Sequence record: PZ049694.1
Length of the DNA stretch: 64,000 nucleotides
Reading direction: 5' to 3' (one strand)
From: a phage
Part shown: positions 1 to 64,000 of the stretch, one piece after another
Numbering within the stretch: the first letter of the stretch is position 1
Layout of the letters: each line of letters starts with the position of its first letter
Program-made: the position numbers and the translations under genes
The notes under the pieces: model-generated
What the model was told of the DNA's origin: nothing
Databases searched by the model: none
What the model saw: only the letters and a program-made list of their open reading frames with translations

Positions 1-28
1 AAAAAAAAAAGGAATCCCGAAGGATTCC
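1..28 (-). terminator. rho-independent terminator downstream of soc
   Basis: Hairpin ggaatcc-cgaa-ggattcc (11-28); on the minus-strand RNA this is a UUCG-tetraloop stem followed by U10 (complement of A10 at 1-10). Confidence 0.7.
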
Positions 29-37
29 TTAAATTAT

Positions 38-274
38 TTAACCACTTACTGGTGTAGGGGTAAACATTGCTGCGTTCTTAGTTTTCCAAGTTGCTGCATC
101 AGAAACGACATCAGAATAAGCTGCCTTTTCTGATGGAAAGATTTGGTAATGAGAATCTGCAATCCGATGTTCGTTTGAATAAATCTCAAACGGTACAGAA
201 ACTTCCATACCTTTAACTTCTTTGCCTTCACCTGCAGGATGCGTAAAGGTTTTGATATTAACGTAACCACCCAT
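38..274 (-). CDS. soc: small outer capsid protein Soc
   Basis: 78 aa; GYVNIKTF and HYQIFPSEKAAYS motifs as remembered for T4 Soc; AAGGAG SD; late promoter upstream, terminator downstream. Confidence 0.8.
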   Translation of the reverse strand: MGGYVNIKTFTHPAGEGKEVKGMEVSVPFEIYSNEHRIADSHYQIFPSEKAAYSDVVSDAATWKTKNAAMFTPTPVSG

Positions 275-305
275 AATTAACTCCTTTGTTGTTTAATTAC
301 AGGTG

Positions 306-313
306 TATTTATA
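306..313 (-). promoter_or_regulatory. T4-type late promoter (TATAAATA on minus strand)
   Basis: Plus strand reads tatttata, about 30 nt upstream of the soc start codon. Confidence 0.6.
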
Positions 314-319
314 ACTTAA

Positions 320-841
320 TCAGTAACCATTATCCTGGCGTTCAAAGTTGTGTTGGTTTTTCAAGTAGTAAAGTTTAAAGATTTCTTCAGCAGAAAGACC
401 CAGACCTTGGAACATGTTCAGAACGAAGTGCAGAATATCAATCATCTCAAATTTAATTTCAAGCTGGTCTTCAGGAGACAGTTCATCGATACGACGATTA
501 CGATATTCAGCATGTTGTGCTTTCCACGGCTTCCATACACTGCTGGCGGCTTTTTCACCATTGCTCATACCACCAAGTGAAGTCAGCAGTTCACGGAATT
601 CATCATCAATATAATCTTTCTGATTACGCAGCCAATCAACAACGTCGCCTGCAGTGGCCAATTCATCAGGATGTTTGTTATGTTCAGGCTTGTCATTTGC
701 CAAACGAACCTGTAAAGATTTCTGCATATCAAGCATTACCTGAAGTGGGTCTTTATCTTCGTGAATCAGAGCATTAAAATAAGCTTCTTCTGCTTTATCA
801 ACACCAGAAATAAGTTGTGAACATTCGTTAAAGTGTGCCAT
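320..841 (-). CDS. 56: dCTP pyrophosphatase gp56 (MazG-like)
   Basis: ExxE (EFRE) and ExxD (EMID) MazG-type motifs; N-terminus MAHFNEC as remembered for T4 gp56; start moved to internal ATG at 841 (track start 856). Confidence 0.75.
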   Translation of the reverse strand: MAHFNECSQLISGVDKAEEAYFNALIHEDKDPLQVMLDMQKSLQVRLANDKPEHNKHPDELATAGDVVDWLRNQKDYIDDEFRELLTSLGGMSNGEKAASSVWKPWKAQHAEYRNRRIDELSPEDQLEIKFEMIDILHFVLNMFQGLGLSAEEIFKLYYLKNQHNFERQDNGY

Positions 842-929
842 TATTTTTCCTTTCAATTCAGTATAAGAGAGTTAATTCTAACATTAATTTTATAAAGCGT
901 AATAAATAATAGGTAACTAAGGAGATATT

Positions 930-1127
930 ATGTTTAAACTTCCATCGTTAATCAATGCTATTAAAGGCAATAAAAAGAAAACTGCTATCGCCGCAATAGT
1001 TGTAGGTGGCATTATTTCATGGAACTTCGGTATCGCACCATTATTAGTTGCTAATGGTATTATAGTTCCTTCTGTTCCATTGGATACTGTAGTCGATTTG
1101 GCCTTTGCTATTATAGGGCTTGTTTAA
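930..1127 (+). CDS. small hydrophobic protein (65 aa), opposite strand to neighbours
   Basis: Strong SD AAGGAG 5 nt before ATG; two hydrophobic segments (AIAAIVVGGIISW, VVDLAFAIIGLV); ends convergent with the primase gene. Confidence 0.45.
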   Translation: MFKLPSLINAIKGNKKKTAIAAIVVGGIISWNFGIAPLLVANGIIVPSVPLDTVVDLAFAIIGLV

Positions 1128-2146
1128 ATCTTCGAATAATGAGATAATCTCATTTTAGCATGCAACCCACTTGAAATATTCTGTTTCATGTATTCTAAAA
1201 TTTCTTGTGGTGTTGCATTTTCTTTCATTACCATATCATTCACGTCCTTTGATCTCCATGGAGCTCGGTCCCAGAACATGACACGTTCGCCTGCATCAAC
1301 TAATCGCTTCATGCGAGCTATAGTGTCTTTGTGTCGCGGTTCATTATCCATTACCCATACCCGACGTTCTTTAAATGGTACCACATCTAAATCTATTGAG
1401 CCGCCTGTAATAGCGATTGCATTGGGTATGAATAAACTATCAATAGGGCCTTCCATTACCCAGACGTCTCCTTCCTTAACACGTTCAACACCGTAAATTT
1501 TTGTTGCAGACTCAAACGCTTTAATAGTGATATATTTCTGAGGAGCATCTTTACGAAGTGCACGTCCTTGGAATGACTCGGCCTTCCCGTCTTTATTAAA
1601 AATAGGAATCACTAAACGTGGTTCGGGAATCTCTTTCTTATACGTACCAGGTTGAATCTTGTTGACCAATTTAGGCCATTCTAATGTGAACCATAATCTG
1701 TTCCACGATTCTTTAGGAATACACCGAGACTTAACATATTTCACAATAGGATGCTCTTCGGGCAGCTTGTCCAGACGAGAACAAGACGGCAAAGAATTTA
1801 TAGTCTTTTTCTCCGGTTCCGGTTTATGTTCAGGAACCTTTTCAATCTTTGGTTCCATTCTAGCTTTTTCTTTACGAACTTCCATTAGATATTCGCGATA
1901 AAGCTCTTCATCATACTCTTTTAAGTATCCGGAAATTGTATTGTGGTATTGGCAATTATAACAATGTACATTACCAGGAGTACCGCCATAATACCATCCG
2001 CGAGCTTTCATTGCATCTGTCTGGGAGTCGCCACAAACTGGACATCGAAATGTTAATTTAAATGTGCTTGAATTATTGATTTGTCTAAAACGAGGTAGGT
2101 GAGAAAACGCGCGATAAGCAAATTCATTATCTATCCATTCAGCCAT
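1124..2146 (-). CDS. 61: DNA primase gp61
   Basis: 340 aa; N-terminal zinc ribbon CPVCGDS...CYNC; position between 56 and 41. Confidence 0.9.
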   Translation of the reverse strand: MAEWIDNEFAYRAFSHLPRFRQINNSSTFKLTFRCPVCGDSQTDAMKARGWYYGGTPGNVHCYNCQYHNTISGYLKEYDEELYREYLMEVRKEKARMEPKIEKVPEHKPEPEKKTINSLPSCSRLDKLPEEHPIVKYVKSRCIPKESWNRLWFTLEWPKLVNKIQPGTYKKEIPEPRLVIPIFNKDGKAESFQGRALRKDAPQKYITIKAFESATKIYGVERVKEGDVWVMEGPIDSLFIPNAIAITGGSIDLDVVPFKERRVWVMDNEPRHKDTIARMKRLVDAGERVMFWDRAPWRSKDVNDMVMKENATPQEILEYMKQNISSGLHAKMRLSHYSKI

Positions 2147-2185
2147 AGTATTCTCCAGAGGCCTTAAATTAATAAGGCCATCTTA

Positions 2186-2680
2186 TCACAACTTATTAAT
2201 ATTTACTTTAATTCGCTTTCTTTTCTTGGAAGGAATTTGTTCTGGACCTTTATTTACTACTGCACCTGTAGTTGTTCCTGATGCAATAGCTTGAGGGCTG
2301 CCACCTGAATCACCAGCAACCATATCCTCAAATAAAGGGAGTTCTTTAAATATTTCTTTCTGCTGTTCTTCCGTAATGTTATAGCGTGAAGCTACAGCAC
2401 TCCAGGCAGACATCATTGAGGCCATTCCATTAAGACCTGGAACAGTGCTCATCATTCGCTTCATTGAACGAACTGAAGCATGAAAAGGTGTATAAGCCGC
2501 TTTCTCTTCAGGAGTGGAAGGACGTTTAAGAACACTTCCACGTTCATCGATGATTTTGGCTTCGTATGCTTTCCATTCGGTAAAAGGTTTTTGCATTAGT
2601 CGAATAAACTTATATGCGTAAACAGAATCTATTGCAGTGTTAATAATACCCATAGGTACCTCCTGAGTATATTTAATCAA
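2186..2680 (-). CDS. hypothetical protein (164 aa)
   Basis: Minus-strand ORF in the 61-to-sp interval, tightly packed with neighbours. Confidence 0.5.
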   Translation of the reverse strand: MIKYTQEVPMGIINTAIDSVYAYKFIRLMQKPFTEWKAYEAKIIDERGSVLKRPSTPEEKAAYTPFHASVRSMKRMMSTVPGLNGMASMMSAWSAVASRYNITEEQQKEIFKELPLFEDMVAGDSGGSPQAIASGTTTGAVVNKGPEQIPSKKRKRIKVNINKL

Positions 2681-2870
2681 TTACAAAGATTGCTTTGTCA
2701 CCATTTATATCTGTGACTTCATATGTAGTGCCTTCATACTGTGGAATATTCCAAATTACACCGTCATTAGCTTTTACGCTAATATGGCATTGGTGTTTTG
2801 AAATAACTTCATAATCTTCAAAACTTGTAAAAACACTAATTTTAGAACCAGTGCAAATTGCAGTAGTCAT
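2673..2870 (-). CDS. hypothetical protein (65 aa)
   Basis: Minus-strand ORF, 8-nt overlap with downstream gene. Confidence 0.4.
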   Translation of the reverse strand: MTTAICTGSKISVFTSFEDYEVISKHQCHISVKANDGVIWNIPQYEGTTYEVTDINGDKAIFVID

Positions 2871-2871
2871 T

Positions 2872-3531
2872 TTAACCTCGATTCATAAATGCATTAAATA
2901 TTTGGTCATCGACAGAAATTTCTAATTCGACTTCAATTGCTTCAGCCTTTTCTTCGGGTGGTAATTCGTATCCACACACTACAATTTTTTCATCGATATC
3001 AAAATATACAGAAGCAATATGATTAATGTTATTTTCAGTTAAGTCTAAATCAACATCAACATCTTTTTGACCTACACTTAGAGGATAACTAATACGGGTT
3101 ATTTTATTATCTTTAACAAAGAGTCCACCAACATACTCTGTACTACGTTTGAAGTTTACACGTTTCCGAATTGAAAGATATGATACATCTTTACCGTGAG
3201 CTCGGCTCATAGGACATAATGAATAGCTAGAATAGGAGATGTCAAATCCTACACCTTCAATATGAACCAACGCGTCATGATTAAACCAATTATAATCATA
3301 TGCCAAATCCATTATATTGTAATATGTGAAAGGCACAGGATTAACATCATATGTTGTACCTTTAAAATCTGCCCAGGCAACGATTTCGTTATCTTTAACA
3401 ATTACAAAAATTACACCAATATGATATCCGTTATTATTTTCATTCGGCGTTATATTATAACATTGCGCATTAGGAAATTTACCATATTTAAATGGCGCAT
3501 TTTTGTGCATGTAATAAATCATGTTATTCAC
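2872..3531 (-). CDS. hypothetical protein (219 aa)
   Basis: Minus-strand ORF between primase and spackle. Confidence 0.55.
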   Translation of the reverse strand: MNNMIYYMHKNAPFKYGKFPNAQCYNITPNENNNGYHIGVIFVIVKDNEIVAWADFKGTTYDVNPVPFTYYNIMDLAYDYNWFNHDALVHIEGVGFDISYSSYSLCPMSRAHGKDVSYLSIRKRVNFKRSTEYVGGLFVKDNKITRISYPLSVGQKDVDVDLDLTENNINHIASVYFDIDEKIVVCGYELPPEEKAEAIEVELEISVDDQIFNAFMNRG

Positions 3532-3817
3532 CTGTGATTTCGGTTACGATATCTTTGTTATCGAAATTAGGGTCACAATACAAAACATAGTTGTACTGCA
3601 TGATACCGCCAGACTTAAGTTGTTCAACAACTTTATTAACCATATTAGGACGGTCTCGTTTAGTGATGTTCATGATATCAGAGAAGATTTGTTGTTCAAC
3701 ATCTTCTTGATTTGCAGTCATTGACCACTCACAGAGGTCTTTATCATAACCTGCCGTAACTGGAGCCGGTGCACATGATACTGCAAGTAAGATTGCTGCC
3801 AATGATAACTTTTTCAT
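3524..3817 (-). CDS. sp: Spackle periplasmic superinfection-exclusion protein
   Basis: 97 aa; signal peptide; AGYDKDLCEWSMTA and LKSGGIMQYNYVLYCD as remembered for T4 Sp. Confidence 0.75.
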   Translation of the reverse strand: MKKLSLAAILLAVSCAPAPVTAGYDKDLCEWSMTANQEDVEQQIFSDIMNITKRDRPNMVNKVVEQLKSGGIMQYNYVLYCDPNFDNKDIVTEITGE

Positions 3818-3846
3818 TTTAACTCCTTAGTTGATTTGATAGGACT

Positions 3847-3875
3847 ACTATACTATAGTCCATCTATAATGTAAA
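3847..3875 (-). promoter_or_regulatory. early-type sigma70 promoter cassette
   Basis: Minus strand: -35 TTTACA, 17-bp spacer, -10 TATAGT; inverted repeat aggacta...tagtcc spans the -10; upstream of sp. Confidence 0.5.
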
Positions 3876-3880
3876 CAAGT

Positions 3881-4129
3881 TTATTCTTTTTCGCGAATAA
3901 TAATTACTTGTTGAGGCTGTAGAGCAGATTTCTTTTCGGCAACGATAGACCAAATTAAAGTTCCAATCCAACCAACCATCGTCCAGTTAAAGAGTAAAGA
4001 TACGAAGAAGATTGCTGTTGTGCTTTTTGTGCCACGAATAAGTGCGATTACCCAAGGCAACATGTAAATGATGATTGAACCAATACCTGCGATTAAAACT
4101 GCTACTGAACTAGCTACGAATAATTCCAT
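3881..4129 (-). CDS. small membrane protein (82 aa, two hydrophobic helices)
   Basis: Hydrophobic segments VAVLIAGIGSIIIYMLPWVIALI and IFFVSLLFNWTMVGWIGTLIWSIV. Confidence 0.55.
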   Translation of the reverse strand: MELFVASSVAVLIAGIGSIIIYMLPWVIALIRGTKSTTAIFFVSLLFNWTMVGWIGTLIWSIVAEKKSALQPQQVIIIREKE

Positions 4130-4190
4130 GTTAATTTCCTCTTGATTTGTTATGTTTATAGTATCTTGGTTTAACTTTAGTGTAAACCAA

Positions 4191-4559
4191 TTAATTAAAT
4201 TTGTTTAAACGTTCAATACACTGGATGTAGTTATTCGCGATTTGTTTCTGGGTAGGCTCTTTACCAGTTGTTTCAACATAGCGAATGAATGCGATTTCAG
4301 TAGCCTGTAAGCAATGTTCTTTAACGCGCTGTTCTTTTGACATAGCTACAGTATCAGAATCACGATAACGTTGAGCATGAGCATCAGCTTGAATCATTCG
4401 ATTACCTACAGTAACCGGGTCTTCCACTTCAACTTTAGGTTGTTCATACTGTTTAACATTCGGATTGTAAATCAGTTGGCCGACGTTATTAGGAATAAAG
4501 CCATGGGCACCACATCCTGTTAATCCAAATACCATTGCTAAAGCGATTAATTTTTTCAT
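4191..4559 (-). CDS. putative lipoprotein (122 aa)
   Basis: Signal peptide with lipobox LTGC. Confidence 0.6.
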   Translation of the reverse strand: MKKLIALAMVFGLTGCGAHGFIPNNVGQLIYNPNVKQYEQPKVEVEDPVTVGNRMIQADAHAQRYRDSDTVAMSKEQRVKEHCLQATEIAFIRYVETTGKEPTQKQIANNYIQCIERLNKFN

Positions 4560-4587
4560 TTCAATTTCCTCTATAGTTGATAGAAAG

Positions 4588-4616
4588 ATAGTAACACAGT
4601 ATGCGATGCTTGTAAA
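4588..4616 (-). promoter_or_regulatory. early-type sigma70 promoter cassette
   Basis: Minus strand -35 TTTACA, 17-bp spacer, -10 TACTAT; upstream of the lipoprotein gene. Confidence 0.5.
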
Positions 4617-4619
4617 CAG

Positions 4620-4745
4620 CTATTTTAAACTTTTGCGAAATTTGCGTTTTTCTTGACGAATCTGTCGTTTAGTCGGACGTACAGCAAATTTAACGAAGTC
4701 CACTTTGCCGTGTGGAAACTTTTCAGATGCTTCACGGTCCATCAT
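4620..4745 (-). CDS. small basic protein (41 aa) with RPTKRQ motif
   Basis: ATG-ATG start; C-terminal VRPTKRQIRQEKRKFRKSLK; paralog of the small ORFs at 32635-32814 and 33239-33436; below the track's 60-aa cutoff. Confidence 0.3.
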   Translation of the reverse strand: MMDREASEKFPHGKVDFVKFAVRPTKRQIRQEKRKFRKSLK

Positions 4746-4832
4746 TAGTTCCATCCTTCCAGAATAAGAGCTTTCCATTGTGTAGTTGATGCAAATTCGT
4801 ATGTTGATGGTTTAAACACAGTTGAATACATA

Positions 4833-5024
4833 TTATCCTCTGAAATCAGCTTCAAAAACTTTCTCGTCATTAACAAATGCTTTAACTAATGCGTTGTTCA
4901 CTTCAGCAAGTTGTACCGTAACCCACTCGATTTCTTCACGGTCACCTGATAACATGATATCTTTAGTGAACATCTCACCACTTTTAAACCAACCAATAAA
5001 AGTAACTTTAGTTAATTTGCTCAT
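4833..5024 (-). CDS. hypothetical protein (63 aa)
   Basis: Start taken at internal ATG that forms an ATGA overlap with the upstream gene stop. Confidence 0.4.
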   Translation of the reverse strand: MSKLTKVTFIGWFKSGEMFTKDIMLSGDREEIEWVTVQLAEVNNALVKAFVNDEKVFEADFRG

Positions 5025-5338
5025 ATTTCCTCGCAAAATGCCCATTCAGCGTGATAAACTGTAGCACCTTTAGTATTATTCATTTGAACTACGTCTACCG
5101 GAGAAATTACTCGATAGAGACGTGGTTCACCTCCATAAGAGCGTGCTGCTCGTCCTGCATAAATCTTTGCTAAACCGATATCTTCAGTAAAGAATACACG
5201 ATCCAAGTTTTTCTTACGTCCGATTTCAGACAGAACTCCTGTTTCCTCAGGAGGACAAAGCATGTTTTCGATGTTAGCTGAACTGCTTGAACCGTGATAA
5301 AAAATCTTAAATTCTGCTTTACAATCGATGGTTTTCAT
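5021..5338 (-). CDS. hypothetical protein (105 aa)
   Basis: Minus-strand ORF with promoter cassette upstream. Confidence 0.5.
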   Translation of the reverse strand: MKTIDCKAEFKIFYHGSSSSANIENMLCPPEETGVLSEIGRKKNLDRVFFTEDIGLAKIYAGRAARSYGGEPRLYRVISPVDVVQMNNTKGATVYHAEWAFCEEI

Positions 5339-5364
5339 TTTGTTCTCCAGTAGTTGATAGGTCT

Positions 5365-5393
5365 ATAATAACACAACTACTGGAGAAGTAAAC
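5365..5393 (-). promoter_or_regulatory. early-type sigma70 promoter cassette
   Basis: Minus strand -35 GTTTAC, about 17-bp spacer, -10 TATTAT; inverted repeat ggtctat...atagacc-like. Confidence 0.45.
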
Positions 5394-5768
5394 TTAAAAA
5401 CGTAATTTAGATATATCTGCGTTGATTTCGTTTTGGTTTGCGTCGTATGCAATTAAACGAACCGCTTTAGATGGGTCATTCAATGCATAGAAATGATGGA
5501 ACATTGCTCGAACGATATCACCATTTACGAGTTCTACCTGGATAGGAGAACCTTTTTCGAGTTGGAAATGTTCATAAGCTTTGATGGTTCGTAGATAATC
5601 AAGTTTTTGATTTCCAGCTCCAACTATTTGTACGATACGTTTGCCTGTGTTTTCCATACGAGATACAATAGTTTTAGGAGCAAGAATAACGTAGGTTGCC
5701 AGCGGAGAAACTACTTCAACAGTTGTGTTTTCGGTGATTGCAGTAAAAATTGCTTGAGACATATTCAT
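5394..5768 (-). CDS. hypothetical protein (124 aa)
   Basis: Minus-strand ORF immediately downstream of gene 41. Confidence 0.5.
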   Translation of the reverse strand: MNMSQAIFTAITENTTVEVVSPLATYVILAPKTIVSRMENTGKRIVQIVGAGNQKLDYLRTIKAYEHFQLEKGSPIQVELVNGDIVRAMFHHFYALNDPSKAVRLIAYDANQNEINADISKLRF

Positions 5769-5797
5769 AATGTTTTCCTCTTGGTTGGTGTAAGTTC

Positions 5798-5826
5798 ATC
5801 ATATCATGCCTAGAGGAAGATGTAAA
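5798..5826 (-). promoter_or_regulatory. early-type sigma70 promoter
   Basis: Minus strand -35 TTTACA, 17-bp spacer, -10 TATGAT. Confidence 0.45.
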
Positions 5827-5834
5827 CCCCGAAA

Positions 5835-5855
5835 GGAGACCGAAGTCTCCTTTTT
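5835..5855. other. stem-loop between gene 41 and downstream gene
   Basis: ggagac-cgaa-gtctcc (UUCG tetraloop on minus RNA); the T5 run is on the plus side. Confidence 0.4.
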
Positions 5856-5856
5856 A

Positions 5857-7299
5857 TTAAAATTTTAACTCATTGGCTAAGCTATCTAGGTCAGCCCGTG
5901 TTGTTTTGGCTTTACCTACGCGTTCCGTACGATTCACCTCTGCCTGACGCATCTGAGCACCTGCGTTTTCATTTACCGTGTTAGGTGTGTTCATTCCTTC
6001 TTGCTCAATCTCAATCCATTTCTGGTTGCCTTTACGTACACCCATTAGGAATTTATTCCATTTATTCTTATCACCATATCGTGATTTGATTTGTTTGATA
6101 AGTTGTTGTTCAGCTTGTGCAAGTTCTTCGGTTTCAATTACAGCCAACATGAAATCTGCCGTTGCCGGTAAACCTGCTGATTCTGCAATATCGCTCATGT
6201 TCATATCCGAAGCATCCCATGCTGCACGTCCTACTTGAGCTGCAGTCCATAGAACTGTTTCAGATTCTACTGCTAATGCACGAAGTTCTTCTGCGATAGC
6301 TTTAACTAATGTGTAGCTATTTTCAGTATAAACTCTGATACGACAAGACCCACAAATACCTAAGTAATCAACCATGATTACGGATGGCACAAAGTTCTTC
6401 TTAAGTTTTAACTCATTAAGCAATGCACGGAATGTATTAGCATTAGCTCCACCAGTAGGATACTGTTTAACTACTAAACGTCCTAATGTGGATTTTGAAC
6501 GCCATTTTTCCATCTTGGCTTTATATTCAGCATAAGATACGTTGCCATCATCGATATCATCGAGCGATACGTCAAGCATGTTTGCATCTATACGCTTAGC
6601 ACAAACTTCTTCAGCCATTTCCATGGAAATATAAAGAACATTATGACCTGTTTGAAGATAATCTGCAGCAAGTGAACAAAGGCCTAAAGATTTACCAACG
6701 TTAACACCGGCCATTAAAACATTCAGTGTACCGGTTTCAGCACCACCTTTAGTGATTTTATTCAAAATGTTTAATTTGAACGGGACCTTACGTGCTTTGT
6801 TCAGATAAGAAAGCCAGCGTGCTTCGTAGTCTTCCATCCAGTCATGTCCAACATAACTATCAAACGAAATTGAAAGTGCTTGACGCATAATATCAGGAAT
6901 AGCTCCTACGTCAGGCATTTTCTTGTTACGTTGTTCTGGAGGTAATTCAGCATTAGACTGAATCTCAATGATTTTGGATGTAGCATTATACATCGCTTTT
7001 TGCTGGACATATTTCTCAGTTTCTTTAACCAACCATTCATGGTCTTCAGGAGTATCAGCCAATTTTTCAATTAGGTCTGAAGTTCCTTTATATTCGGCTT
7101 CAGTTAAAGAACTGTTATCTAAAGCCACCTTTAATGCATTGATAGATGGCATTGCATTATATTCGTTAACGTGGCTCTTTATAATTTTAAAGACGTTTTT
7201 TGCCGGTCCACGCTCAAAATACTCAGAATCCATATAAGGCCAGACCTTAGAAAAATAAGCCTGGTCATATACGAGATGAGACAAAATAATTTCTACCAC
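5857..7299 (-). CDS. 41: replicative DNA helicase gp41 (DnaB-like)
   Basis: 480 aa; Walker A GVNVGKS; extensive match to remembered T4 gp41; GTG start. Confidence 0.9.
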   Translation of the reverse strand: MVEIILSHLVYDQAYFSKVWPYMDSEYFERGPAKNVFKIIKSHVNEYNAMPSINALKVALDNSSLTEAEYKGTSDLIEKLADTPEDHEWLVKETEKYVQQKAMYNATSKIIEIQSNAELPPEQRNKKMPDVGAIPDIMRQALSISFDSYVGHDWMEDYEARWLSYLNKARKVPFKLNILNKITKGGAETGTLNVLMAGVNVGKSLGLCSLAADYLQTGHNVLYISMEMAEEVCAKRIDANMLDVSLDDIDDGNVSYAEYKAKMEKWRSKSTLGRLVVKQYPTGGANANTFRALLNELKLKKNFVPSVIMVDYLGICGSCRIRVYTENSYTLVKAIAEELRALAVESETVLWTAAQVGRAAWDASDMNMSDIAESAGLPATADFMLAVIETEELAQAEQQLIKQIKSRYGDKNKWNKFLMGVRKGNQKWIEIEQEGMNTPNTVNENAGAQMRQAEVNRTERVGKAKTTRADLDSLANELKF

Positions 7300-7308
7300 G
7301 ATAACTCC

Positions 7309-7650
7309 TTAAAAGAATTTAAATTTTTTCTTGGTCCTTTCATTAAAAGCTTGTTGTACTTGCATTGTAACACATTTTTCAACATGCGGTGCAAGTTCTG
7401 CTTTTCTGTCCTGGTCAAGAACTGCAAAGTCCATTACGATTTTACCATCAACCCAGTCTAGTTTTGTAATATAGACTATATGATGAGAACCATCTTCAAG
7501 TGTAATCAGAATCTCTTGAATGACATTTTCCATTGCTGAACGGATAATTTTAAGAGATTCATTAAACACTCGTTCTTTGCGAATGTCTTCCCCTTCCGAA
7601 GAAGGGGATTCATCAACGATTTCTAGATTTAAATCATCGAGATTATTCAT
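7309..7650 (-). CDS. hypothetical protein at the position of T4 gene 40
   Basis: 113 aa after moving start to internal ATG clear of uvsX; assignment by synteny only. Confidence 0.4.
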   Translation of the reverse strand: MNNLDDLNLEIVDESPSSEGEDIRKERVFNESLKIIRSAMENVIQEILITLEDGSHHIVYITKLDWVDGKIVMDFAVLDQDRKAELAPHVEKCVTMQVQQAFNERTKKKFKFF

Positions 7651-8815
7651 CGAAATCTTCCATTTCGTCAAGGTCGTTTTCTATATCTGCTGCAGACGGA
7701 GCATCAGAAGTTTTAACCGGAACTTTAGTTGTTGCTTTGCAATTAATAAGGTCGTTAACAGCATCATCAACTTCTTTAATAGAAGAGATAGCACCTAGTT
7801 TATATTTAGTTTCAATTGCATCTCGGAAAGGTTTGTGTTTAAACAACGGTCCCCAGAATTCTACACAATCAGTAGCTTTAGCACGCCATGATTTTTCTTC
7901 ACGAATCATTTCACCTGTTTCTTCGTCAAGGAATTCTCGAGCATACCAACCAGCTTTAGGCTTAACCACAAAACCGATTTCAGTTGCCATTTCTAACAAG
8001 CCACTGAATGGGTCGATACCACCATCGAAATTAACCGTGATTGGGAAAGTAGATTTCTCTTTAACTGTACGAGATTTTTCTGCTTTCAACGTGAAGTCAT
8101 AACCGGTCAATTCTGTACCTTCTTTAACCTGACGTTTAGAGATAAAGAATACAGTGTTAGCAGAGTAAAGAATACCTGTACCACCACCCATAATCTCTTT
8201 AGGATACAATCCGCCAATTTCCATTGCTGTATGGTTAATTGCAACACACGGAATATCTTTAATAGTCAGATACGGTGTCACAATACGGAAAAGAGATTTA
8301 AGTGCCTTAGCACGAGACATATCACCTACGACTTTCTCGTTCAATGCATCTTCGGTTTCTTTCTTAGATGCAGTATTACCGATTGAATCGATAAAGATAA
8401 TAACTTTATCACCGCGTTCAATAGCGTCAAGCTGATTAGTCATATCAACTTTAAGTTGTTCGACAGATTGAATCGGAGTATGAACTACACGGTCTAAATC
8501 AACACCCATTGAACGAAAATAAGATTCTGAAGCACCAAATTCTGAATCATAGAACAAACAAATTGCATCTTTATATTTCTTCATATATGCTGCAACCATG
8601 GTCAGCCCAAACAACGTTTTAAAGTGTTTAGAAGGAGCAGCAAAAATAGTTAAGCCTGATTGCAACCCGGCATTCAGTGCACCACCTAATGCAATATTCA
8701 ACATCGGAATACGAGTAGGGACTTCATCACGATTATTAAACAGCTTAGACTTAGTCAAGTCTGCAGTCATTTTAGAAGTAGAAGCTTTAATCAGACGAGA
8801 TTTTAAATCAGACAT
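7643..8815 (-). CDS. uvsX: RecA-like recombinase UvsX
   Basis: 390 aa; N-terminus MSDLKSRLIKASTS and core motifs as remembered for T4 UvsX. Confidence 0.9.
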   Translation of the reverse strand: MSDLKSRLIKASTSKMTADLTKSKLFNNRDEVPTRIPMLNIALGGALNAGLQSGLTIFAAPSKHFKTLFGLTMVAAYMKKYKDAICLFYDSEFGASESYFRSMGVDLDRVVHTPIQSVEQLKVDMTNQLDAIERGDKVIIFIDSIGNTASKKETEDALNEKVVGDMSRAKALKSLFRIVTPYLTIKDIPCVAINHTAMEIGGLYPKEIMGGGTGILYSANTVFFISKRQVKEGTELTGYDFTLKAEKSRTVKEKSTFPITVNFDGGIDPFSGLLEMATEIGFVVKPKAGWYAREFLDEETGEMIREEKSWRAKATDCVEFWGPLFKHKPFRDAIETKYKLGAISSIKEVDDAVNDLINCKATTKVPVKTSDAPSAADIENDLDEMEDFDE

Positions 8816-8914
8816 TGTATTTTTCCATAGGCATCATTATATTTTACTCATGTTTAAAAGATAAGACGATTATATACTAAGGGTTATACAGCATTTAAAA
8901 CTTTAAACAGGCTC

Positions 8915-9463
8915 TTAACGAGCCCATTTGATAATTTCTGTAATCAAATAATTACGTTCGCTTGCATTAAATCCTATAACTTTGTTAGCACCGTCATGAT
9001 TAAGTAATTGATACGTTTGGATTTTGTTATGAATTGCAAACTCTTCAAAATATGAAATGACTGTATTAAAACCGAACGAAGACAAAGTAATAAGGTCGTC
9101 TTCAAAACTTTCAGTCATTTCGTTACGTGTTAAAATAATTGTGAACACATCATGGTTTTGGCAAAGACGAACATAATCCTGTTCATAAACGTCAAGAACC
9201 GAGTCCGCATCTTGTCGAATACGTCCATAAACCCAGTTACTAATATATCCACGGTCTAACAGATAAATCTTAGTAGGGTCTAAATAATTCAACATCGTTT
9301 CGAAACAGCCAACTTCATTTCGAGACTTAACATCGAAACGTCCATCAACTGTTCGTTTAGGGAAATCAATCTTTACATATCTTTCACTAATTTCCATTAT
9401 GTCATTAATGAAAGTTGTTTTACCAGCATTATCCGGGCCATCTACTAAAATAATTTTAGCCAT
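8915..9463 (-). CDS. P-loop kinase, thymidylate/dNMP-kinase-like
   Basis: 182 aa; Walker A GPDNAGKTT; LLDRGYISNWVYG resembles the TMP-kinase DRx..S..Y motif. Confidence 0.55.
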   Translation of the reverse strand: MAKIILVDGPDNAGKTTFINDIMEISERYVKIDFPKRTVDGRFDVKSRNEVGCFETMLNYLDPTKIYLLDRGYISNWVYGRIRQDADSVLDVYEQDYVRLCQNHDVFTIILTRNEMTESFEDDLITLSSFGFNTVISYFEEFAIHNKIQTYQLLNHDGANKVIGFNASERNYLITEIIKWAR

Positions 9464-9464
9464 T

Positions 9465-10364
9465 TTATTCCTCGATTACGACATCTTCATATTTAGGTAT
9501 ATTATACGGTGAAGAAATTAAAGCATTAAAGTAGATGAACTCACCAAGACCTGGATGGAATACTTCTTCAGGATTTTCGAAATATTGAATCTTCGGTCTT
9601 CCTTTAAGAATTTGATAGTACTCAGTTTTAGTTGGTTTAAAAATTCGAATCAGTGCTTCTTCAGGATACTTATTTCTGTCGAAGCTATTATTTGGATCGG
9701 TTATATAAAGCGGTTGACCTAATTGAATTGCGCATTCAACCACTTGTTCAAAACGATAACACGGGTCACTAATTCGAAATGGATGAAAAATACCATCTAG
9801 ATGAATAGGGGCCAAATCACCTACAAGACGCTGCATGATGGAAGGACGTATAACTTTCTGCGTTACGATAATCTTATTACCATCTGCACCAGCGTTAACC
9901 AGCACTTCCTTTTGACGTTTATTCAACACAGTAGTTTGAAGTGAACGATTAACCGACAACATATCGGTTTTTAAGAATTCGTCAATATAAAAACGTGGTT
10001 TATTAGGGTCTGCAGTGATATTGAAATTGAATTCCACATCAAAAGCGCCGTCATATCCAGTGATATCTGTGATTAGAAAATCACAATCATAATAAGCAAT
10101 TAATGAATCAACCACAAATTCATTTTCAGACCAGAAATATTTACGAGTGTTATACGCGTTATCTTTATACCATAATGGAACAAACTTAAATTCTGGGAAA
10201 AGACGTTCACATTCTTTAATATCAGATGCATTACGTGGATATGTAATCACATCACCCGGATTAGCACGGTGCAAATGAAGTTGGAAGTTGCCATCCTTAA
10301 GGATAGCATACTGTCCAGTTTCATAAGACCGCATACTCAAGATAGGTACGCGGAAAATAGCCAT
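9465..10364 (-). CDS. hypothetical protein (299 aa), candidate sugar transferase
   Basis: Occupies the slot where T4 has beta-gt; no recognisable motif; start overlaps the 42-like stop (TAATG). Confidence 0.5.
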   Translation of the reverse strand: MAIFRVPILSMRSYETGQYAILKDGNFQLHLHRANPGDVITYPRNASDIKECERLFPEFKFVPLWYKDNAYNTRKYFWSENEFVVDSLIAYYDCDFLITDITGYDGAFDVEFNFNITADPNKPRFYIDEFLKTDMLSVNRSLQTTVLNKRQKEVLVNAGADGNKIIVTQKVIRPSIMQRLVGDLAPIHLDGIFHPFRISDPCYRFEQVVECAIQLGQPLYITDPNNSFDRNKYPEEALIRIFKPTKTEYYQILKGRPKIQYFENPEEVFHPGLGEFIYFNALISSPYNIPKYEDVVIEE

Positions 10365-11080
10365 TAGTCAAGGAATCCTTTAACATAATCAAAATCACGT
10401 TCAAACACATGGGCACTTACCATGGTATGAGTATAATCACCAACTTCTACACCACATTCGTTAGCGATATAATGAAGTAATTTTCCTTGGAGATAAAAAT
10501 CTAACTGCATAACAACAGCACAGTTCTGAGAACGCATATGGCAGTGGGTATAAAGCTTACCATCACGAATATAATAAGTCACTGAGTCAGTACATGGATA
10601 TTCAAGCGTTTCGTCCGAATCAAGCAAAGCCTGATCTGAACTTTCAAGAATTTGAAACACAACTCTTCGTGAATTAGGTTTCTCTTTAAGTTCTTTTAGA
10701 AGAGCTGGTAATTGGGCCGCAATGCGAGGACCATAGAAAGTGTTGAAGTTCGCCGGCAAAACATCTGATTTTGGTTTAGAAATAAATTTAGCGACATTAG
10801 GATATGCCTTAAACGCTTCTTCTGCGTTGGTACCACCAGAAATCATAAACTTCCAGAAGTCTTCGGCATATTCATAAGAGATGCGGTTAATACGTGGGTC
10901 AGTCATTTTGAATGATGACGGAGTGTCAACAACTACTGTCATAGACCCAATTTCATTACAACGTCCAATACGAGAATCAGTTACGAATTCCGGGTTTTCT
11001 AAAATTTCACGATTGACTGCTTTAAATGCGGTTTGAAAATCTGCGGCTTTGATATATTTCATTGTGTTATGTTTTCCCAT
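10364..11080 (-). CDS. 42: dCMP hydroxymethylase-like enzyme (thymidylate synthase family)
   Basis: 238 aa; TS-family active-site region EYPCTDSVTYYIRDGKLYTHCHMRSQN; divergent from remembered T4 gp42. Confidence 0.7.
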   Translation of the reverse strand: MGKHNTMKYIKAADFQTAFKAVNREILENPEFVTDSRIGRCNEIGSMTVVVDTPSSFKMTDPRINRISYEYAEDFWKFMISGGTNAEEAFKAYPNVAKFISKPKSDVLPANFNTFYGPRIAAQLPALLKELKEKPNSRRVVFQILESSDQALLDSDETLEYPCTDSVTYYIRDGKLYTHCHMRSQNCAVVMQLDFYLQGKLLHYIANECGVEVGDYTHTMVSAHVFERDFDYVKGFLD

Positions 11081-11359
11081 GTTTACCTCAATACAATTTA
11101 TTATATACTCAATTCGTAAAGCTTATTTGAATTTCTTGACAATGTTGATATAACGTAAAGCTTCAGCATCGATACTTCCAAGAACACTATGAAGAAATGC
11201 ATCAGCGTAGTATTCCAATTGAACAGGTTTCTTTAATCACTTTAGCCGCTTTAGTTTCAAACAGGCCCATCAGGGCCTTTTTAAGAATTTGTTCATTAGT
11301 GTTCAGTTTCATAGTCAAAATCTCTTCATTAAGTTGGTGGTTAAAAGTTTTTCTAGAAA

Positions 11360-12520
11360 TCATTCCGGGTACCTCAAAGCGTCATCAGAGTTAGTTATAT
11401 CAATAATAGATATAGAGTTTTCTGCTAACCCGTTTTTAGATAATTGACGTTTATAATATCTTTCACAATATGTACACGTCGTCCCGCAGATTTCATTAGC
11501 ACAATCGAAATCTGGATGTCTGAACCACCTTTTTTCTAAAAAGCCATCTAACAAAGAGGTTTCAATATTTACTGTATGTGAAAACTCTGTCTCATTTTCA
11601 AGAGTGAAAATGGTCTCTAAAGGCTTCCACAGTTCTAACAAATTACCTTCAAACTTTTCAGAAGCGTATGCTTCAAGAACTTTCAAAATGTAGTCTGTGC
11701 TACCTGTACGTCCTGAAACTTTGAATTGAGTGATACCAATATCATTATAAAGTTTCAAATCTTGAGGACGAACAAAACGAGTTCTCAACCAGTTAAATGG
11801 ATCTGTATCACGAGCTTTAATACAATGTTGCATTGGATATCCATTTAAAGATTTGGCATCATCTACTGTAACATCGGTGCTATGGAAAATATAGCAAGAG
11901 TCACGATAACTACAATGTGTTGTATACCCTTTACCAGCATTAGAACAGAACTCATTTACAAGAACTTCAAATATTATATTGTTCTTATTACAAAACTCTG
12001 CTGCACGCTTCAGGAAAGAAACTGAACGGTTTTTATGAATTCCGCAGCAGACCTTTTTGATATTATATTGGTCATGCAAGTATTTGATTTGAGTTACAGC
12101 ATCGACATGTAGAATTGTTGAAACTTCAATCTCAATGTCTTTATTGACTTCACGAACAATTTCCATAACAACAGGGTTAGCGATAGTAATACGCCATACG
12201 CCTATTGACCAAAGATACTGAACATAATCCTGAATAGCTTTCTTCTTCCACTCAACTAGTTCTCTTTTTGAACCAGGATTTATCGTGTTGAGTGTATAGT
12301 TAAAGCAAATACCTAATTCGTTACAACGTTTAACGTAATCTTCTAACATCTTTTTGTCAACGTCAGGAAGCCTAAAATCAGGTCTGGCTGCTACAAAAGC
12401 CATTTCTCTTGTAGAGCCGTATACTTCATTTATCAAGCTATTAGGATAAGTTTTATTGAGCTCTACGATTTTATCAAGAAGAGCTAAATCAAAATTCGTT
12501 CCGATTTTAAAAGTATTCAT
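11360..12520 (-). CDS. Cys-rich enzyme of unknown function (386 aa)
   Basis: 13 or more Cys; C-terminal CANEICGTTCTYCERYY contains a C-x3-C-x2-C pattern; possible Fe-S or metal site. Confidence 0.5.
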   Translation of the reverse strand: MNTFKIGTNFDLALLDKIVELNKTYPNSLINEVYGSTREMAFVAARPDFRLPDVDKKMLEDYVKRCNELGICFNYTLNTINPGSKRELVEWKKKAIQDYVQYLWSIGVWRITIANPVVMEIVREVNKDIEIEVSTILHVDAVTQIKYLHDQYNIKKVCCGIHKNRSVSFLKRAAEFCNKNNIIFEVLVNEFCSNAGKGYTTHCSYRDSCYIFHSTDVTVDDAKSLNGYPMQHCIKARDTDPFNWLRTRFVRPQDLKLYNDIGITQFKVSGRTGSTDYILKVLEAYASEKFEGNLLELWKPLETIFTLENETEFSHTVNIETSLLDGFLEKRWFRHPDFDCANEICGTTCTYCERYYKRQLSKNGLAENSISIIDITNSDDALRYPE

Positions 12521-12577
12521 TTTTTTACATCTCGCGTTAATTGATGCGATGGTTTTTTGCAGGTCTTACTTAAATTA

Positions 12578-12979
12578 TTATAGATTCGGTTTATATGATT
12601 TAAATGTTTCGAATTCGCCTTTATTCATAAGAGCTTTGAATTCGTCAGGACGCATAGCTTTGTCGTCGATAATCCAATCATATACTGGTTTATGTGTTAG
12701 CAAATTATGGTACTTCAAGCCAATGTTTGCCAAGTTCTGAATCAGACTTGGGAGAATGTCAATTGCTATACGACCAGGACCTACTGACTTCATACCGCGA
12801 GCAGTGTAAAGCGTTATTGTATGCCCTGCATCATACAGGGCATTAATGGCAGACACCATTTCGACGTCTGGTTTGAAGTTCACGTAATCACGATTGTTAT
12901 TCCACTCTGTTATACAATCATCGACATCAAAACAAAGATTAAGCATGTTTTCTACACGGTGCATTAGATTCGTTCCCAT
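12578..12979 (-). CDS. HAD-superfamily phosphatase (small, 133 aa)
   Basis: Motif I FDVDDCIT (DxDxT); overlaps the upstream gene by 16 nt. Confidence 0.65.
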   Translation of the reverse strand: MGTNLMHRVENMLNLCFDVDDCITEWNNNRDYVNFKPDVEMVSAINALYDAGHTITLYTARGMKSVGPGRIAIDILPSLIQNLANIGLKYHNLLTHKPVYDWIIDDKAMRPDEFKALMNKGEFETFKSYKPNL

Positions 12980-14649
12980 TGATGAGTGATATCGCCACCG
13001 ATTGGACGATAAGAAACACCAGTTTCTTTATCAGTTAGTACCCATTTACCAGGATTTTTTGTAATCAGAGTAGCCGTTACAGGTTCTGCTACGTCATAAC
13101 TAATAGAGCCGTCTTGAAGTACACGGCCCATGTTACGTAATTGTTTAGTCAGAAGTTCCATACCTTTATAATATGCGGCTACCGCTTTAAGTGGATTATT
13201 CTTGAAATAACCACCTAATGCAATCCAGATAATTGCAACTGCCAAATGATGATACTCGTTAAACGAACTCATCTTTCCATATTTGTAAACTAATGGATTG
13301 ATGTTAATAGTCACATTACAAGTTGTTTCATCAATAGTAAACTGTCCCCAGGTCGGATTAGCGTTGAATTCATCATACCCTGAAACAGCATAAAGCACTT
13401 TAGCTTCGTCATACAATTTTGGTCCGTAAATCTTGGTTTCGCCAAAATATCCACGAGGGTCGATAAACTTGACTTCGCCATTATCAGTAATCATAGTATT
13501 ACTGAAGTTCGGGTCACCATGAATAACAGAGTACTGTCCCTGAGAACGGTTATGATAACGAATAAGGTGTTCTAAAGCTTGTTTCAGCATTGGCTTCAGA
13601 CGCCCAATCTTAGTGTAGTTCACATGTGTGATTTTACCAAATGAATCAATCAATGGTTGAATACTTTCACAACGATCAATAACTTTCGTATAGAACTCTT
13701 TAGTGAAATCACGACGAACAGTTTCAGGACTTACAAAATAAGTGTCTGTGCTGAATTTCAGTGCATCTAAAATTGCATCAACAATTTGTGGACGAGCAAG
13801 ACTTGATTTGGATTTAATATATTCAAATGCCGGCTTACCTTTAATGCGTTCCATTTCAAAGTTATTTTCATTAACAGAAACTAACTGAGGAACTGAATCT
13901 GATTTCACTTTAAGATACCATGAAATCTCATCTTTCTGAAGAGCTCGACCCTGTTCGGTTAATGCGAATTTAGTTACAGTTTCTTCACCGATTTCAACTG
14001 CATTAAAACTACGATTAAGTTCACGAACTTCATGAGCTTTTTCAAGTTTAGGCATATCACCTAAATCAATTAGATTCATAAGCTCTGATTTATTGAATGC
14101 ACCGCTGTAAAGGAATTCTACGAAATCACGTCCTTTGCAGTATTCATGAATTTCCTCATCAGTAGAACCCATATAGAATTCCCAGTCTTTGAACTGATAA
14201 ATTCCTACAACATTACCACCTGTTGAACCTACGTTAGTGATATTTTCACCGTCGAAATTATATCGACATTCGTCGCCCTTAACATAGATTGCGTTAACAT
14301 TCCAAGACCATGAACCAAAATCGGGAATAATATCACACCAGTTAACAATTACATTATGGCCGTTTAAATCTTTGTGTAATTTAGCAAGAGCATAAGCAGA
14401 ACCATACGCTTCATCAACTGTACGAATAGTCACATTGAACCCTTCTTGCTCACAATAAGCTCGAACAGTTTCAGCAAATTTTGAATGAACTACTACAATA
14501 ATTTCGTCTGCGCCAAGGTCAGAATAAATTGTATACAAATTGCTCAGAATAGTGTCTTGTTTATAGTTAACAAGCACCTTAGGAATATGATGCGTTATTG
14601 GATACAAACGAGTTGCCAGTCCAGCACCAAGAATAACAGCTTTTTTCAT
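12964..14649 (-). CDS. bifunctional sugar-1-phosphate nucleotidyltransferase / APH-type kinase
   Basis: N-terminal ILGAGLATRL (GxGxR of NDP-sugar pyrophosphorylases such as LicC, MurU, RmlA); C-terminal VIHGDPNFSN Brenner motif and FIDPRG (APH/choline-kinase fold). Confidence 0.75.
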   Translation of the reverse strand: MKKAVILGAGLATRLYPITHHIPKVLVNYKQDTILSNLYTIYSDLGADEIIVVVHSKFAETVRAYCEQEGFNVTIRTVDEAYGSAYALAKLHKDLNGHNVIVNWCDIIPDFGSWSWNVNAIYVKGDECRYNFDGENITNVGSTGGNVVGIYQFKDWEFYMGSTDEEIHEYCKGRDFVEFLYSGAFNKSELMNLIDLGDMPKLEKAHEVRELNRSFNAVEIGEETVTKFALTEQGRALQKDEISWYLKVKSDSVPQLVSVNENNFEMERIKGKPAFEYIKSKSSLARPQIVDAILDALKFSTDTYFVSPETVRRDFTKEFYTKVIDRCESIQPLIDSFGKITHVNYTKIGRLKPMLKQALEHLIRYHNRSQGQYSVIHGDPNFSNTMITDNGEVKFIDPRGYFGETKIYGPKLYDEAKVLYAVSGYDEFNANPTWGQFTIDETTCNVTININPLVYKYGKMSSFNEYHHLAVAIIWIALGGYFKNNPLKAVAAYYKGMELLTKQLRNMGRVLQDGSISYDVAEPVTATLITKNPGKWVLTDKETGVSYRPIGGDITHQWERI

Positions 14650-14690
14650 GTTGTGGTCCTCATTGGTAAGTAGGAGTATTGTACACTATT

Positions 14691-14834
14691 CTAGTTAAAG
14701 CATTCATACTTTGCTTGTAGTCCAATCATAATCCATCCAATTACAAGTGTCGGAATCATTACTGGAGCCGTTAAGCTCCAGTAGATAGTCATGACAAGCA
14801 TCAATAGTAAAAGTCCTATTGTTATTGCTTTCAT
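14691..14834 (-). CDS. small hydrophobic protein (47 aa)
   Basis: MKAITIGLLLLMLVMTIYWSLTAPVMIPTLVIGWIMIGLQAKYECFN; ATG overlaps the SIS gene stop (ATGA); below track cutoff. Confidence 0.35.
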   Translation of the reverse strand: MKAITIGLLLLMLVMTIYWSLTAPVMIPTLVIGWIMIGLQAKYECFN

Positions 14835-15466
14835 TGTTCGCCTCGTAACATGGCACCTAGTGCACCGCCAGGGTGGAACTTAAGGAAGTCATTAGAGGTA
14901 AATCCACGTTCAGACGAAAGGTTGATAGCAAACGTATCGATAAGCGCTAACAACAATGTAGTGGACATGGTCGGAGCCAGAGAATTCTCATCGACCTCTA
15001 CCGCGATGCCTGTACAGAAAGAGTAATCAAAAAGGGCTTCATTTTCTTGTGGAATGTCTGGGTTACAATGCAACAGAATTTGTTTGACGTTCGGACGAAT
15101 CATTTTAAGATGCTTAGCCACGCCTATCATTTCTTCAGTTTTACCAGAACGACTAATATGAATCAACACATCATTAGGCGCAATGAATCCTGCATCACCG
15201 TGAGAATAATGCCCAGTGTTCAAGTACATACTCGGGATACCGAGTGAAGCAAATGTCTCAGAAGCTTTAGTTGCAATATTAGCATTCTTACCAACACCTG
15301 TAATAATTACTCGGCTTTCATAATTACTAAGTCCCGGACGTCGAAGAGTTTCTAGAATAGCATTATAACGAGCAGGGTTTTGACTAATTACTTTGGCCAT
15401 AGCGGCCAAAGAAGAAGCTTGTTTTATGATTGCGTCAATAGCGATAGTAATAGGAGTAGTTTTCAT
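14831..15466 (-). CDS. SIS-domain sugar-phosphate isomerase, arabinose-5-phosphate isomerase-like (no CBS domains)
   Basis: 211 aa; SIS motif ITGVGKNANIA; C-terminal FLKFHPGGALG matches the KdsD/GutQ/KpsF signature. Confidence 0.7.
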   Translation of the reverse strand: MKTTPITIAIDAIIKQASSLAAMAKVISQNPARYNAILETLRRPGLSNYESRVIITGVGKNANIATKASETFASLGIPSMYLNTGHYSHGDAGFIAPNDVLIHISRSGKTEEMIGVAKHLKMIRPNVKQILLHCNPDIPQENEALFDYSFCTGIAVEVDENSLAPTMSTTLLLALIDTFAINLSSERGFTSNDFLKFHPGGALGAMLRGEQ

Positions 15467-15506
15467 ATTTCTCTCATTTAATTAGTTTACCGTCCATGTC
15501 ATTATA

Positions 15507-18218
15507 TCAAAAATCGAACATATCGAATAGAGATGCTTTCTTCTCGTAATCGAGTTTCGCTGCTGATGTGAATCCTTCAAGTGGTTTAATAAATGTCTTC
15601 TCAAGGAGAACAGTGTAGTCCATCCAATGAAGTACGTCGTCTTTAATTAAATCTGTGATTTCAGTACCAGAAGGCCATGCGATACATTTATCACCGAATG
15701 GGTTTCCTTCACGTAAAGGCAGAACATATACTTTTTCACCTTCTACAACTTGCGGCGCATCGATATTACCTTTGATAGCACGGTTATACGTCAGAATTCC
15801 ACGAATATGGAACGGGCATTTGGGACCAGGGAATCCACCTACATCATATTTAGCAATGTTATTCGCAGAAGATACCGACGCGATGCTAATATAATTCAAT
15901 TGACGGAATTCTTTTTCAAACTCTTTAAAATATTCTTGTAATGATTCTTCACCTTCTTGAAGCATACGACGAATACATTCTTTAAGAGCTTTCTGTACTG
16001 CTTTAGGAGTCGAAGATTTCTGCGTTTCAAGACCCATGATTTTAAGCTTAGGTTCAGCGTATCTGGTTCCTTCCATATCCCACACGTTTAATGCATAACG
16101 TTTCTTACCAGTCCAGAATCCACCAATACCTTTAGAACCGAGCGGAGGACCAGCGATAGCTTCTCGGTCCATGAACATTAAGTGTTGTTTATTGTTCATG
16201 TATTCACACATTTCACGGAAACCTCTATCAATAGCTGGTTCCATACGTTCACGAGCGAACTTATCTAAGAAGTCTACCCAATGGTTGGTATCACGGAATT
16301 TAGATTCACCAACCTTATCGATAATTTTATCAGCAGATACGTAAATAGAGTCTGTATCACCATAAAGAACGAAAGCTTCACCTTCTGTACCACAAACTTC
16401 GTTCAGATATTCATTAACTTTACGTTCAATCCACTGTAAAGCCATTTGCCCGAATGTTGTGATTGCAGTAGCATTACGCAAATCATAATAACGAAACCAA
16501 ACGTTGCCAAGTGCACCATAAAGTGAGTTGATAAGCAATTTACGGTTAATTTGGGCAGTCATACCTGCAACTTCAGTACGTTGAGCTCTAAACAACATTT
16601 CATTAAGAGATTTAGCAGACAACTTTTTAATCTTTTCTTTAATCTCATCGCTGAAGTCGAAACGATAATCAACATCTAATGGTTCGTCAACAGAAAGATT
16701 AGGATTATGCAATGCCTCTTTAATTATTTCGCCATTACGTTGAGCCGCAAGCATATAACCTTTATGTTCTTTACGTTGATTAAAGACTTTAGTGATTTCA
16801 GTTGGAACAACACCATCACGGTCTTTATAATACATCATGCCGTTAGGAGAACAACTGTACACATCAGAAGGACGTTCAGCGATTGCGTTAATATAATCAT
16901 GCAATGGAGCTACTTTAAACGTTCCTGCTATTGTTTCTGGGCTAATATTCACTTGGCGAATAATACTTGGATACAGAGATGTAAGGTCGAAACTCATTAC
17001 ATATTTGTATCGATTTGGAATAGGTTCCTTAACAAAAGCGCCAGGATAAGGTTGAACCGGGTGAGAACGACCTTGTGGAATCACCTTGTTCTGCTCTTTA
17101 AGGCTATTAAAAATAATAGCATCCCATGTTTTAATTGGGCTAAACACAGATTGAATCTGTATCTTAGCATAATAACCCATGTCCAAACTCAAGTTGATGA
17201 ACTGACGCTTAGCATCAATTTGCAATACACGATACACGTCGATAATGTTATAAGAAATATATCGTTGGTGATTGCTTTCACGAAGCTTAGAAATAGGGCC
17301 GTCATATTTCAGTTTACCAACGTTCAATTCAAATTCTGAAATGTAATCCAGAGAATATGATGGTTGGTTAGTAAAAGAGAATTTTTTGTAAAGGTCAATG
17401 TAATCAAGAACAGAGATACCGAACAATGTAATGATTTCACGAGAACCATACATGTTTTCGATAACTTTAACACGAGTTTTACGATGTGGTGATAAACGTT
17501 TCGCAGTAGATTCGCCAAAAATATTCTTGATTCGGTTATACACATATGGAATATCAAATGACTCAACGTTCCATCCAGTCAAAATGACAGGAGTTTTCTG
17601 TTGCCAGAAGTTGAGATATTCCATCAACAATTCTTTTTCGTTATCGAACGGCATATAAATGATTTTATCGATAATTTCGGATGGAACTTCATCACCACCT
17701 TGTTCTTGAAGCTTAGCCGCAATTTCGATAGACCATTCTTCTACATTACCATATGGAGAATTCAATAGATCAAATACGTAGAACCTGTCGTCAATTGAGT
17801 CATAATGGGTGATAGCATCAATTGGATGTTTTGCTTGTGACGGCTCAGGGAACCCGTCAGGAGATGTTACTTCGATGTCGAAGTTAGCCACACGAATTTT
17901 TGTATGGTCGTATTTGATTTCATAGTTATAAGTGTCAGACAAATACGCCAATTTGAAATCGTCCATGCCAAGTGCTTCAAGTCCGATATCTTCCATGCGT
18001 TTAATCCATTGGGAGGCATCACGCATATTAGCGAACAACTTACGAGTACACGGCTTACCGTAGATATCGAAATATTTCGTAGCCTGACTTTCTGGACAAT
18101 GAGCAAACAGTGATGGTTTATATTCTACTTCACGAGTACGTTCACGGCCATTAGAATCGATGTAACGTTCAAAAATTGAATCACCAATCTGTTCAACCGT
18201 TAAGTAAAATTCTTTCAT
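15507..18218 (-). CDS. 43: DNA polymerase gp43 (family B)
   Basis: 903 aa; exo motif FDIE; polymerase motif LYGDTDS; N-terminus as remembered for T4 gp43. Confidence 0.95.
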   Translation of the reverse strand: MKEFYLTVEQIGDSIFERYIDSNGRERTREVEYKPSLFAHCPESQATKYFDIYGKPCTRKLFANMRDASQWIKRMEDIGLEALGMDDFKLAYLSDTYNYEIKYDHTKIRVANFDIEVTSPDGFPEPSQAKHPIDAITHYDSIDDRFYVFDLLNSPYGNVEEWSIEIAAKLQEQGGDEVPSEIIDKIIYMPFDNEKELLMEYLNFWQQKTPVILTGWNVESFDIPYVYNRIKNIFGESTAKRLSPHRKTRVKVIENMYGSREIITLFGISVLDYIDLYKKFSFTNQPSYSLDYISEFELNVGKLKYDGPISKLRESNHQRYISYNIIDVYRVLQIDAKRQFINLSLDMGYYAKIQIQSVFSPIKTWDAIIFNSLKEQNKVIPQGRSHPVQPYPGAFVKEPIPNRYKYVMSFDLTSLYPSIIRQVNISPETIAGTFKVAPLHDYINAIAERPSDVYSCSPNGMMYYKDRDGVVPTEITKVFNQRKEHKGYMLAAQRNGEIIKEALHNPNLSVDEPLDVDYRFDFSDEIKEKIKKLSAKSLNEMLFRAQRTEVAGMTAQINRKLLINSLYGALGNVWFRYYDLRNATAITTFGQMALQWIERKVNEYLNEVCGTEGEAFVLYGDTDSIYVSADKIIDKVGESKFRDTNHWVDFLDKFARERMEPAIDRGFREMCEYMNNKQHLMFMDREAIAGPPLGSKGIGGFWTGKKRYALNVWDMEGTRYAEPKLKIMGLETQKSSTPKAVQKALKECIRRMLQEGEESLQEYFKEFEKEFRQLNYISIASVSSANNIAKYDVGGFPGPKCPFHIRGILTYNRAIKGNIDAPQVVEGEKVYVLPLREGNPFGDKCIAWPSGTEITDLIKDDVLHWMDYTVLLEKTFIKPLEGFTSAAKLDYEKKASLFDMFDF

Positions 18219-18276
18219 TTAATTTCCTTTAGACGAGTTATTGTCTTTTGTTTGTTGATGAACTTATTATACTCCA

Positions 18277-18296
18277 AATGGGACCGAAGTCCCATT
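18277..18296 (-). other. UUCG-tetraloop hairpin in the regA-43 intergenic region
   Basis: aatgggac-cgaa-gtcccatt; no adjacent U-run; about 60 nt upstream of the gene 43 start. Confidence 0.4.
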
Positions 18297-18299
18297 GCT

Positions 18300-18668
18300 T
18301 TAATTACCAATTGTATATTTTGCTTTCAAAGTCCAGTCATCTTTCTGTTTAAAAGAGATAACACGGAAGTTATTAGTCAGGCCAAACAGATCTTCACGAG
18401 CAGAGTCTTCAATAACAATCAATCCCCAGTCTTCAAGCAACTGGGCAATCGAATCACGTCGCTGATAGTCTTCACCATCAATATCAACCTGACGTCCGTC
18501 CATACGCAACATTTCTTTAAAGTGGACGATATAGTACTTACCTTGCTTTTGGAGGATATGACAAGACTGGTAAAGGACTTTATCCTTGTTATTAGCGATG
18601 CCCATACGGGTCAAAGTCTCTTTGACTTTTAGAAAATCTTCAGGGTTCTTCAATTTAATTTCAATCAT
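18300..18668 (-). CDS. regA: translational repressor RegA
   Basis: MIEIKLKNPEDFLKVKETLTRMGIANNKDKVLYQSCHILQK is near-identical to remembered T4 RegA; start moved to internal ATG. Confidence 0.9.
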   Translation of the reverse strand: MIEIKLKNPEDFLKVKETLTRMGIANNKDKVLYQSCHILQKQGKYYIVHFKEMLRMDGRQVDIDGEDYQRRDSIAQLLEDWGLIVIEDSAREDLFGLTNNFRVISFKQKDDWTLKAKYTIGN

Positions 18669-18670
18669 TT

Positions 18671-19234
18671 TTACCATTCCAATGCTAATTTTTTAAATTG
18701 TTTTTGTTCTTTCACATTTTTTGTAACTTCTTTGAGAAACTCATCAGTGACCATGGCCTTCAGTTCTTTAAGGACTATTGGCAACTTGTTATTTTTTTCA
18801 AGGAGCCGCTTATACTCAGTAGCATCATTCATGTTGATTGTGTAATGTTTCATCAACAGTTTGATAACTAGTAACTCTGAAGTGTCTTCGACTAGTTTAG
18901 CCCATTTAGAGAATCGACGACCACGCGGAATTGCCGCCATCATATAGTTGAAGTGCGCTTCATCACTTAATTCAGAACCGACTAAGTTCATCATGTAAAC
19001 AGCTGGCATACATTCTGGGAACTGGGATAATGAGTTCTCAACCATAAATTTTGAGTAGTCGACCTGAGCAATTGACATAGATTTCTTTTCATTAATAGCA
19101 TTAATGATTTTAAAGAATTCATTCTCAGGTTTTTCTTTAAACATATCAGCACATTTTTGAATCGCATCAGCGTCATTAGACTTCCATGCAATTTGGTGCT
19201 CGTTAAGCTGGACGTCATCATCGAATAAGTTCAT
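18671..19234 (-). CDS. 62: clamp-loader subunit gp62
   Basis: 187 aa; matches remembered T4 gp62 ([25 protein letters not shown]). Confidence 0.85.
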
Positions 19235-19235
19235 A

Positions 19236-20198
19236 TTATTTCCAAGTCAGTTCACAAGTCAATTGAAGAAGCATATACATAACATGTAATTCAATATTAC
19301 TTGCTAATCCATGAAACTTATTGTTTTCGCCTGCAATTTCATAAAGCGAAATAATACTTTTACCAGGTGCAACTTGGTCATAACATTCTGAAACTAATTT
19401 ATCGATGAACCATGAATAATCTGCGGCATATTTTGGAGCTAATGCACGAAGCTGTTTGATATCTTTGTTTTTCATTGCTTCGATAACATCAGAGACTGTG
19501 CCACGGTCATTAGTTACGATAGACAGAATACCTGCATCAAGAACACCTTTAGACGAGTACTGGTCTAATTGACCAATTGTACGACGAAAGTCCGGGAAGT
19601 TCTTTTTAACCAGAGCTGCAACAACTTTCATATCAGCGATTTCGATATTTTCGTTCTTACAGATTTCAACCATACGATGAATCATTTTCTTCATCATCGA
19701 GATTTTATCTTCTTCGGTTGGACGTCCGAATTCGATAACTCGACAACGACTACGTAATGGTTCAATAATTCCATCGATGTTGTTAGCAGTAATAATAATA
19801 GAACAGTTACTAGAGAATTCTTCCATGAATGTACGAAGGTGCCGTTGTGATTCAGCAAGGCCACTACGGTCAAATTCATCAATAACAATAACTTTAGGCT
19901 TGCCTTCCATTGAGACCGAACGAGCGAATGCAGTTAACGGACCACGCACAAAATCAATCTTACAATCAGAACCGTTGACGAACATCATTTCGGCATTGAT
20001 ATCATTACATAATGCTTTTGCTACGGTTGTTTTACCTGTACCAGGAGATGGAGAGTGCAAAATAATATGAGGAAGTTTTCCTTTAGATACTAAAGACTTG
20101 AATGTTTCATGGTCATACGCAGGCAGAATACATTCGTCAATGGAAGAAGGACGATATTTCTGTTCTAGAATGTGTTCTTTGGAATTGATAGTAATCAT
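19236..20198 (-). CDS. 44: clamp-loader ATPase gp44
   Basis: 320 aa; Walker [11 protein letters not shown]; Walker B VIVIDEFD. Confidence 0.9.
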
Positions 20199-20273
20199 GT
20201 AATTTTCCTCATTATCATTAAACTGGAGGATTTCTCCTCCATAATAGTACTACATTAAACGTAAAGCTTTGAC

Positions 20274-20960
20274 TTAGAAGTCGTGAGTAGAATCGGCTTC
20301 CATCGCAATAACATAACTTACTTGAGAGCTTTCAAACTTAGCTGCAACTTTATCACCAGCTCCCCACAACATTACTTTATAGTTACCTGGCTGGATTTTC
20401 ATATTAGCCATATTGATTACGAAGTTAAAATTGTTAGAACCATCATAATCGGTAAGAGTCAAAGAATACTTAGGACGAGTTAGTCCAGAATCTTCAACTT
20501 TATTGTAACCATTGATAACAATTTTACCATCTTTATTTGTAATAGCAATTGTATCAATCTGGAGACCACGTGAAACTCGAAGCAATTGTTGAAGGTCTTC
20601 AGCTTTAATTTCAGTAATCACAGAAGCCACTGGGAATTGAATTGGCTTATTAGGAAAAACAATGGTGCTCTTGTCAGCGGCAGGCCAATAAACTGTGGAA
20701 CGTGTATCTGCAATTTTAATATTGCCATCGGTGTGCATTGAAATTTCAGCATCATCAGACACTAGACTCAAAATGCTTAAGAAGCTATTCAAATCATAAA
20801 GTGCTACGTCAAAATCAATTTCATCAGAGATATTTGCTTCCGCATAAGTGGTGCCATTAACTGCACGAGTCATAATAAATTTACCTTGACTCAGCAGAAT
20901 GCCGGAGTTAATAGAGGCAAAGTTTTTCAGAATAGCGATAGTATCTTTAGACAGTTTCAT
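20274..20960 (-). CDS. 45: sliding clamp gp45
   Basis: MKLSKDTIAILKNFASINSGI as remembered for T4 gp45; start moved to internal ATG (track start 20975). Confidence 0.9.
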   Translation of the reverse strand: MKLSKDTIAILKNFASINSGILLSQGKFIMTRAVNGTTYAEANISDEIDFDVALYDLNSFLSILSLVSDDAEISMHTDGNIKIADTRSTVYWPAADKSTIVFPNKPIQFPVASVITEIKAEDLQQLLRVSRGLQIDTIAITNKDGKIVINGYNKVEDSGLTRPKYSLTLTDYDGSNNFNFVINMANMKIQPGNYKVMLWGAGDKVAAKFESSQVSYVIAMEADSTHDF

Positions 20961-21002
20961 TTTATTTCCTTTCAAGACAATTCAAAGTTTATAACAAATT
21001 TA

Positions 21003-21419
21003 TTATGCAGCAACCATCTGCTTTTTAATAGCTTCAGGCAGTGATTCAATATATTCTGGAATTTTAGAAGCAACAATTTCGCCAGCGGCAATTAGTTGTT
21101 CGTCAGCATCAACACAGTAGAAATCTTCCAGACGCTCAGAACCGTCTTTATCAAGAACGATTTTTCCGCCAGCTTCAATAGAATCTTTATAGTGCTTACG
21201 CATCAGATGAATCCACATATCAGATACATCGTTATCAATAAAACCATAAATCATAAAACGAGTTTCTTGTGGAAGAGATTGAAGCTTTTTAGCACTTGCG
21301 TCATCACAATGCAGGACCCATGCTTTACGAACACGATTATGGTTATGTGGGTTAGCGTCAGTACGGATAGAAGTAACTTTCAGATCAGCAGCAGTGAAAC
21401 CTTTAGCAGTAGTAAACAT
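21003..21419 (-). CDS. rpbA: RNA polymerase-binding protein RpbA (by position)
   Basis: 138 aa between 45 and 46, as in T4; sequence not independently recognised. Confidence 0.45.
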   Translation of the reverse strand: MFTTAKGFTAADLKVTSIRTDANPHNHNRVRKAWVLHCDDASAKKLQSLPQETRFMIYGFIDNDVSDMWIHLMRKHYKDSIEAGGKIVLDKDGSERLEDFYCVDADEQLIAAGEIVASKIPEYIESLPEAIKKQMVAA

Positions 21420-21431
21420 ATTATTTCTCTC

Positions 21432-21632
21432 TTATTCGTAGAAGTCGGTAACTGTCCATGCGGAATTGCGATTAGACATTATTTTATTATACTCATCTTT
21501 AAAAGCAGATTTGAGCATTTGTTCAGTAACAATATGTTCTTCACCTGAAAACGTATTGGTCAAAACATATTTTTTAATTTCAGGGACAACGAGAAGATGT
21601 TGTCCGGTTGAATACTCCATGTTGTTCTCCAT
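21432..21632 (-). CDS. hypothetical protein (66 aa)
   Basis: Minus-strand ORF between rpbA and 46. Confidence 0.45.
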   Translation of the reverse strand: MENNMEYSTGQHLLVVPEIKKYVLTNTFSGEEHIVTEQMLKSAFKDEYNKIMSNRNSAWTVTDFYE

Positions 21633-21674
21633 TTAATTTGATGTGGTCATTATAACCACATCGTGTTAAAGCGT

Positions 21675-23363
21675 TTATGAAACAGTCATTACCGTAAATC
21701 GTCCAACTTTGCTCATCTGAAGATGTTGTCCATAACGTTGAGGGTCATGGTCTCGATGAGAGATAATGAACACATTAGTATTTTGTAAACTTCCAAGAAT
21801 GGTATCTATAGCCTTAACAGCCTCAGAATCGACAGCACCATCAAAAACCTCATCAAGAATCAGAGTGTTGATTTTAACACCAGAGACCTTTTCAGCAATA
21901 TCTCGCCATGTAAACAACAATGCGATATCGATACGTGCCTTTTCACCTTGACTAAATGAAGCATAACTAAAATCTTCACGACCACGTGATTTTATAGATT
22001 CATTGAATTCTTCGTCAATAGAAAACACGTAATCAGCTTCCATGATTTTAAGATAATGGTTAATCTGCTTATTGAACAAAGGCACGTATTTTTTAATGAT
22101 AGCACCTTTAATACCAGAATCTTTTAACATATCTGTGATAATACCACGATGGTATTTTTCAAGAACGATATCAGATTTTGTTTTAATGATTTTATCAAGT
22201 TCTTTTTGAAGCAAAGCTATCTCATCGGCATGGTCGATAAATTCCGCCGAGGCTTGTTCTATTGCAGCTTTAACTTTCTTAGCTTTATCAATAGTGGCAA
22301 TCATTGCTTGTTTCTTGGTACGAATATCAGATGCAAGGTCCTGTTTAGTCTTAACATTAGCTCTATATTCGTCCACTAGGACACTCAGATTATCTCTGTG
22401 ACATGTAAGTTGCTCGAATGAGTGATTACATTCATGAAGCTTATCGGTAATCTTAGAGACAATAGGATCACCCTGGTGCAACTGTGATGCACAAGTAGGA
22501 CATGTACCGCCGTCATGATACATCTTAATAACTTTGTTATATGAGTCAATTTTAGATTTAATCAAGAATGCTTCTTGTCCTATCTTGTTAAATGCCTCAG
22601 TAGGGTCTTCATCAAGAACGATATTAAGTAGTCGCTCATTAGCTTCTTCAATTTCTGCTTTTAATGAACGAGCTTCTTTGGCTAGGTCGTCATACATATT
22701 CTGTAGACGCGCTACATTATCACCAGATAATTTCTTTTGACGTTCGATATTCTCGTTATAAATCTTAATTTGTTGGATAACACCATCTTTCTTGGCATCG
22801 AGAACTTGTCCCTGGGAATTAAGTTCTCGAACTTGAGACTTATTGATTTTATCCATTTCAGCGAGTGTTCCAACTTCTAATAAGTCTTCAACAAGCTTTC
22901 TGCGAGCAGGGGTGCTAAGAGCCATGAAAGGGGTATACCCTGCCGTCCCAAGCACAACGATTTGTTTAAAAGACGCGTATGACATTCCGATGCTACGTTC
23001 AAATTCTTCTTGGAAGTCACGACTGCTGGCAGATTCATCAAGACGAACACCGTCAACGGAGATTTCGAAAATATTAGGCTTTTGGCCACGTTTAATGAAG
23101 TATTTTTTACCATCAAATTCCATCCAAAGCTCAACTAAGAGCTCTTTCTTGTTCGTGCTATTAATGATTTGTCCTTTCTTAACATCACGAAATGGTTTAC
23201 CGAAAAGTCCGAAAGTAATGGCTTCTAACATCGTAGATTTACCACCGCCGTTTTTACCAGTGATTAATGTCTTTTGGACTTTATCTAATTGGATGTCAAT
23301 AGGATTCCCACCTACCGACATGATGTTTTGATAACGAACACGATTTAATTTAAATGATTTCAT
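21675..23363 (-). CDS. 46: recombination endonuclease subunit gp46 (SbcC/Rad50-like)
   Basis: 562 aa; Walker A GKNGGGKST; central coiled coil; C-terminal ABC signature region. Confidence 0.9.
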   Translation of the reverse strand: MKSFKLNRVRYQNIMSVGGNPIDIQLDKVQKTLITGKNGGGKSTMLEAITFGLFGKPFRDVKKGQIINSTNKKELLVELWMEFDGKKYFIKRGQKPNIFEISVDGVRLDESASSRDFQEEFERSIGMSYASFKQIVVLGTAGYTPFMALSTPARRKLVEDLLEVGTLAEMDKINKSQVRELNSQGQVLDAKKDGVIQQIKIYNENIERQKKLSGDNVARLQNMYDDLAKEARSLKAEIEEANERLLNIVLDEDPTEAFNKIGQEAFLIKSKIDSYNKVIKMYHDGGTCPTCASQLHQGDPIVSKITDKLHECNHSFEQLTCHRDNLSVLVDEYRANVKTKQDLASDIRTKKQAMIATIDKAKKVKAAIEQASAEFIDHADEIALLQKELDKIIKTKSDIVLEKYHRGIITDMLKDSGIKGAIIKKYVPLFNKQINHYLKIMEADYVFSIDEEFNESIKSRGREDFSYASFSQGEKARIDIALLFTWRDIAEKVSGVKINTLILDEVFDGAVDSEAVKAIDTILGSLQNTNVFIISHRDHDPQRYGQHLQMSKVGRFTVMTVS

Positions 23364-23614
23364 ATGTATTCTCTTCGAATGAAGTCCTCTACATATTTTA
23401 ACATGTCATCTCTATCAGCAAAATATTCATCTAGTTCTGCATATATAACAACACCTGGTGCGTACTCACAGGTAACATACATTGTTCCAAAGAAACGAGG
23501 AGTTGATTCCTCGTAATTCTCGGTCCATTCAACGATACCAATATAACCGTCACCAATACTAAATTCATGACGATGGATTTCATAATCAGTCTTCGTCATT
23601 ATACGCGTCCTCAA
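23360..23614 (-). CDS. hypothetical protein (84 aa)
   Basis: Translationally coupled ORF between 47 and 46. Confidence 0.5.
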   Translation of the reverse strand: MRTRIMTKTDYEIHRHEFSIGDGYIGIVEWTENYEESTPRFFGTMYVTCEYAPGVVIYAELDEYFADRDDMLKYVEDFIRREYI

Positions 23615-23843
23615 TACACGCTTCAGCCATTTTAAGAATAGAGCCAGGAGTATCGTTGTCCATTATATTAAAGCTAAATTCAATAGCCCAGTCTGTGCAG
23701 ACATGAACTGCTTTAACTTCATTGCCTTCAACGCGTAATGGCTCAATCCAATACTTGATAGTGTTCTCGAATCCATCATCATCTTTAACGTCCATTTCAA
23801 CTTCAAGCCTGAGTCCGGCATTGTTAAATTCATCTAAAGTCAT
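23586..23843 (-). CDS. hypothetical protein (85 aa)
   Basis: Translationally coupled ORF between 47 and 46. Confidence 0.5.
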   Translation of the reverse strand: MTLDEFNNAGLRLEVEMDVKDDDGFENTIKYWIEPLRVEGNEVKAVHVCTDWAIEFSFNIMDNDTPGSILKMAEACIEDAYNDED

Positions 23844-24859
23844 TGTGTTGCCTCAATATAAAGTTCGTTGGAATATTTGACCAGCGCTTCTCTGTCTTCG
23901 TCTGAGATATCTGGAATCGCGTCAATATATTCTTTAATGATATCTTGAAGTGATTTAATCTCGATTTCCTGGTCGTCATCAGATTCAACACTGTTATCAA
24001 CTTTAGAAACCATACGAAGAGAGTGAACTACTTTTTCAAGTTCAGATTCAAACTTAGTCAACTCTGAATCAATTTCTGATACTATAACACGTACGGCTAG
24101 ATTAGTATAATCAGAATAATTGATTTTGCCTTTAAACGGATAAGTGATTCGTCGATGCCATGTTGTTTCATTAGGAATAAATTCCATACGTTCAACATCA
24201 GTGTCAAATACCCAGAATCCGCGCGGGTCGTTTTCATCACCTGCAGTAAGGGTCCATGGTGTCCCAATATATTTAACGTTAGCAGCTTCAGAGATTGTGT
24301 GGAAGTGGCCGGACCAGACTTGTTTATAGGTCTTTAAGAAATCAGGTTCAAGCCCATGAGACTTCATTCCTTTATAGAAATAAAAGCCGTTCAGTTCCCA
24401 GTGACCAACACAATACGCGGCAGAAGAAGTTTTGATGTGCTCTAAGATTTCACCTGTATTTTCTTCACACATCCATGGAACGATATCAATCAGACATCCG
24501 TCAAAATCTACAGTAGTTGGATGCTCGTAAATAGTAAAGTTTTCAAATTGAGTTAACAATTCAGAAACAGTGTTAGGTGTTATTGTATTCTTGAACGCCA
24601 TGTCATGGTTTCCTATCGTGACATGAACGTGAATGCCTGCTTTAGAAATCATATCAACGATTTCACGATTGAATTCCATTGTACGATGTGTTATTGCTTT
24701 ACGGACGTCAAACCAATCACCGTACTGAATCCAAGTTTTAATCCCGTGTTTCTTAGAGTATTCAATTGCTTGACGAATACCATCACGTTGAATATCTTGA
24801 ACCCATGGGTCGTCTTGTTTGACTCCGATATGGAAGTCGCCTAAGTGCAAAATTTTCAT
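23840..24859 (-). CDS. 47: recombination endonuclease subunit gp47 (Mre11/SbcD-like)
   Basis: 339 aa; calcineurin-like phosphoesterase motifs LHLGDFH, GNHD, GHWE. Confidence 0.9.
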   Translation of the reverse strand: MKILHLGDFHIGVKQDDPWVQDIQRDGIRQAIEYSKKHGIKTWIQYGDWFDVRKAITHRTMEFNREIVDMISKAGIHVHVTIGNHDMAFKNTITPNTVSELLTQFENFTIYEHPTTVDFDGCLIDIVPWMCEENTGEILEHIKTSSAAYCVGHWELNGFYFYKGMKSHGLEPDFLKTYKQVWSGHFHTISEAANVKYIGTPWTLTAGDENDPRGFWVFDTDVERMEFIPNETTWHRRITYPFKGKINYSDYTNLAVRVIVSEIDSELTKFESELEKVVHSLRMVSKVDNSVESDDDQEIEIKSLQDIIKEYIDAIPDISDEDREALVKYSNELYIEATQ

Positions 24860-24903
24860 ATTATTTCCTCATTAGTTAATTCATTCTATCATCCGTTTAT
24901 AAA

Positions 24904-24931
24904 GCAAAAAAAGGAACTCCGAAGAGTTCCT
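24904..24931 (-). terminator. rho-independent terminator
   Basis: ggaactc-cgaa-gagttcc hairpin (UUCG loop on minus RNA) followed on the minus strand by U7. Confidence 0.65.
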
Positions 24932-25103
24932 ATCCACATAGTACACCGTACAGAGGCTCATTTGAACTTTTAAATCGAATGGGCTTGTATGTAATAGTTC
25001 CTTCGGCTTTAGCTTTATCATAAGACTCTTTAAAACGTCTCATTCTTTCTGCTTTGCCTTTACGGATTTTATCGAAATTTTCAGAGGTCAGGTCGTTCGT
25101 CAT
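24930..25103 (-). CDS. small hypothetical protein (57 aa)
   Basis: ORF MTNDLTSENFDKIRKGKAERMRRFKESYDKAKAEG... with GAGGTG SD; stop abuts the terminator; below track cutoff. Confidence 0.35.
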   Translation of the reverse strand: MTNDLTSENFDKIRKGKAERMRRFKESYDKAKAEGTITYKPIRFKSSNEPLYGVLCG

Positions 25104-25142
25104 GCATAATCACCTCTCAGAAAATACCTAAATCGATTTCTC

Positions 25143-25364
25143 TCATCGTTTCCACCATTTCTTAACTTGAAATGAATCAACCCACACGAGTTGTTTTGGG
25201 TCGGCCTTTACAATAGGCGGACAAATTTCTGTAATAGAACCGTCGTGATATTCCTTTTCAGAAATTTTAACACAAAGAGGACCTCCCAATTTAAGGGTGA
25301 ACCCTGCGTTCAGCTTCAGACGTTTAAACTTTGTTTGAACTAGCGCCATTAATGATGTCCTCAA
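25143..25364 (-). CDS. hypothetical protein (73 aa)
   Basis: Minus-strand ORF; start may be internal. Confidence 0.4.
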   Translation of the reverse strand: MRTSLMALVQTKFKRLKLNAGFTLKLGGPLCVKISEKEYHDGSITEICPPIVKADPKQLVWVDSFQVKKWWKR

Positions 25365-25647
25365 TAGCCTGACGAGTAGTAACCCACTGGATTTTAATTA
25401 ACTTGTCATTATATGGTTGTCGTAGAATATCCCGAGATTTCTTAATAGCATATTCGTAAGCTTCGAAGTTGTTTTGAATTGCTGCTTCTTGAGCGTGAGC
25501 ATAAAGACGGTTTAGTTCAAAACGATTCTTTTTAAGAATCTTTTCGGATTTTTTACGTGCTTCAGCTTCATTTTTCTTTTGGATTTCTTGTAGCATTTTA
25601 GCTACTGCATCTTCTGCTTCTTTATTTTCAATAATCTCGGTAGTCAT
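25324..25647 (-). CDS. hypothetical protein (107 aa), coiled-coil rich
   Basis: Minus-strand ORF in the 47-to-55 interval where T4 carries alpha-gt. Confidence 0.5.
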   Translation of the reverse strand: MTTEIIENKEAEDAVAKMLQEIQKKNEAEARKKSEKILKKNRFELNRLYAHAQEAAIQNNFEAYEYAIKKSRDILRQPYNDKLIKIQWVTTRQAIEDIINGASSNKV

Positions 25648-25648
25648 A

Positions 25649-25864
25649 TTATCTCATTAAATTAAAATAAAAACGTCCATCCTCTTCAATACAGAACTCA
25701 TACTCAACCGGAGTCCCATTTATCGAAAATGACACGTCATGTGGGTTCAAAGGGTCGATGTCAAAATTAATTTTAAATTCACGACCCAACAGTTTTACCA
25801 AATAAGGGATTGCTTCGTCAAAAGGTTCTTCTAAGTAGTTAGAGATGTCAATTGTCATCCTCAT
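25649..25864 (-). CDS. hypothetical protein (about 71 aa)
   Basis: Track ORF 25649-25942 trimmed to an internal ATG clear of gene 55. Confidence 0.4.
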
Positions 25865-26405
25865 ATAAAAAATCCAAACTAGGCGAATCGCTAACAACTT
25901 CCTTCTTTTCAGCCCCAGGAGCTTTATAAGCGGATTCTTCATAATGCGTCATTTTATCGTAGATGTCTTGAATAAACGTTTCATCTACCAACGCTACCAT
26001 ATCATCGTCATGACTGTCGTAGACATTATGAACGAAGTAACTATATTTCTTTGCAACTTCCTTACGTTCTTTTTTGATACGTTGGACAAAAGCATTAAAA
26101 CAAGCTCGAGTTATGTATGCATGTGGGTTATTGTACTTAGTTTCGTCGAAATTATGAAGTCCCTTAATAGAGGCTTCAATCCCATCTGCAATCATCTCCT
26201 GCTTCCAAGACTGGGTATATCCTGAAAAGTTGAAACGTTTGGACAGGCCTTCGGCGATAAGCATAATTGCTAAACCGATGGTATCATTCTGACGAATAAT
26301 TTTGTTTGGGTCTTTATTATTTAAGAGCTCCTTTTTCCACTCGATTATAGCGGCGAGAAGCTCTTTATTATTCACATAGTTATTTTTAGGTTTTTGTCCA
26401 GTCAT
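25848..26405 (-). CDS. 55: late-transcription sigma factor gp55
   Basis: 185 aa; [49 protein letters not shown] near-identical to remembered T4 gp55. Confidence 0.92.
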
Positions 26406-26477
26406 AAGTACCTCTTAGCTCAATTCATAGGTCTATTATATCATAATATTTGGAGACCTATCTTAAAGCACGAGATA

Positions 26478-26747
26478 CTATCGGAGCAAACAATAAGCCT
26501 GAAACACTTTTTCCATTAAACGTTTGAACTCATGGATATCGATATAAAGCTCAGTAAGACCGGCATTATAAAGAAAATCTAAAAAGTTCTCATGAGTTTC
26601 GTTATAGTCGCCTTCGTTTAATTGAGATACATGAGTTTCCCAAAAACCAACACCTTTAACGAATGGAAAATACGTGACTTTCATGTATTCGTCAACATAA
26701 AATTCGCCCAGCTTTTCTTCAGTTATACTGATTCGAGTTAATTTCAT
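26478..26747 (-). CDS. hypothetical protein (89 aa)
   Basis: Minus-strand ORF, translationally coupled chain. Confidence 0.5.
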   Translation of the reverse strand: MKLTRISITEEKLGEFYVDEYMKVTYFPFVKGVGFWETHVSQLNEGDYNETHENFLDFLYNAGLTELYIDIHEFKRLMEKVFQAYCLLR

Positions 26748-26971
26748 TCTAGTTCCTTTGCTGCTTCAAGAGCATCATCCAACGAATCAAATTGGTCAAC
26801 GAAATCGATATTCAACGCATCGTCAGCCGTAGCATATAGCCACCATTGTTTGAATTCATATTCTAGGATAAATCCAAGCCCTTCAATCTGAGAAAGACCT
26901 AGGCTATTTGTACCAACTTCGTAACCAGCTAGACGCAGGTCATTAATCAAAGATTCTGTTAATACGCTCAT
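26744..26971 (-). CDS. hypothetical protein (75 aa)
   Basis: Minus-strand ORF, 4-nt overlap with neighbour. Confidence 0.5.
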   Translation of the reverse strand: MSVLTESLINDLRLAGYEVGTNSLGLSQIEGLGFILEYEFKQWWLYATADDALNIDFVDQFDSLDDALEAAKELE

Positions 26972-27300
26972 TTTACCGCCTTAACAATTTTCAGGTCAAC
27001 GAATTTTTTCTTACGTTGATTTTTCATACGACGGATAGTCTTTTCAGAGATTTCATGTTTCTGATAAGCTTTAGATTCAACACCAAATGCAGCAACGTCA
27101 AATTCAGAAAGAATATATTGTACTAGAATTTCACGAATAGAATTACGTCCAATTTTCTGGTCGTGTTTTTGCATGATTTCATAAAGACGGAATTCCCACG
27201 CGTCAAGGACTTGAGGAGTAACAATATTGCCGGATTCCAGAAGAGCAACAACTTTATCGAAAGCGAAAGAATTAACTACGTTTTTGATTTTAGTAGACAT
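26968..27300 (-). CDS. hypothetical protein (110 aa)
   Basis: Track start 27369 lies inside the promoter cassette; internal ATG at 27300 has SD GAGGAAA. Confidence 0.5.
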   Translation of the reverse strand: MSTKIKNVVNSFAFDKVVALLESGNIVTPQVLDAWEFRLYEIMQKHDQKIGRNSIREILVQYILSEFDVAAFGVESKAYQKHEISEKTIRRMKNQRKKKFVDLKIVKAVK

Positions 27301-27319
27301 ATTATTTTCCTCGGTTATT

Positions 27320-27368
27320 TTATTATCCAATGAGAGAGCATTATACTCTGCTCTCAAGAGTTTGTGCA
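27320..27368 (-). repeat. 47-bp promoter/stem-loop cassette, copy 1
   Basis: ttattatccaatgagagagcattatactctgctctcaagagtttgt; near-identical to 57498-57543; -10 TATAAT on minus strand inside inverted repeat gagagca...tgctctc. Confidence 0.65.
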
Positions 27369-27608
27369 TTATTCCGTGATAAGATAATGTAAATAGTTTG
27401 CTTGACGAACACTGATATCAACACCCATATCAAAGATACCTTTATAGAACGGGTATTTGTTTTCAGTAGAATCTAGACTAAAAGCCTTTCCACCACAACT
27501 AACGGTAATAGCATCAGTTAAAGTGTCATATACAAACTTAATAGTTGAGCCATTCACTACGACTTCAAGACGTTTTTTCGATGTAATAATGTCTAATTCT
27601 TGTTCCAT
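27369..27608 (-). CDS. hypothetical protein (79 aa)
   Basis: Minus-strand ORF. Confidence 0.5.
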   Translation of the reverse strand: MEQELDIITSKKRLEVVVNGSTIKFVYDTLTDAITVSCGGKAFSLDSTENKYPFYKGIFDMGVDISVRQANYLHYLITE

Positions 27609-27671
27609 GATATTTTCCTCATTTTAAGACGATAGGAAGATAATAACATGTCTTCCTATCGTTGTATATTA

Positions 27672-27884
27672 TTAACCGAACTTTTTAGCGCCTTTCCAGC
27701 CTTCGTACATAGTTGCGCAAGTCAATAGCACAGCATGTTGACATTCTTTGTATTTGTAAATCCAGAACCAACGTAAAAAGTCTTCATCCTCAACACCGTT
27801 GAGTTTCATATTGGCAAAGAATTCGGCACGTTCTTCACGAAGTTGCCATGACACAATATTTTCAGGATTCATTTTGTGTTCCAC
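27672..27884 (-). CDS. hypothetical protein (70 aa)
   Basis: Minus-strand ORF. Confidence 0.45.
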   Translation of the reverse strand: MEHKMNPENIVSWQLREERAEFFANMKLNGVEDEDFLRWFWIYKYKECQHAVLLTCATMYEGWKGAKKFG

Positions 27885-28096
27885 GCCCCATTTTCATCGA
27901 TGAACTTAATCCAGTCATTTACAGACCATTTAGTTGTATCACCCTTTGGATTAGCATTTAAAGTATATAATCCCTGCTTAAAAAGCATTCGTTTGATGTT
28001 CATAATTTCCTCAACTGTAACGATAACATTCGTTAGCTTTACGTTTGGCTTCAGTATGAGAAGTATTATAATCATAATCTTCTTTACTGTAAACAT
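27869..28096 (-). CDS. hypothetical protein (75 aa), hydrophobic N-terminus
   Basis: Overlaps the 28011-28331 ORF; true start uncertain. Confidence 0.4.
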   Translation of the reverse strand: MFTVKKIMIIILLILKPNVKLTNVIVTVEEIMNIKRMLFKQGLYTLNANPKGDTTKWSVNDWIKFIDENGAWNTK

Positions 28097-28331
28097 CTTT
28101 TTTCAACTTACGAACTTCTTTGCGGAGTTGTCGATTCATTTCGTTCTTGACTTCGGAATCAACGCCTTTCATACGTTTCCATTTATCTGAGCGGAAAATG
28201 TTTTCAACCATGTCTTTGTGGCTAACACCGTCAGGAGCTTTACGTTTACCAAAATAGTCATAATCACGAACTTTCAAATCTTTACGACGATACGTTTTAC
28301 CCATAAGTACCTCAGAGGTTGATTGATACAA
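28011..28331 (-). CDS. hypothetical basic protein (106 aa)
   Basis: Lys/Arg-rich minus-strand ORF. Confidence 0.45.
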   Translation of the reverse strand: MYQSTSEVLMGKTYRRKDLKVRDYDYFGKRKAPDGVSHKDMVENIFRSDKWKRMKGVDSEVKNEMNRQLRKEVRKLKKDVYSKEDYDYNTSHTEAKRKANECYRYS

Positions 28332-28560
28332 TACGTTTGATAAAATTCACTTCACTTACTGAAAGGTCTTTAAGACCGATTGATTCTAAACGCTGAGTAA
28401 GAGTCAACATTGGGATATAGTCCCATTGTGTTTTAGACGTTTGATAAGTACGGACGCCATTAGCAATTTCAACATGCAAATCTGAAATGGTAACGAATAC
28501 TAGACGCTCATCATTAACTTTAAGGGTTAGAACAACTTTCTTTGAATCTAAACTAATCAT
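28312..28560 (-). CDS. hypothetical protein (82 aa)
   Basis: Minus-strand ORF. Confidence 0.45.
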   Translation of the reverse strand: MISLDSKKVVLTLKVNDERLVFVTISDLHVEIANGVRTYQTSKTQWDYIPMLTLTQRLESIGLKDLSVSEVNFIKRIVSINL

Positions 28561-28901
28561 GGCTTAATTTCCTTAGCAATTGAACAGAAGATACCACGGT
28601 CACAAAGCATTTCACCAATTTCTGGATATTTGATTGAACGGTACCAAACATCCAGGCTTGAAACTCTGGTTATCTGTACTGCATTACCGTTGACAGAATA
28701 GTACTGGTCGACCTTAATTTCTTTATCTTCAATTGTCATTTTATTTTCCTCTATAGTAGATGGTTTAATCTTAACACATCTATTGAGGATGTAAACTGTT
28801 TTATGAAAATATTTTTTGATTTGAGAGTGGCACAAGGAGATAGTGAAGTGAAGATTCCAATGGATTATATTAGAAATGAGATAAAGAAGACCAGGCGGCA
28901 C
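28557..28901 (-). CDS. hypothetical protein (114 aa)
   Basis: Minus-strand ORF. Confidence 0.45.
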   Translation of the reverse strand: MPPGLLYLISNIIHWNLHFTISLCHSQIKKYFHKTVYILNRCVKIKPSTIEENKMTIEDKEIKVDQYYSVNGNAVQITRVSSLDVWYRSIKYPEIGEMLCDRGIFCSIAKEIKP

Positions 28902-28905
28902 CTGG

Positions 28906-29229
28906 TCAATCTTCTATGATATCGGAGTCATATCCTAATGAAATCAAGGACTTTTTAAACTCTGCAATATTCTTTTGTTTCTTATCATTTAAAAATATGA
29001 CAGGATAACGAATATTAAGTGAAGTGAATCCTGCACGTTTAGCAAGAGATACGATTAAAGGACGGTCATATTCAATCTTACCATTATTAGTGAGGACTTT
29101 ATAAAATGTATAAGGAGCATTGAGCTCCTTTAAAAGTTTTGTAACAGTATAACATCCCGGACAACGTCCTACTTCTTCAGGGATGCCATAAATTTCAATC
29201 TTGTTCTTTAAGTTCGAGTTTTGTTCCAC
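28906..29229 (-). CDS. thioredoxin-fold redoxin (NrdH/glutaredoxin-like)
   Basis: IEIYGIPEEVGRCPGCYTV with CxxC active site; track ORF trimmed to a candidate GTG start with AAGGA SD; start uncertain. Confidence 0.5.
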   Translation of the reverse strand: MEQNSNLKNKIEIYGIPEEVGRCPGCYTVTKLLKELNAPYTFYKVLTNNGKIEYDRPLIVSLAKRAGFTSLNIRYPVIFLNDKKQKNIAEFKKSLISLGYDSDIIED

Positions 29230-29512
29230 GAGAAATAATTCCTTGGTAAGCCCAATAAGGAGGATTAACAGAATCCTCGCCAGAGTTTTCTTCAGGAAAA
29301 TAAACCTGGATAACAAATCCAGATTCATCAAAGGTAAAATAAACTGTAGGCAGTTCACCTAACAATTCGGCACGAGCATTAATTTCTTCGAGATCTCGTT
29401 CACGTCCAGCCCAAAAACTAGGATTTAGATTACATTCGTAAAAATAATAGTCATTACCGAACATATCAAAACCTTTCCAACTCTCTACCACATACCGCTC
29501 AAAACTAATCAT
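29195..29512 (-). CDS. hypothetical protein (105 aa)
   Basis: Minus-strand ORF. Confidence 0.45.
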   Translation of the reverse strand: MISFERYVVESWKGFDMFGNDYYFYECNLNPSFWAGRERDLEEINARAELLGELPTVYFTFDESGFVIQVYFPEENSGEDSVNPPYWAYQGIISRGTKLELKEQD

Positions 29513-29514
29513 AA

Positions 29515-29730
29515 TTAAGCCTTTTTATCAAGAACAGAATTCAGTTTATTAGTAATTTTGTCCAAACGTTCATTGAATTCGCTGGAGGATAAACCCTTTT
29601 CCGGAGAAATTAAACTAATCAAGAAAAATACAACAGTAAAAGGAATAAGAAAAATAGCTCCAACTGCCATAAACAAAAAGAACGTTACAGTTGTAAGAAA
29701 ATCAGCTAAACCTTTACGAAATTTATACAT
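29515..29730 (-). CDS. small membrane protein (71 aa)
   Basis: Hydrophobic core FLTTVTFFLFMAVGAIFLIPFTVVFFLISLI. Confidence 0.45.
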   Translation of the reverse strand: MYKFRKGLADFLTTVTFFLFMAVGAIFLIPFTVVFFLISLISPEKGLSSSEFNERLDKITNKLNSVLDKKA

Positions 29731-29840
29731 ATTTACCCTTAATTAACTAAGCATTGATAAACACCAAACTATACTGCGAATAAAATTCTGGACCAAAACG
29801 AAAAATCATATCATTTATAGTATCCATAATGTAATTCAAT

Positions 29841-30311
29841 TTAATCATGTTTCCACACCCCATCGGTATTTGACCAAAGTCGCTGATTATCTGATCCTCG
29901 CCACAGTTTTTTGGTCGGAAGATTTTTCTCATACTTCCCATCAATAATAACATCAACATATTTAAGCATTTCTAGTTGTTTAATATCTTCAAACTTATAT
30001 CCTGTCCACAACCAAATGCTTTTATTGGGATAAAGATTTTTTACTGTTTGAGCAATGCAATGAACAACATCTCTGTTATCGGGATAGAGAGGGTCTCCTC
30101 CAGTTATAGTTAATCCTTCTATATAATCATTATTCAAACATTCAATTAATTGCTCTAGTGTTTCACCCGTGAATGGAATACCATTTCTAGCGTTCCATGT
30201 TGATTTATTATAACACCCTTCGCATTTATGCAAACAACCTGTAACGAAAAGAACGACCCTGCAACCAGGGCCATTCACAAAATCGCAAGGATAAAATCTA
30301 TCATAATTCAT
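29841..30311 (-). CDS. nrdG: anaerobic ribonucleotide reductase activating protein NrdG (radical SAM)
   Basis: 156 aa; CLHKCEGC radical-SAM cysteine triad; ATGA overlap with nrdD. Confidence 0.9.
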   Translation of the reverse strand: MNYDRFYPCDFVNGPGCRVVLFVTGCLHKCEGCYNKSTWNARNGIPFTGETLEQLIECLNNDYIEGLTITGGDPLYPDNRDVVHCIAQTVKNLYPNKSIWLWTGYKFEDIKQLEMLKYVDVIIDGKYEKNLPTKKLWRGSDNQRLWSNTDGVWKHD

Positions 30312-32125
30312 TGGTGTTTAACCCTATGCATGATTTCTTTATTTTTGCCGAGATTAAATCCACGTTCATTCGGATTTCCAAGATAACCGCATGTTCTTCT
30401 TATTGTGTTCATCTTTTTAGGATCAGTTTCTCCACAAATAGAACAAACAAATCCGTTTTCGGTAGGAGTCATTTCATGGGTACTTCCACACGTAAAACAT
30501 TTATCTACTGGCATATTAACACCAAAATAATCTAAATGTTGCGCAGCATAATCCCAGACGGCCTCAAGACCTTTTAAGTTATTTTTCATATCAGGAAGTT
30601 CAACATAAGAAATGTGTCCACCGGTCGCAATGAAATGATATGGGGCTTCGCGAGAAATCTTTTCAAACGGAGTAATATTTTCTTCTACTGAAACGTGGAA
30701 ACTATTAGTGTACCAGCCTTTATCAGTAACATCTTTTACACTTCCATATTTTTCGGTATCAAGTTTACAGAAGCGATAGCACAGGTTTTCAGCAGGTGTA
30801 GAATACAAACTAAAAGCAAAACCGGTTCTTTCAGTCCACTGCTTAAGACGAGCATTCATTTTAGTTAAAATTTCCTGTCCAATATCACGTCCGACAAGAA
30901 TATTCAATTCGTGAATACCAATGTATCCTAAAGACACTGAACTTCTACCGTTTTTAAATAACTCAATTATATCATCATCAGGTTTAAGACGAACCCCGAA
31001 TGCACCTTCTTGGTAAAGAATAGGAGCAACAGTAGCTTTAACTCCTTTTAAGGAACTAATTCTACACATCAAAGCTTCAAAACACAGATCCATTCGTTCA
31101 TTAAATAGCTCAACAAATTTCTGTTCATTGAATTGTGTTCCAATATAAGAATCTAACGCAATACGAGGAAGATTCAGTGTTACAACACCGAGATTATTAC
31201 GTCCATCAAGAATTTCATTACCGGTCGAATCTTTCCATACGCTCAAGAAACTACGGCAACCCATTGGAGAAACAGGAATAGATGAACCAGTGATAGCTTT
31301 ATTATTCTTAACTGAAATAATATCAGGATACATTCTTTTGCTTGCACATTCTAATGCAAGTTGTTTAATATCATAGTTCGGGTCGTCTTTATAAAGATTG
31401 ACACCCTCTTCAACGAACATAACAAGTTTAGGGAAAATAGGAGTTATCCCATCGCGACCAAGACCTTTAATGCGGTTTTTAAGAATTGCCTTCTGAATAA
31501 TTCGTTCAGTCCAGTCAGTTCCAGTACCAAATGTAATTGTTACAAAAGGCGTTTGTCCGTTTGAACTAAAGAGAGTATTTACTTCGTATTCATACGCTTG
31601 GAATGCATCGTATACGTCTTTTTCTGTTTTAGATTGGGCATAATTCAACGCATCAGCGATTTGCCATTTTTCTGCATCCTCAATATGTTTTGCATAGGTG
31701 CGTTTAACATAAGGAGAAAGTACTTTATCTACATTAGCAAAAGTCGTTCCGCCGTACTGATGTGAAGCAACTTGTGCGGTAATTTGTGCCATAATTGCAG
31801 TAGCAACGCCAATCGATTTAGGCGTTTCAATTTGAGCATTACCTAGCTTAAATCCGTTTTCAAGCATTCCTTTTAAATCTACTAAACAACAATTAGTAAA
31901 TGGAAGAGCAGGGGAATAATCAATATCATGGAAATGGATAATTCCGCTTTCATGTGCTTTCATAATAAAAGACGGGACCATATTTTTGGCAATGTGCTTA
32001 GACACAATACCAGCCATAAGGTCCCGTTGAGTTGGAAAAACACGAGAATCTTTATTAGCATTCTCGTTTAAAAGGTCTTTATTAGTTTTATGAATCAATC
32101 CTTCAATTTCTTTTTCAATTGTCAT
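30308..32125 (-). CDS. nrdD: anaerobic ribonucleoside-triphosphate reductase NrdD
   Basis: 605 aa, continuous (no intron); C-terminal glycyl-radical region RRTCGYLG and Zn-ribbon cysteines. Confidence 0.95.
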   Translation of the reverse strand: MTIEKEIEGLIHKTNKDLLNENANKDSRVFPTQRDLMAGIVSKHIAKNMVPSFIMKAHESGIIHFHDIDYSPALPFTNCCLVDLKGMLENGFKLGNAQIETPKSIGVATAIMAQITAQVASHQYGGTTFANVDKVLSPYVKRTYAKHIEDAEKWQIADALNYAQSKTEKDVYDAFQAYEYEVNTLFSSNGQTPFVTITFGTGTDWTERIIQKAILKNRIKGLGRDGITPIFPKLVMFVEEGVNLYKDDPNYDIKQLALECASKRMYPDIISVKNNKAITGSSIPVSPMGCRSFLSVWKDSTGNEILDGRNNLGVVTLNLPRIALDSYIGTQFNEQKFVELFNERMDLCFEALMCRISSLKGVKATVAPILYQEGAFGVRLKPDDDIIELFKNGRSSVSLGYIGIHELNILVGRDIGQEILTKMNARLKQWTERTGFAFSLYSTPAENLCYRFCKLDTEKYGSVKDVTDKGWYTNSFHVSVEENITPFEKISREAPYHFIATGGHISYVELPDMKNNLKGLEAVWDYAAQHLDYFGVNMPVDKCFTCGSTHEMTPTENGFVCSICGETDPKKMNTIRRTCGYLGNPNERGFNLGKNKEIMHRVKHQ

Positions 32126-32595
32126 TTTAAACTCTTTCTAAGCTGCTTTTTGAATGAAGCTATTAATTGTGTTTTAGTATCAGATTCATTATATTCAAAT
32201 CCTCTTTGAAGCATCTCAGCCATCATTTCCTCTTTACCTAGTCTTGAGAACTCTTTAGTTTTGTCTGGAACAAAATTAGGATGGATATTATTATCAGAAT
32301 AATCTTGTTTCAAATAAGCAAGAAGAGCTTCAAGCCATTCGAGGTAGTCGACATCACGTCCTTTAAGACCGGAACGGTTGAACTTATGCTTCATTTGACC
32401 TTCTGCTGCGTTGCACAGATTACAGAGTAATCCACGAACTCTACCGGCTTTTGGCCCGTTTAATTCATGGTCGTGGTCAAGATGGTTACCTTGAACATCA
32501 GGGTCTAATTCACGGTGGCAAATAGGACACTTACCATTCTGTGCATCATAAAATTTTTGTTTTTCTTCTTTATATTTTGCGCCTGATAATAACAT
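32122..32595 (-). CDS. 49: Holliday-junction resolvase Endonuclease VII (gp49)
   Basis: 157 aa; near-identical to remembered T4 Endo VII (GNHLDHDHELNGPKAGRVRGLLCNLCNAAEGQ). Confidence 0.92.
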   Translation of the reverse strand: MLLSGAKYKEEKQKFYDAQNGKCPICHRELDPDVQGNHLDHDHELNGPKAGRVRGLLCNLCNAAEGQMKHKFNRSGLKGRDVDYLEWLEALLAYLKQDYSDNNIHPNFVPDKTKEFSRLGKEEMMAEMLQRGFEYNESDTKTQLIASFKKQLRKSLK

Positions 32596-32624
32596 GATAA
32601 ACCCTTACCTTAAATAGATAAGGG

Positions 32625-32632
32625 TATTTATA
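32625..32632 (-). promoter_or_regulatory. T4-type late promoter (TATAAATA)
   Basis: Plus strand tatttata 30 nt upstream of the gene 49 start. Confidence 0.55.
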
Positions 32633-32634
32633 AT

Positions 32635-32814
32635 TTAATAAATGTTATAAAAGTCACGATGGAAACGTTTGTATTGGCGAATCATTCTTTTAGTAGGACG
32701 TGTTACCGAAATGATTGAAGTCCTCATGTTCGGATTGTTTGGAGCACCAATTATAACAAATTTCCAAGATTTTTGACCGTTTGTTCTTTCGCCAAAAAAT
32801 AATGCAGTTTTCAT
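32635..32814 (-). CDS. small basic protein (59 aa), RPTKR family
   Basis: C-terminus ISVTRPTKRMIRQYKRFHRDFYNIY; paralog of 33239-33436; below track cutoff. Confidence 0.35.
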   Translation of the reverse strand: MKTALFFGERTNGQKSWKFVIIGAPNNPNMRTSIISVTRPTKRMIRQYKRFHRDFYNIY

Positions 32815-32823
32815 AATAGGCCC

Positions 32824-33237
32824 TTAACTTAAACGTCTTTCTAAATATTCAATGTATTCCGCTGCGGCTTGCATCAGATTACCTTCATAACCGTCATTAT
32901 TTTCTTGGGCGGCTAATTTAGCTAAAGCATAAGAAATACGTTCACCTTCGAATTCGCCAAGTCCACCATCACAAACTACTTGGTCAATTTCTTCGAGTTC
33001 ATCTATTGAATGGGATTCCCAGAAGCACCAAAGAGAAGTATCACGGTCATAGATGCAAAGTTTCTCACCTGTGTTCAACATCACTTCGATAATGCCATGG
33101 TCGCCATAACCATCTTCGGTAGTAGTACCAATTACCTTGATGATCGTATCTTTCTTTAATTCAGGAAACTTATCTTGGAGTTCTTCGTCTTCTTTAACAA
33201 TCTTGAACCATTTACCGCGAGTTTCAGAAATATTCAT
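32824..33237 (-). CDS. hypothetical protein (137 aa)
   Basis: Minus-strand ORF flanked by the two RPTKR-family ORFs. Confidence 0.5.
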   Translation of the reverse strand: MNISETRGKWFKIVKEDEELQDKFPELKKDTIIKVIGTTTEDGYGDHGIIEVMLNTGEKLCIYDRDTSLWCFWESHSIDELEEIDQVVCDGGLGEFEGERISYALAKLAAQENNDGYEGNLMQAAAEYIEYLERRLS

Positions 33238-33238
33238 A

Positions 33239-33436
33239 TCAATATTCTCTATAAAAGTTACGATGAGAACGTTTAGCTTTGCGAAGCTGACGTTTAGTAG
33301 GACGAACTGTAAATGGTTGTCCAGAGAAAAAATTTGGTTCAGTTTTAATCAACACATACCAATCGTGTTCGCCGCTTTTTAATAAACGATATAACAATTT
33401 AACTTGCATAATAATCTCTTCCCATTTCCATATCAA
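33239..33436 (-). CDS. small basic protein (65 aa), RPTKR family
   Basis: C-terminus FTVRPTKRQLRKAKRSHRNFYREY; DNA about 70 percent identical to the 32635-32814 copy with mainly third-position differences. Confidence 0.4.
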   Translation of the reverse strand: MIWKWEEIIMQVKLLYRLLKSGEHDWYVLIKTEPNFFSGQPFTVRPTKRQLRKAKRSHRNFYREY

Positions 33437-33537
33437 TTAATTCATTTATTGAAGGTTCATCATAACACGTTTCTTCGTCATTGTAAACTGTTTCGACGTC
33501 TGGCTCGACTGTCTCCCATCGAGCCGAATACCACGGT

Positions 33538-33846
33538 TTAACGGTCATACCAATAACTACTTACTTCAAAATCGGGTTCGCCATCTTCCCAGAACCATGG
33601 GCCAACCGGATGCCAATCGCCATGCTTATCTTCTTCATATTCTATAGATTCAAGCCCAACGTATTGCCATTGGACTTCATAAGCAGTGCCGCCGATTACA
33701 ACAGTGTTCTCACCATATGGGTTAGCCACGGCAAAGTCAATACCTTCTTCCTTTGCCAGGGCAACCATGTATTCGTATAGTTTATATTCCAGGTCATCTT
33801 TGTTGCCATCGCCTAGATAAATTGTTTGTCCGTCTAATTCACTCAT
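33538..33846 (-). CDS. hypothetical acidic protein (102 aa)
   Basis: Minus-strand ORF. Confidence 0.5.
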   Translation of the reverse strand: MSELDGQTIYLGDGNKDDLEYKLYEYMVALAKEEGIDFAVANPYGENTVVIGGTAYEVQWQYVGLESIEYEEDKHGDWHPVGPWFWEDGEPDFEVSSYWYDR

Positions 33847-34031
33847 AATTCCACCATAAATTCAAATAGCTGGTCACGTACACAAGTATCAGTCCAACCC
33901 CATTCATTGGCTTCTTCTTTTAACCAATCCGGGAGATTTACCAATACGGTTTCTTTACTAGGCGCAGGAGTATAAAACTCACTTGCAAACTCTCTTGCGC
34001 ATGTTTCATAAGCTTTATCAAATTCGGTCAT
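33843..34031 (-). CDS. hypothetical protein (62 aa)
   Basis: Minus-strand ORF, 4-nt overlap. Confidence 0.45.
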   Translation of the reverse strand: MTEFDKAYETCAREFASEFYTPAPSKETVLVNLPDWLKEEANEWGWTDTCVRDQLFEFMVEL

Positions 34032-34185
34032 TTAAAGTTCCAGAATGAAGCACCAACCAGAAATAAAGGCCAACAAATCATAGACGTCAACCACCAACAA
34101 AAGTCACCTGAATCATCTAATTTAGCTAGGGTCTTAGCATAACCAATACCTATGATAAGATACAAAACAACCAACATTAATTCAA

Positions 34186-34449
34186 TCATTTGAAATACGC
34201 TCGCAGTTGGTCAAATCCACCAATATGACTTCCGTCAGGAGCAAACACTTGAGGCATAGTCAATCCGATTTGTGATTCACGTCCAAGCTTAACCAGAAGC
34301 TCAGCAATTTTCTCATCATCAAAAACACCTTTTTCCGGCATAACATTAATGAATTCGAATGGCTGTTTCTTAACGGTCAGCAATCGTTTCGCATTATCGC
34401 AATAAATGCATTTATGAATAGTAGAGTCATAACCATACACTTTAAACAT
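34186..34449 (-). CDS. nrdC: thioredoxin NrdC
   Basis: MFKVYGYDSTIHKCIYCDNAKRLLTVKKQPFEFINVMPEKGVFDDEKIAELL near-identical to remembered T4 NrdC; start moved to internal ATG. Confidence 0.9.
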   Translation of the reverse strand: MFKVYGYDSTIHKCIYCDNAKRLLTVKKQPFEFINVMPEKGVFDDEKIAELLVKLGRESQIGLTMPQVFAPDGSHIGGFDQLRAYFK

Positions 34450-34855
34450 TATTTTTCCTTTCATCGATTAAATATGCAATGCCAAATACAATACATGTAA
34501 TAAAACCTGTGATACAGATAGAAACCAACAACACTGTACCAAAGAACCAAATCAAGTTATCTTTAGTAGTTTGTTTGATATCCATCTCACGAATTTCTAT
34601 AGCTATCGTATCACCTTTATTCAGAAGCGTATAAAACGACGGTGATACATGCCTGTCAAAAACACGGCCTTGTTCATCTTTATAAACTGCAATAAATTCC
34701 AATTTAGAATATTTTCCTGTAGATTGGCCTGAGATTAATTCCACTACCTCCACAGGAATTACTTTAGTTTCCATGTAAGTATTCTGGCTGTTCCAAATGA
34801 ATGGAATGATGGCAAAAACTAAAGCTGCAATAAAGCAACGAAGGCTATATCTCAT
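34442..34855 (-). CDS. membrane protein (137 aa)
   Basis: N-terminal and C-terminal hydrophobic helices. Confidence 0.5.
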   Translation of the reverse strand: MRYSLRCFIAALVFAIIPFIWNSQNTYMETKVIPVEVVELISGQSTGKYSKLEFIAVYKDEQGRVFDRHVSPSFYTLLNKGDTIAIEIREMDIKQTTKDNLIWFFGTVLLVSICITGFITCIVFGIAYLIDERKNNV

Positions 34856-35160
34856 TATAATGTTCTCTCAAATTTGTGGAAGCATTTACGGCATTTCAAT
34901 TTCAAGTTATCAGTGGTCCAGTTAACCAGTTGGACTTGGATAGTTCCACATTCCGGACATGGATGTTTTGCTGCCGATTTGGCAGCATTTTCACGTCGTT
35001 CAACCATTTTCATTATTTCGTTCCATGCCGGAGGAACGAACTCTTCTTCACCGTGGATTTTATCTCGCTGAACAAATTCAATCTTTGAACTATCGTCAAT
35101 AAACTTAACCAAGCCATGATTAGTGCTCATATCAATATCCTCTAAAAGACGTAGTTTCAT
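34855..35160 (-). CDS. zinc-ribbon protein (101 aa)
   Basis: CPECG...CRKC four-cysteine ribbon at the C-terminus. Confidence 0.5.
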   Translation of the reverse strand: MKLRLLEDIDMSTNHGLVKFIDDSSKIEFVQRDKIHGEEEFVPPAWNEIMKMVERRENAAKSAAKHPCPECGTIQVQLVNWTTDNLKLKCRKCFHKFERTL

Positions 35161-36110
35161 TATAACACCTCAATGGCATTTCGTAAGCCATCCGCTTTCG
35201 CATTCAGAGCTTTTAACGATTTAGTTTGTTCTGCAATCTGGGCTTCGACTTCTTTCAGACGAGATTTGAGATATTCGCGTTCTTCTCTTAAGTTATCAAC
35301 TTTTTCTGCTTTAGGCTCTTTAATAGGCTTAGGCTTATACTCATTAGGGTTCTTCAACTTAATTTGAATGCGAGAACTGTATAACATTGAACCGTTATCT
35401 TCGGTTTCGCTGAACATTTCAACAACATCCATAGTCTGTAATATCATACGAAGTTTATAAGACAGCGAACTAACGGTTTTGTTGCGCTTATTAATTTCTT
35501 CGGCTTTCATGGTACCGAGATTACGTGAGTAGTAATAAGGAACCTGGATATCAATTGACAATGATGCGTTACCATTACCAGTTGGTTTGAATACTGCAGT
35601 AACCCAATCTTTAACATGAACTTTATTTGTACGACCGTCGCCGCCTGTGAATAATTTACGTGAATGTTTAAAAAGCATATTCACTTGGTTATTGAATTCA
35701 CAAGCAAATTTATCAGCAAATTTAGTTTCAGGAATGGTAGATAACCAATCAGCCAAATGAGTCTTTTTAACATCGTTAATAATAGTAAATTCAACTAAAT
35801 CAGTTTTAGATGTCACAGATTTAATAAAGCTCGGCTTCATAAAGTTTTTAATGTTATCGCGAGCTACAGTAGAAGATAATAAACGAGAACGTTTGAACCA
35901 TTGAAGCAGTGTCCCTAATGAATGAGAATACGCATTCTGAGTATCTTTACAGATATGATTTTCTTGGCCTGTGTATGTACCAAAATCGCGAAGAATACCA
36001 CTTACTACAACTCGGTGTGGAACATCAAATCCTAATGAACCAGAAGCACGTTGGGCATGAACGTTAGCGATAAGACCTGCAAAATAATCAACATAATGTG
36101 AACGTGTCAT
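35160..36110 (-). CDS. hypothetical protein (316 aa) with C-terminal coiled coil
   Basis: C-terminal heptad-rich segment REEREYLKSRLKEVEAQIAEQTKSLKALNAKADGLRNAIEVL. Confidence 0.55.
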   Translation of the reverse strand: MTRSHYVDYFAGLIANVHAQRASGSLGFDVPHRVVVSGILRDFGTYTGQENHICKDTQNAYSHSLGTLLQWFKRSRLLSSTVARDNIKNFMKPSFIKSVTSKTDLVEFTIINDVKKTHLADWLSTIPETKFADKFACEFNNQVNMLFKHSRKLFTGGDGRTNKVHVKDWVTAVFKPTGNGNASLSIDIQVPYYYSRNLGTMKAEEINKRNKTVSSLSYKLRMILQTMDVVEMFSETEDNGSMLYSSRIQIKLKNPNEYKPKPIKEPKAEKVDNLREEREYLKSRLKEVEAQIAEQTKSLKALNAKADGLRNAIEVL

Positions 36111-36138
36111 AATATTTTCCTCTCGTTAAGATAGAAAG

Positions 36139-36167
36139 ATTATACTCCAACCATCCTTGGTTGTAAA
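36139..36167 (-). promoter_or_regulatory. early-type sigma70 promoter cassette
   Basis: Minus strand -35 TTTACA, 17-bp spacer, -10 TATAAT; block ttatactccaaccatccttggttgta repeated at 37132. Confidence 0.55.
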
Positions 36168-36172
36168 CTGAT

Positions 36173-37105
36173 TTATGATTTTAATGCATTCATTGCGTTA
36201 AAAAGTTTAGAGTACTGCAACTGGAGCTTGGTAACTACTTGTTGAGCATCACGAAGCTTAGCTTGTGCTTTGTCAAGTTCAACAGACAGTTGGTCCACAG
36301 TGCCTTTGATTTGATTATAATAGTAATCTTCGGCAGGAAGAAGACCGTTAGAGATTTCCAGTTTAGTCGACGGTGTGCCGTTAAACATAACAGGTTGTGC
36401 TGAAGCTGCATTAATCTTACCGATAGTTGGGGCGACAATAATTGACGCTTCGAACGTTGCATTTTCCTTTTTAAGATTTTGATAGTATTCAGAGTCTTTG
36501 TGCCACCATGGCGCAGGAACCTTTTTACCAATAGATACACGAGCCTGGATAGCGATATGGCCCTTATTCTTGATAGGGTTGATAATATTAAGCTCACGAG
36601 AATAAATTGCTTTAATCTGGTGAATATTATCACCTAGCACTTCCAACGCTTGGTGGAATACACGAGCAACGTTATCATTCTTAGGTTTATACGTAAGAGT
36701 GAACTCGTTCTCACTGATAACCATGATTTCCAACTTATCGTAAGTATATTTCAAATGTTTCATGTTAATTGCTTGAGGACGAATACGAGAAGCAATGGCC
36801 ATCAGATTGTTAAGGTTATTCCGGAACTGCTTAGCGAAATATTGTCCTTCACCGCCAATACAAAAATTACGAAGTTTCTGTTTGGCTAATAAACGGCTGA
36901 ACTCACCATTTTTAATGAACTCTTTAACGGGTGTGTTAGTAACGCATTCAAATTGAGTAAACTTACGAGAATTAATCCCATAATACGAACAGATTTCCTC
37001 AATCTCTTCAGGAGTCTTTACAGGCATACGGATAGGATTAGGTCCTGGGGTATATGCGTTCGAGGTAAATTCTTTGATAAGTTCTCTACGTGTAATAGAA
37101 GCCAT
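36173..37105 (-). CDS. hypothetical protein (310 aa) with C-terminal coiled coil
   Basis: C-terminal coiled-coil segment LSVELDKAQAKLRDAQQVVTKLQLQYSKLFNAMNALKS. Confidence 0.55.
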   Translation of the reverse strand: MASITRRELIKEFTSNAYTPGPNPIRMPVKTPEEIEEICSYYGINSRKFTQFECVTNTPVKEFIKNGEFSRLLAKQKLRNFCIGGEGQYFAKQFRNNLNNLMAIASRIRPQAINMKHLKYTYDKLEIMVISENEFTLTYKPKNDNVARVFHQALEVLGDNIHQIKAIYSRELNIINPIKNKGHIAIQARVSIGKKVPAPWWHKDSEYYQNLKKENATFEASIIVAPTIGKINAASAQPVMFNGTPSTKLEISNGLLPAEDYYYNQIKGTVDQLSVELDKAQAKLRDAQQVVTKLQLQYSKLFNAMNALKS

Positions 37106-37131
37106 TTTATATTCCTCATGTTGAAAAATTT

Positions 37132-37160
37132 ATTATACTCCAACCATCCTTGGTTGTACA
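37132..37160 (-). promoter_or_regulatory. early-type sigma70 promoter cassette (repeat of 36139-36167)
   Basis: Identical block tattatactccaaccatccttggttgta; -10 TATAAT, -35 TGTACA. Confidence 0.5.
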
Positions 37161-38156
37161 TCATTCCTTAAGAAGTTTTACTACTTGAATAAGATTAGCT
37201 CGTTCTGTTTTATTTTTACCGTTTAAGCCTGCTAATCGTGAGATTTCATCATCAGTCTGTTGAATAGTTACATTAAGTTCGTTAATCAAAGCTTCAAAGT
37301 ATTTGATTTGCTCAGCATGTTTTGATTCAAATTTTTGAACCGGAATAACGTCTTGGTTTAGTTCATCAATAAGGTCTTTAAGAGCATCTTCTTGGTTGAT
37401 ATCATATTCAACTTCTTTTATTTCTTCAACGAGCTCGTCTTTATATCTAACGTCTTTTAGTCCTGGTGCTGGTCCTGAAATCTCTTCTTTAAGAGTACAA
37501 ACATATCCAATACGGTATCCAATACCGTCTCGCTTGATAACAACTTCGTCAATAAATCCACAATGTTTAAGACCGGAGCCGATTAGGTCAAAATATCCTT
37601 GACGTCGTCCTTCAAACGTTACACGAACTACTAAGACAGTTTTACCTGCAACCTTTTGAAGCTCACATTTATAAAAGTCTGTTGAACCTGAATAACGTGG
37701 ATGAGTTTTAAAGTTCATCTGACGATCTAGACCCATTTGTAAGCGTGCTGATACGGCCATAAAACGTGTTTGGTTCTCGTTAAGATGAGCAACAATCCAT
37801 TTCAAAGGCATTTTACACTGTTCACGACCGAACAAATCAGTACGTCCTAGATTACGCAGGATGTTGTTAGAGTTAATCATCGACAGAACGTTAAGTTTAT
37901 TCAGCGCGCTGAAGATTCCATCGGCCATTGATTTTCCGTAACCTTTACACGCTTTAATAAGCGCTCGCGGTAGATTAGTATAGATTTCAGACGGCATATG
38001 AAAATCAAATTTACTAGTCAGTAATTGATGAACTTGGATAGCAATTTGCTCATAATTAAGTGCTCTGCGATCATTATGGTCTTTAAACCACACTTTAATC
38101 TGTGAAGCACATAAACCGTTAATTTCATGTTTTACCGCATCAGATGTAATGCTCAT
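37161..38156 (-). CDS. hypothetical protein (331 aa) with C-terminal coiled coil
   Basis: C-terminal coiled coil; third member of a tandem set of similarly sized genes. Confidence 0.55.
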   Translation of the reverse strand: MSITSDAVKHEINGLCASQIKVWFKDHNDRRALNYEQIAIQVHQLLTSKFDFHMPSEIYTNLPRALIKACKGYGKSMADGIFSALNKLNVLSMINSNNILRNLGRTDLFGREQCKMPLKWIVAHLNENQTRFMAVSARLQMGLDRQMNFKTHPRYSGSTDFYKCELQKVAGKTVLVVRVTFEGRRQGYFDLIGSGLKHCGFIDEVVIKRDGIGYRIGYVCTLKEEISGPAPGLKDVRYKDELVEEIKEVEYDINQEDALKDLIDELNQDVIPVQKFESKHAEQIKYFEALINELNVTIQQTDDEISRLAGLNGKNKTERANLIQVVKLLKE

Positions 38157-38218
38157 AACTATTTCCTCAGATTGAATTGGAACTCAAAACCATTATAACC
38201 CGTCCTTGGGTAAAGCGT

Positions 38219-38746
38219 TTATGCGTGAACCGTCTTTAAACGTTCTTCAAATTTCCGAAGAGTACTAATACGTTCTGCTTTCTGTTTTGTATAGTTTGCA
38301 ATACGTTCTGAAGTGAGAGCGTATCGTTCGTTTACTGTTTCTTTCATGAAGTCAGGGATTTCACGAGAAGCTTTAATTTCATCAAACTTATCGAGTACTG
38401 CCTGGTCTTCAGCGATTAAATTTTCGTACATCTCGATATCTTTCTTGATAAACTCGATATCTTCCTGGGTTACTTTGGATAAACGAGATGCTTTATCCTT
38501 TTTGTACTGCTCGTTAGTTTCACGAGACCAGAATAATGTACGTTTTTTGTTAGTGTTTTTGTAGACTTCCACAATTCCAACTGAATCGATGATAGCAATC
38601 CAATTCCAGCGAGATTTGAAAATCTGACCTCCGTCCACGGTAATCTCGTTACCATAAGCAACGTCATTAAAGAACTTGCTTTGTGCTTCAGATTTAAATT
38701 TACCGTCGTTATAATTTACCAGGTTGAAAATATCTTTAGCGTTCAT
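38219..38746 (-). CDS. hypothetical protein (175 aa)
   Basis: Minus-strand ORF. Confidence 0.5.
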   Translation of the reverse strand: MNAKDIFNLVNYNDGKFKSEAQSKFFNDVAYGNEITVDGGQIFKSRWNWIAIIDSVGIVEVYKNTNKKRTLFWSRETNEQYKKDKASRLSKVTQEDIEFIKKDIEMYENLIAEDQAVLDKFDEIKASREIPDFMKETVNERYALTSERIANYTKQKAERISTLRKFEERLKTVHA

Positions 38747-38773
38747 GTTTTACCTCCAGTAGTTGATAGGTCT

Positions 38774-38802
38774 ATAATAACATAACCATAGACCTTGTAA
38801 AC
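38774..38802 (-). promoter_or_regulatory. early-type sigma70 promoter cassette
   Basis: Minus strand -35 GTTTAC, -10 TATTAT; inverted repeat ggtctat...atagacc. Confidence 0.45.
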
Positions 38803-38804
38803 AA

Positions 38805-39092
38805 CTAAAAGAAACTTTTTTCGGTATTTTTTCCACTGAACCAAACCGATTTCGGAATTTTCTGTAATTTTTCAGATTTAAGTTTCTCTTCCTGTTCTTT
38901 CTTATATGCATCCTTGTCGTACTGGAACAACTCTAAGGCATTCTTTTGTAGACGGTCTAAGGTAATTAAGGCTTTAGTTTTTCCTTTCAAGGAAGAGTCC
39001 TGGCGAACCTCCTCGCTATATTGCATCGTAGAACTAACCATACGATGTGCATAGAGTTCGACTGCGGCTTTAATTTTTTGCATAAAATCCAT
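38805..39092 (-). CDS. hypothetical protein (95 aa)
   Basis: Minus-strand ORF. Confidence 0.45.
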   Translation of the reverse strand: MDFMQKIKAAVELYAHRMVSSTMQYSEEVRQDSSLKGKTKALITLDRLQKNALELFQYDKDAYKKEQEEKLKSEKLQKIPKSVWFSGKNTEKSFF

Positions 39093-39230
39093 AACATATC
39101 CTCTTTGATTTGTACATCATTATTTTTAAATATTTCTATGCCCTCAGTAGGTTCCTGGTGTCCTTCTTTGAGGTAAGCCATATGATTATTCATCTTTATG
39201 GCTTTTGTTACCTCAGAACTTCCTATAAGC

Positions 39231-40232
39231 TTATTTCAGTAAAGTTACTTCAGAGATTTCCTCCCAACCATCTTTATCAGTTGAAATAAAATCTGCTACG
39301 TAAAGAGCCGTACGTAATGATACATTGCGAAGACGAGATACGTTAGCCTTCATCCAGGACAATGCTTTATACGTTTCTGCATCCGTCAGACCACGTTTCT
39401 GCATCATGTCAGTAGATAATATTACATCTTCAACTCGAACCATAATCTCTTCATTAGAGTGTACTCCAAGGTCGAGATACACTGAACGAGATACTAAAGC
39501 TTGAAGGTGTGGGGCAAGTTTCGAACCGCGTTCTAACTCTTTATCGATATCAACGTTTGTAATGAAAACGATAGTACCTTCAAACTCAAATTCTTTATCA
39601 ATACCCTTATCATCGAGATAAGATGACGCAGTGCTCCAACAAACTTTGCGTTTATCTCCAGTATCTAATGCTGCTTTAAGAAGGTTCAAGATGTCCATAT
39701 CTGAGAATACGTCAACGTCGTCGATTAAGAGAACGCTGTCTGCATCACGGTTGAGCCAAAGTTGTTCGTAAAGGCCGATACCAGAGATTTTACCATTAAT
39801 GCTTTTGTATTTGATGAAACCATTATCATTAGCGTTATTAAGTGCTTTATCCAGAGAATACGTCTTACCAATACCAGCTGCACCTGAAATAATGAGTGAA
39901 CGAATTTTACCATCGATAATGCCATTCGTCATCATGTTCATTACTTTAAAGCGTTTGTTGATACGAGTTTTCATATCTTCAGTGCTTTCAACGACTGCAA
40001 CTGGTGATGTCTCAACTCCTTCCATTACGATGTCTGATTTGAAGACCCATACTCCACGTTCAGAACCGTCAATCATAACGAAGATTTTACCATCACCTAA
40101 GTGGGAACATTCAGGATTAAGCTTTGCCGGGAACCAGGTCTTTGTGGCAACATAAGAACCAGAGATTTCGTTATTACGATAGATACCTTTTTTGATTTGA
40201 ACGTTGAACATTTTATTCTCCAATTTACTCAT
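39231..40232 (-). CDS. P-loop NTPase (AAA-like ATPase) of unknown function
   Basis: 333 aa; Walker A GAAGIGKTY; Walker B VLLIDDVD. Confidence 0.6.
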   Translation of the reverse strand: MSKLENKMFNVQIKKGIYRNNEISGSYVATKTWFPAKLNPECSHLGDGKIFVMIDGSERGVWVFKSDIVMEGVETSPVAVVESTEDMKTRINKRFKVMNMMTNGIIDGKIRSLIISGAAGIGKTYSLDKALNNANDNGFIKYKSINGKISGIGLYEQLWLNRDADSVLLIDDVDVFSDMDILNLLKAALDTGDKRKVCWSTASSYLDDKGIDKEFEFEGTIVFITNVDIDKELERGSKLAPHLQALVSRSVYLDLGVHSNEEIMVRVEDVILSTDMMQKRGLTDAETYKALSWMKANVSRLRNVSLRTALYVADFISTDKDGWEEISEVTLLK

Positions 40233-40309
40233 TTCGTTTCGATAGGTCTATAGTATCATATCCTAAAAGCATGTACACTACTTTTTTAAAAATATTTTAA
40301 CCCCCTAAA

Positions 40310-40325
40310 GGGACCCGAAGGTCCC
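40310..40325 (-). terminator. UUCG-tetraloop hairpin, terminator-like
   Basis: gggacc-cgaa-ggtccc immediately downstream of the 40331-40612 gene; weak U-run. Confidence 0.45.
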
Positions 40326-40330
40326 CACAT

Positions 40331-40612
40331 TTACTTATCGCACTTAGCAACATAATTAGGCATATCACAGAATACGGAGCGAGTAACTACTCGGCCCTTT
40401 GACCATGCTTCAGTTGCTTGTCCGGCTGTGCTATTAATATAGCTTGATCTAATGTTCTCAATACCCTGAGAATGTGAGGCATTTACCGAACCATTAGAAG
40501 ACCCAGAAGACTGGTTACCGCCAGCTCCTGCACTACCGCTGGCTGCACCCGTGGTAGCACCAACAGAGAATGCCATCATTACTGCGAATAAACCAATTAC
40601 TAATTTTTTCAT
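40331..40612 (-). CDS. secreted Gly/Ser-rich protein (93 aa)
   Basis: Signal peptide MKKLVIGLFAVMMAFSVGA; Gly/Ser-rich middle; two C-terminal Cys; late promoter upstream. Confidence 0.55.
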   Translation of the reverse strand: MKKLVIGLFAVMMAFSVGATTGAASGSAGAGGNQSSGSSNGSVNASHSQGIENIRSSYINSTAGQATEAWSKGRVVTRSVFCDMPNYVAKCDK

Positions 40613-40643
40613 ATTTACCTCAAGTTAATGGTTATTTATCTAC

Positions 40644-41657
40644 TTATTTATAGTAAGAATTATGATTTTCGAGATAGACTTGTTCAAGGAAGTCATCCCA
40701 GAAACTCATATCTACTTTTTGTTGCATACCGTTCTTGGCCGCTTGTTCTGACGCATGTTCAACTTGGTCAACGATATCTTCTAGGAATTCTTGTACAGTT
40801 TTAAACGTATGTTTACCAAGCTTAACATCGAGAATAAATGGAGCATCCTGAAGTGGGTAAACCAAGTCACCAGTTTTGTAAATTTCCAATAGTTGGAGTC
40901 CACCACGACAAGCATGACTTAGAGCTTTCCAGTCAATGCCCTCATTCGCTTCAGCCTTACGAGCACGTTCGCCATATTCAGCATCAAGTTTATTCAAAGA
41001 CTGCTTAAGCTCAATAAGAGAAAGTGTTGTCTGATATTTACGACCCAACACGGTATAGAACGTTTGCGGGCCTGTTTTCTCGTGGTTATGGAATACCCAT
41101 TCACAGAACTCGTTTTCAGGGAGTCTGTGTTTGATATCTTCTACCTTAGTACGACGAAGTCTATCAGGGATTCCTTCTTGATAGTCGACCCACTGGTCAG
41201 GGATTTGATTAACTACTTTCAATACATCACGTAATGCGGCCAAACGAGAACCCTTGACACCGTATTTAGAAGCTTGCTTGCGGACATATCCTAAATAGGA
41301 TTTCATGTTAGTTGTATAAAACCGTGAACGATTGTCTTGGATAAATTTCCATACATCAGGCAAATCAGATTTAACCACTAGTTCAGGCGGAGTGTGAAGC
41401 ATATCCAATGCTACAGTTTCACCATCTGCTGCTAATTTAAAGAAATACTTAAGACTGTACAGTTCATGGTCAATATCATCTTTGGTGTTTTTAGATGATG
41501 TGTTGTTAGTGTTTTTACTCATATGCTCTTTAACATTTCCGATAAGAATATCGCGAGCAGGAGGAACAAAGATTTCTTTAAAATCGACGTCAGATTCAGG
41601 AGTAGACGTTCCATAAAGGTGGCTACCAAAGTAGCCTTTCATAATTGTTTTCATCAT
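40644..41657 (-). CDS. Pol-beta-superfamily nucleotidyltransferase-domain protein (337 aa)
   Basis: N-terminal GSHLYGTSTPESDVDF fits the hG[GS]x9-13DhD nucleotidyltransferase signature. Confidence 0.55.
   Translation of the reverse strand: MMKTIMKGYFGSHLYGTSTPESDVDFKEIFVPPARDILIGNVKEHMSKNTNNTSSKNTKDDIDHELYSLKYFFKLAADGETVALDMLHTPPELVVKSDLPDVWKFIQDNRSRFYTTNMKSYLGYVRKQASKYGVKGSRLAALRDVLKVVNQIPDQWVDYQEGIPDRLRRTKVEDIKHRLPENEFCEWVFHNHEKTGPQTFYTVLGRKYQTTLSLIELKQSLNKLDAEYGERARKAEANEGIDWKALSHACRGGLQLLEIYKTGDLVYPLQDAPFILDVKLGKHTFKTVQEFLEDIVDQVEHASEQAAKNGMQQKVDMSFWDDFLEQVYLENHNSYYK
40645..40652 (-). promoter_or_regulatory. T4-type late promoter (TATAAATA)
   Basis: Plus strand tatttata 33 nt upstream of the secreted-protein gene; overlaps the stop of the upstream gene. 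Confidence 0.5.
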
Positions 41658-42127
41658 TTAGCCTTATATTCAAGAGTAGGACAGACTTTTTCTTTACGAG
41701 CTTTAAGGTATTCACCTATTAATGATTTCTTACGTTCAATAGGTCCAAGTCCATTTTTAATTCGTTCTTGGTTTTGTGCAATGAACTCAATTTCTTTATA
41801 ATATTTTCTGTCGTTATATTTGTCTAACAACCAAGACGGACCAATTACCAACCCGGCAGAAATAAAAGCCATGACTGCTACCATTAAAATGCCTACGCCA
41901 ATTGAGGCTGGAACTAATGTCCATAGACTGCTAAAAACAAAGAATCTAGTTAAAATTTCCTGGCCAATGATTGTTACTGCTGCTAAAATCGCAAATCCGA
42001 TAATTGAAACAGACAATACTGGGATTAACGTTTTCCAAAAATAAGCACACAACGTTTTAGGGCGATTCCATGTACTATTGAACGCGGCATAAATTTTAAA
42101 GTGCCAAGAGTTTTCATTGATAATCAT
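41654..42127 (-). CDS. membrane protein (157 aa)
   Basis: Three or more hydrophobic helices; stop overlaps the nucleotidyltransferase start. Confidence 0.5.
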   Translation of the reverse strand: MIINENSWHFKIYAAFNSTWNRPKTLCAYFWKTLIPVLSVSIIGFAILAAVTIIGQEILTRFFVFSSLWTLVPASIGVGILMVAVMAFISAGLVIGPSWLLDKYNDRKYYKEIEFIAQNQERIKNGLGPIERKKSLIGEYLKARKEKVCPTLEYKAK

Positions 42128-42136
42128 AATAATTCC

Positions 42137-42679
42137 TTATTTCAAAGTCGGGATAATAGAATCAAGATAAGCTTTAAGAGCTACAGCTTCGTCTTTGGTA
42201 AATGTAGTAACATGTGAACGTAAATCATCATTTTGGCGAATAGTTACGACATCACCATCTTCATAAGAATTCATGACTGCCAAAGTCGTGGTATAGTTTG
42301 GAGCTATTGGATTAATAATGTAAGCACCACGACTGATACCCCATTTAAGTTTAGCCTTTTCAGGTGGTTCGGATTCCAAGAATTCTTTCACCTTAGCAAC
42401 GAATGTTTTCCAGTTATCGATAGAAAGGCATTTGTCTTCAGTTTCGATATTAGCACCGTTATAAAGCCCATGATAAAAACGAGCCTGAAGGTCTCCACCA
42501 ATATTAATTGCCGATGCATGACCAGGCGGATTGAGTTTCAAAATCTCGTCTAGTTCCATAGGACAAATAGTAATACCATCATCTTCCTGAGTCAGAACGT
42601 ATACATTACCACGTTTTTCGATAGTCAAATCACCGAACAGTTCGGTTGTTTCAATTACAGTTTTCATATTATTCACCAA
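42137..42679 (-). CDS. hypothetical protein (180 aa)
   Basis: Minus-strand ORF. Confidence 0.5.
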   Translation of the reverse strand: MVNNMKTVIETTELFGDLTIEKRGNVYVLTQEDDGITICPMELDEILKLNPPGHASAINIGGDLQARFYHGLYNGANIETEDKCLSIDNWKTFVAKVKEFLESEPPEKAKLKWGISRGAYIINPIAPNYTTTLAVMNSYEDGDVVTIRQNDDLRSHVTTFTKDEAVALKAYLDSIIPTLK

Positions 42680-42983
42680 TTAAAGTTTCAACAAAATTCA
42701 CCAAATCATTCTGACGAGAATCAACTTGTTTTTCATAAAAGTCTCCACAGTCATTTACTGCATGATAAGCTACATCATTTAAATCTGAATCAGCTTCACG
42801 TAAGTCATGGATAAGGTCCATCAATTTATTAGCTTGTTCACGGGTCATTTTACCATACTCGTTTCAATAAGATTCACTATGCCGTTTACCATGTTATAAG
42901 TAAACATCGGATAATTGTATTGTACTACAACATAAGCGATAAGCAAAAGTTTCATTTTGTTCTCCGTTTGTTTTGATAGGACT

Positions 42984-43012
42984 ACTATAACATAGTCCTA
43001 CCAAGATGTAAA
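42984..43012 (-). promoter_or_regulatory. early-type sigma70 promoter cassette
   Basis: Minus strand -35 TTTACA, 17-bp spacer, -10 TATAGT; inverted repeat aggacta...tagtcct. Confidence 0.5.
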
Positions 43013-43249
43013 CTACCGATTGTGTTTTAAATGTTGATAAAGTTCTTCAACTTGTTTAGGGTCCAAAACAATTAGGTCATTTTCTTGGCGAAGATAAATC
43101 CATCCCTTATCCCCAGGACCATTTTTACAAAACATCACCGTCGTCATATCGTCATCTTCAGCGCTTTCAGGTAAAAGTTCAAGTACACCGTCTTCAGATT
43201 TTCCAGTATAATCGTAAAGCATAATATCCTCACATAATCTCGTTAACAT
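43013..43249 (-). CDS. hypothetical protein (78 aa)
   Basis: Minus-strand ORF. Confidence 0.45.
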   Translation of the reverse strand: MLTRLCEDIMLYDYTGKSEDGVLELLPESAEDDDMTTVMFCKNGPGDKGWIYLRQENDLIVLDPKQVEELYQHLKHNR

Positions 43250-43409
43250 ACATTTGCAATTCGGAGTGGGCTTCGGCCATCTTTTTCATAGCTCTGTTAA
43301 TGTCGATGTCTCCATCTTCGCAACCATGAGCATTTTCCCAATCAGATACCGCATTAGCGTACTCTTCAATCAAAAACATTAACTTAGAAATTTTTTCTTT
43401 ACGTGACAT
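43230..43409 (-). CDS. hypothetical protein (59 aa)
   Basis: Track ORF has a TTG start inside the promoter; trimmed to internal ATG with GAGGAG SD. Confidence 0.4.
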   Translation of the reverse strand: MSRKEKISKLMFLIEEYANAVSDWENAHGCEDGDIDINRAMKKMAEAHSELQMYVNEIM

Positions 43410-43436
43410 AACGTTCTCCTCTAGTAAGTAAGGACT

Positions 43437-43465
43437 ACTATAACACAACCTGAGGAGAAGTAAAC
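43437..43465 (-). promoter_or_regulatory. early-type sigma70 promoter cassette
   Basis: Minus strand -35 GTTTAC, 17-bp spacer, -10 TATAGT. Confidence 0.45.
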
Positions 43466-43476
43466 TGATAGATGCC

Positions 43477-43504
43477 AAAAAGCCCCAACCATAAGGAAGG
43501 GGCT
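43477..43504 (-). terminator. rho-independent terminator downstream of rI
   Basis: agcccc...ggggct hairpin followed on the minus strand by a U-run; same architecture as 59326-59354. Confidence 0.6.
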
Positions 43505-43510
43505 AGTAAA

Positions 43511-43813
43511 TTAGATAGATGTAGGCTCTAATTTTATTTTCATGAACTCGGCAAATTGTCTGGCAGTTTTTATGCCTTGTTCATGACATTCAAATGCATC
43601 ATCACAGGGGCTATTTTTGTAATGCTTTACCATATACTTATAGAATTTTTCAGAATTCTCGACATTTTGAATTTCAAACAAAGTATATACGTTTTTAATC
43701 CCTGATTCCATAAAGTTGTCAAAATATGGGTCGGTGTACGCAGTACCAACGATAGGAGTTGTTGCTGCAAAAAACCCCAGCATCGCCATGACAGCTATCG
43801 CTCTTAAGGCCAT
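43511..43813 (-). CDS. rI: lysis-inhibition antiholin RI
   Basis: 100 aa; signal/SAR N-terminus; DPYFDNFMESGIKNVYTLFE and KNSPCDDAFEC as remembered for T4 RI. Confidence 0.75.
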   Translation of the reverse strand: MALRAIAVMAMLGFFAATTPIVGTAYTDPYFDNFMESGIKNVYTLFEIQNVENSEKFYKYMVKHYKNSPCDDAFECHEQGIKTARQFAEFMKIKLEPTSI

Positions 43814-43825
43814 ATAGGCCTCCTG

Positions 43826-44038
43826 TTAATTTTGGCCAGTATTTATTTTTCGCCTTTGGACGGCCTTAACATCTGTGAGGTATTTTTCCAGCTTGCGCTT
43901 GCGTGTATAATCAGCTTTAGAACCAGTTTGACGGATATCCTCGTTTAAATGAGAAATAGAATGTCCTAATTCTCTTCGGATTTCATCCAGTTGGGTTACA
44001 GTAAGATTACGAAGTTGTCTTTCGTTTAATTGCTGCAT
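43826..44038 (-). CDS. hypothetical protein (70 aa)
   Basis: Minus-strand ORF with candidate late promoter upstream. Confidence 0.45.
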
Positions 44039-44062
44039 ATATACCTCTTGGTTAGATATTAG

Positions 44063-44070
44063 TATTTATA
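44063..44070 (-). promoter_or_regulatory. candidate late promoter (TATAAATA)
   Basis: Plus strand tatttata overlapping the tk stop, 25 nt upstream of the 43826-44038 start. Confidence 0.4.
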
Positions 44071-44647
44071 ACAACCCTGTCAAATCATTCCAATGCTTCC
44101 GGCATAATGACACATATCTATCAGTATCACCAATTTCAATTTGACTGCCATCTGTAATTGGAAGTCCGTCTTCCGTGACTCTAGCTACCATTGTGGCCTT
44201 TTTACCGCAATGACAGACACCTTTAAGTTCAACAAGCTTATCGGCAATAGCCATTAATGCTTGAGAACCTTCAAATAGATTACCTTTAAAATCTGTTCGT
44301 AGTCCATATGCCATTACCGGCACATTGTATACGTCAACAATACGACTAAGTTGATACACCTTTTCAGTAGTTAAGAATTGAGCTTCGTCAACAAATACAC
44401 AATGAATATCCTTTTGTGCTGCAGCCCATTTATAGAATTCAAAGATATCCATGTCTTTTGTAATTATATTGGCGTCCTGACGAATACCAATACGAGAGAC
44501 TATTTCACCTTTTGAATCGCGAGTATCAATAGCCGGTTTAAGAACTAATACACCCATGCCACGTTCTTTATAGTTATGTGCGGCTGTAAGTAATGAAGCA
44601 GACTTACCAGCGTTCATAGCGGCATATGTAAAAATTAAACTAGCCAT
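44066..44647 (-). CDS. tk: thymidine kinase
   Basis: 193 aa; P-loop MNAGKSASLL; C-terminal zinc cysteines CHCGKKA...CRKH. Confidence 0.9.
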   Translation of the reverse strand: MASLIFTYAAMNAGKSASLLTAAHNYKERGMGVLVLKPAIDTRDSKGEIVSRIGIRQDANIITKDMDIFEFYKWAAAQKDIHCVFVDEAQFLTTEKVYQLSRIVDVYNVPVMAYGLRTDFKGNLFEGSQALMAIADKLVELKGVCHCGKKATMVARVTEDGLPITDGSQIEIGDTDRYVSLCRKHWNDLTGLL

Positions 44648-44837
44648 AAGAGTCCTTAGTTAAATTTTCTAAATATGTTTCTAAATCATTTTCGGCTTTA
44701 TCGATAGATTTTACTAATTCGTAGTATGTTTCAGCATCTCCATAATCCGAAGCCAATTCAAAAGATAAATCTCGTTCTAAACTAATAATTTCGCTGATTA
44801 AAAATCGTATTTCATTCTTTTGTTCGCGAGTAATCAT
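44640..44837 (-). CDS. hypothetical protein (65 aa)
   Basis: Minus-strand ORF. Confidence 0.45.
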   Translation of the reverse strand: MITREQKNEIRFLISEIISLERDLSFELASDYGDAETYYELVKSIDKAENDLETYLENLTKDSYG

Positions 44838-45040
44838 AAGGAATTTATATAATCAATAAGTTCTTGTTCTTTATCGTCGAAATCTTTACACAGTTCTTCG
44901 TATTCGTCGGTATTAAAAGGACCGCATTCATCGCAAACTTTTTCCAATTCACTATTTTTATCCATAACTTCGTGAATAAGAGAAAACAGTCTGTCTTTTT
45001 GTTCTTTACTTAAACTCATAACCATGTCACCTTTAAGCAA
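44834..45040 (-). CDS. hypothetical protein (68 aa)
   Basis: Minus-strand ORF. Confidence 0.45.
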   Translation of the reverse strand: MLKGDMVMSLSKEQKDRLFSLIHEVMDKNSELEKVCDECGPFNTDEYEELCKDFDDKEQELIDYINSL

Positions 45041-45243
45041 TATTCTTCTACATGTTGTTTACGGCCTTTCTTATCGATAAAAGTATATTCAACGAATGTT
45101 CCGATGTAGTCTTTATCTACATCATGTGGACTATTAATTGGACATTTGGTACGACAAATGCGTTCCCATTGACGAATAATTACTGCCTTATTCTTTGGGT
45201 CATATGGATGTGGATAATGTATATTCATAATAATGGTTCCCAA
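45016..45243 (-). CDS. hypothetical protein (75 aa)
   Basis: Minus-strand ORF. Confidence 0.45.
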   Translation of the reverse strand: MGTIIMNIHYPHPYDPKNKAVIIRQWERICRTKCPINSPHDVDKDYIGTFVEYTFIDKKGRKQHVEEYCLKVTWL

Positions 45244-45722
45244 TCAACAATCACAATTTCTAGTTTAGTGGAATACGTATCTAAAATCTCTTCGATGACA
45301 TCCCAGTTTCCACCACCAATACCTGCACCAATTCTTGGCATATAAATTACAGGCTTTGTTATCTTATTCTTTCCGAATTCATTTAATTCTATTATACAAT
45401 TCATTAAAGCATAGTACTCAAAATTAGGTCCCGGCTCAAACTGTGTATAAAGATTAAAGCAATAAGCTTTATGGGTCTTAAAATATTTTTCATAAACCGA
45501 ATAAGTCCCGAGTTTAGACTTGTCTCCGAATTCGGTTTGAAGTTTATCGGCTTCTAAAATTTTTGGATAAGCCTTTGCTAATTGTCCTGCCACACCAGCG
45601 CCCATTGTATGAAAACAATTACACCCATGAGCAATATTATTACCTTTAGAAAACAGGGCGACAATATCGCCCTTGATATAGTTTTTAATCACTTGCTGCA
45701 AGTCCTCTAGTATAAGAGTCAA
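45225..45722 (-). CDS. macro-domain protein (ADP-ribose binding/processing fold)
   Basis: NIAHGCNCFHTMGAGVAGQLAKA and PRIGAGIGGGNWD resemble macro-domain motifs; TTG start in track. Confidence 0.55.
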   Translation of the reverse strand: MTLILEDLQQVIKNYIKGDIVALFSKGNNIAHGCNCFHTMGAGVAGQLAKAYPKILEADKLQTEFGDKSKLGTYSVYEKYFKTHKAYCFNLYTQFEPGPNFEYYALMNCIIELNEFGKNKITKPVIYMPRIGAGIGGGNWDVIEEILDTYSTKLEIVIVDWEPLL

Positions 45723-46032
45723 CTAGACGGTCCACCATAGAATTGCATGCTGCCTTATCTTTAGGTTCCGCCACCGAGCATTCTAATATTTGCCATTTTT
45801 TATAGTATCTTTTAATTAAGGTAGACGCCTTGAACCTACTAGACGCCCCATCTTTTTCTCCGTCTTTATACGCATATAACAATTTTTGTGAAAAATCTAC
45901 TTTACACTCTTGACTTTGACCACAATAATCAGATGCCGTTCTGTTTGTATACTCCGTTACATCAGTATATGTAGTATTAGCAAGAGCGTTAAATGAAACC
46001 AAGCCAACTATTAAAGCCAACATTTTGGTCAT
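45685..46032 (-). CDS. secreted protein (115 aa, four Cys)
   Basis: Signal peptide MTKMLALIVGLVSFNALA. Confidence 0.5.
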   Translation of the reverse strand: MTKMLALIVGLVSFNALANTTYTDVTEYTNRTASDYCGQSQECKVDFSQKLLYAYKDGEKDGASSRFKASTLIKRYYKKWQILECSVAEPKDKAACNSMVDRLVDSYTRGLAASD

Positions 46033-46571
46033 TCTTTTATTTCCAGTAGTTTGTTTGATTTAAGGTAATTAGCCTTTTCTAGGACTTCAGAAGCATATTT
46101 ACTTCCAGCACTCGTCTTCCATCCCGCATTATATGAGGATATAGCTTTTCTTATATCCCCGTTATGTATATTTAACCAATAAGAAAATTCGATATAAGCC
46201 CATCTGGCTGAATTAGACCGCTTAGATAGCATTTTCTTAATTTGGGCATCAGACATATTATAACCAAGCCGGTTAATTCTTGCCCTCATTGTTGGTAGAT
46301 AATTTTGGAACATTCCATACGCATGGTGACCTTTCTTATCTTTAAGATTAATACCGGCAGATGATTCCTGCCATAGTATTGCGGCCATTATGTATCCAAG
46401 TCCTTTCTTATGCATATTTTCATGCGTTTTAAATTTTCCATCCTTAGAAAACTGTTCCCCAAACTGATAAGCATAATTCAAGTTATCGAGTTGGACATTA
46501 CTAAAAGTATGCTCGGAGCTATGTGCTGATAACGAAAGAGCAAATAGACCAGCGAGTAGTGCTTTTCTCAT
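46029..46571 (-). CDS. periplasmic lytic transglycosylase-like protein (SLT domain)
   Basis: Signal peptide; LWQESS, GMFQ and YNAG motifs of family-1 lytic transglycosylases. Confidence 0.6.
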   Translation of the reverse strand: MRKALLAGLFALSLSAHSSEHTFSNVQLDNLNYAYQFGEQFSKDGKFKTHENMHKKGLGYIMAAILWQESSAGINLKDKKGHHAYGMFQNYLPTMRARINRLGYNMSDAQIKKMLSKRSNSARWAYIEFSYWLNIHNGDIRKAISSYNAGWKTSAGSKYASEVLEKANYLKSNKLLEIKE

Positions 46572-46579
46572 GTTTACCT

Positions 46580-47038
46580 CTAGATTTTAATCACTGCTTT
46601 AGAAGCTTTTCCTGGTAGTCGTTTACTGTTAATAATAGCCATTCTGCATTGAAGAGTCTTCATTTTGAATGCTGGATTTTCGCGACAAACTGTAAGTCCT
46701 AGCCAAAGATTTCCATCAGTTATTTCTAAACGGCCTGGACGATATTCGACACCTTCGACAAAATCTTCATCAACATCTGGACGTGCCGGCATTGATAAAA
46801 ATTCTGCAACTTCTTTAACATGATTTTTTACTTTACGAAATAATTCAAAAACGTAGTTCTCATCTATTTCTCTCTGGATAGCACGATCTAAGAGATGTTG
46901 AGAATACTTGATATGAAAGCCTGGTAGTCCAAGAGACTTTGCAGCATCTTTTATACCGGCATTTATTTTGCGGAACTCCGTTTCAAAGATTCGACGGAGT
47001 TTATTACGGCGGATAAAAACGTCAGAATTGATAGTCAT
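46580..47038 (-). CDS. regB: endoribonuclease RegB
   Basis: 152 aa; YSQHLLDRAIQREIDE and GVEYRPGRLEITDGNLWLG as remembered for T4 RegB. Confidence 0.88.
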   Translation of the reverse strand: MTINSDVFIRRNKLRRIFETEFRKINAGIKDAAKSLGLPGFHIKYSQHLLDRAIQREIDENYVFELFRKVKNHVKEVAEFLSMPARPDVDEDFVEGVEYRPGRLEITDGNLWLGLTVCRENPAFKMKTLQCRMAIINSKRLPGKASKAVIKI

Positions 47039-47067
47039 TTTTGATTTCTCCTCTAGTTGACAGGTCT

Positions 47068-47096
47068 ATAGTAACACAACTAGAGGAGAAGTAAAC
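47068..47096 (-). promoter_or_regulatory. early-type sigma70 promoter cassette upstream of regB
   Basis: Minus strand -35 GTTTAC, 17-bp spacer, -10 TACTAT; inverted repeat aggtcta...tagagg. Confidence 0.5.
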
Positions 47097-47395
47097 TACT
47101 CTTTGAAAGGAATTAACTTTTTAACTGCTTTAGATACTTCGTCACGAACCTGGTGGAAGTTCTTGAGCTGTTCAAGGCGTTGTTCGTAATACGCAATCTC
47201 ATCTTCTTCAAGACAATCGTCAGCGTCTTCTTTCAGATATGCCTTGTACTCATTAAAGAGGGCCCATAGGCGATTCTCAAAGTCATCAAGGCTTTGAATT
47301 TTCTTGTGCTTCGGAACAAGGCCAAAAGGATTGCTTTCAGTTATGCGTCGAGATGCTTCATAATGAGTTCCAAAGCCTGATAGGATTTGAGCCAT
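47096..47395 (-). CDS. hypothetical protein (about 99 aa)
   Basis: Track ORF trimmed to internal ATG. Confidence 0.45.
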
Positions 47396-47661
47396 TAGTA
47401 TTTTTCCTCTGGTCGAAATACCGCACGGCATGCCCACATGCTGGCTTCTTTTAGATGTTGCTTAGCATACTTAAGAGCCTGCACTGCATCCATATCTTCT
47501 TTGGTTTGTTGCTCTGATTCATTTTCTTTCAAGATATATGCTTCTTCAATCAGAGCATCAAACATCAATCCAAGACGGACTTCTGCGTCTTTAATAGCGT
47601 TCACTTTACTGATTTTATCATCGGTATGTGGCTTGTAGCCTTTGATGTCTTCAATCGACAT
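47395..47661 (-). CDS. hypothetical protein (about 88 aa)
   Basis: Track ORF 47395-47829 trimmed to internal ATG with GAGGAAA SD. Confidence 0.4.
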
Positions 47662-47875
47662 AAGGAATTTCCTCATCGGTGGCAAGGTCATATTCAACCA
47701 ATTGGATAGGCTCATTAATACCATATCCGCGTACAGTGATATCAGTTGTCGGATATTTTCCAGTAATATCACCCGTTCTAAATGCTTCAATGAATGATTG
47801 CTCGCCTGAGCAACTAAACCAGGCGGCAAAACATTTTAAAACATCTTCGGACCCTTCTATAATCAATTTAGCCAT
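47651..47875 (-). CDS. hypothetical protein (74 aa)
   Basis: Start overlaps the GrcA-like stop. Confidence 0.45.
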   Translation of the reverse strand: MAKLIIEGSEDVLKCFAAWFSCSGEQSFIEAFRTGDITGKYPTTDITVRGYGINEPIQLVEYDLATDEEIPYVD

Positions 47876-48237
47876 TATAGACTCTCAGTAAAGGTGCGAG
47901 CGATAACGTCGCGCTGCTGTTCCGGAGTCAGAGAGTTAAAGCGAACTGCATAACCAGATACACGGATGGTCAGCTGCGGATATTTTTCAGGATGCTTAAC
48001 TGCATCTTCCAGAGTTTCACGACGCAGAACGTTAACGTTCAGGTGTTGACCACCTTCAATTTTAACTTTAGGTTGTTGTTCAATTTCAATTTCACGAGCA
48101 TTCAAACCGTAGAAAATTTCCGGGTCTACAATATCGTCTTCTTTAAAAGTCTTAGAGACAATAATCCGGGCTTGAATACCGTCTTCAAAATAAATAGTGC
48201 CTTTATGTGCACCTTCAAGAATTTGATATGCTTTCAT
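47875..48237 (-). CDS. autonomous glycyl-radical cofactor (GrcA/YfiD-like)
   Basis: C-terminus [31 protein letters not shown] carries the RVSGY glycyl-radical motif, close to E. coli YfiD. Confidence 0.8.
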
Positions 48238-48243
48238 ATAACC

Positions 48244-48552
48244 TCAATTAGAAAATAAATTTATCCAAGATTTTTCTTTAATCAAAAATGGGTCGGAATT
48301 AAACGCCATTAAACTTTGAGTAATTAATCCCTTAAATGGTCCATCAATAAATTCCATTTTGAAATGCGGAATACTAGTCATCAACCGTGCATTAGGAGCA
48401 GTACAAAGAACCTGCTGACCTGCGAATGGACCTTTAGTCAAACGATATCGTTTAGGTTTAAAATGGTAAATCTCGTAATTTTCTACAAGAGCCCTTTTAT
48501 TGCATACTGGACTGTTATAACAATACTCAAAAACTTCAATAGTGGTCATCAT
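48244..48552 (-). CDS. hypothetical protein (about 102 aa)
   Basis: Trimmed to ATG forming ATGA overlap with upstream stop. Confidence 0.45.
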   Translation of the reverse strand: MMTTIEVFEYCYNSPVCNKRALVENYEIYHFKPKRYRLTKGPFAGQQVLCTAPNARLMTSIPHFKMEFIDGPFKGLITQSLMAFNSDPFLIKEKSWINLFSN

Positions 48553-49088
48553 TGCATTCCAATCACAAAAAATTGAGGACGAGCAGTACCGCCTATGCAA
48601 TATTTGCTTTTGCAGCAGTGCTGTACTGATTTAATATGGACATTGTAAATCTTATCCATATCAGGAGCTTTAATAGGCTCGTCAATTATGTATAGAATAC
48701 GAGAAAGCGTTAATCCACGGAATTTAGAACCTTCATTGCCAATAAAACTACGGACAGAATCAGTAAATAAACGGAATCGAATATCATCGCTAGAATAACG
48801 AGAAAATTCTTTTTTAATATTGCCAACAGAAATTTTAGCATAAGCTGAAGTATTAGAAAGAACAATAACTGTTCCACCGTCGTACAGCCAATTAACAGCA
48901 AAATTAGTTACTGCAGTCGATTTACCTGATTGTCTGCCGCCGTCTAAACGAAGTGTACAGTACTGCTTGAGTACGTCTTCAAATGGCGGGATATAACCAT
49001 TCTTACAAATTTCTTCTACTCTAGCATCAGAATGGTGTGTAAAAGCATTCATCAGGGATAGATAAGGCCCAGTTAAAAATGTTCTCAT
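48549..49088 (-). CDS. P-loop NTPase (about 179 aa)
   Basis: Walker A GGRQSGKST; start placed at MRTFLTG, excluding the GC-rich leader. Confidence 0.5.
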   Translation of the reverse strand: MRTFLTGPYLSLMNAFTHHSDARVEEICKNGYIPPFEDVLKQYCTLRLDGGRQSGKSTAVTNFAVNWLYDGGTVIVLSNTSAYAKISVGNIKKEFSRYSSDDIRFRLFTDSVRSFIGNEGSKFRGLTLSRILYIIDEPIKAPDMDKIYNVHIKSVQHCCKSKYCIGGTARPQFFVIGMQ

Positions 49089-49260
49089 TTTATTCTCTCT
49101 AGGTTGGGGCCATTCCGTGGCACATGTTAGGTCCTTCGACTCGCTATGTAAACCCATTACCGCACTTGGGCTCGACCTTATTACAGGTTGGAAAAGGTAC
49201 ATCACTCAGAGGACTCGACGTTCATAAGGAGAGGTTGCGTTTCCCTTTATTAGGCAAGAA

Positions 49261-49590
49261 TTATACTCTAGGCTTTTGAGCTTGTTTGGTATTGGATTCC
49301 CATGCGGCTTTGGTAATTTTGTTAGCGGCATAACCAAAGGCACTAGATAGAACACCTTTAGAGTTGAATACATCCAATCCAATAAGTACACTTGCTGTGT
49401 TAAATTTAGGAGCAAAGTACGCATTAGTTTTAGAAAGAGCTTTTTTCAATTCAGGGTCTTGAACCAAGCCATCAAAAACGCCTTTACCATTTACTTTATA
49501 TGTTACTTTGGGATTTTTAGCTTCTTCGATAGCAGCTTTCTGTTCCGCAGATAATGTAACTTCAGTAATAAATTCTTGATATGTTTTCAT
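49261..49590 (-). CDS. internal head protein (IPII-like)
   Basis: N-terminal capsid-targeting sequence MKTYQEFITE typical of T4 internal proteins; early promoter upstream. Confidence 0.65.
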   Translation of the reverse strand: MKTYQEFITEVTLSAEQKAAIEEAKNPKVTYKVNGKGVFDGLVQDPELKKALSKTNAYFAPKFNTASVLIGLDVFNSKGVLSSAFGYAANKITKAAWESNTKQAQKPRV

Positions 49591-49620
49591 TTTTGTTTCC
49601 TTGTTTGTTTTGATAGAGTA

Positions 49621-49649
49621 ATTATACCATATTAATACTTAAGCGTAAA
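49621..49649 (-). promoter_or_regulatory. early-type sigma70 promoter
   Basis: Minus strand -35 TTTACG, 17-bp spacer, -10 TATAAT. Confidence 0.5.
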
Positions 49650-49681
49650 CTGTTTAAGCTTTACCATCGCAACCTTTTTCC

Positions 49682-50095
49682 TTAGTAAATTGATTTACCA
49701 TAGTATTTGTACCAAGTAGGACGTTGAGCAATTTTTTCATCTAAACGAGCTTGACTTATCGCAATGGACGCTTCGGTCGGGACATAATTATTACGAAATT
49801 CGGCAGGGATGTCGGAAATATCTTGGACAGTCGTGTCCTTGATTTTGAAACCACGTTTCAAGCATTCAGCGATTAGCTCGATTTGACGTAAACGTAAAAA
49901 TTCGAGTTTGTCGTAAAAGAATGTTACGTGACCTGTGCCTAAGATAAATGCTGGAGAGATTTTAAAATCCTTTACACGTTTACCGTTTTGAACATGTTTA
50001 CGGACTGCACCAAATACGCGTGGTAATTCACGATACTCAGCCATAAGATGTTGGTCGGTCAGTTCAGAAACAAGTGTTAAATTGATACGAGTCAT
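49682..50095 (-). CDS. denV: Endonuclease V (pyrimidine-dimer DNA glycosylase, DenV)
   Basis: [35 protein letters not shown] near-identical to remembered T4 DenV; start moved to internal ATG. Confidence 0.9.
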
Positions 50096-50122
50096 AATTT
50101 CCTCCAAGTAGTTGATGAATGT

Positions 50123-50152
50123 ATAGTATCAAAGTCCTTGGAGGAAGTAAAC
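50123..50152 (-). promoter_or_regulatory. early-type sigma70 promoter cassette upstream of denV
   Basis: Minus strand -35 GTTTAC, 18-bp spacer, -10 TACTAT. Confidence 0.45.
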
Positions 50153-50153
50153 A

Positions 50154-50354
50154 CTATTTTTCTGAAGCGCCTGAAATATATTTTTCAAGACGTTGTTTCA
50201 TCAGCGAACCGTTCTTGGCGATTTCTTCCGGTTTATCGCACATACGCAACAAGGCTTCAAGCTTAACGATATCACTGGTGCGTTCAAATTTGCGAGTATC
50301 TATCTTACTAGCAAGTTCAGAAATACGTGCTAATAGACTTTCGGCTTCAACCAA
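50154..50354 (-). CDS. hypothetical protein (66 aa)
   Basis: Minus-strand ORF; antisense plus-strand ORF also present. Confidence 0.4.
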   Translation of the reverse strand: MVEAESLLARISELASKIDTRKFERTSDIVKLEALLRMCDKPEEIAKNGSLMKQRLEKYISGASEK

Positions 50355-50431
50355 AGCTGCACCTAGCTTAGTTGCAAATGTGTCAGTAGCTTAGTTAAGA
50401 ATAGATTCTGATAAAAATTCACTATATGTTT

Positions 50432-50920
50432 TCATATATACGCTTTCCAAGTTCCTGTTTTAAATGTTGAGATTACGCGTTTAGCGCGATTAGGTGTCTG
50501 ACGATACCATTTAGATTGAGCTAGATTTACTGCCGCTTCATCCCAACGTTTCTGTTGAAGCATACGAAGAGAATTAGTAAAACCAGCGACGCCTGCTACG
50601 CCCATTTGGAAGACCATATTGACCAATGCACATCTACGAACCGCATCTAAAGAATCATATACCGGTTTAAGTTTAGCATTACCCAAGATTCCGCGAACGG
50701 CTTTATCAACGTCTTCATTAAATAGCTTTTCAGCCTCATCAAGGGTAATTGTACCGTTGCATTTACGTCCGATCATTCTGTCAAGTTCAGCTTTAGCTAC
50801 GGCTAAAGACGGGTTCTTTGTTACTAAATGACCTATGCCAATCGTCCAAAAGCCTTCAGTGTCTTTGTATAAAGTCAGTCTAAGACCTTCGTCATTACGA
50901 AGCATTTCAAATATATTCAT
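50432..50920 (-). CDS. e: lysozyme (endolysin, gene e)
   Basis: [32 protein letters not shown] with catalytic E11/D20/T26 context as in T4 lysozyme; start moved to internal ATG. Confidence 0.92.
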
Positions 50921-50954
50921 AATACCTCCCACGTTTATAGGAGGTATTTATTAC

Positions 50955-51413
50955 TTATAGGAGGGTAGTGAGCACCTTATATAATGATTTGCCCATTACA
51001 TATTCCCATTGAGAAGGTTTAATTAAAGCGAATGCATCAAATTCAGGAATCTGACGTCCGTCTGGGAATGTATGATAGGAATTACAAACACTGTTTCTGA
51101 ATTGCTCGTGCTCTACAGGGATGGTATATAGGAACAGATGAATATTCTTATTGTCTGAGTAATGATGTTCACCTAGGTCTTTCAGGAAGGCAGGGTCATA
51201 TTGTGTAAACCCAGTTTCTTCTTCGCATTCACGAATAGCGGCTTCAATAGGAGATTCGCCAGGCTCGACACGTCCTTTAGGAATATCCCACCGATGAGCT
51301 AAAGAACCTTTAGGACGAGAACCAGTTACACGCCCCATGAATAATTCTTTATCTTCGGTAAGGAAAATAATACCGGCTGATAGTTCTTTCACTTTATTTT
51401 TCTTACTCATCAT
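50955..51413 (-). CDS. nudE: Nudix hydrolase (NudE-like)
   Basis: Nudix box GRVEPGESPIEAAIRECEEETGF. Confidence 0.7.
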   Translation of the reverse strand: MMSKKNKVKELSAGIIFLTEDKELFMGRVTGSRPKGSLAHRWDIPKGRVEPGESPIEAAIRECEEETGFTQYDPAFLKDLGEHHYSDNKNIHLFLYTIPVEHEQFRNSVCNSYHTFPDGRQIPEFDAFALIKPSQWEYVMGKSLYKVLTTLL

Positions 51414-51654
51414 CTCGGTCCCATGATTTGACCATTAATTCGGACATAAATTCTTCAATGCGCGTTTCTTTAGATGGACTTTCACTATTAGAGACCGCAA
51501 GTTTGTAATCTGCAATAGGACAGAACATATCAAGGTCCATATTAAGGTCGTCTTTGATTTTTTCTTCTGACACATCTTTATCGTATGTATACAGATAACT
51601 ATCACACGATTCTGATTTAATGTAAATTGCTATACTCATCTCAAATTCCTGCAT
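51403..51654 (-). CDS. hypothetical acidic protein (83 aa)
   Basis: Minus-strand ORF. Confidence 0.45.
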   Translation of the reverse strand: MQEFEMSIAIYIKSESCDSYLYTYDKDVSEEKIKDDLNMDLDMFCPIADYKLAVSNSESPSKETRIEEFMSELMVKSWDRDDE

Positions 51655-52127
51655 TCGGTAATAAAACGTTCAACTTCATTATTCTTGGCTTTTATCTTGT
51701 CTTTATGTTCTTGTAAACTACTTTTAATAAGATTAATAATGATGCCTACAGTACCTCCACCAATTATACCGCCAATTATACTTACGATAGTAGATGCTAA
51801 TAAGATAGCGATAATATCTAGTACAGCAAAGGCACTTACTTTAGTACTAAAAAACCATACCGACGGTACAAATATAATCCATCCTGTTATCCATTGGCAC
51901 TTATTGAAAAACTTTTCAAGCTCAGCTTGAGTTGTTCGTATTACTTCATCGATAGGTTGATATCCATTAATGTATCTATTCACGATAATACCTGCTGGCT
52001 GGTCGATTTTAAATTCTTGGCAAATACGTTTCACTAAGTAGGATGGACATCCTGTCCAATCTACTGAATAGTATGAAATACCTTCGTTGCCATCGTCTAT
52101 ATTAGACCAATATGTTTTGTTAATCAT
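51636..52127 (-). CDS. membrane-anchored protein (163 aa)
   Basis: C-terminal hydrophobic helices. Confidence 0.5.
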   Translation of the reverse strand: MINKTYWSNIDDGNEGISYYSVDWTGCPSYLVKRICQEFKIDQPAGIIVNRYINGYQPIDEVIRTTQAELEKFFNKCQWITGWIIFVPSVWFFSTKVSAFAVLDIIAILLASTIVSIIGGIIGGGTVGIIINLIKSSLQEHKDKIKAKNNEVERFITECRNLR

Positions 52128-52813
52128 TACCAGCCTTCCATAGGGAATTCCAGATAAACTTGAGCGTTGACACGAATTTCATTGGTAATCTTTTTAACTC
52201 GGTCTGTATTACGAGATACACGTCCGAACCAACGCCATCCATTACTAATTGCACGAGAACCAGTGTGCCATGTTTGCCAATCAAACTGAAGAAGAGTACG
52301 GTCCGGAGCTTCCCATTTCTCTAGTTCGCCTTTTTCGATTTTTTCGAGGACTTCTTTGTGCCACTGGCGATAGATAAGTTCGCCATCAGGAATCTGACTG
52401 AACTCCGCAGTTCCTGTTGCAAAATGAGTAGGACACACATCAGCATTAACAAGACCAAGAATATGTTCAGAATGGTAACGAGGGTTGTCATAATCAGGTT
52501 GTCCTGCAGTAATAAAATGTTGTCCTGTTGGAATATCTGGGCGTGGTACGTCATCATGGTGATATCCAGGAATAGCAGGATACCAACCAGGCATCAGCAT
52601 GTGGACTCGTGAATCAAATACTACATCCGAGACTTTCCAATCATCAGGAAGATTTTGGATAAAGCTACGAGTAATCGGGCCGCCATTATCAAAAGCAAAA
52701 TTCAAATCGCAGTTAAAGAACATAGGCTCGTTTTTAATCTGGTCGTTTTTAATCGCATGAGCAAAACCACCTACTGCACGAGCTTGACTATTAAACACTT
52801 TAGAACTATTCAT
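52127..52813 (-). CDS. hypothetical protein (228 aa)
   Basis: His/Asp-rich segment YHHDDVPRPD; possible metal-dependent enzyme, unassigned. Confidence 0.5.
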   Translation of the reverse strand: MNSSKVFNSQARAVGGFAHAIKNDQIKNEPMFFNCDLNFAFDNGGPITRSFIQNLPDDWKVSDVVFDSRVHMLMPGWYPAIPGYHHDDVPRPDIPTGQHFITAGQPDYDNPRYHSEHILGLVNADVCPTHFATGTAEFSQIPDGELIYRQWHKEVLEKIEKGELEKWEAPDRTLLQFDWQTWHTGSRAISNGWRWFGRVSRNTDRVKKITNEIRVNAQVYLEFPMEGW

Positions 52814-52814
52814 A

Positions 52815-53120
52815 TTATTTTCCTCGACATTCTTTAATGAAATTTTCTAGATTGGTAGATTCAATAGCTTTTTTACGAGCTTCTGCGTGTTCTTCTTCGG
52901 ACAATTTACGTTTATAATTGACCCAGACATTATGGTCGAAACCAGTCGTGGCATATAATAACAATGCTCCAACGAATAGCAAAAACGGCGATAAGAATAC
53001 AAAACCAGGAACACCATCCATATCGTAAGCCTTTTGTAATACTGCAACAGAAAGAGCTACGTAAAAAGGTGATGCAAGTATTGTTAAAAGACCAATTCGG
53101 TTGGTTTCTGTTAATTTCAT
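52815..53120 (-). CDS. membrane protein (101 aa)
   Basis: Two hydrophobic helices. Confidence 0.5.
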   Translation of the reverse strand: MKLTETNRIGLLTILASPFYVALSVAVLQKAYDMDGVPGFVFLSPFLLFVGALLLYATTGFDHNVWVNYKRKLSEEEHAEARKKAIESTNLENFIKECRGK

Positions 53121-53146
53121 AATATTCTCCTCAAGTTGATAGGACT

Positions 53147-53175
53147 ACTATAACATAGCCCTATCAGTTTGTACA
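53147..53175 (-). promoter_or_regulatory. early-type sigma70 promoter cassette
   Basis: Minus strand -35 TGTACA, 17-bp spacer, -10 TATAGT; inverted repeat aggacta...tagccct. Confidence 0.45.
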
Positions 53176-53176
53176 C

Positions 53177-53377
53177 TTATTTTGACATTTCTTCGATGTC
53201 ACGACGATACCCATCACGAACTTCACGAAGAGCTTCAAGGCCACACATAGGCTCGATACCAGTAATGTGAACTTGATTAATCTGATACTCTACATCTTCT
53301 AACTGAGCGAAAACATAACGACGTTCTGCTGCACAACCAGGTTTAGCTTTACCGAAACGTTTATTCAAAGTAGTCAT
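53177..53377 (-). CDS. hypothetical protein (about 66 aa)
   Basis: Track GTG start trimmed to internal ATG. Confidence 0.4.
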   Translation of the reverse strand: MTTLNKRFGKAKPGCAAERRYVFAQLEDVEYQINQVHITGIEPMCGLEALREVRDGYRRDIEEMSK

Positions 53378-53415
53378 TTTTATATCTCCATTCACTCATT
53401 TGTTTTGATAGGTCT

Positions 53416-53444
53416 ATAGTATCAACAACTACAGACCTTGTAAA
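53416..53444 (-). promoter_or_regulatory. early-type sigma70 promoter cassette
   Basis: Minus strand -35 TTTACA, 17-bp spacer, -10 TACTAT. Confidence 0.5.
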
Positions 53445-53457
53445 CTGTTTTGTGAAA

Positions 53458-54414
53458 TTATTTGAAAGGTTTTACCATATGGAAATTTTGTTTGAAACGT
53501 TTTACGTAATCGTCGTGTCCTAAGCTTTGGTACATACTTACTACTTTGCTATAATTTTCCCAAGCGAACTCACGGAACCATCCTGATGTGATTGATGTAC
53601 AGACCTTTTCCAATGCCATCATGAAACTGGCTTCAGGGTTAATTTTAAAGTCATTAGGAATCTGAGAACGTTCTAACGCTAGTACACATGATTCTTCATA
53701 TACACCGGCCAATTTGACAATTTCTGGTAACGATTCGAACTTCTCGCGTGAGGTCATGACTTCAGAACCGTCTTTCATATAAAATGTATAAGCCGGACGG
53801 TCTGTTAGTGCAATGGCTTCATGAATAGTATCATGGTCATACGTATAGATGTCATCTTTAAAGAACGCACTTTTAGAAGTGTCAAGAACTGGGTGAGCAT
53901 AGTTCAAGGTTTCTTTCTGGCGTTTCAGCATAATTTCAGTAAGTTCATCGTTCAGTGTAACACCTTTACCACGAAGATACTGAATATGGTTCATAGTCTT
54001 TAAAAAGAATGGATTATTTTTCTTGAAACGATGAGACATCTTAATTGCAAGACATATCTCAGGAGTTGCCCAGTAAAACCCGTTCAAACGGTCTTTAGTC
54101 AAATTTTTCTTGGCGTATTTTAAAAGGTCATAAGAAGACGTGAAATCTTCAGGAGTGAGTTCACCTACTAATTCACGGACATTAGTGATTGCCGGAACAA
54201 TATATGCTTCAAAATGAGTTTCGCGTCCATTATGGAAGCATTTGAAAACTTGGACATCAGGGTTATCTTGGTGAACATATACACCCATCATTTGATTTTT
54301 GAATGCGTTCCAAGAACCTTGGTCCGCAATAAAGTCCCAATCGCTATTTTTGATAGCGCTAGAATCAATAAGACCGTGATAGTGAAGTGCACGAGAACCA
54401 ATAACTAACATCAT
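53458..54414 (-). CDS. hypothetical protein (318 aa), possibly nucleotidyltransferase-like
   Basis: N-terminal GSRAL...DWDF loosely fits the G[GS]...DxD pattern. Confidence 0.45.
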   Translation of the reverse strand: MMLVIGSRALHYHGLIDSSAIKNSDWDFIADQGSWNAFKNQMMGVYVHQDNPDVQVFKCFHNGRETHFEAYIVPAITNVRELVGELTPEDFTSSYDLLKYAKKNLTKDRLNGFYWATPEICLAIKMSHRFKKNNPFFLKTMNHIQYLRGKGVTLNDELTEIMLKRQKETLNYAHPVLDTSKSAFFKDDIYTYDHDTIHEAIALTDRPAYTFYMKDGSEVMTSREKFESLPEIVKLAGVYEESCVLALERSQIPNDFKINPEASFMMALEKVCTSITSGWFREFAWENYSKVVSMYQSLGHDDYVKRFKQNFHMVKPFK

Positions 54415-54438
54415 AATATTTTCCTCGGATTAATTAAC

Positions 54439-54690
54439 TTAAATTTCACGACATGCGATATTATATTCATCCCAGAGGTCATCGTGTGAAGCCTCTACCA
54501 ATGGAACGATTGTACCATTTATGTCTTCATTATAAGGGCAAATTGTACAGTGCGCATCTTCGAATCGGATACCTTTGTGTTCAGATTTTTTATAACGCAT
54601 ATCGAATATCTTTGCAAATTTTTCACGAGTAATGGTTTTACCAACCACTTTGGTTCCGATACTTTCGTAATAAATCATTGTGGACTCCAT
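54439..54690 (-). CDS. hypothetical protein (83 aa)
   Basis: Minus-strand ORF. Confidence 0.45.
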   Translation of the reverse strand: MESTMIYYESIGTKVVGKTITREKFAKIFDMRYKKSEHKGIRFEDAHCTICPYNEDINGTIVPLVEASHDDLWDEYNIACREI

Positions 54691-54706
54691 TTAATTTGAT
54701 AGGACT

Positions 54707-54735
54707 ACTATAACATAGCCCTATCTTGTTGTAAA
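54707..54735 (-). promoter_or_regulatory. early-type sigma70 promoter cassette
   Basis: Minus strand -35 TTTACA, 17-bp spacer, -10 TATAGT. Confidence 0.5.
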
Positions 54736-54740
54736 CTGTT

Positions 54741-54938
54741 TTAGCAAGAATAACTAGACGATACCCAGCCTTGAACAGTGATACTATTGTGGGATAATGA
54801 GATCGCGTCCTGGAGATTCAGACCTGCGTTATCTTCAATCCATAACGTAACTTCTTCGCGTTCTTCTGTTGCAATTTGGAACAGGTTTTCCAGAGCAGCT
54901 ACTGCCGTACGTACAGCACAATCTAATTCACGAGACAT
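54741..54938 (-). CDS. small protein (65 aa), GWxSSSxxC family
   Basis: C-terminus QGWVSSSYSC. Confidence 0.45.
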   Translation of the reverse strand: MSRELDCAVRTAVAALENLFQIATEEREEVTLWIEDNAGLNLQDAISLSHNSITVQGWVSSSYSC

Positions 54939-54947
54939 ATGGTTTCC

Positions 54948-55220
54948 TTAGCAAGTGTGAGAAGATGCGATCCAACCACCAGTTTCGAGGCTTAGGTTGT
55001 AGTCGTATTGGTAAACGTCGGCCCATTCAGCATAGCCGTTTTTTGTACAACGTTCAAGGTCGGCTTTAAGCTGTCCGGGTGAATGATATGTTCCACCCAT
55101 ACCATAAGCTGGATACAAGTCGAATGTTGTGTTTTGTTTATCAGCAATTTCTTTGGCAGCCTCAATAGCTGCATAGATTTTTGCTACAGCTTCGGCCAGT
55201 TCGGTTTGTTCTTTAGACAT
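54948..55220 (-). CDS. small protein (90 aa), GWxSSSxxC family
   Basis: C-terminus GGWIASSHTC. Confidence 0.45.
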   Translation of the reverse strand: MSKEQTELAEAVAKIYAAIEAAKEIADKQNTTFDLYPAYGMGGTYHSPGQLKADLERCTKNGYAEWADVYQYDYNLSLETGGWIASSHTC

Positions 55221-55229
55221 AATGATTCC

Positions 55230-55535
55230 TTAGCACATCGCAGAAGACGAAACCCAAGCACCTTCAGTAATAACGTAACCATTACCTTCACGCTTAACAT
55301 CGCCACCATTATTTTCAATTTCATCTTTCATCCACTGGGATACGATTTCACCCTTAGGATAATAAGTACGACCGCTACCATAATCACCTACAGAAAATGA
55401 TACGGCATATTGGTCCGCGATCTTTGTTGCTTCTTCTTCGATACGTTCAGCTTGATTCAGAAGTTTATAAATTGCATCTGAAGCGGATTTGGCATCATTA
55501 AACTCTGGTACTTTAATTTCAATAATCTTACTCAT
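55230..55535 (-). CDS. small protein (101 aa), GWxSSSxxC family
   Basis: C-terminus GAWVSSSAMC; N-terminus MSK... similar to the 54948 copy. Confidence 0.45.
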   Translation of the reverse strand: MSKIIEIKVPEFNDAKSASDAIYKLLNQAERIEEEATKIADQYAVSFSVGDYGSGRTYYPKGEIVSQWMKDEIENNGGDVKREGNGYVITEGAWVSSSAMC

Positions 55536-55891
55536 TTTCTACATTCCTTAATAAAGTTTTCGATTGTTTCATTTTCACGTCTAGCTAGGAGTTCATTATA
55601 ACTAATCATTTGAGAAGCGTAAACCTTTTTATTTTTCTTGTTATGGTTTATAAAATCGTAGTAAAAATAGACTACAGTACAAAATGATGCGATGGATGCA
55701 AAGGCTTGGGTATACCGTAAGTCCCGCCATTGGTCTATGAATCCGCCAGTGTTACCTATAAATCCTAATACAACTCCGTCAATAAGAAATCCAACTAATC
55801 CAAAGGCAAATCCCATGCCAATACTCATAATAAAAATTAGAATGTTCTCACCAAGAGAAGGCCATACGGTTAAGAGTTGAGGCTTTTGCAT
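55532..55891 (-). CDS. membrane protein (119 aa)
   Basis: Multiple hydrophobic helices. Confidence 0.5.
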   Translation of the reverse strand: MQKPQLLTVWPSLGENILIFIMSIGMGFAFGLVGFLIDGVVLGFIGNTGGFIDQWRDLRYTQAFASIASFCTVVYFYYDFINHNKKNKKVYASQMISYNELLARRENETIENFIKECRK

Positions 55892-56295
55892 CTTATTTCC
55901 TTAACGAATTCCATAGCTTCTTCATATTCATACTTTTTAACAGCTTCATCATACTGAGCTTGGGCTTTTGCGCACTGAACTTTCCACTCACGAACTCGGG
56001 CTCTGTGATGACGGCCTTGGTACCAATATCCCACCCAGTTAATAGGCATTAATAAAAATGGTACAATAAACGACCCGGCTATAATAAGTAAAAACACTGC
56101 ATCAGACGATATAACTTTATTGGAATCTAAAATAGCTCCTATAATCATAAAGATTAAAAATGCTAAAGCTAAAATAGGACCAAACAACACTTCATTAGGA
56201 ATTAATTTACGTTTGTATTCGTATGCCCAGGGCTTAATTGGCATGTACAGGGTTGGCTTTGACATATTCTCTACATTCCATAATAAATTGCTCAA
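55870..56295 (-). CDS. membrane protein (141 aa)
   Basis: Hydrophobic helices; start may be internal. Confidence 0.45.
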   Translation of the reverse strand: MSNLLWNVENMSKPTLYMPIKPWAYEYKRKLIPNEVLFGPILALAFLIFMIIGAILDSNKVISSDAVFLLIIAGSFIVPFLLMPINWVGYWYQGRHHRARVREWKVQCAKAQAQYDEAVKKYEYEEAMEFVKEIRCKSLNS

Positions 56296-56830
56296 GGATT
56301 AAATTGTTAGTGAAATTAGGACTAACAACCATGGTTTCATAAAGCGCATCAATAGCACTTAAAGCATCAACTCTCTTAAGCAAAGGCTTGCCTTCATACA
56401 TAGTTTCAGAATCGACGATTAAAGTGAAGTAGTATTTTTTATTATTGACCAGAACTTCTGTATCAATATAAAACATGTTAGACCTTAAAAGCTTGTCTCT
56501 AAAGCCTACGTAATCATCTGAACGTTCACTGATATATTCCCATTCAGTGTTTAAACAACAAACAGACCACGTAGGAGCAACGAAATCAGTGAATCTAATA
56601 TCATGATCTGCAACTAATTTAGCAATAGCTCCGATATCATGAATCATAATACCTGGGGCTAATAAAGATTTTCGGCGATTTGCATATTCAGTTGTCTCAT
56701 AAGAAGCTGACCAGTACCATTTACGTCCAGTTGCAACATATCGTAATGAATCAACTAAAGACGTAGGTGGATTTACCTTATTTCGGAACTCTTCGAACAT
56801 TGAGTCAATATCATTATTTTGGTTTCGCAT
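56234..56830 (-). CDS. hypothetical protein (about 198 aa)
   Basis: Track TTG start trimmed to ATG with AAGGAG SD. Confidence 0.5.
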   Translation of the reverse strand: MRNQNNDIDSMFEEFRNKVNPPTSLVDSLRYVATGRKWYWSASYETTEYANRRKSLLAPGIMIHDIGAIAKLVADHDIRFTDFVAPTWSVCCLNTEWEYISERSDDYVGFRDKLLRSNMFYIDTEVLVNNKKYYFTLIVDSETMYEGKPLLKRVDALSAIDALYETMVVSPNFTNNLILEQFIMECREYVKANPVHAN

Positions 56831-56853
56831 GTTAACTCCTTTATTATCCAAAA

Positions 56854-56871
56854 GGAGGACCGGAGTCCTCC
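56854..56871. other. intergenic stem-loop
   Basis: ggaggac-cgga-gtcctcc with U-rich flanks on both strands. Confidence 0.4.
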
Positions 56872-56879
56872 GTATTATT

Positions 56880-57473
56880 TTATTTCAAAGAGTTAATATA
56901 TTCTTGTACATCGGCAGAAGTGGTTTCGACACCGGTTGGAGTGCCATTGAACGTTTCAACACGAGTCAGAGTGTCTTCGATATCAACCTTAGTCAGTGCA
57001 GCGATTTCAATTACATCATCAGCCGTAGAGATACCAAGGGCATTAGCTGCTCGAGTTTCACGAATGTATTCGAGTTTGATTGCCAGGTTCTGACGAGCAT
57101 CGTCAAGTTCAACCACCTTACGAGCAATTTCAATTCGCATAGCGGCATACCCGTCAGCTTTTGTATTAAGTTGTTCGGCAGTTCGACGATACAGAAGACC
57201 AAGCTTGGCATGCATGGTAACATCTTGTCCTTCAGCCAGGAGCTTACGAATTTCACGTTCCTTAGAAGCGGCTTGCTTATTCTTTTCAATAACAAGTTCG
57301 CGAATACGTTTTTCTTCATTAATAGATTTAACAGAAGCCGTTTTTAGTTCTTTGATTTGGGTAATCAACTTATCTGCAGCTGCGTTATACTGTTCTTCGA
57401 CAGTCAGATTTTTAGCCATAGCAGTACCCAGTTTAGTGCGGATGAATTCAACAAGTTTCTTCAGTGTGTTCAT
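56880..57473 (-). CDS. coiled-coil protein (about 197 aa)
   Basis: Track TTG start trimmed to internal ATG; heptad-rich throughout. Confidence 0.5.
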
Positions 57474-57497
57474 ATTATTACCTTTCAATTGGTGGTT

Positions 57498-57543
57498 TAT
57501 TATCCAATGAGAGCATTATACTCTGCTCTCAAGAGTTTGTAAA
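57498..57543 (-). repeat. promoter/stem-loop cassette, copy 2
   Basis: ttattatccaatgagagcattatactctgctctcaagagtttgt; minus strand -35 TTTACA, 17 bp, -10 TATAAT; near-identical to 27320-27368. Confidence 0.65.
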
Positions 57544-57771
57544 TTATTTTTTAATCAAATTAACATAAAACTTGGCGTCTTCGGGGTGCATGCCTTCGCA
57601 GTATTCTTCAACCATGAACTTCTTAACAGCTTCATAAGGACCACTCAGATTAAGCTCGGTTGTCCAGAACTTGGAATCTTGGACTGAATCGATACGAACT
57701 TCAGGGTGACGGTTGCGAATAACTTCTTCGGTGTATTCATAATCAACGACATCAATACTAACTGTAGCCAT
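57544..57771 (-). CDS. hypothetical protein (75 aa)
   Basis: Minus-strand ORF. Confidence 0.45.
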   Translation of the reverse strand: MATVSIDVVDYEYTEEVIRNRHPEVRIDSVQDSKFWTTELNLSGPYEAVKKFMVEEYCEGMHPEDAKFYVNLIKK

Positions 57772-57799
57772 TTTGTTTTCCTCTTGATTTGATAGGACT

Positions 57800-57828
57800 A
57801 CTATAACATAAACTTACTTAGATGTAAA
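57800..57828 (-). promoter_or_regulatory. early-type sigma70 promoter cassette
   Basis: Minus strand -35 TTTACA, 17-bp spacer, -10 TATAGT. Confidence 0.5.
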
Positions 57829-57982
57829 TTATTTCAACGTCACCTTTAGCTGCTTTATAACCTTCAGCCCAAGATACAACAGAGTTTTTATCTGAGGATT
57901 CAAATTCAGGCATTGGGCTTTCGCCAATGTTCACACAGTATGTTTCTTCATTTTCGTCAAACCAAATAATTAAAGTAGTCAT
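57818..57982 (-). CDS. hypothetical protein (about 54 aa)
   Basis: Track ORF trimmed to internal ATG with AGGAG SD. Confidence 0.4.
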   Translation of the reverse strand: MTTLIIWFDENEETYCVNIGESPMPEFESSDKNSVVSWAEGYKAAKGDVEIIYI

Positions 57983-58012
57983 TTTGTTTACTCCTCTGTA
58001 GTTGATAAGTCT

Positions 58013-58042
58013 ATAGTAACACCGTCCTTGGCGTTTGTACAT
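58013..58042 (-). promoter_or_regulatory. early-type sigma70 promoter cassette
   Basis: Minus strand -35 TGTACA, about 17-bp spacer, -10 TACTAT. Confidence 0.45.
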
Positions 58043-58545
58043 CATTTATTTTTAATTTTGCAAATTTTTTCTGCTTCAGCAATTGCAGCGTCAATGATGC
58101 TTTGTGCAATTTTATTACTAGTTGACCTGGCAATCACACTAAGAACAATTTCTTTTTCTTCACCACCCCAACCCCAAGTCCTTTGTTCGTGGGTACCTTT
58201 AACTACAGCTGAAACTTCAACAGAACGTCCACCATCAGAAGTTTTAACATCTACAACCCAATCACCATCTTTCTCTTCTACCCTTGATTTATCCCAAGAA
58301 ATACTAATATATGATTCGCTGTCAATAGAAGTCGCCGGGTTTTTCTCTACCGTAAGACCTTCACTTTCCAGCCATTCAATAGTATTTGCGCATAAATCAG
58401 AAGAACACCTCATCGGAAACCGGCAAGATTTTTCACCTTTAGATGCTGCATCGTACATCTTTTCCAAAATACGCTTTTGCACGTTTTTAAAAATAGTTTC
58501 AGCGGATTCTTCAGATTTTTTATTCAGTTCAGTGTAAAGACTCAT
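58042..58545 (-). CDS. hypothetical protein (167 aa)
   Basis: Minus-strand ORF. Confidence 0.5.
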   Translation of the reverse strand: MSLYTELNKKSEESAETIFKNVQKRILEKMYDAASKGEKSCRFPMRCSSDLCANTIEWLESEGLTVEKNPATSIDSESYISISWDKSRVEEKDGDWVVDVKTSDGGRSVEVSAVVKGTHEQRTWGWGGEEKEIVLSVIARSTSNKIAQSIIDAAIAEAEKICKIKNK

Positions 58546-58573
58546 AATATTCTCCTCATGTTTTAATAGGACT

Positions 58574-58602
58574 ATAGTAACACATCTAGGGAAGAAGTAA
58601 AC
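58574..58602 (-). promoter_or_regulatory. early-type sigma70 promoter cassette
   Basis: Minus strand -35 GTTTAC, 17-bp spacer, -10 TACTAT. Confidence 0.5.
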
Positions 58603-58633
58603 AACTTTTTCAGTAAGTTATAGACCCCCTAAT

Positions 58634-58649
58634 GGGGACCGAAGTCCCC
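58634..58649 (-). other. UUCG-tetraloop hairpin downstream of the IPIII-like gene
   Basis: ggggac-cgaa-gtcccc; lacks a clear U-run on the minus strand. Confidence 0.4.
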
Positions 58650-58654
58650 ATTCT

Positions 58655-59281
58655 TTACTTACGAGTTTTTGCATACTGAGCAGCGTCAGCAGCCAAACGA
58701 CCTGCCTGACGAAGTTTTTCTTTAATCGCATCGTGAAGTGGTTGAGTATACTTCAAACCTTCGATAGTCAAATAAAGACGATAAAGGTCTGGGGTATCAA
58801 GGTTGTTGATATGTTGGCCATTACGAAGACTGTTGAATTCACGAACGAGTGAAGATGTATCGGATTCAATATCACGAACAAGCGAAGATAGTTGTTTATA
58901 TTTTTTTTCCAGGCTAGAAGTATCAAACTTAAGAGCAGGAGCTTTAGGAGTTGCTTTTACTTCCGGCTTAGGCTCAGGTTTTGCTATTGCTTTAGGGGTC
59001 GCAGGTTTAGGAACGGTAGGAGCAGGTTTTACTTTAGGCGAACCCGATTTAGCAGAAACACCGCCACTAACAATATCTTTGAATGCTTTAGAAGCTCTGT
59101 AATATTCTTTTTGGCTGGAAGTGTCGATACCATACATGGCTTGAACGTTTTTGAAAAACTCTGTACTAGTTTTTGTACCAGAAATAGCATCGTAAGCAGC
59201 TTGCCATTTCTCTTTTGTCATACGTACACCGGCTTCGGTGATTACTTCCGTTTCGGCTAAAAATTCATTAAAAGTATACAT
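58655..59281 (-). CDS. internal head protein (IPIII-like)
   Basis: 208 aa; N-terminal MYTFNEFLAE capsid-targeting-type leader; Lys/Pro/Ala-rich middle; late promoter upstream. Confidence 0.6.
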   Translation of the reverse strand: MYTFNEFLAETEVITEAGVRMTKEKWQAAYDAISGTKTSTEFFKNVQAMYGIDTSSQKEYYRASKAFKDIVSGGVSAKSGSPKVKPAPTVPKPATPKAIAKPEPKPEVKATPKAPALKFDTSSLEKKYKQLSSLVRDIESDTSSLVREFNSLRNGQHINNLDTPDLYRLYLTIEGLKYTQPLHDAIKEKLRQAGRLAADAAQYAKTRK

Positions 59282-59316
59282 TGATGGTCCTTAGAAAGTA
59301 GGTTTATTGTTTACTA

Positions 59317-59324
59317 TATTTATA
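59317..59324 (-). promoter_or_regulatory. T4-type late promoter (TATAAATA)
   Basis: Plus strand tatttata about 36 nt upstream of the IPIII-like start. Confidence 0.55.
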
Positions 59325-59325
59325 C

Positions 59326-59354
59326 AAAAAAGCCCCAACCTTTCGGAAGGGGCT
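59326..59354 (-). terminator. rho-independent terminator
   Basis: agcccc...ggggct hairpin followed on the minus strand by U5-6; closes the tRNA-region transcript. Confidence 0.6.
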
Positions 59355-59397
59355 ATATACCTTGTCGGGGTTTCCACCTACTAAGGCAAGTGTTTGT

Positions 59398-59489
59398 ACG
59401 AAACGCCGGGATTCGAACCCGGTTATTAAGCAGTTGACGCTACTCAATATTTTTAAAAGGCCATATCTCGACCATATCCGAACGTTCCG
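59398..59489 (-). ncRNA. tRNA-like element (T-arm plus acceptor-like pairing), non-canonical
   Basis: Perfect T-arm CCGGG-TTCGAAT-CCCGG on the minus strand with flanking CGGAACG/CGTTTCG pairing; D and anticodon arms do not fold canonically. Confidence 0.25.
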
Positions 59490-59657
59490 TCAAAAACGCT
59501 ACTCGGCTTACGGCAAAGATATTTCCTCGAATCGGTAATTCTTTGCGCCGTTTCTGCTGTGATGTAAGGGGATATTAACAAATCATAAAGATTTATTAAG
59601 ACAAGTCCTTACTCAGGGAACATCAGTCCGACGACTTGCCGGTAGCGACCCGGCTTC

Positions 59658-60002
59658 TTATTTTGACATATCATCAATTTGTTCTCTACGTCTACGCCAT
59701 AGATTAATTACTTCATCAACACATTCAGCATTTGGTATATGACGACAATAGTATAGTGATTCGCGTTTCTGGAACCGATGTTGTAATGGAATTTCGTTTA
59801 AAAGGTCTTTACGGTCAAAGTATTCAAAACTAGTTAACCCGGAACGGTTTTTAAGAAACTTCCAATGTCCGAATTCATTTTGAAAATAGACATAATCAGC
59901 ATGCTGATACAGCGAATTAATTAACCTATCGGAAATAACTGTTTCACGTTCGTTAAAATAAAACGTTAAGTCATGAACTACCAGATAAATATTGCCTTTC
60001 AT
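59658..60002 (-). CDS. hypothetical protein (about 114 aa) within the tRNA region
   Basis: Track TTG start overlaps tRNA-Arg; trimmed to internal ATG with GAGGAAA SD. Confidence 0.4.
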   Translation of the reverse strand: MKGNIYLVVHDLTFYFNERETVISDRLINSLYQHADYVYFQNEFGHWKFLKNRSGLTSFEYFDRKDLLNEIPLQHRFQKRESLYYCRHIPNAECVDEVINLWRRRREQIDDMSK

Positions 60003-60020
60003 ATTTTCCTCACTTAAAGT

Positions 60021-60097
<77 letters not shown>

Positions 60098-60100
60098 GAT

Positions 60101-60175
60101 TGGTGACCCTGGCTGGTTTCGATCCAGCTACCTATCAGTTATGAGCTGACAGCTCTCCCATTGAGCTACAGGGCC
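60101..60175 (-). tRNA. tRNA with CAU anticodon (Ile-lysidine type or Met)
   Basis: 75 nt cloverleaf: acceptor GGCCCTG/CAGGGTC, D-arm GCTC...GAGC, anticodon loop CTCATAA, T-arm GCTGG...CCAGC, encoded CCA. Confidence 0.8.
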
Positions 60176-60254
60176 TAAATAACTTTCTATTATGAAAGGC
60201 ACTTTAGAGCACCTTTGGTAATAGAGGGTATGAATTAATAATAACACATAATTC

Positions 60255-60770
60255 TTAAAGCAAATCAATCATTTTAACAGTCGGCAAAACAATTTCTTCT
60301 TCAATATAAGCGAATTCAACACGTTCAACTACACGCAAGAAATCATAGTCGTAGTATTCAGAAGCATAGCCAAGAATATCAATAAGGCCTTGGGATATCT
60401 CATCGCCTTTCACAAAGAACAGGTCGAATACACGCGATTCGTCTTCTTCAGATTTATTACCAAGGTCGACTTCAATATCAAAGACCTTTTTAATGAATTC
60501 TGGATAAAGCTGGTCTGAGAACAGTCCTTCAACCAAGTATTCATAGATTAAAAGCGAGCAATCACTGAATGGTGTATTACCACAGTAACGTTCAGCTTTA
60601 GTGCTAGAATGACGACTCTTAAATTTCTTCAAGAGATATTTAAACTGTTGGAGCTCATGCTCTTCTACACCAAATAATGTTTTGGTTTTATAGTTGTCGC
60701 CGTCATTTTCCCAAGTAGTGACATCAATTACGTAACCTTTAGGAATTGTACTGCCTAAACAAATATTCAT
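60255..60770 (-). CDS. hypothetical protein (171 aa)
   Basis: Minus-strand ORF. Confidence 0.5.
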   Translation of the reverse strand: MNICLGSTIPKGYVIDVTTWENDGDNYKTKTLFGVEEHELQQFKYLLKKFKSRHSSTKAERYCGNTPFSDCSLLIYEYLVEGLFSDQLYPEFIKKVFDIEVDLGNKSEEDESRVFDLFFVKGDEISQGLIDILGYASEYYDYDFLRVVERVEFAYIEEEIVLPTVKMIDLL

Positions 60771-60774
60771 TTAC

Positions 60775-61065
60775 TCACCGTACCATATTAATGTAATTAT
60801 ATTCAATGCAACATAATTTCAAAGGATTCTTGAAAATATCATATTCAAGAGGACCTTTTTCTGTTTCAATAAAGAAATCAAAGTTCACACTATTAAATTT
60901 GCGGTCTTCCCAAAGTAATTTAACCTGTGAAGATGAACGGTCGACGTAAACCTTTTCAACTTCAAAGTGGGTCAAAATACCATAGTAATCGACTAGTGCT
61001 TTAGCTGCAGCTCGGTCGCTTTCATATCCATTCTCAACGGATTTTACCTTAGCATAAAGAATCAT
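60775..61065 (-). CDS. hypothetical protein (96 aa)
   Basis: Minus-strand ORF. Confidence 0.45.
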   Translation of the reverse strand: MILYAKVKSVENGYESDRAAAKALVDYYGILTHFEVEKVYVDRSSSQVKLLWEDRKFNSVNFDFFIETEKGPLEYDIFKNPLKLCCIEYNYINMVR

Positions 61066-61442
61066 GAATGTTCCACCATTTCAAAGGTATGAGCATCAAC
61101 AATATGATACCAGTCAAAATTTTCTTCTGCGTTTTTACAAATTTCGCGAAGAGCCTCAACAGTTTTTCCTGTAGCAACAAGGTCGTCAATACCGCCAAGA
61201 GGATAACAGTCGTAACCGGCAAACAGAAGGAAATTAATAGTTTCTGTAGGGGCCGGATGCAGTGTACCATTGTCATCGACTACTTCAAAGAACATATAAC
61301 CAGGCGATTTAGATTTAATCCAAGCCCATGCTTGAGCTGCTGAATCAAATGGTCTGCGTATCAAACGACAATCAGGGTCTTTAGAAGGATTTGCTTCAAA
61401 ATCCGCATATACGTGATATTTCATTTTACTCACCTTTTGCAA
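61062..61442 (-). CDS. hypothetical protein (126 aa)
   Basis: Minus-strand ORF, 4-nt overlap. Confidence 0.5.
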   Translation of the reverse strand: MQKVSKMKYHVYADFEANPSKDPDCRLIRRPFDSAAQAWAWIKSKSPGYMFFEVVDDNGTLHPAPTETINFLLFAGYDCYPLGGIDDLVATGKTVEALREICKNAEENFDWYHIVDAHTFEMVEHS

Positions 61443-61632
61443 TTTTATCCATAACGATAGCGATTAAGCCGATTAGAAATGCTACTACCAATGAGATAGA
61501 ATTTTCTGTTGTTGTCAGTAGTCCACAAATGAATCCTACAAACATCGAAAAACTAAAAGCCATTGAAGCAATTACTACAGCAACATTACGAATCAGTTCA
61601 GCGCGTTTCATTTTATTTCTCCATTTACTCAT
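61426..61632 (-). CDS. small membrane protein (68 aa)
   Basis: Two hydrophobic helices. Confidence 0.45.
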   Translation of the reverse strand: MSKWRNKMKRAELIRNVAVVIASMAFSFSMFVGFICGLLTTTENSISLVVAFLIGLIAIVMDKIAKGE

Positions 61633-61649
61633 TTTGTTTTGATAGGACT

Positions 61650-61678
61650 ACTATAACATAGTCCTATCAGCGTGTAAA
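61650..61678 (-). promoter_or_regulatory. early-type sigma70 promoter cassette
   Basis: Minus strand -35 TTTACA, 17-bp spacer, -10 TATAGT; inverted repeat ataggact...agtcctat. Confidence 0.5.
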
Positions 61679-61682
61679 CTAC

Positions 61683-61970
61683 TTACAGAAGAGTTTTTGC
61701 AATAATTTTAAGCTGAGCTACAGAAATGTGCTTAGCTTTAAACAGTGCAGTCTCTTCAGCCGGAGAGATAACAATAGTAGCGCCATCTTTCTTAGCGGAC
61801 CACCCGTCTCCTAAGTAAACAGTACCTTTTACTTCTTCGCCGTCAGCTAGACTAATCATTGGTTTACCCTCACGGCCTTTGTTTGCTTTAATAACTTCGG
61901 AAGTAAGGGTTGCTTCAGTCAGAGTAGAAACGTTAGCAACAGGTGATATAAATTCTTTATAGGTTTTCAT
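61683..61970 (-). CDS. internal head protein (IPI-like)
   Basis: 95 aa; N-terminal MKTYKEFISP capsid-targeting-type leader. Confidence 0.6.
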   Translation of the reverse strand: MKTYKEFISPVANVSTLTEATLTSEVIKANKGREGKPMISLADGEEVKGTVYLGDGWSAKKDGATIVISPAEETALFKAKHISVAQLKIIAKTLL

Positions 61971-62004
61971 TTTATTTCCTTGAGGTTGTTTATTTGATAG
62001 GATG

Positions 62005-62033
62005 ATAGTAACACACCATCATCCTTATGTAAA
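62005..62033 (-). promoter_or_regulatory. early-type sigma70 promoter cassette
   Basis: Minus strand -35 TTTACA, 17-bp spacer, -10 TACTAT; inverted repeat aggatgat...atcatcct. Confidence 0.5.
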
Positions 62034-62047
62034 CTGTTTTGTGAAAA

Positions 62048-62733
<686 letters not shown>

Positions 62734-62737
62734 TTTA

Positions 62738-63472
62738 TTACCTTAAGATTGTTTCAATTTTAGAATAAAGCTCTTCTAAAGAGCCGTCGTTTGTAATAAC
62801 TAAATCGCCTTCTTCAATAGGCAACCCAGCTTCTGTAATATGTTTATCGGTGGATTCCGTACCAGAGCGAACCACATGAATAACTGTAGCACCCATCGCT
62901 CTAGCGGTTTCCATTTCATGGACTTGACGTGTATCGGTTACGACATAGTAATCGAAATCACTTCCAATATAATCCATATAGTTTAATGCAAAAAGTTTAA
63001 CCCAATACATACGGTCAAATAAATTAACGACAACATCCGTACCGAGGGCTTGCATAAGACGGCGGATTGACCATGTGTCGTTGATATTATTTATAGCTTC
63101 ACGCAGGGCTTCATATGGTTTAATATCTAGATACGAATATCCACCTTCTAACGATGATAATACTTTAACATTATTAATTGGTAAATATTGACTTTGCAAA
63201 TAAATTAGCGCTTCTTCCAATAATTCAATAACATCCAACTTATTGAGATTTAATGGTGTTTCACGGTCGTATCCAATGCCTTCAAAGTATTCGTATTTCA
63301 ACTCTGTGAATACATCAGGGTTTTCAGCATGCCTACGTCCCCAGGCTATTGCTAGAGCGTCTTTAATCGGATATGCCAATTGGTATTTTACGGATTTAAA
63401 GTTTGAATTGATGTAATCGGCAGTGGTGTCTTTACCACTACGTTTGATGCCGCTTAAAAAGATTAGCTCCAT
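62738..63472 (-). CDS. 1: deoxynucleoside monophosphate kinase gp1
   Basis: 244 aa; P-loop LSGIKRSGKDTTAD; RRLMQALGTDVVVN and MYWVKLFAL as remembered for T4 gp1. Confidence 0.9.
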   Translation of the reverse strand: MELIFLSGIKRSGKDTTADYINSNFKSVKYQLAYPIKDALAIAWGRRHAENPDVFTELKYEYFEGIGYDRETPLNLNKLDVIELLEEALIYLQSQYLPINNVKVLSSLEGGYSYLDIKPYEALREAINNINDTWSIRRLMQALGTDVVVNLFDRMYWVKLFALNYMDYIGSDFDYYVVTDTRQVHEMETARAMGATVIHVVRSGTESTDKHITEAGLPIEEGDLVITNDGSLEELYSKIETILR

Positions 63473-63525
63473 AGGTTTTCCTCATATAATTTATGAGTGA
63501 TTATAACATACGGAGCTAGAAGCGA

Positions 63526-63987
63526 TTAACGCAAGGAAGGGTGTCTAGAAATGGATTTAGATTCGACTGCTTGACGTGGTTGTTGAGATACAATGACTTC
63601 GCCATCCTTTTCTATCGTCATATATGCGTAGTGAATAGTTGCTACGCACGTAACAGCAGGGTCAGAGTCTTCAGTGTAACTAAATTCAATTTCACTCAAA
63701 TCAGAAATCCATGGTTTATAGAAATTTGCCGTCAAAACTACTTCGGTCTTATTGTTGTTTAAAATGTGCAAAGTAACAAACTCAGGACCATCAGAGTGGG
63801 CCGTATTATGTCCGGTTATATAGTTATTAGTGCTGAGCATCCATTTATACATGTTCATCCAGGACGTCATGTCTTCATCAACTATAAATCGTACAACAAA
63901 AGGGTCGTATTCAAATGTGGTGCCTGCACGCATCGCACGTCCTAACCCCATTGTGCCTGTCACAGTTTCAACAACAGGAATTCTCAC
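63526..63987 (-). CDS. gene-3-like protein (by position); true N-terminus may lie beyond the window
   Basis: 153-aa ORF upstream of gene 1; start 13 nt from the window edge. Confidence 0.4.
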   Translation of the reverse strand: MRIPVVETVTGTMGLGRAMRAGTTFEYDPFVVRFIVDEDMTSWMNMYKWMLSTNNYITGHNTAHSDGPEFVTLHILNNNKTEVVLTANFYKPWISDLSEIEFSYTEDSDPAVTCVATIHYAYMTIEKDGEVIVSQQPRQAVESKSISRHPSLR

Positions 63988-64000
63988 ACCTGGTAATGGA

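Follow-up and report, generated by a model that had tools for sequence, protein, structure and literature searches.

A thymidylate-kinase-like protein of RB69-type phages is a predicted 5-hydroxy-dCMP kinase of a synthase-glycosyltransferase-kinase cassette

We report on a 182-residue P-loop kinase encoded beside uvsX in the genome of a phage (sequence record PZ049694.1), of which a stretch of 64,000 nucleotides, referred to as the window, was analysed. Our best explanation is that this protein is a dedicated 5-hydroxy-dCMP kinase belonging to a portable synthase-transferase-kinase cassette, a predicted role to which we assign a probability of roughly 0.55. The protein would fold like a thymidylate kinase and be an active, ATP-dependent kinase of nucleoside monophosphates, acting within a proposed pathway: the synthase would hydroxylate dCMP to 5-hydroxy-dCMP, the kinase would move the gamma-phosphate of ATP onto this product to give 5-hydroxy-dCDP, a nucleoside-diphosphate kinase would convert it to 5-hydroxy-dCTP, the phage polymerase would incorporate the triphosphate, and glycosyltransferases would arabinosylate the 5-hydroxyl group on the DNA. 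The gene is already catalogued in the literature and the gain is a functional assignment, not a discovery; what is new here beyond the published account of these clusters (Lee et al., NAR 2026, PMC13326640) is the strict pairing with N169-type synthases, the three-gene cassette and the fusions of distant relatives.

Results

The kinase gene and its neighbourhood

The sequence-only reading had placed a second P-loop kinase gene with a DRGYISNWVYG motif next to uvsX, and a gene 1 dNMP kinase elsewhere in the window. Both genes are present: the motif lies in the 182-residue open reading frame, and the genome's 'first' kinase is a T4 gene-1-type enzyme (Table 1). The gene is real and intact: with homologs in 344 phage records (tblastn) it is not a chance reading frame. 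The exact protein is a member of a 148-member cluster and matches PHROG 761 (E 5.8e-45), and the names used for it in source records are only 'hypothetical protein' or 'thymidylate kinase'. The source genome is an RB69-like Mosigvirus; positions 7600-15000 of the window are 98.5% identical to Shigella phage phi25-307, and at least 80% of this stretch is covered in 151 phage records. The kinase shares 179 of 182 residues (98%) with RB69 gp45 (NP_861735), which occupies the same genome position, between uvsX and a glycosyltransferase.

On the minus strand the genes run in the order DNA polymerase, arabinose-5-phosphate isomerase, nucleotidyltransferase+kinase, HAD phosphatase, U32-family protein, a small open reading frame, a thymidylate synthase (TS) homolog, a glycosyltransferase (GT), the 182-residue kinase and uvsX; the annotation of the cluster at 11360..15466 follows the 98.5%-identical phi25-307, and the roles follow published work (PMC13326640). 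That study reports arabinosyl-5-hydroxycytosine in RB69-type phages, assigns the sugar steps to genes other than the gp45-type kinase, and predicts RB69 gp46:47, the ortholog of our GT, to be the first DNA arabinosyltransferase (PMC13326640 Table 1). It also shows by experiment the synthase activity of RB69 gp48. N169/D177 is the published diagnostic signature of 5hodCMP synthases. The TS homolog of the window, the gp48 ortholog, has the signature E143 C146 R166 N169 D177.

Kinase and TS homolog lie 901 nt apart on the same strand with the GT gene between them. A single base separates the GT stop codon (9465-9467) from the kinase ATG (9461-9463), and base 10364 is common to the TS and GT genes. 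No terminator-like site was found in 8700-11400, and promoter-like matches in the cassette region are no commoner than in shuffled sequence. Given the one-base gap, the GAGGAA site inside the GT gene, the shared base and the lack of a terminator-like site, the three genes look co-transcribed and translationally coupled.

Two further observations concern gene boundaries in this region. The GT and nucleotidyltransferase+kinase genes are single intact reading frames in the window, and the RB69 reference record splits both (RB69p046/047 and RB69p052/053); these splits are sequencing errors according to Lee et al. (NAR 2026, PMC13326640), with which the intact window frames agree. The small conserved reading frame between the U32 and synthase genes encodes 53 residues in the window and 76-78 in its relatives, with an N-terminal sequence like NHxLNEE, and has no Pfam match.

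Table 1. Coordinates of the kinase, its motifs and neighbours in the window, and of features in related loci.
Feature	Locus	Position	Strand	Basis or remark
182-aa kinase gene, RB69 gp45 ortholog	window	8915..9463	-	ATG start at 9463-9461
Walker A / P-loop GPDNAGKT, residues 9-16, including Asp11	window	9416..9439	-	G9, D11, G14, K15 invariant
DRGYISNWVYG, residues 70-80	window	9224..9256	-	read from sequence; Asp-Arg pair common to thymidylate kinases
R113 and family-specific FEDDLI, residues 113-125	window	9089..9127	-	short lid-like region after strand 4; putative role
GAGGAA ribosome-binding site for the kinase	window	9468..9473	-	inside 3' end of GT gene, 4 nt upstream of ATG
uvsX, 390 aa	window	7643-8815	-	next gene downstream of kinase, 99 bp gap
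T4 gene-1-type dNMP kinase	window	62738..63472	-	Pfam PF21448 DNMK, E 1.4e-96, 323 bits
GT, 299 aa, RB69 gp46:47 ortholog	window	9465..10364	-	open reading frame, RB69 synteny
TS homolog, 238 aa, RB69 gp48 ortholog, predicted 5-hydroxy-dCMP synthase	window	10364..11080	-	Pfam Thymidylat_synt, E 2.3e-15
Small open reading frame	window	11202-11363	-	
Small-frame relatives	L006; L010	5938-6168; 5898-6134		
U32-family protein	window	11360-12520	-	Pfam match
HAD phosphatase	window	12578-12979	-	Pfam match
Nucleotidyltransferase+kinase, 561 aa	window	12964-14649	-	Pfam match
Arabinose-5-phosphate isomerase	window	14831-15466	-	Pfam match
Chorismate mutase	L004	6162-6401		Pfam CM_2
Chorismate mutase	L006	6168-6404		Pfam CM_2
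Chorismate mutase	L007	6063-6407		Pfam CM_2
Chorismate mutase	L009	6170-6412		Pfam CM_2
Chorismate mutase	L010	6106-6411		Pfam CM_2
Chorismate mutase	L016	10335-10709		Pfam CM_2
Core-family kinase, Morganella phage MP1	L020	20500-21030		
TS homolog, Morganella phage MP1	L143	27021-27860		annotated thymidylate synthase
gp098, Rhizobium phage RL2RES	L028	6751-7386		211 aa
Kinase::HhH-GPD fusion	L021	10001-11074		contig JAXOUH010003483, GCA_034680565.1
Kinase relative fused to pyrophosphatase	L126	9623-10600		MazG/PRA-PH type
Kinase relative fused to UDG-superfamily domain	L131	9983-10912		
Kinase relative fused to UDG-superfamily domain	L113	9998-10921		

Pairing with N169-type synthases

Among phage records searched by tblastn, the TS homolog (at least 60% identity) occurs in 343, next to the 344 with the kinase, and the kinase/TS-homolog counts nearly agree by host genus: Escherichia 177/177, Acinetobacter 57/57, Shigella 15/15 and Klebsiella 25/26. 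We fetched 141 loci and scored all their open reading frames with a family model; the scores split cleanly into a core of at least 133 bits and a periphery of at most 59 bits. Proteins of two loci (L018 and L019) that had looked family-like at first reach only 28-29 bits and were treated as distant relatives. A same-strand TS homolog stands within 2.5 kb of 29 of the 33 distinct core kinases, and all 29 carry E143-C146-R166-N169-D177; three of the four core kinases without such a neighbour are on truncated contigs or at a contig edge.

The usual order in the cassette is synthase, glycosyltransferase, kinase. It recurs in six metagenomic viral contigs (L029, L033, L034, L036, L037 and L038), and a truncated contig (L035) has the GT-kinase pair; no arabinose-gene homologs were found in the flanks, of up to 10 kb, of L029 and L033-L038. 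The GT gene is immediately upstream of the kinase in every core cassette checked, and it is with this gene, not with the synthase gene, that the kinase shows its tightest coupling; in dhakavirus-like loci the kinase gene directly abuts the synthase gene, overlapping its start. With the exception of Morganella phage MP1, all complete core loci keep the kinase beside the synthase, which, together with numbers of phage records close to those of the synthase, suggests that the retained kinase is not dispensable.

[quoted passage not shown] Of the 163 kb genome, the 138 kb examined contain a single TS homolog, which lies near a dihydrofolate reductase and has the residues L143/D169/D177; an N177D change is known to convert thymidylate synthase into a dCMP methylase. 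MP1 also encodes a DenB-like endonuclease, and we speculate that it may carry 5-methylcytosine or another modified cytosine.

A protein in the same cassette position (synthase, transferase, kinase-like) is gp098 of Rhizobium phage RL2RES, of the Pootjesviridae. Its relation to the kinase family is marginal (hhalign probability 45%) and its motifs are unusual, with GKDT for GK[ST] and PR for DR; a separate 'dNMP kinase' gene stands just upstream of the synthase in this locus.

Catalytic residues and relation to thymidylate kinases

Across 40 family members, with identities as low as 22%, seven residues never vary (G9, D11, G14, K15, D70, R71 and D122), and K36, S75, N76, Y79, R113, D123 and N133 are nearly invariant. 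That the protein might be catalytically dead, which the sequence-only reading had named as a possible outcome, is very unlikely because the catalytic residues are invariant in these 40 relatives. In thymidylate kinases the P-loop carboxylate contacts the deoxyribose 3'-hydroxyl and the arginine of the Asp-Arg motif binds the acceptor phosphate; since both the P-loop Asp and the Asp-Arg motif are conserved here, we infer that the acceptor is probably a free deoxynucleotide. The residue after Asp-Arg is Gly or variable, and not aromatic as in the DR(Y/F/H) that follows strand 3 in thymidylate kinases. R113 ends strand 4, and the lid that follows is short and partly of low confidence (pLDDT 64 for residues 121-130). 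The nucleotide-binding region is some 20 residues shorter than in canonical thymidylate kinases, as read by eye from the sequences and the model and not from a computed alignment.

An AlphaFold model built from a 20-sequence alignment (pLDDT 87, pTM 0.83) matches the thymidylate-kinase fold in Foldseek searches, with TM-scores of only 0.5-0.63; against viral models it finds one family member at TM 0.91 and ordinary phage thymidylate kinases at about 0.6. A profile search of PDB sequences returns, beyond matches confined to the P-loop, only thymidylate kinases, and aligns the P-loop as well as an FPKR motif with FPQR of the vaccinia enzyme; the single 182-residue sequence gives only P-loop-level noise against PDB sequences. 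When hhalign compares the family profile with E. coli Tmk or RL2RES gp098, each as a single sequence, little beyond the P-loop aligns. The family is small: 1.84 billion proteins yield 309 representatives at E <= 1e-3.

The TMP-kinase likeness proposed from the sequence thus stands for the fold, the P-loop and the Asp-Arg pair and fails at the family thresholds: no Pfam or NCBIfam model matches the protein at its cutoff, TIGR00041 gives 15.6 bits against a cutoff of 83.25, PF02223 has no match at E <= 0.1, and neither PF21448 nor PF18748 matches. Could the protein nevertheless be an ordinary dTMP or broad dNMP kinase that raises the general dNTP supply, redundant with gene 1 and host Tmk? The fold and the nearest PDB relatives are those of thymidylate kinases, and PHROG 761 and RefSeq use that name. 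The scores, however, are far under the curated cutoffs, the residue aligned with the Gln that binds thymine in E. coli Tmk is a variable Gly/Tyr/Glu (motif alignment by eye), and so strict a co-occurrence with N169-type synthases is not expected of a general dTMP kinase. Gene 1 already covers dTMP in T4-like phages, and we consider a plain dTMP kinase unlikely.

Distant relatives and fusions

Among 72 distinct peripheral kinases, 47 have a TS neighbour, which is directly adjacent in 26; D169/D177 occurs in 42 of these 47 TS neighbours, as raw counts. The D169/D177 homologs are predicted to be dCMP-specific with ordinary folate-type chemistry. In small phages the kinase occurs as a set with a MazG-like pyrophosphatase, a TS homolog, a dCMP deaminase and a polymerase. 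Whatever the sugar, the partner that stays the same throughout the clade is thus a dCMP-modifying TS homolog, the pattern expected of a 5-substituted-dCMP kinase; the wider clade looks like a group of kinases for 5-substituted dCMP partnered with dCMP-specific TS homologs.

Eight relatives of 314-357 residues (P0059, P0060, P0065, P0067, P0069, P0074, P0076 and P0116) are fused to an HhH-GPD domain. Their kinase part aligns with an hhalign probability of 99.6% and the FEDDLI motif is also present in fused relatives; the C-terminal domain is marked by a GLGKYAxDS hairpin and by EPLDKEL, a motif conserved in most of them, and a protein annotated MBD4 is among the closest relatives of this domain. 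Enzymes of the MBD4 type remove deaminated pyrimidines opposite G. We rejected an identification of the fused domain as an amino-acid:DNA transferase, having found no similarity to M6 gp51. Distant relatives are also fused to a pyrophosphatase (L126) or to a UDG-superfamily domain (L131 and L113), and each of these three directly adjoins a dCMP-specific (D177) TS homolog.

One HhH-GPD fusion (L021) is part of a predicted 5-hydroxycytosine cluster, where it is flanked by an N169/D177 TS homolog on one side and an FMN reductase on the other, followed by SIS isomerase and nucleotidyltransferase-kinase homologs; the cluster also has a dCMP deaminase and a dUTPase/DCD.

The DNA-glycosylase-type fusions could point to a role at the level of DNA or, equally, to the joining of two modified-cytosine housekeeping activities. 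The former would make the kinase a partner of the first glycosyltransferase, either as a kinase or ATPase that handles 5-hydroxycytosine in DNA or as a factor that loads, regulates or gates the transferase, with the fusions marking base-flipping modified-cytosine kinases parallel to the 5-hmdU DNA kinases. The translational coupling to the GT gene in nearly every cassette would fit such a role, as would the fusions to MBD4-like HhH-GPD or UDG-superfamily domains and the likeness to the proven 5-hmdU DNA kinase, which is of similar size (about 187 aa) and resembles the family profile weakly (M6 gp54, hhalign probability of 81%, confined to the N-terminal 82 columns). We nonetheless hold it improbable: M6 gp54 scores 65 bits with PF18748, which does not match the 182-residue kinase; the Asp-Arg motif and P-loop Asp conserved here are both missing at the aligned positions of M6 gp54; the fused domain is unlike the amino-acid:DNA transferase partner of the 5-hmdU kinases; and distant relatives adjoin TS homologs and MazG-like enzymes without any glycosyltransferase. 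According to the published account, moreover, the transferases were shown to arabinosylate 5hoC DNA in a reconstitution without a kinase (PMC13326640).

Two further readings start from the sugar genes. The kinase might recycle the UMP or UDP released by the transferases and so sustain UDP-arabinose synthesis, an idea suggested by its position beside a transferase that would use a UDP-sugar and by the high UDP-sugar demand to be expected if every cytosine bears one or two arabinoses. Relatives without a glycosyltransferase neighbour still pair with dCMP-specific TS homologs, however, hosts have a UMP kinase and a nucleoside-diphosphate kinase, and a P-loop Asp is typical of enzymes acting on deoxyribonucleotides, all of which makes uridine recycling distinctly improbable. 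A sugar-phosphate or cofactor kinase, serving for instance arabinose activation or the FMN supply of a flavin-dependent synthase, would accord with the sugar-activating genes in the cluster, the flavin bound by the synthase (PMC13326640) and the FMN reductase adjoining one fused relative, but is highly improbable, a sugar-kinase role being rejected because some viral contigs carry the cassette but show no arabinose-pathway genes within 10 kb.

A possible second route to 5-hydroxycytosine

RlhA, the enzyme that forms 5-hydroxycytidine in rRNA by means of prephenate and an Fe-S cluster (PMC5727448), shares its Pfam family with the U32-family protein of the window, at whose C-terminal end four Cys residues form a cluster (DCANEICGTTCTYC). 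Between the U32 and 5hodCMP synthase genes, six related phage loci have a gene for a type II chorismate mutase (above the Pfam cutoff; Table 1), an enzyme whose product is prephenate. With tblastn the U32 gene matches 222 phage records, each at no less than 80% identity, and no Acinetobacter phage is among those listed, against 57 Acinetobacter phage records with the synthase. The RlhA family membership, the neighbouring chorismate mutase and the absence from the Acinetobacter listing together suggest that phages of facultative anaerobes have a second route to 5-hydroxycytosine, possibly O2-independent and prephenate-dependent. In the work of Lee et al. the U32 protein bears the label 'sugar or heterocycle reductase' (PMC13326640), and a full-text literature search found no link between U32, prephenate and phage.

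Discussion

A proposed dedicated 5-hydroxy-dCMP kinase and the presence of two kinases

Three kinds of acceptor had been offered from the sequence for this kinase: a modified nucleotide, a sugar and the 5-hydroxymethyl group on DNA. Our analysis favours the first and narrows it, since the arabinosyl-5-hydroxycytosine of RB69-type phages and the N169/D177 TS neighbour point to 5-hydroxy-dCMP as the probable substrate and not to a hydroxymethyl compound. The sugar option loses ground with the cassettes that stand apart from arabinose genes and with the published assignment of the sugar steps, and the analogy to 5-hmdU DNA kinases does not hold either; in addition to the sequence differences noted above, the known DNA product needs no phosphate-activated step.

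Some findings count against the 5-hydroxy-dCMP reading, namely the tightest coupling being with the GT gene, the DNA-glycosylase-type fusions and the MP1 kinase that occurs without a cassette. Others count against the need for a second kinase: RB69 gp159, the gene-1 kinase, converts 5hodCMP to 5hodCDP in vitro, and the synthase together with gp159 suffices for 5hodC to be incorporated into the DNA of E. coli (PMC13326640), so that the 182-residue kinase is not strictly required in the E. coli assay. If the 5-hydroxy-dCMP role holds, there would be at least partial redundancy between the two kinases. We propose that the 182-residue kinase probably came with the cassette into a T4-like genome in which the gene-1 dNMP kinase was already present; arrival of the cassette as a unit would explain the two kinases in one genome.

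Should our assignment be correct, the replacement unit for glycosylated 5-hydroxycytosine would be a portable set of three genes for synthase, kinase and glycosyltransferase, prediction of the modification from sequence would be helped, its rebuilding in other phages or cells could be simpler, and the two dNMP kinases of RB69-type T4-like phages would be accounted for. The kinase clade, combined with residue 177 of the neighbouring synthase homolog, would provide a simple genomic marker for phages with 5-substituted cytosines.

Comparison with known systems

The closest described proteins are RB69 gp45 and DLP3 gp78, and analogously RL38JI gp214, which are the 'nucleotide kinase' entries of the published 5-hydroxycytosine clusters (Lee et al., NAR 2026, PMC13326640); for RB69 gp45 this label is a fold-based prediction only. 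Our protein, at 98% identity and in the same position, reproduces the same fold matches, and there is no difference in the protein itself.

With the thymidylate kinases (E. coli Tmk, human and vaccinia TMPK) it has in common the Walker A motif, the P-loop acid, the Asp-Arg motif and the fold. It differs from them in falling below the family cutoffs, in its shorter nucleotide-binding region and short lid (both read by eye), in the family-specific FEDDLI motif and in its genomic partner, which is a predicted dCMP-specific hydroxylase and not an enzyme of the dTMP pathway.

The T4 gene 1 dNMP kinase, which acts on hydroxymethyl-dCMP, dTMP and dGMP, is alike in the role proposed here, that of a phage kinase phosphorylating a modified dCMP made by a TS homolog. 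By sequence the two belong to unrelated families, the 182-residue kinase having no match to PF21448, and both coexist in the window genome.

The 5-hmdU DNA kinase M6 gp54 is likewise a small phage P-loop kinase (about 185 aa) from a base-hypermodification cluster, and differs in having FEG at the position aligned with the Asp-Arg motif; on this ground and for want of a PF18748 match we rejected membership of the 182-residue kinase in that family. The substrate of the 5-hmdU kinases is DNA, and their genomic partners are a dUMP hydroxymethylase and an amino-acid:DNA transferase (PF18724), a domain that gave no match among the six cluster proteins scanned in the window. In contrast to that dUMP hydroxymethylase, the TS neighbour of the 182-residue kinase is of the dCMP-specific (D177) type.

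Follow-up and report, generated by a model that had tools for sequence, protein, structure and literature searches.

A U32-family phage protein as a candidate oxygen-independent pyrimidine hydroxylase in the arabinosyl-5-hydroxycytosine cluster of an RB69-like phage

In the window, the 64,000-nucleotide stretch of phage DNA analysed here (PZ049694.1), two genes that a preliminary description had singled out as unassigned lie in the core of an arabinosyl-5-hydroxycytosine (ara-5hoC) DNA-modification cluster of an RB69-like phage. The 386-aa product of one of them, the counterpart of RB69 gp50 (called gp50 below), belongs to the U32 family, and we infer, with slightly more confidence than doubt, that it is a prephenate-dependent, O2-independent pyrimidine C5-hydroxylase, an inference that extends to its substrate, its oxygen donor and its independence of oxygen. 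The substrate of gp50 would be a deoxypyrimidine nucleotide, with dCMP the likeliest, hydroxylated at C5 with prephenate as the oxygen donor; this would open an O2-independent route to 5-hydroxy-dCMP, parallel to that of gp48, the ThyA homolog that depends on O2 and flavin. Gp50 would thereby make the hydroxyl group on which the 299-aa glycosyltransferase of the same cluster (GT299) is predicted to hang arabinose.

The window derives from an RB69-like Mosigvirus, and its gene region matches positions 23933-30732 of RB69 with 97.9% DNA identity and in the same gene order. The cluster has already been published as an arabinosyl-5-hydroxycytosine pathway, not a glucosyl-hmC one, and both mono- and di-arabinosyl-5hoC are present in RB69 DNA (PMC13326640). 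Its genes, including the two open reading frames reported previously (9465-10364 and 11360-12520, both confirmed on the minus strand), are the following:

8915-9463, minus strand: 182-aa thymidylate-kinase-like nucleotide kinase (RB69 gp45), directly downstream of the GT299 gene; PHROG 761 thymidylate kinase, E = 5.8e-45
9465-10364, minus strand: 299-aa GT-B glycosyltransferase, GT299 (RB69 gp46:47), predicted base-proximal 5-hydroxycytosine O-arabinosyltransferase
10364-11080, minus strand: 238-aa ThyA homolog (RB69 gp48), flavin-/O2-dependent 5-hydroxy-dCMP synthase; Pfam Thymidylat_synt, E = 2.3e-15
11202-11363, minus strand: 53-aa truncated homolog of RB69 ORF049c (79 aa in RB69), its frame shifted by an extra A
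11360-12520, minus strand: 386-aa U32-family Fe-S protein (RB69 gp50), proposed prephenate-dependent, O2-independent pyrimidine C5-hydroxylase
12578-12979, minus strand: 133-aa HAD-type phosphatase (RB69 gp51, AfhF-like) of the UDP-arabinose pathway; PHROG 1238 (PMC13326640)
12964-14649, minus strand: 561-aa bifunctional nucleotidyltransferase/kinase (RB69 gp52:53, AfhE-like) of the UDP-arabinose pathway; Pfam NTP_transferase, E = 8e-10, with kinase-like C-terminal matches (PMC13326640)
14831-15466, minus strand: 211-aa SIS-domain arabinose-5-phosphate isomerase (RB69 gp55); Pfam SIS, E = 1e-10; PHROG 5670 arabinose 5-phosphate isomerase, E = 4e-116

The extra A that shifts the frame of the small ORF is present relative to both RB69 and NRG-P0074, and was found in 0 of the 126 loci compared. 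We rejected the idea that RB69 ORF049c is a diverged chorismate mutase, because neither Pfam nor BLAST shows it to resemble phage chorismate mutases and because it coexists with a true chorismate mutase in several phages. A promoter and terminator scan of positions 8700-15700 gave nothing beyond the level of shuffled sequence. The term unassigned fits the two proteins in older GenBank records (hypothetical in RB69), but not in newer records and in PMC13326640, where the names glycosyltransferase and peptidase are given.

Fold comparison identified GT299 as a GT4-like GT-B protein with two Rossmann-like domains; for both proteins it alone was informative, PDB sequence searches with single sequences and family profiles returning nothing meaningful. 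GT299 is the syntenic ortholog of RB69 ORF046c+047c ('arabinosyltransferase 1'), beside the 5hodCMP synthase gene, and its ORF is intact in the window, whereas the RB69 GenBank record has the gene split into ORF046c and ORF047c. Among cultured phages the counts of ThyA and GT299 were identical for each host genus. The kinase gene lay no more than 150 bp from the GT299 homolog in 62 of 91 loci, and in 5 loci the two were fused. GT299 is probably a GT-B transferase adding the first arabinofuranose, from UDP-Araf, to the 5-OH of 5-hydroxycytosine, a role that has already been proposed in the literature and by itself adds little.

As had been pointed out, the GT299 gene occupies the position of T4 beta-gt (uvsX-segA-beta-gt-42 in T4 versus uvsX-kinase-299aa-gene 42 homolog in the window), and the absence of alpha-gt and beta-gt homologs from the window holds at the sequence level (phmmer and tblastn with T4 queries, best E = 0.5), with T4 gp42 as query matching positions 10391-11002 at E = 1e-10. 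Sequence homology between GT299 and the T4 alpha- and beta-glucosyltransferases is undetectable, in that phmmer, tblastn, blastp and a GT299 family HMM gave no match better than E = 0.5, and GT299 has no Pfam match. The two systems differ also in their sugar, glucose in T4 and arabinofuranose for GT299, and in their acceptor, hydroxymethylcytosine in T4 and 5-hydroxycytosine (with an ether linkage at C5) for GT299, whose acceptor may, unlike that in T4, be a mononucleotide instead of DNA. The previously suggested hmC acceptor is replaced by 5-hydroxycytosine, carrying arabinose and not glucose (PMC13326640).

We considered it improbable that the 299-aa protein is instead a UDP-pentose pyrophosphorylase, a maker of the sugar donor, with another protein such as gp3 serving as the DNA transferase. 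This view draws on Thanatos TH1_063, 47% identical to GT299 and reported as a pyrophosphorylase, which in vitro converted UTP and xylose-1-P to UDP-xylose but gave no transfer to DNA, dCMP or dCTP (PMC12838424), and on DLP3 gp79, which alone was inactive on 5hoC-DNA with UDP-Ara (PMC13326640), results that both also count against GT299 as a transferase; nor does the accessible literature contain a demonstration of sugar transfer by the GT299 family. However, the acceptors in the Thanatos study lacked a 5-OH, the GT299 fold is GT-B and not that of a nucleotidyltransferase, and an AfhE-homologous nucleotidyltransferase/kinase is already encoded in the cluster. Furthermore, a base hydroxylase gene always lies near GT299 homologs, and the mono-arabinosylated Thanatos phage has a single ara-GT, syntenic with gp46:47 (PMC13326640).

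Gp50 contains a Peptidase_U32 domain and adopts the U32 TIM-barrel fold, its top fold matches being U32 and CutC. Its clade is separate and compact, comprising about 480 clusters (50% identity, E ≤ 1e-30). Gp50 has no DUF3656 match and so falls outside the definition of the RlhA subfamily (U32 plus DUF3656 plus the RlhA C-terminal region), and with 19.4 bits against the NCBIfam UbiU model (NF047963; cut-off 440) it is not a UbiU equivalog. The protein is rich in cysteine (13 residues), and the C-terminal C-x3-C-x2-C cluster was correctly described, with one further cysteine upstream completing it as C340-x4-C345-x3-C349-x2-C352. These four cysteines are invariant in 121 close homologs and kept in 121-123 of 130 distant representatives (93-95%) with a median identity of 31%. 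At least 99% of these 130 representatives keep each of C192, C203 and C233, whereas position 209 holds a Cys in 75 of them and a His in 54. C192/C203/C209/C233 map to the stretch in which UbiU, TrhP and RlhA have their [4Fe-4S] ligands, with a spacing of CX10CX5CX23C as against the canonical CX6CX15CX3/4C and the CX6CX16CX38C of UbiU, and MAFFT and hhalign pair the ligands differently. From these two sets gp50 is predicted to carry two Fe-S clusters, although the C-terminal set could alternatively bind zinc.

To place gp50 in its genomic context, we used 60 de-duplicated viral contigs in which a GT299 homolog is flanked by 3 kb or more on either side, viewed over ±10 kb and with statistics uncorrected for phylogeny. 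A ThyA-type gene alone was present in 22 contigs, a gp50-like U32 gene alone in 22, both in 16 and neither in 0; since the view spans ±10 kb, a ThyA homolog may sit elsewhere on the U32-only contigs. The arrangements seen included kinase-GT-U32 and ThyA-GT-kinase cassettes. The U32 gene was found next to genes for dCMP deaminase, thymidylate kinase, dUTPase/DCD, NT5C, dNK and further DNA glycosyltransferases, and no other recognisable hydroxylase was found in U32 neighbourhoods. A chorismate mutase (Pfam CM_2) or a DAHP_synth_1::CM_2 fusion occurred in 23/40 U32 contigs as compared with 0/32 ThyA-only contigs (Fisher p = 2e-8, phylogeny uncorrected), at a distance of no more than 700 bp from U32 in 41/42 loci, and the EcCM residues R11, R28, K39, S84 and Q88 were conserved in 22/22 phage chorismate mutase domains.

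Because chorismate mutase adjoins U32 and produces prephenate, and prephenate is the oxygen donor of U32 hydroxylases, gp50 is read here as a prephenate-dependent hydroxylase. Since RB69-like phages carry no chorismate mutase, they would take prephenate from host PheA/TyrA. The alternation with the maker of the base hydroxyl seen in comparative genomics places gp50 upstream of the transferase. Prephenate is the oxygen donor of, or a requirement for, UbiU/V, RlhA and TrhP (PMC10990095, PMC5727448), and in vitro reconstitution of a U32 hydroxylase has so far not been achieved (PMC10990095). As gp48 and a dNMP kinase (homolog in the window at 62741-63481) suffice for 5hodC in E. coli DNA aerobically (PMC13326640), gp50 would be non-essential under those conditions. 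In the literature accessible to us, He et al. 2026 (Nat Chem Biol) and Mahler et al. 2025 (Cell Host Microbe) aside, gp50 appears only under a label in Table 1 of PMC13326640, "sugar or heterocycle reductase", and carries no assignment as a hydroxylase; the statistics on GT299 neighbourhoods and on chorismate mutase with U32 are new here. Those two papers may already assign or exclude roles for gp50 and GT299, and the papers that cite them mention no U32 role.

The distribution of hosts bears on the proposed independence of oxygen in both directions. All 222 phage records with a U32 match were at least 80% identical, and the genera named for them belong to Enterobacterales or are Shewanella, which are facultative anaerobes, with Acinetobacter not among the genera listed; in 57 Acinetobacter phage records GT299 and ThyA are present and U32 appears to be absent. 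Matches to U32 in genomes or MAGs came largely from obligate anaerobes, namely Romboutsia, Oscillospiraceae, Erysipelotrichales, Gastranaerophilaceae, Tannerella and Phocaeicola. Counting against the proposal, Dhakaviruses, whose hosts are E. coli, carry ThyA-GT-kinase and lack U32 (Escherichia, 177 versus 137 records), and for this reason we rejected a strict rule by which a host capable of anaerobic growth always implies U32.

The published label would make gp50 a reductase of a sugar or heterocycle, or else it might tailor the sugar in some other way within the arabinose branch, and it is true that its gene lies between the base-modifying and the UDP-arabinose genes, and that some U32 loci also contain an epimerase gene or one of the DAHP/KDO8P-synthase family. 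Yet fusion to chorismate mutase marks the DAHP_synth_1 genes as those of DAHP synthases, minimal kinase-GT-U32 cassettes occur without sugar-nucleotide genes, and U32 is also found beside GLF/UDP-Galf systems and a methyltransferase module, which argues for a conserved U32 role independent of the sugar. To our knowledge, moreover, the U32 family includes no reductase. The label itself is never discussed in PMC13326640, where a text search for gp50 gave 0 matches, and we think this role unlikely to be correct. A shade less probable again is that gp50 acts on RNA (phage or host tRNA U34, or rRNA C2501) in the manner of TrhP or RlhA, its location among DNA genes being incidental: the known pyrimidine substrates of U32 enzymes are RNA only (PMC5727448, PMC6599085) and of the E. 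coli paralogs RlhA matches best by profile, but gp50 lacks the DUF3656 domain of RlhA, its clade stands apart, its neighbours are deoxynucleotide enzymes, and in many unrelated phages it lies in tight operons with GT299, kinase and chorismate mutase and alternates with the ThyA-type 5hodCMP synthase.

Database names such as 'peptidase' and 'collagenase-like protease' suggest a genuine U32 peptidase, and the spacing C345-x3-C349-x2-C352 equals that of the radical-SAM motif, a fold class that the preliminary description had also raised. Both are highly improbable, given a genomic context of nucleotide metabolism and a U32 peptidase mechanism that was never defined (PMC5727448). We rejected the radical-SAM reading on the U32 fold and the lack of a Radical_SAM (PF04055) match; furthermore, the motif of gp50 lies at residues 345-352, after the barrel and with a fourth conserved cysteine at 340, whereas that of radical-SAM enzymes is in the first barrel loop. 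The preliminary description thus stands in part: Fe-S dependence of the 386-aa protein is very probable, with its U32 family and two conserved four-ligand cysteine sets, while a place in transfer or downstream tailoring is improbable, comparative genomics putting the protein upstream, where it would be an alternative source of the base hydroxyl that the transferase needs.

If gp50 is indeed a prephenate-dependent dCMP 5-hydroxylase, it would explain hypermodified gut-phage DNA without oxygen, the only demonstrated 5hodCMP synthase being one that requires O2, and would extend U32/prephenate hydroxylation beyond RNA and quinones to DNA precursors. As a small single-subunit enzyme with a soluble, commercially available substrate, it could also permit a first in vitro reconstitution of U32 hydroxylation, and a gp50-clade U32 gene with a GT299-type or methyl-transferase gene and a kinase, optionally with chorismate mutase, would form a metagenome signature for hydroxypyrimidine DNA modifications. 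A broader reading, which we offer tentatively and which in all its parts jointly is doubtful, would hold that the U32 proteins of the gp50 clade are the first hydroxylases that depend on prephenate and act on DNA precursors; that many phages of anaerobes have them as their only source of 5-hydroxypyrimidine; that in some of these phages a DAHP synthase::chorismate mutase encoded by the phage itself supplies the prephenate; and that the first decoration goes onto the mononucleotide, ahead of polymerisation, through a transferase that is coupled to a dedicated nucleotide kinase and in some cases fused to it. What is added might be arabinose, galactofuranose or a different sugar, by GT299, or methyl, by a kinase::methyltransferase fusion.

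Among the U32 paralogs of E. coli, gp50 is closest to RlhA (YdcP), the 23S rRNA 5-hydroxycytidine C2501 synthase, with which it has the U32 domain in common (hhalign probability 82%, E = 1e-5, 205 columns), as well as cysteine ligands in the same segment and extra essential or conserved C-terminal cysteines. The product of RlhA, 5-hydroxycytosine, is also the base that RB69 DNA contains, and RlhA requires prephenate and Fe-S biogenesis for its activity (PMC5727448). The two differ in size and domains (653 aa with DUF3656 versus 386 aa without) and in cysteine spacing, and gp50 is phage-encoded, in a clade of its own, with a deoxynucleotide or DNA as its proposed substrate in place of rRNA. TrhP (YegQ) and UbiU/UbiV also belong to the U32 family, and in these a [4Fe-4S] cluster on four cysteines has been established experimentally (UbiU C169, C176, C193, C232; PMC6747719, PMC10990095, PMC6599085), although the hhalign probabilities of gp50 against TrhP and UbiU, 11% and 6%, are too weak to use, and gp50 is a single protein with an extra C-terminal four-cysteine set where UbiU/UbiV is a heterodimer.

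These enzymes have O2-dependent counterparts, TrhO for TrhP and UbiH/F/I for UbiU/V, and gp48 would be that of gp50. The gp48 homolog in the window is nearly identical to PDB 9iqc/9ir2 (E = 8e-161), and RB69 gp48 makes 5hodCMP using O2, as shown by activity and 18O2 labelling (PMC13326640). The proposed product of gp50, 5-hydroxy-dCMP, is identical to that of the ThyA-family enzymes RB69 gp48, DLP3 gp80 and the HY126 hydroxylase, and gp48-type ThyA and gp50 hold an equal place beside the GT299-kinase pair in the cassettes. Their chemistry would nonetheless differ, gp48 combining a thymidylate-synthase fold with flavin and O2, and gp50 a U32 TIM barrel with, as proposed here, Fe-S and prephenate.

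The region 8800-15600 shares 97.9-98.6% identity with RB69 and many other Mosigvirus genomes and carries every real gene on the minus strand. Its genes run gp41, gp40, UvsX, a 182-aa kinase-like protein (gp45), the 299-aa protein, a 238-aa ThyA homolog (gp48), a small ORF and the 386-aa protein (gp50), followed by a HAD phosphatase (gp51), a 561-aa nucleotidyltransferase/kinase (gp52:53), a SIS-domain isomerase (gp55) and then DNA polymerase. Comparison with the T4 order, uvsX-segA-beta-gt-42-imm-43, bore out the earlier placement of the 299-aa gene at the beta-gt position, and a search of the whole window agreed that it holds no sequence homolog of T4 alpha-gt or beta-gt; a gp42 homolog is present.

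9465-10364, minus strand: 299-aa protein (family GT299)
11124-11363, minus strand: homolog of RB69 ORF049c
11360-12520, minus strand: 386-aa protein, gp50
62741-63481, minus strand: canonical T4 gp1-type dNMP kinase (Pfam DNMK, E 1.5e-96)

Two genes that are whole in the window are broken up in the RB69 record (L001, AY303349), as ORF046c/047c (3665-4565) and ORF052c/053c (7162-8848; L numbers denote fetched loci, each with its own coordinates). In NRG-P0074 (L002, 7117-9548) an inserted homing endonuclease separates the HAD gene from the nucleotidyltransferase/kinase gene, the latter labelled 'dCMP deaminase'. The ORF049c homolog has one extra A in an A-run near 11210 (AAAGAAACC vs AAAGAACC), a frameshift that ends the protein at 53 aa, not 79; the insertion occurs in 0/126 fetched loci and the intact version in 4, and the extra A represents a sequencing error or else a private mutation.

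RB69 DNA was at first reported to contain arabosyl-hmC (PMC6024577), and a 2026 NAR correction identified 5-hydroxycytosine in mono- and di-arabinosylated form, the sugar being joined to C5 by an ether linkage (PMC13326640). There, gp48 was found to bind flavin and to make 5-hydroxy-dCMP with oxygen from O2, by 18O2 labelling, and the RB69 dNMP kinase (gp159) to phosphorylate 5hodCMP (PMC13326640). The 238-aa protein of the window is nearly identical to PDB 9iqc/9ir2 and, since both a gp1-type dNMP kinase and a gp45-type kinase are present, the phage has two nucleotide kinases.

The preliminary description had proposed both unassigned proteins for transfer or tailoring, with possible metal or Fe-S dependence in one of them. 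Its observation stands, and its interpretation was half right. The 299-aa protein is a predicted arabinosyltransferase. That protein is ordinary, its role having been predicted in the literature beforehand, and we consider it a good candidate, with fairly high confidence, for the base-proximal arabinosyltransferase, as published.

Comparison table for the 299-aa protein
Sucrose-phosphate synthase: 17.5
BshA: 16.8
PimA: 16.0
Solved phage HY126 glycosyltransferase: 14.2
T4 alpha-GT: 13.0

Among cultured phages, GT299 and the ThyA homolog have identical counts per host genus (Escherichia 177, Acinetobacter 57, Klebsiella 26, Shigella 15). Thanatos TH1_063, 47% identical to the 299-aa protein, yielded UDP-xylose in vitro, in assays whose acceptors had no 5-hydroxyl (PMC12838424). 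This product implies that the GT299 family binds UDP-pentose and also favours a reading of the 299-aa protein as a UDP-pentose pyrophosphorylase, against which stand its GT-B fold and the dedicated AfhE-like enzyme already in the cluster. GT299-type and gp45-type kinase genes are adjacent in 62/91 loci and elsewhere fused in one ~600-aa ORF, in at least two or three lineages:

L037 2591-4408: GT299::kinase fusion
L046 5237-7054: GT299::kinase fusion
L052 5318-7003: GT299::kinase fusion
L058 5237-7054: GT299::kinase fusion
L119 9130-10707: GT299::kinase fusion

This arrangement hints that the first sugar may go on at the mononucleotide level, a question left open in PMC13326640.

The 386-aa protein scores above the curated threshold for Pfam Peptidase_U32, and its family profile aligns with E. 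coli RlhA, the 23S rRNA cytidine-5-hydroxylase, at 82% probability over 205 columns. Judged by sequence, it is a member of a distinct, phage-associated U32 clade, which is compact (483 clusters at 50% identity, E<=1e-30, among 1.84 billion representatives). Cysteine conservation was scored on 130 representatives with a median 31% identity to gp50.

Conserved cysteines of the gp50 clade
U32-domain set, C192, C203, C233: kept in 129-130/130
U32-domain set, position 209: Cys in 75, His in 54 of 130
C-terminal set, C340, C345, C349, C352: kept in 121-123/130

The U32-domain set lies in the segment where UbiU has its [4Fe-4S] ligands, established by experiment (C169, C176, C193, C232; PMC6747719), and TrhP/RlhA have their CX6CX15CX3C motifs. 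Because the spacing is non-canonical and the MAFFT and hhalign alignments disagree on how the residues match the reference ligands, it is only plausible that C192/C203/209/C233 are equivalent Fe-S ligands. RlhA also requires additional C-terminal cysteines (PMC5727448), and gp50 resembles it in having such an extra set.

U32 proteins of known function (RlhA, ho5C; TrhP, ho5U; UbiU/V) either carry out O2-independent hydroxylation or are needed for it, and depend on prephenate, whose role as oxygen donor was shown for UbiU/V (PMC10990095, PMC5727448); in vitro reconstitution of a U32 hydroxylase has never been achieved (PMC10990095). Enterobacter phage Entb_45 encodes a 79-aa chorismate mutase (CM; Pfam CM_2, E 2.4e-10) between its U32 and ThyA-homolog genes, and tblastn recovered this gene from 56 phage records, covering >12 host genera, at the same spot every time. 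Distant viral contigs have either a free-standing CM gene or a DAHP-synthase::CM fusion directly beside U32. Overall, CM occurred in 23/40 U32 contigs vs 0/32 ThyA-only contigs (Fisher p = 2e-8, uncorrected for phylogeny; ±10 kb), lay ≤700 bp from U32 in 41/42 loci, and retained the EcCM catalytic residues R11, R28, K39, S84 and Q88 in 22/22 distinct phage domains. A search of the window found no CM, so an RB69-like phage would need host prephenate.

DAHP synthase is the first committed enzyme of the shikimate pathway. Its CM fusions lie beside U32 on large viral contigs, which at these loci reach 199 kb and have a GC of 0.22-0.38, and L010 (9145-9891) has DAHP synthase alone; such phage-encoded enzymes presumably boost prephenate supply.

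L039 8399-9430: DAHP synthase::CM
L041 3-968: DAHP synthase::CM
L042 7290-8354: DAHP synthase::CM
L043 8323-9384: DAHP synthase::CM
L053 11076-12194: DAHP synthase::CM

We used iterated HMMs to score 47 U32 and 51 GT299 loci fetched from IMG/VR. Of 60 de-duplicated contigs with >=3 kb on either side of the GT299 homolog, viewed over ±10 kb, 22 had ThyA-type genes only, 22 U32 only, 16 both and 0 neither (uncorrected for phylogeny). The usual cassettes were ThyA-GT-kinase, kinase-GT-U32 (with overlapping genes), GT-SIS-NTPkinase-kinase-DAHPS::CM-U32 and U32-CM-GT-NTPkinase. When the distant U32 contigs were searched leniently with E. coli ThyA and a gp48 HMM, ThyA-like genes turned up in 2/32, one of them a canonical thymidylate synthase. 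By Pfam annotation, the neighbours in two minimal cassettes include replication genes, dUTPase/DCD, UDP-galactopyranose mutase and further DNA glycosyltransferases (TAGT-like, Gly_transf_sug), with no other hydroxylase among them. U32 also occurs as dCMP deaminase-U32, as U32-NT5C...dNK, and with thymidylate kinase and UDG genes.

L013 (6495-14179) and L036 (7575-16284) combine a Gly_transf_sug GT, kinase, GT299, U32, TAGT-like GT, dUTPase/DCD and UDP-galactopyranose mutase, which looks like galactofuranose-based hypermodification on a U32-made hydroxyl; the cassettes are analogous to that of Rhizobium phage RL38J1, but without a ThyA homolog. A bacterial-looking module in L126 (3044-7137; Phocaeicola faecalis scaffold 17) and L008 (5135-9098) contains GP88, a guanylate-kinase::SAM-methyltransferase fusion, a ~265-aa unknown protein and a gp50-clade U32, and might serve a nucleotide pathway of the hydroxylate-then-methylate kind. 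The genes after it in L008 encode NT5C, an NMN transporter, dNK, a radical SAM/SPASM protein, a second U32-like protein and a nucleoside deoxyribosyltransferase.

All 222 U32 matches in cultured phages are >=80% identical, and the genera named for them belong to Enterobacterales and Shewanella, which we take to be facultative anaerobes. ThyA-GT-kinase occurs without U32 in Pseudomonas phage PspYZU05 and is present in 57 Acinetobacter phage records, Acinetobacter being absent from the genera named for U32 matches. Among species-representative genomes and MAGs, the clade appears in Erysipelotrichales, Oscillospiraceae, Gastranaerophilaceae, Romboutsia, Tannerella, Phocaeicola faecalis and others, again in CM, kinase and GT cassettes and with no ThyA. 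U32-only contigs have low GC (0.22-0.40), and ThyA-only contigs reach 0.57. The main exception to a simple rule that a facultative-anaerobe host implies U32 is the Dhakaviruses of E. coli, represented by Dhakavirus-like contigs (L069-L073, L078) that carry NTP-kinase, HAD, kinase, ThyA and GT299 and, within ±10 kb, lack U32, chorismate mutase and SIS isomerase.

Three independent observations, the CM association, the alternation with the ThyA hydroxylase and the ecology, tie gp50 to prephenate chemistry and to the base hydroxyl. Against a hydroxylase role speak the non-canonical Cys motif, the absence of U32 from Dhakaviruses, and the finding that gp48, with dNMP kinase in E. coli, suffices aerobically (PMC13326640). 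That paper names gp50 in Table 1 only, as a 'sugar or heterocycle reductase', its text being silent on gp50 and without the terms prephenate, chorismate or U32; a reductase would sit oddly in cassettes devoid of sugar-nucleotide genes, or where a methyltransferase replaces the GT. Operon structure and deoxynucleotide neighbours likewise speak against an RNA hydroxylase. Reading gp50 as a peptidase or radical-SAM enzyme finds no support; the radical-SAM identity was rejected, as the protein has a U32 fold and no Radical_SAM Pfam match.

Its gene neighbourhoods suggest that the gp50 clade hydroxylates DNA precursors in a prephenate-dependent reaction that needs no oxygen; for an enzyme of known kind this would be a new class of substrate, and the idea is directly testable. 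In the mechanism we propose, gp50 would bind one or more Fe-S clusters and oxidise a deoxynucleotide, probably dCMP, at its pyrimidine ring, with prephenate donating the oxygen at C5 to give 5-hydroxy-dCMP, the product that gp48 makes with flavin and O2. The nucleotide would then be phosphorylated, and its 5-OH arabinosylated by the 299-aa GT-B enzyme with UDP-Araf supplied by gp55, gp52:53 and gp51. The phage would accordingly own two routes, an aerobic one through gp48 and an anaerobic one through gp50, a pairing that would mirror the aerobic and anaerobic routes of its host, TrhO/TrhP and UbiH,F,I/UbiU,V.

Follow-up and report, generated by a model that had tools for sequence, protein, structure and literature searches.

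Organization of the locus

The window analyzed here, 64,000 nucleotides of phage sequence record PZ049694.1, is collinear with the 16.2-75.8 kb region of T4. Positions 10364..11080 on its minus strand encode a 238-aa product of the thymidylate synthase (TS) superfamily, in the slot that T4 gene 42 occupies between uvsX/glycosyltransferase and gene 43. The ORF begins with ATG, and a GAGG Shine-Dalgarno sequence (11089..11086) lies 5 nt upstream. This gene and the other features relevant to its function are as follows.

320..841, minus strand: dCTPase, T4 gp56 homolog (71.7% identity to T4 gp56 over 173 aa)
8915..9463, minus strand: thymidylate-kinase-like nucleotide kinase, RB69 gp45 (phrog_761 'thymidylate kinase', E 6e-45; PMC13326640 Table 1)
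9465..10364, minus strand: DNA arabinosyltransferase 1, RB69 gp46:47 (phrog_3891, E 3e-156)
10364..11080, minus strand: probable 5-hydroxy-dCMP (5hodCMP) synthase (PF00303; 99.2% identity to RB69 gp48)
11100..11123, minus strand: possible T4-type middle promoter, read by eye
11123..11363, minus strand: remnant of RB69 ORF049c (DNA alignment; phrog_8601)
11360..12520, minus strand: U32-family Fe-S protein, RB69 gp50 (PF01136)
12578..12979, minus strand: HAD-like sugar phosphatase, RB69 gp51, HY126 AfhF equivalent (phrog_1238; PMC13326640)
12964..14649, minus strand: bifunctional sugar-1-P nucleotidyltransferase / sugar kinase, RB69 gp52:53, fused here, HY126 AfhE equivalent (phrog_4098; PMC13326640)
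14831..15466, minus strand: arabinose-5-phosphate isomerase, RB69 gp55 (phrog_5670, E 4e-116; JK36 and HY126 annotation)
62738..63472, minus strand: dNMP kinase, T4 gp1 homolog (62.7% identity to T4 gp1 over 244 aa)

The 10364..11080 gene thus sits inside an arabinosylation cluster, and its stop codon overlaps the start codon of arabinosyltransferase 1 (TAATG). This pairing recurs in other phages: in 37 of 41 IMG/VR loci, the TS-like gene has an AraT1-like gene beside it. Searching the window by tblastn with T4 gp42 and ThyA returned the 10364..11080 ORF alone, with no second TS or gp42 gene; the canonical T4 td gene presumably lies outside the region syntenic with the window. The T4 alpha- and beta-glucosyltransferase genes likewise have no counterpart in the syntenic window. 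Arabinosyltransferase 1 is a single 299-aa ORF here (the RB69 gp46:47 annotation, with a remark on the fused ORF, is given in PMC13326640), and the 12964..14649 product matches Pfam NTP_transferase (E 8e-10), with additional weak kinase matches. A single additional A shifts the frame of the ORF049c remnant, so that a 53-aa ORF (11202..11363) is left where RB69 and JK36 encode 79 aa; sister genera (Entb_45 and others) have a chorismate mutase gene at this position.

The gene in the gene 42 slot is highly divergent from T4 gene 42

A first-pass annotation of this DNA described the product as a hydroxymethylase of the TS family that has diverged from T4 gp42. Family membership was borne out by a match to Pfam PF00303 (E 2.3e-15), although this profile covers only residues 122-235, the C-terminal half, compared with residues 55-226 of T4 gp42. 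A match to phrog_160 spans the full length (E 7e-47). BLASTP against T4 gp42 (NP_049659, taken from NC_000866) gave 25% identity over 218 aa (E 3e-13), so the high identity that would speak against divergence did not appear on proper alignment. We then placed this value among the 65 syntenic ORFs of the window, counting every ORF on the minus strand that is 80 aa or longer and that matches T4 over 70% or more of its length. Their median identity to T4 is 71.7% (quartiles 53.8 and 82.8), and the 10364..11080 product is the lowest of all at 24.8%. Its similarity to T4 gp42 is therefore out of line with the orthologous similarity seen across the rest of the genome. The flanking genes, which had been called near-identical to T4, are better described as very similar at the protein level (regA 78.9%, gp49 88.9%, nrdC 92.0%, denV 90.5% identity).

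Active-site residues suggest a dCMP-specific enzyme that does not use folate

Comparison with ThyA and T4 gp42 revealed which parts of the active site are preserved. The catalytic nucleophile (ThyA C146, gp42 Cys148) is kept as C163 in the motif EYPCT, and ThyA R138/R139 and R183/S184 are retained. ThyA N177 corresponds to D194, the Asp that specifies dCMP and that is found in T4 gp42 as D179, while ThyA L143 corresponds to E160. The first-pass annotation had raised the possibility of a different pyrimidine substrate, and the retention of this Asp argues against it; the cofactor and the product appear to differ instead.

D169 of ThyA binds the pterin of folate, and W80 also contributes to folate binding. 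Position 169 is Asp in both ThyA and T4 gp42 (D171), but is Asn (N186, motif MRSQN) in the 10364..11080 product, and further folate-contact positions are changed (W80 to Ala, W83 to Ile and G173 to Val). The positions of C163, E160, N186, D194, R138/R139 and R183/S184 do not vary among the family representatives (120/120), which reach down to 53% identity. The N-terminal half is too divergent for reliable alignment: two alignments paired ThyA E58 (gp42 Glu60, the general acid/base) with Phe/Trp, and another, of four sequences, paired it with Glu. The D169N change has been proposed as the diagnostic residue of a flavin-dependent hydroxylating branch (PMC13326640). A TS gene at another locus (L037) was also considered as a hydroxylase and was ruled out by its canonical ThyA signature.

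The best non-phage sequence matches in the PDB were the CMP 5-hydroxymethylase MilA (5JNH, 5B6D), whose alignment is nearly full length (residues 14-237, E 4e-11), and bacterial ThyA, which aligns over the C-terminal half (E ~1e-11). MilA and ThyA alike transfer one-carbon units in a folate-dependent manner and have Asp at position 169, unlike the Asn found here, and the substrate of MilA is the ribonucleotide CMP.

The product is nearly identical to characterized 5hodCMP synthases

The enzyme is already described as the RB69 type, and its divergence from gp42, while real, is already explained. Only 2/238 residues differ between the 10364..11080 product and RB69 gp48 (ORF048c), namely D85N and A107V in alignment numbering, and neither is functionally noteworthy. 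The product is also 97.9% identical to protein XAN60475 of E. coli phage HY126, which is itself 100% identical to the sequence of PDB 9iqc/9ir2, and ~69% identical to gp80 of Acinetobacter phage DLP3. RB69 gp48, DLP3 gp80 and the HY126 enzyme (PDB 9IQC, 9IR2, 9IQU) all share with it an equal length, the C163/E160/N186/D194 signature and the gene neighborhood.

RB69 gp48 turns dCMP into 5-hydroxy-dCMP with the help of O2 and flavin, after which the 5-OH is arabinosylated (PMC13326640, NAR 2026). In that work, gp48 together with dNMP kinase in E. coli yielded 5hodC of 243 Da, which shifted to 245 Da under 18O2; the gp48 preparation was yellow and released FMN; and C in RB69 DNA was found to be replaced by mono- and di-arabinosylated 5hoC. 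For a 99%-identical protein, others have thus shown what the product is, that oxygen from 18O2 enters it and that the enzyme binds FMN. For the HY126 enzyme, a flavin-bound crystal structure and in-vitro reconstitution are attributed to He et al. (Nat Chem Biol 2026), as cited in PMC13326640.

The 10364..11080 gene combines the features of a 5hodCMP synthase: a TS fold with the catalytic Cys, Asn for ThyA D169, Asp for N177, an acidic residue for L143, a close characterized relative, and adjacent AraT1-type and NDP-sugar genes. Together, these data suggest, with a probability that we put at about 95%, that it encodes the Mosigvirus 5hodCMP synthase, a TS-superfamily enzyme that occupies the T4 gene 42 slot and would use flavin and O2 instead of methylene-tetrahydrofolate.

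The gene might instead be a fast-evolving true ortholog of T4 gene 42, encoding a folate-dependent dCMP hydroxymethylase whose 5hmdCMP product is then arabinosylated, as in the 2018 model for RB69. The two proteins do have in common the TS fold, the genomic slot, the dCMP substrate, the catalytic Cys, the dCMP-specifying Asp and the acidic residue at the L143 position; several GenBank records label the gene 'dCMP hydroxymethylase', and Thomas et al. 2018 (PMC6024577) read RB69 DNA as arabinosyl-hydroxymethylcytosine. However, neighboring genes are 60-99% identical to those of T4, the pterin-binding Asp169 is replaced by an Asn that is invariant in the family, the W80/W83 equivalents are gone, and the analysis of product, 18O2 label and FMN binding of RB69 gp48 points to hydroxylation (PMC13326640). 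The 2018 reading of RB69 DNA is superseded by the NMR and MS of the same study, and we consider folate-dependent hydroxymethylation at this locus very improbable. T4 gp42 uses CH2-THF and makes a 5-CH2OH product, whereas the RB69-type enzyme uses flavin and O2 and makes a 5-OH product, so that an ether bond joins the sugar to the ring without an intervening carbon. Less credible still is an ordinary thymidylate synthase converting dUMP to dTMP: the best Pfam, NCBIfam and PHROG matches, many database records and PDB 9iqc, whose molecule name is simply 'Thymidylate synthase', all carry that name, but N177, L143 and D169 of ThyA are Asp (cytosine specificity), Glu and Asn here, the best NCBIfam match reaches 68 bits against its cut-off of 174.5 (all equivalog cut-offs are at least 108 bits), and the Pfam profile fits the C-terminal half only.

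On the 5hodCMP synthase assignment, the database labels 'thymidylate synthase' and 'dCMP hydroxymethylase' are both wrong for genes of this type. Mosigvirus DNA contains arabinosyl-5-hydroxycytosine, which bears on the outcomes of restriction, CRISPR and type IV defence and on phage-therapy design; these implications are already present in the 2025-2026 literature. Of the original interpretation, divergence and a link to the new sugar pathway stand, the latter because the enzyme would supply the acceptor hydroxyl for arabinosylation, while the hydroxymethylase activity and the different substrate do not.

Proposed pathway from dCMP to arabinosylated DNA

We propose that the phage dCTPase, which supplies dCMP and clears dCTP from the pool (T4 annotation; PMC13326640 Table 1), would provide the substrate. 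In the manner common to enzymes of the TS family, Cys163 would attack C6 of dCMP, with Asp194 selecting for cytosine. The activated C5 would then attack a flavin C4a-(hydro)peroxide made from reduced FMN and O2, and elimination of the Cys would release free 5-hydroxy-dCMP. For the 10364..11080 enzyme, this chemistry at C5/C6 is our inference, as is the supply of reduced flavin. Phosphorylation by the phage dNMP kinase and host NDP kinase would next yield 5hodCTP, allowing the polymerase to insert 5hoC for every C; the RB69 dNMP kinase, gp159, phosphorylates 5hodCMP (PMC13326640). Finally, the arabinosyltransferase encoded immediately downstream, together with another whose gene lies elsewhere in the genome, would add arabinose from UDP-arabinose, forming a direct ether link between the sugar and the 5-O. 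The UDP-arabinose donor would be made by the neighboring isomerase, kinase/nucleotidyltransferase and phosphatase.

A neighboring U32-family protein may provide a second, oxygen-independent route

The 11360..12520 product matches Pfam Peptidase_U32 (PF01136, E 6.3e-11) with 42.4 bits against a gathering threshold of 22.4. This domain is shared with proteins of prephenate-dependent hydroxylation, namely RlhA (ho5C2501 in 23S rRNA), TrhP (ho5U34 in tRNA) and UbiU/UbiV (anaerobic ubiquinone synthesis). Hydroxylases of the U32 family carry a four-Cys Fe-S motif, CX6CX15CX3-4C. Three of the four Cys of the RlhA/TrhP motif align with Cys in the phage protein (C192, C203 and C209), while the second is Tyr. 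Among 120 homologs, these three Cys are invariant along with C158, C233 and C340/C345/C349/C352; C158 and C233 could, judging from this conservation, substitute for the missing motif Cys. The last four form a C-terminal CX4CX3CX2C that is additional to the RlhA, TrhP and UbiU/V architecture. BLASTP against E. coli RlhA or UbiU was not significant, phmmer found no match in the PDB, and NCBIfam gave a sub-threshold UbiU match only.

RlhA produces 5-hydroxycytidine (PMC5727448), and UbiU/V stand in for flavin monooxygenases under anoxia (PMC10990095). We hypothesized that the TS-like enzyme may not be the sole hydroxylase: the U32 protein would supply 5-hydroxy-pyrimidine nucleotides from prephenate under anoxia, and the TS-like enzyme would act only with O2. 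Phages would then have two non-homologous routes to a glycosylated 5-hydroxypyrimidine, an O2/flavin TS-like enzyme and an O2-independent U32 Fe-S protein that takes its oxygen from prephenate and acts on dCMP or on DNA cytosine. A deoxynucleotide or DNA substrate would distinguish the phage protein from RlhA, TrhP and UbiU/V. Such an arrangement would have counterparts in the pairs UbiI/H/F and UbiU/V, TrhO and TrhP, and, in the phage itself, NrdAB and NrdDG. It complements the identification of the 5hodCMP synthase and does not exclude it.

We consider this second route slightly more probable than not. Many phages that are unrelated to one another and lack a visible TS-like hydroxylase carry the U32 gene together with a gene for chorismate mutase or DAHP synthase and with a glycosyltransferase gene of the same family as here, an association that links U32 genomically to prephenate supply. 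A chorismate mutase gene adjoins U32 in 13/15 Straboviridae-type loci and in 6 jumbo-phage loci, and a DAHP synthase gene does so in 2 loci. The AraT1-type glycosyltransferase gene has three kinds of neighborhood: a TS-like gene without U32 (Acinetobacter, Dhakavirus, Pootjesviridae and environmental phages), both genes (enterobacterial and Shewanella Straboviridae), or U32 without a TS-like gene (~17 phage loci from metagenomes, some on contigs of 194-294 kb). In these U32-only loci, the chorismate mutase or DAHP synthase gene directly follows U32. The 8-10 kb around each of them yielded no 5hodCMP-synthase-type gene, and a pattern scan found none anywhere on the U32-only IMG/VR contigs.

Other observations weigh against the hypothesis. 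E. coli Dhakavirus phages lack the U32 gene, the Mosigvirus slot beside U32 holds no recognizable chorismate mutase, and RB69 gp50 is labelled just 'sugar or heterocycle reductase' (PMC13326640). We considered whether the small ORF049c-type ORF is a diverged chorismate mutase and rejected this, as it had no Pfam/NCBIfam match, no BLASTP similarity and no match to a phage chorismate mutase HMM. A strict correlation between U32 and the oxygen lifestyle of the host was also rejected; it is only partial, with U32 missing in Acinetobacter and Rhizobium phages but also in the E. coli Dhakaviruses.

In the accessible literature, to which neither Mahler et al. 2025 nor He et al. 2026 belonged, we found no proposal of U32 as a prephenate-dependent pyrimidine 5-hydroxylase. 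If true, this lead would matter more than the identification of the 5hodCMP synthase: it would reveal a prephenate-dependent, oxygen-free path to hydroxylated DNA bases, account for the anaerobic replication of gut phages that replace every cytosine, and give a function to a widespread U32 subfamily of large uncultured phages.

Candidate promoter upstream of the 5hodCMP synthase gene

A sigma-70 promoter and terminator scan of 8800-15600 gave counts not above those of shuffles. The middle-promoter candidate consists of a MotA-box-like AGCTTTA (11123..11117), an 11-nt spacer and TATAAT (11105..11100), judged against the T4 middle-promoter consensus.

The TS-like gene belongs to a flavin-dependent hydroxylase branch

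The ORF at 10364..11080 (minus strand) encodes a 238-aa protein of the thymidylate synthase (TS) family. A GAGG ribosome-binding site lies 5 nt 5' of its ATG, and its TAA stop overlaps the ATG of the next gene by one base (TAATG). The first-pass annotation had called this protein a hydroxymethylase diverged from T4 gp42. BLASTP against gp42 (NC_000866) gave only 25% identity over 218 residues (E 3e-13). Among the 65 minus-strand ORFs with counterparts in the collinear region of T4 (16.2-75.8 kb), median protein identity was 71.7%, and this ORF ranked last at 24.8%. The core genes named in that annotation were far closer to T4 (regA, 78.9%; gp49, 88.9%; nrdC, 92.0%; denV, 90.5%), as were the neighbours uvsX (67.7%) and gp43 (61.7%). 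The ORF is thus a true outlier, and its divergence from gp42 stands.

The Pfam profile PF00303 (thymidylate synthase family) matched residues 122-235 only (E 2.3e-15), while it covers residues 55-226 of gp42. With the gp42 and E. coli ThyA sequences as tblastn queries, the window yielded no other TS-family gene. At the DNA level, identity to many Mosigvirus (RB69-like) genomes is 98.6%. The protein matches that of several Mosigviruses exactly (100% identity) and is 99.2% identical to RB69 ORF048c and 97.9% identical to its homolog in phage HY126. The HY126 protein matches the sequence of PDB entries 9IQC/9IR2 at every residue (9IQU is a 234-aa version).

Published work accounts for this divergence. 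RB69 DNA contains 5-hydroxycytosine in mono- and di-arabinosylated form, in which an ether bond joins the sugar straight to C5 (Nucleic Acids Research 2026, PMC13326640). According to that paper, this supersedes the arabinosyl-hydroxymethylcytosine proposed in 2018 (PMC6024577). When RB69 gp48 was expressed with the phage dNMP kinase, which is reported to phosphorylate 5hodCMP, E. coli DNA acquired 5-hydroxy-dC; the nucleoside had a mass of 243 Da, or 245 Da with 18O2, and gp48 preparations contained loosely bound FMN (PMC13326640). The paper credits He et al. (Nat Chem Biol 2026) with the structure of the HY126 homolog with flavin bound and with reconstitution of the reaction. Its authors propose the D169N change, in which Asn replaces ThyA Asp169, as diagnostic of the hydroxylase branch, and each of the nine D169N homologs that they assayed gave 5hodC (PMC13326640).

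We aligned the window protein with ThyA (sequence confirmed against PDB), gp42 and homologs from RB69, HY126, DLP3, Thanatos-2 and Rhizobium phage AF3, and separately with 120 database representatives (as low as 53% identity).

Signature residues (ThyA, then window protein; each invariant in 120/120 representatives)
C146 (catalytic Cys): C163
L143: E160
D169: N186
N177: D194
R126/R127: R138/R139
R166/S167: R183/S184

Asp is retained at position 169 in both gp42 and ThyA, and the ThyA folate contacts W80, W83 and G173 are Ala, Ile and Val in the window protein. The alignment therefore indicates that the TS nucleophile, the phosphate-binding machinery and the cytosine-selecting Asp are kept while the cofactor pocket is remodelled, which matches the published folate-to-flavin switch. 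Divergence from gp42 thus reflects the hydroxylase branch, an explanation already known. Accordingly, the hydroxymethylase label fails, because cofactor and product (flavin/O2, 5-hydroxy-dCMP) differ from those of gp42, and so does the suggestion of a different pyrimidine substrate, the substrate being the same as that of gp42. The proposed tie to a sugar pathway was correct: the 5-hydroxyl product is the acceptor for the adjoining arabinosyltransferase.

A proposed route to arabinosylated 5-hydroxycytosine

Genes of the proposed pathway
320..841, dCTPase (gp56 homolog)
10364..11080, minus strand, 5hodCMP synthase
62738..63472, minus strand, dNMP kinase (gp1 homolog)
9465..10364, minus strand, arabinosyltransferase AraT1 (299 aa), downstream of the synthase
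14831..15466, arabinose-5-phosphate isomerase
12964..14649, minus strand, bifunctional kinase/nucleotidyltransferase (561 aa)
12578..12979, HAD phosphatase

The dCTPase would supply dCMP. By analogy with TS chemistry, C163 would add to C6 of dCMP, and the activated C5 would then attack a flavin hydroperoxide formed from reduced FMN and O2, as in flavin monooxygenases, with elimination giving 5hodCMP. Published work on the RB69 protein reports the product, oxygen source and flavin; we infer the steps at C6 and C5 and where the reduced flavin comes from. The gp1-type kinase and host enzymes would convert 5hodCMP to the triphosphate for incorporation by the polymerase, and AraT1 would glycosylate the 5-hydroxyl with UDP-arabinose made by the isomerase, kinase/nucleotidyltransferase and phosphatase.

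The gp1 homolog is 62.7% identical to T4 gp1, under the window median, which would fit adaptation to 5hodCMP over 5hmdCMP. RB69 GenBank splits ORF046/047 and ORF052/053 correspond to the single intact 299-aa and 561-aa ORFs, supporting the published view that the splits are sequencing errors.

A U32 protein is a candidate oxygen-independent hydroxylase

Upstream of the synthase gene lies the equivalent of RB69 gp50:
11360..12520, minus strand, Peptidase_U32 family protein (Pfam)

To our knowledge, all U32 proteins with an assigned function act in O2-independent, prephenate-dependent hydroxylation. RlhA, which requires Fe-S clusters and prephenate, makes 5-hydroxycytidine in 23S rRNA (PMC5727448); TrhP is described as making ho5U in tRNA (PMC6599085); and UbiU/UbiV take the place of flavin monooxygenases when ubiquinone is made anaerobically, using prephenate as oxygen donor (PMC10990095). 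PMC13326640 labels RB69 gp50 just 'sugar or heterocycle reductase' and nowhere mentions U32, chorismate or anaerobiosis. The 222 phage records with a homolog of at least 80% identity are all from Straboviridae that infect Enterobacterales or Shewanella, and ~250 metagenomic homologs share 48-58% identity. Across homologs C158, C192, C203, C209, C233 and a C-terminal CX4CX3CX2C are invariant, and three of these Cys align with the RlhA/TrhP Fe-S motif. The gene was not found at the Acinetobacter DLP3, Dhakavirus JS10 or Rhizobium AF3 loci.

Gene neighbourhoods link U32 to prephenate supply and glycosylation. A 79-aa ORF separates the U32 and TS-like genes in Kanagawavirus Entb_45 and is a CM_2 chorismate mutase (Pfam E 2.4e-10, above the gathering threshold). 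Its homologs, in 51 phage records, adjoin at least one of these two genes in all cases listed; in Thanatos-2 the U32 and chorismate mutase genes remain adjacent, though moved away from the TS-like gene. We then read 28 non-Straboviridae U32 loci with 8-10 kb per side. In ~17 of them an AraT1 homolog (24-27% identity end to end, E ~1e-13, both PHROG 3891) was adjacent to U32 or within ~3 kb, and nine carried a kinase/nucleotidyltransferase homolog (29% identity, E 3e-50). Six contigs of 194-294 kb had U32, chorismate mutase (Pfam E 1e-14 in the three scanned), glycosyltransferase and kinase/nucleotidyltransferase in that order. At two loci DAHP synthase immediately followed U32 (NCBIfam E ~1e-70; KDO8P synthase 1e-17), and two loci (L020, L043) had UDP-galactopyranose mutase and a TAGT-like DNA glycosyltransferase (Pfam E 4e-8 for L020; L043 assigned through homology to it). 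The one TS-family gene in the 28 loci has a canonical ThyA signature. The IMG/VR contigs with U32 only were all missing from the 41 contigs picked by a 5hodCMP-synthase profile, in a pattern-based contig scan that divergent genes may escape. Conversely, the glycosyltransferase adjoined the TS-like gene in 37 of 41 loci, only 13 of which also had U32.

Surveyed from both sides, the glycosyltransferase family thus accompanies the TS-like enzyme, U32 or both, the pattern expected of two non-homologous enzymes with the same job. From homology and neighbourhoods, we consider it slightly better than even (roughly 0.55) that U32 is an O2-independent, prephenate-dependent pyrimidine 5-hydroxylase. Genes for the anaerobic ribonucleotide reductase NrdD/NrdG (29841..32125) in the window equip the phage to replicate without oxygen, a condition in which it would be held back if an obligatory base depended on an O2-requiring step. 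Against this reading, the U32 gene is missing from Dhakaviruses of E. coli, and the chorismate mutase slot in Mosigvirus holds an unrelated 79-aa ORF, frameshifted in the window.

In many unrelated phages, including jumbo phages, U32 is linked to chorismate mutase/DAHP synthase and AraT1-type genes, with no TS-like hydroxylase seen nearby. At L015 (7447..9086), L019 (7504..9083), L038, L042, L044 and L056, the U32 homolog directly follows a dCMP deaminase gene or lies within ~10 kb of it, and L015 and L019 have thymidylate kinase, UDG-family and DnaE genes beside it. This hints that these large uncultured phages may have a 5-hydroxy-uracil or other hydroxypyrimidine pathway.

Other features of the window

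11123..11363, minus strand, equivalent of RB69 ORF049c (79 aa)
29841..30311, nrdG
30308..32125, minus strand, nrdD
3881..4559, minus strand, imm and imm.1 homologs

The ORF049c slot is occupied by a chorismate mutase gene in Kanagawavirus and in Klebsiella, Serratia, Yersinia, Edwardsiella and other phages. An A-run in the window is longer by one A (AAAGAAACC vs AAAG-AACC in RB69 and JK36), which leaves a 53-aa ORF, and HY126 has two insertions; the frameshift could be gene decay or a homopolymer sequencing error.

Both nrdD exons are 94-96% identical to T4 in nucleotides (protein, 98.8% over 425 aa), far above the window background, which suggests recent Tequatrovirus-Mosigvirus exchange or very strong constraint. 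The T4 group I intron carrying I-TevII is absent, as is mobC between nrdG and nrdD.

T4 alpha-gt and beta-gt have no match among the window ORFs. The nucleotide kinase and the arabinosyltransferase occupy the beta-gt slot (8815..10364), and in the alpha-gt slot (23840..25647 region) only ~460 bp separate gene 47 from a-gt.4. The imm and imm.1 homologs, adjacent to gene 42 in T4, lie near sp/61.x.
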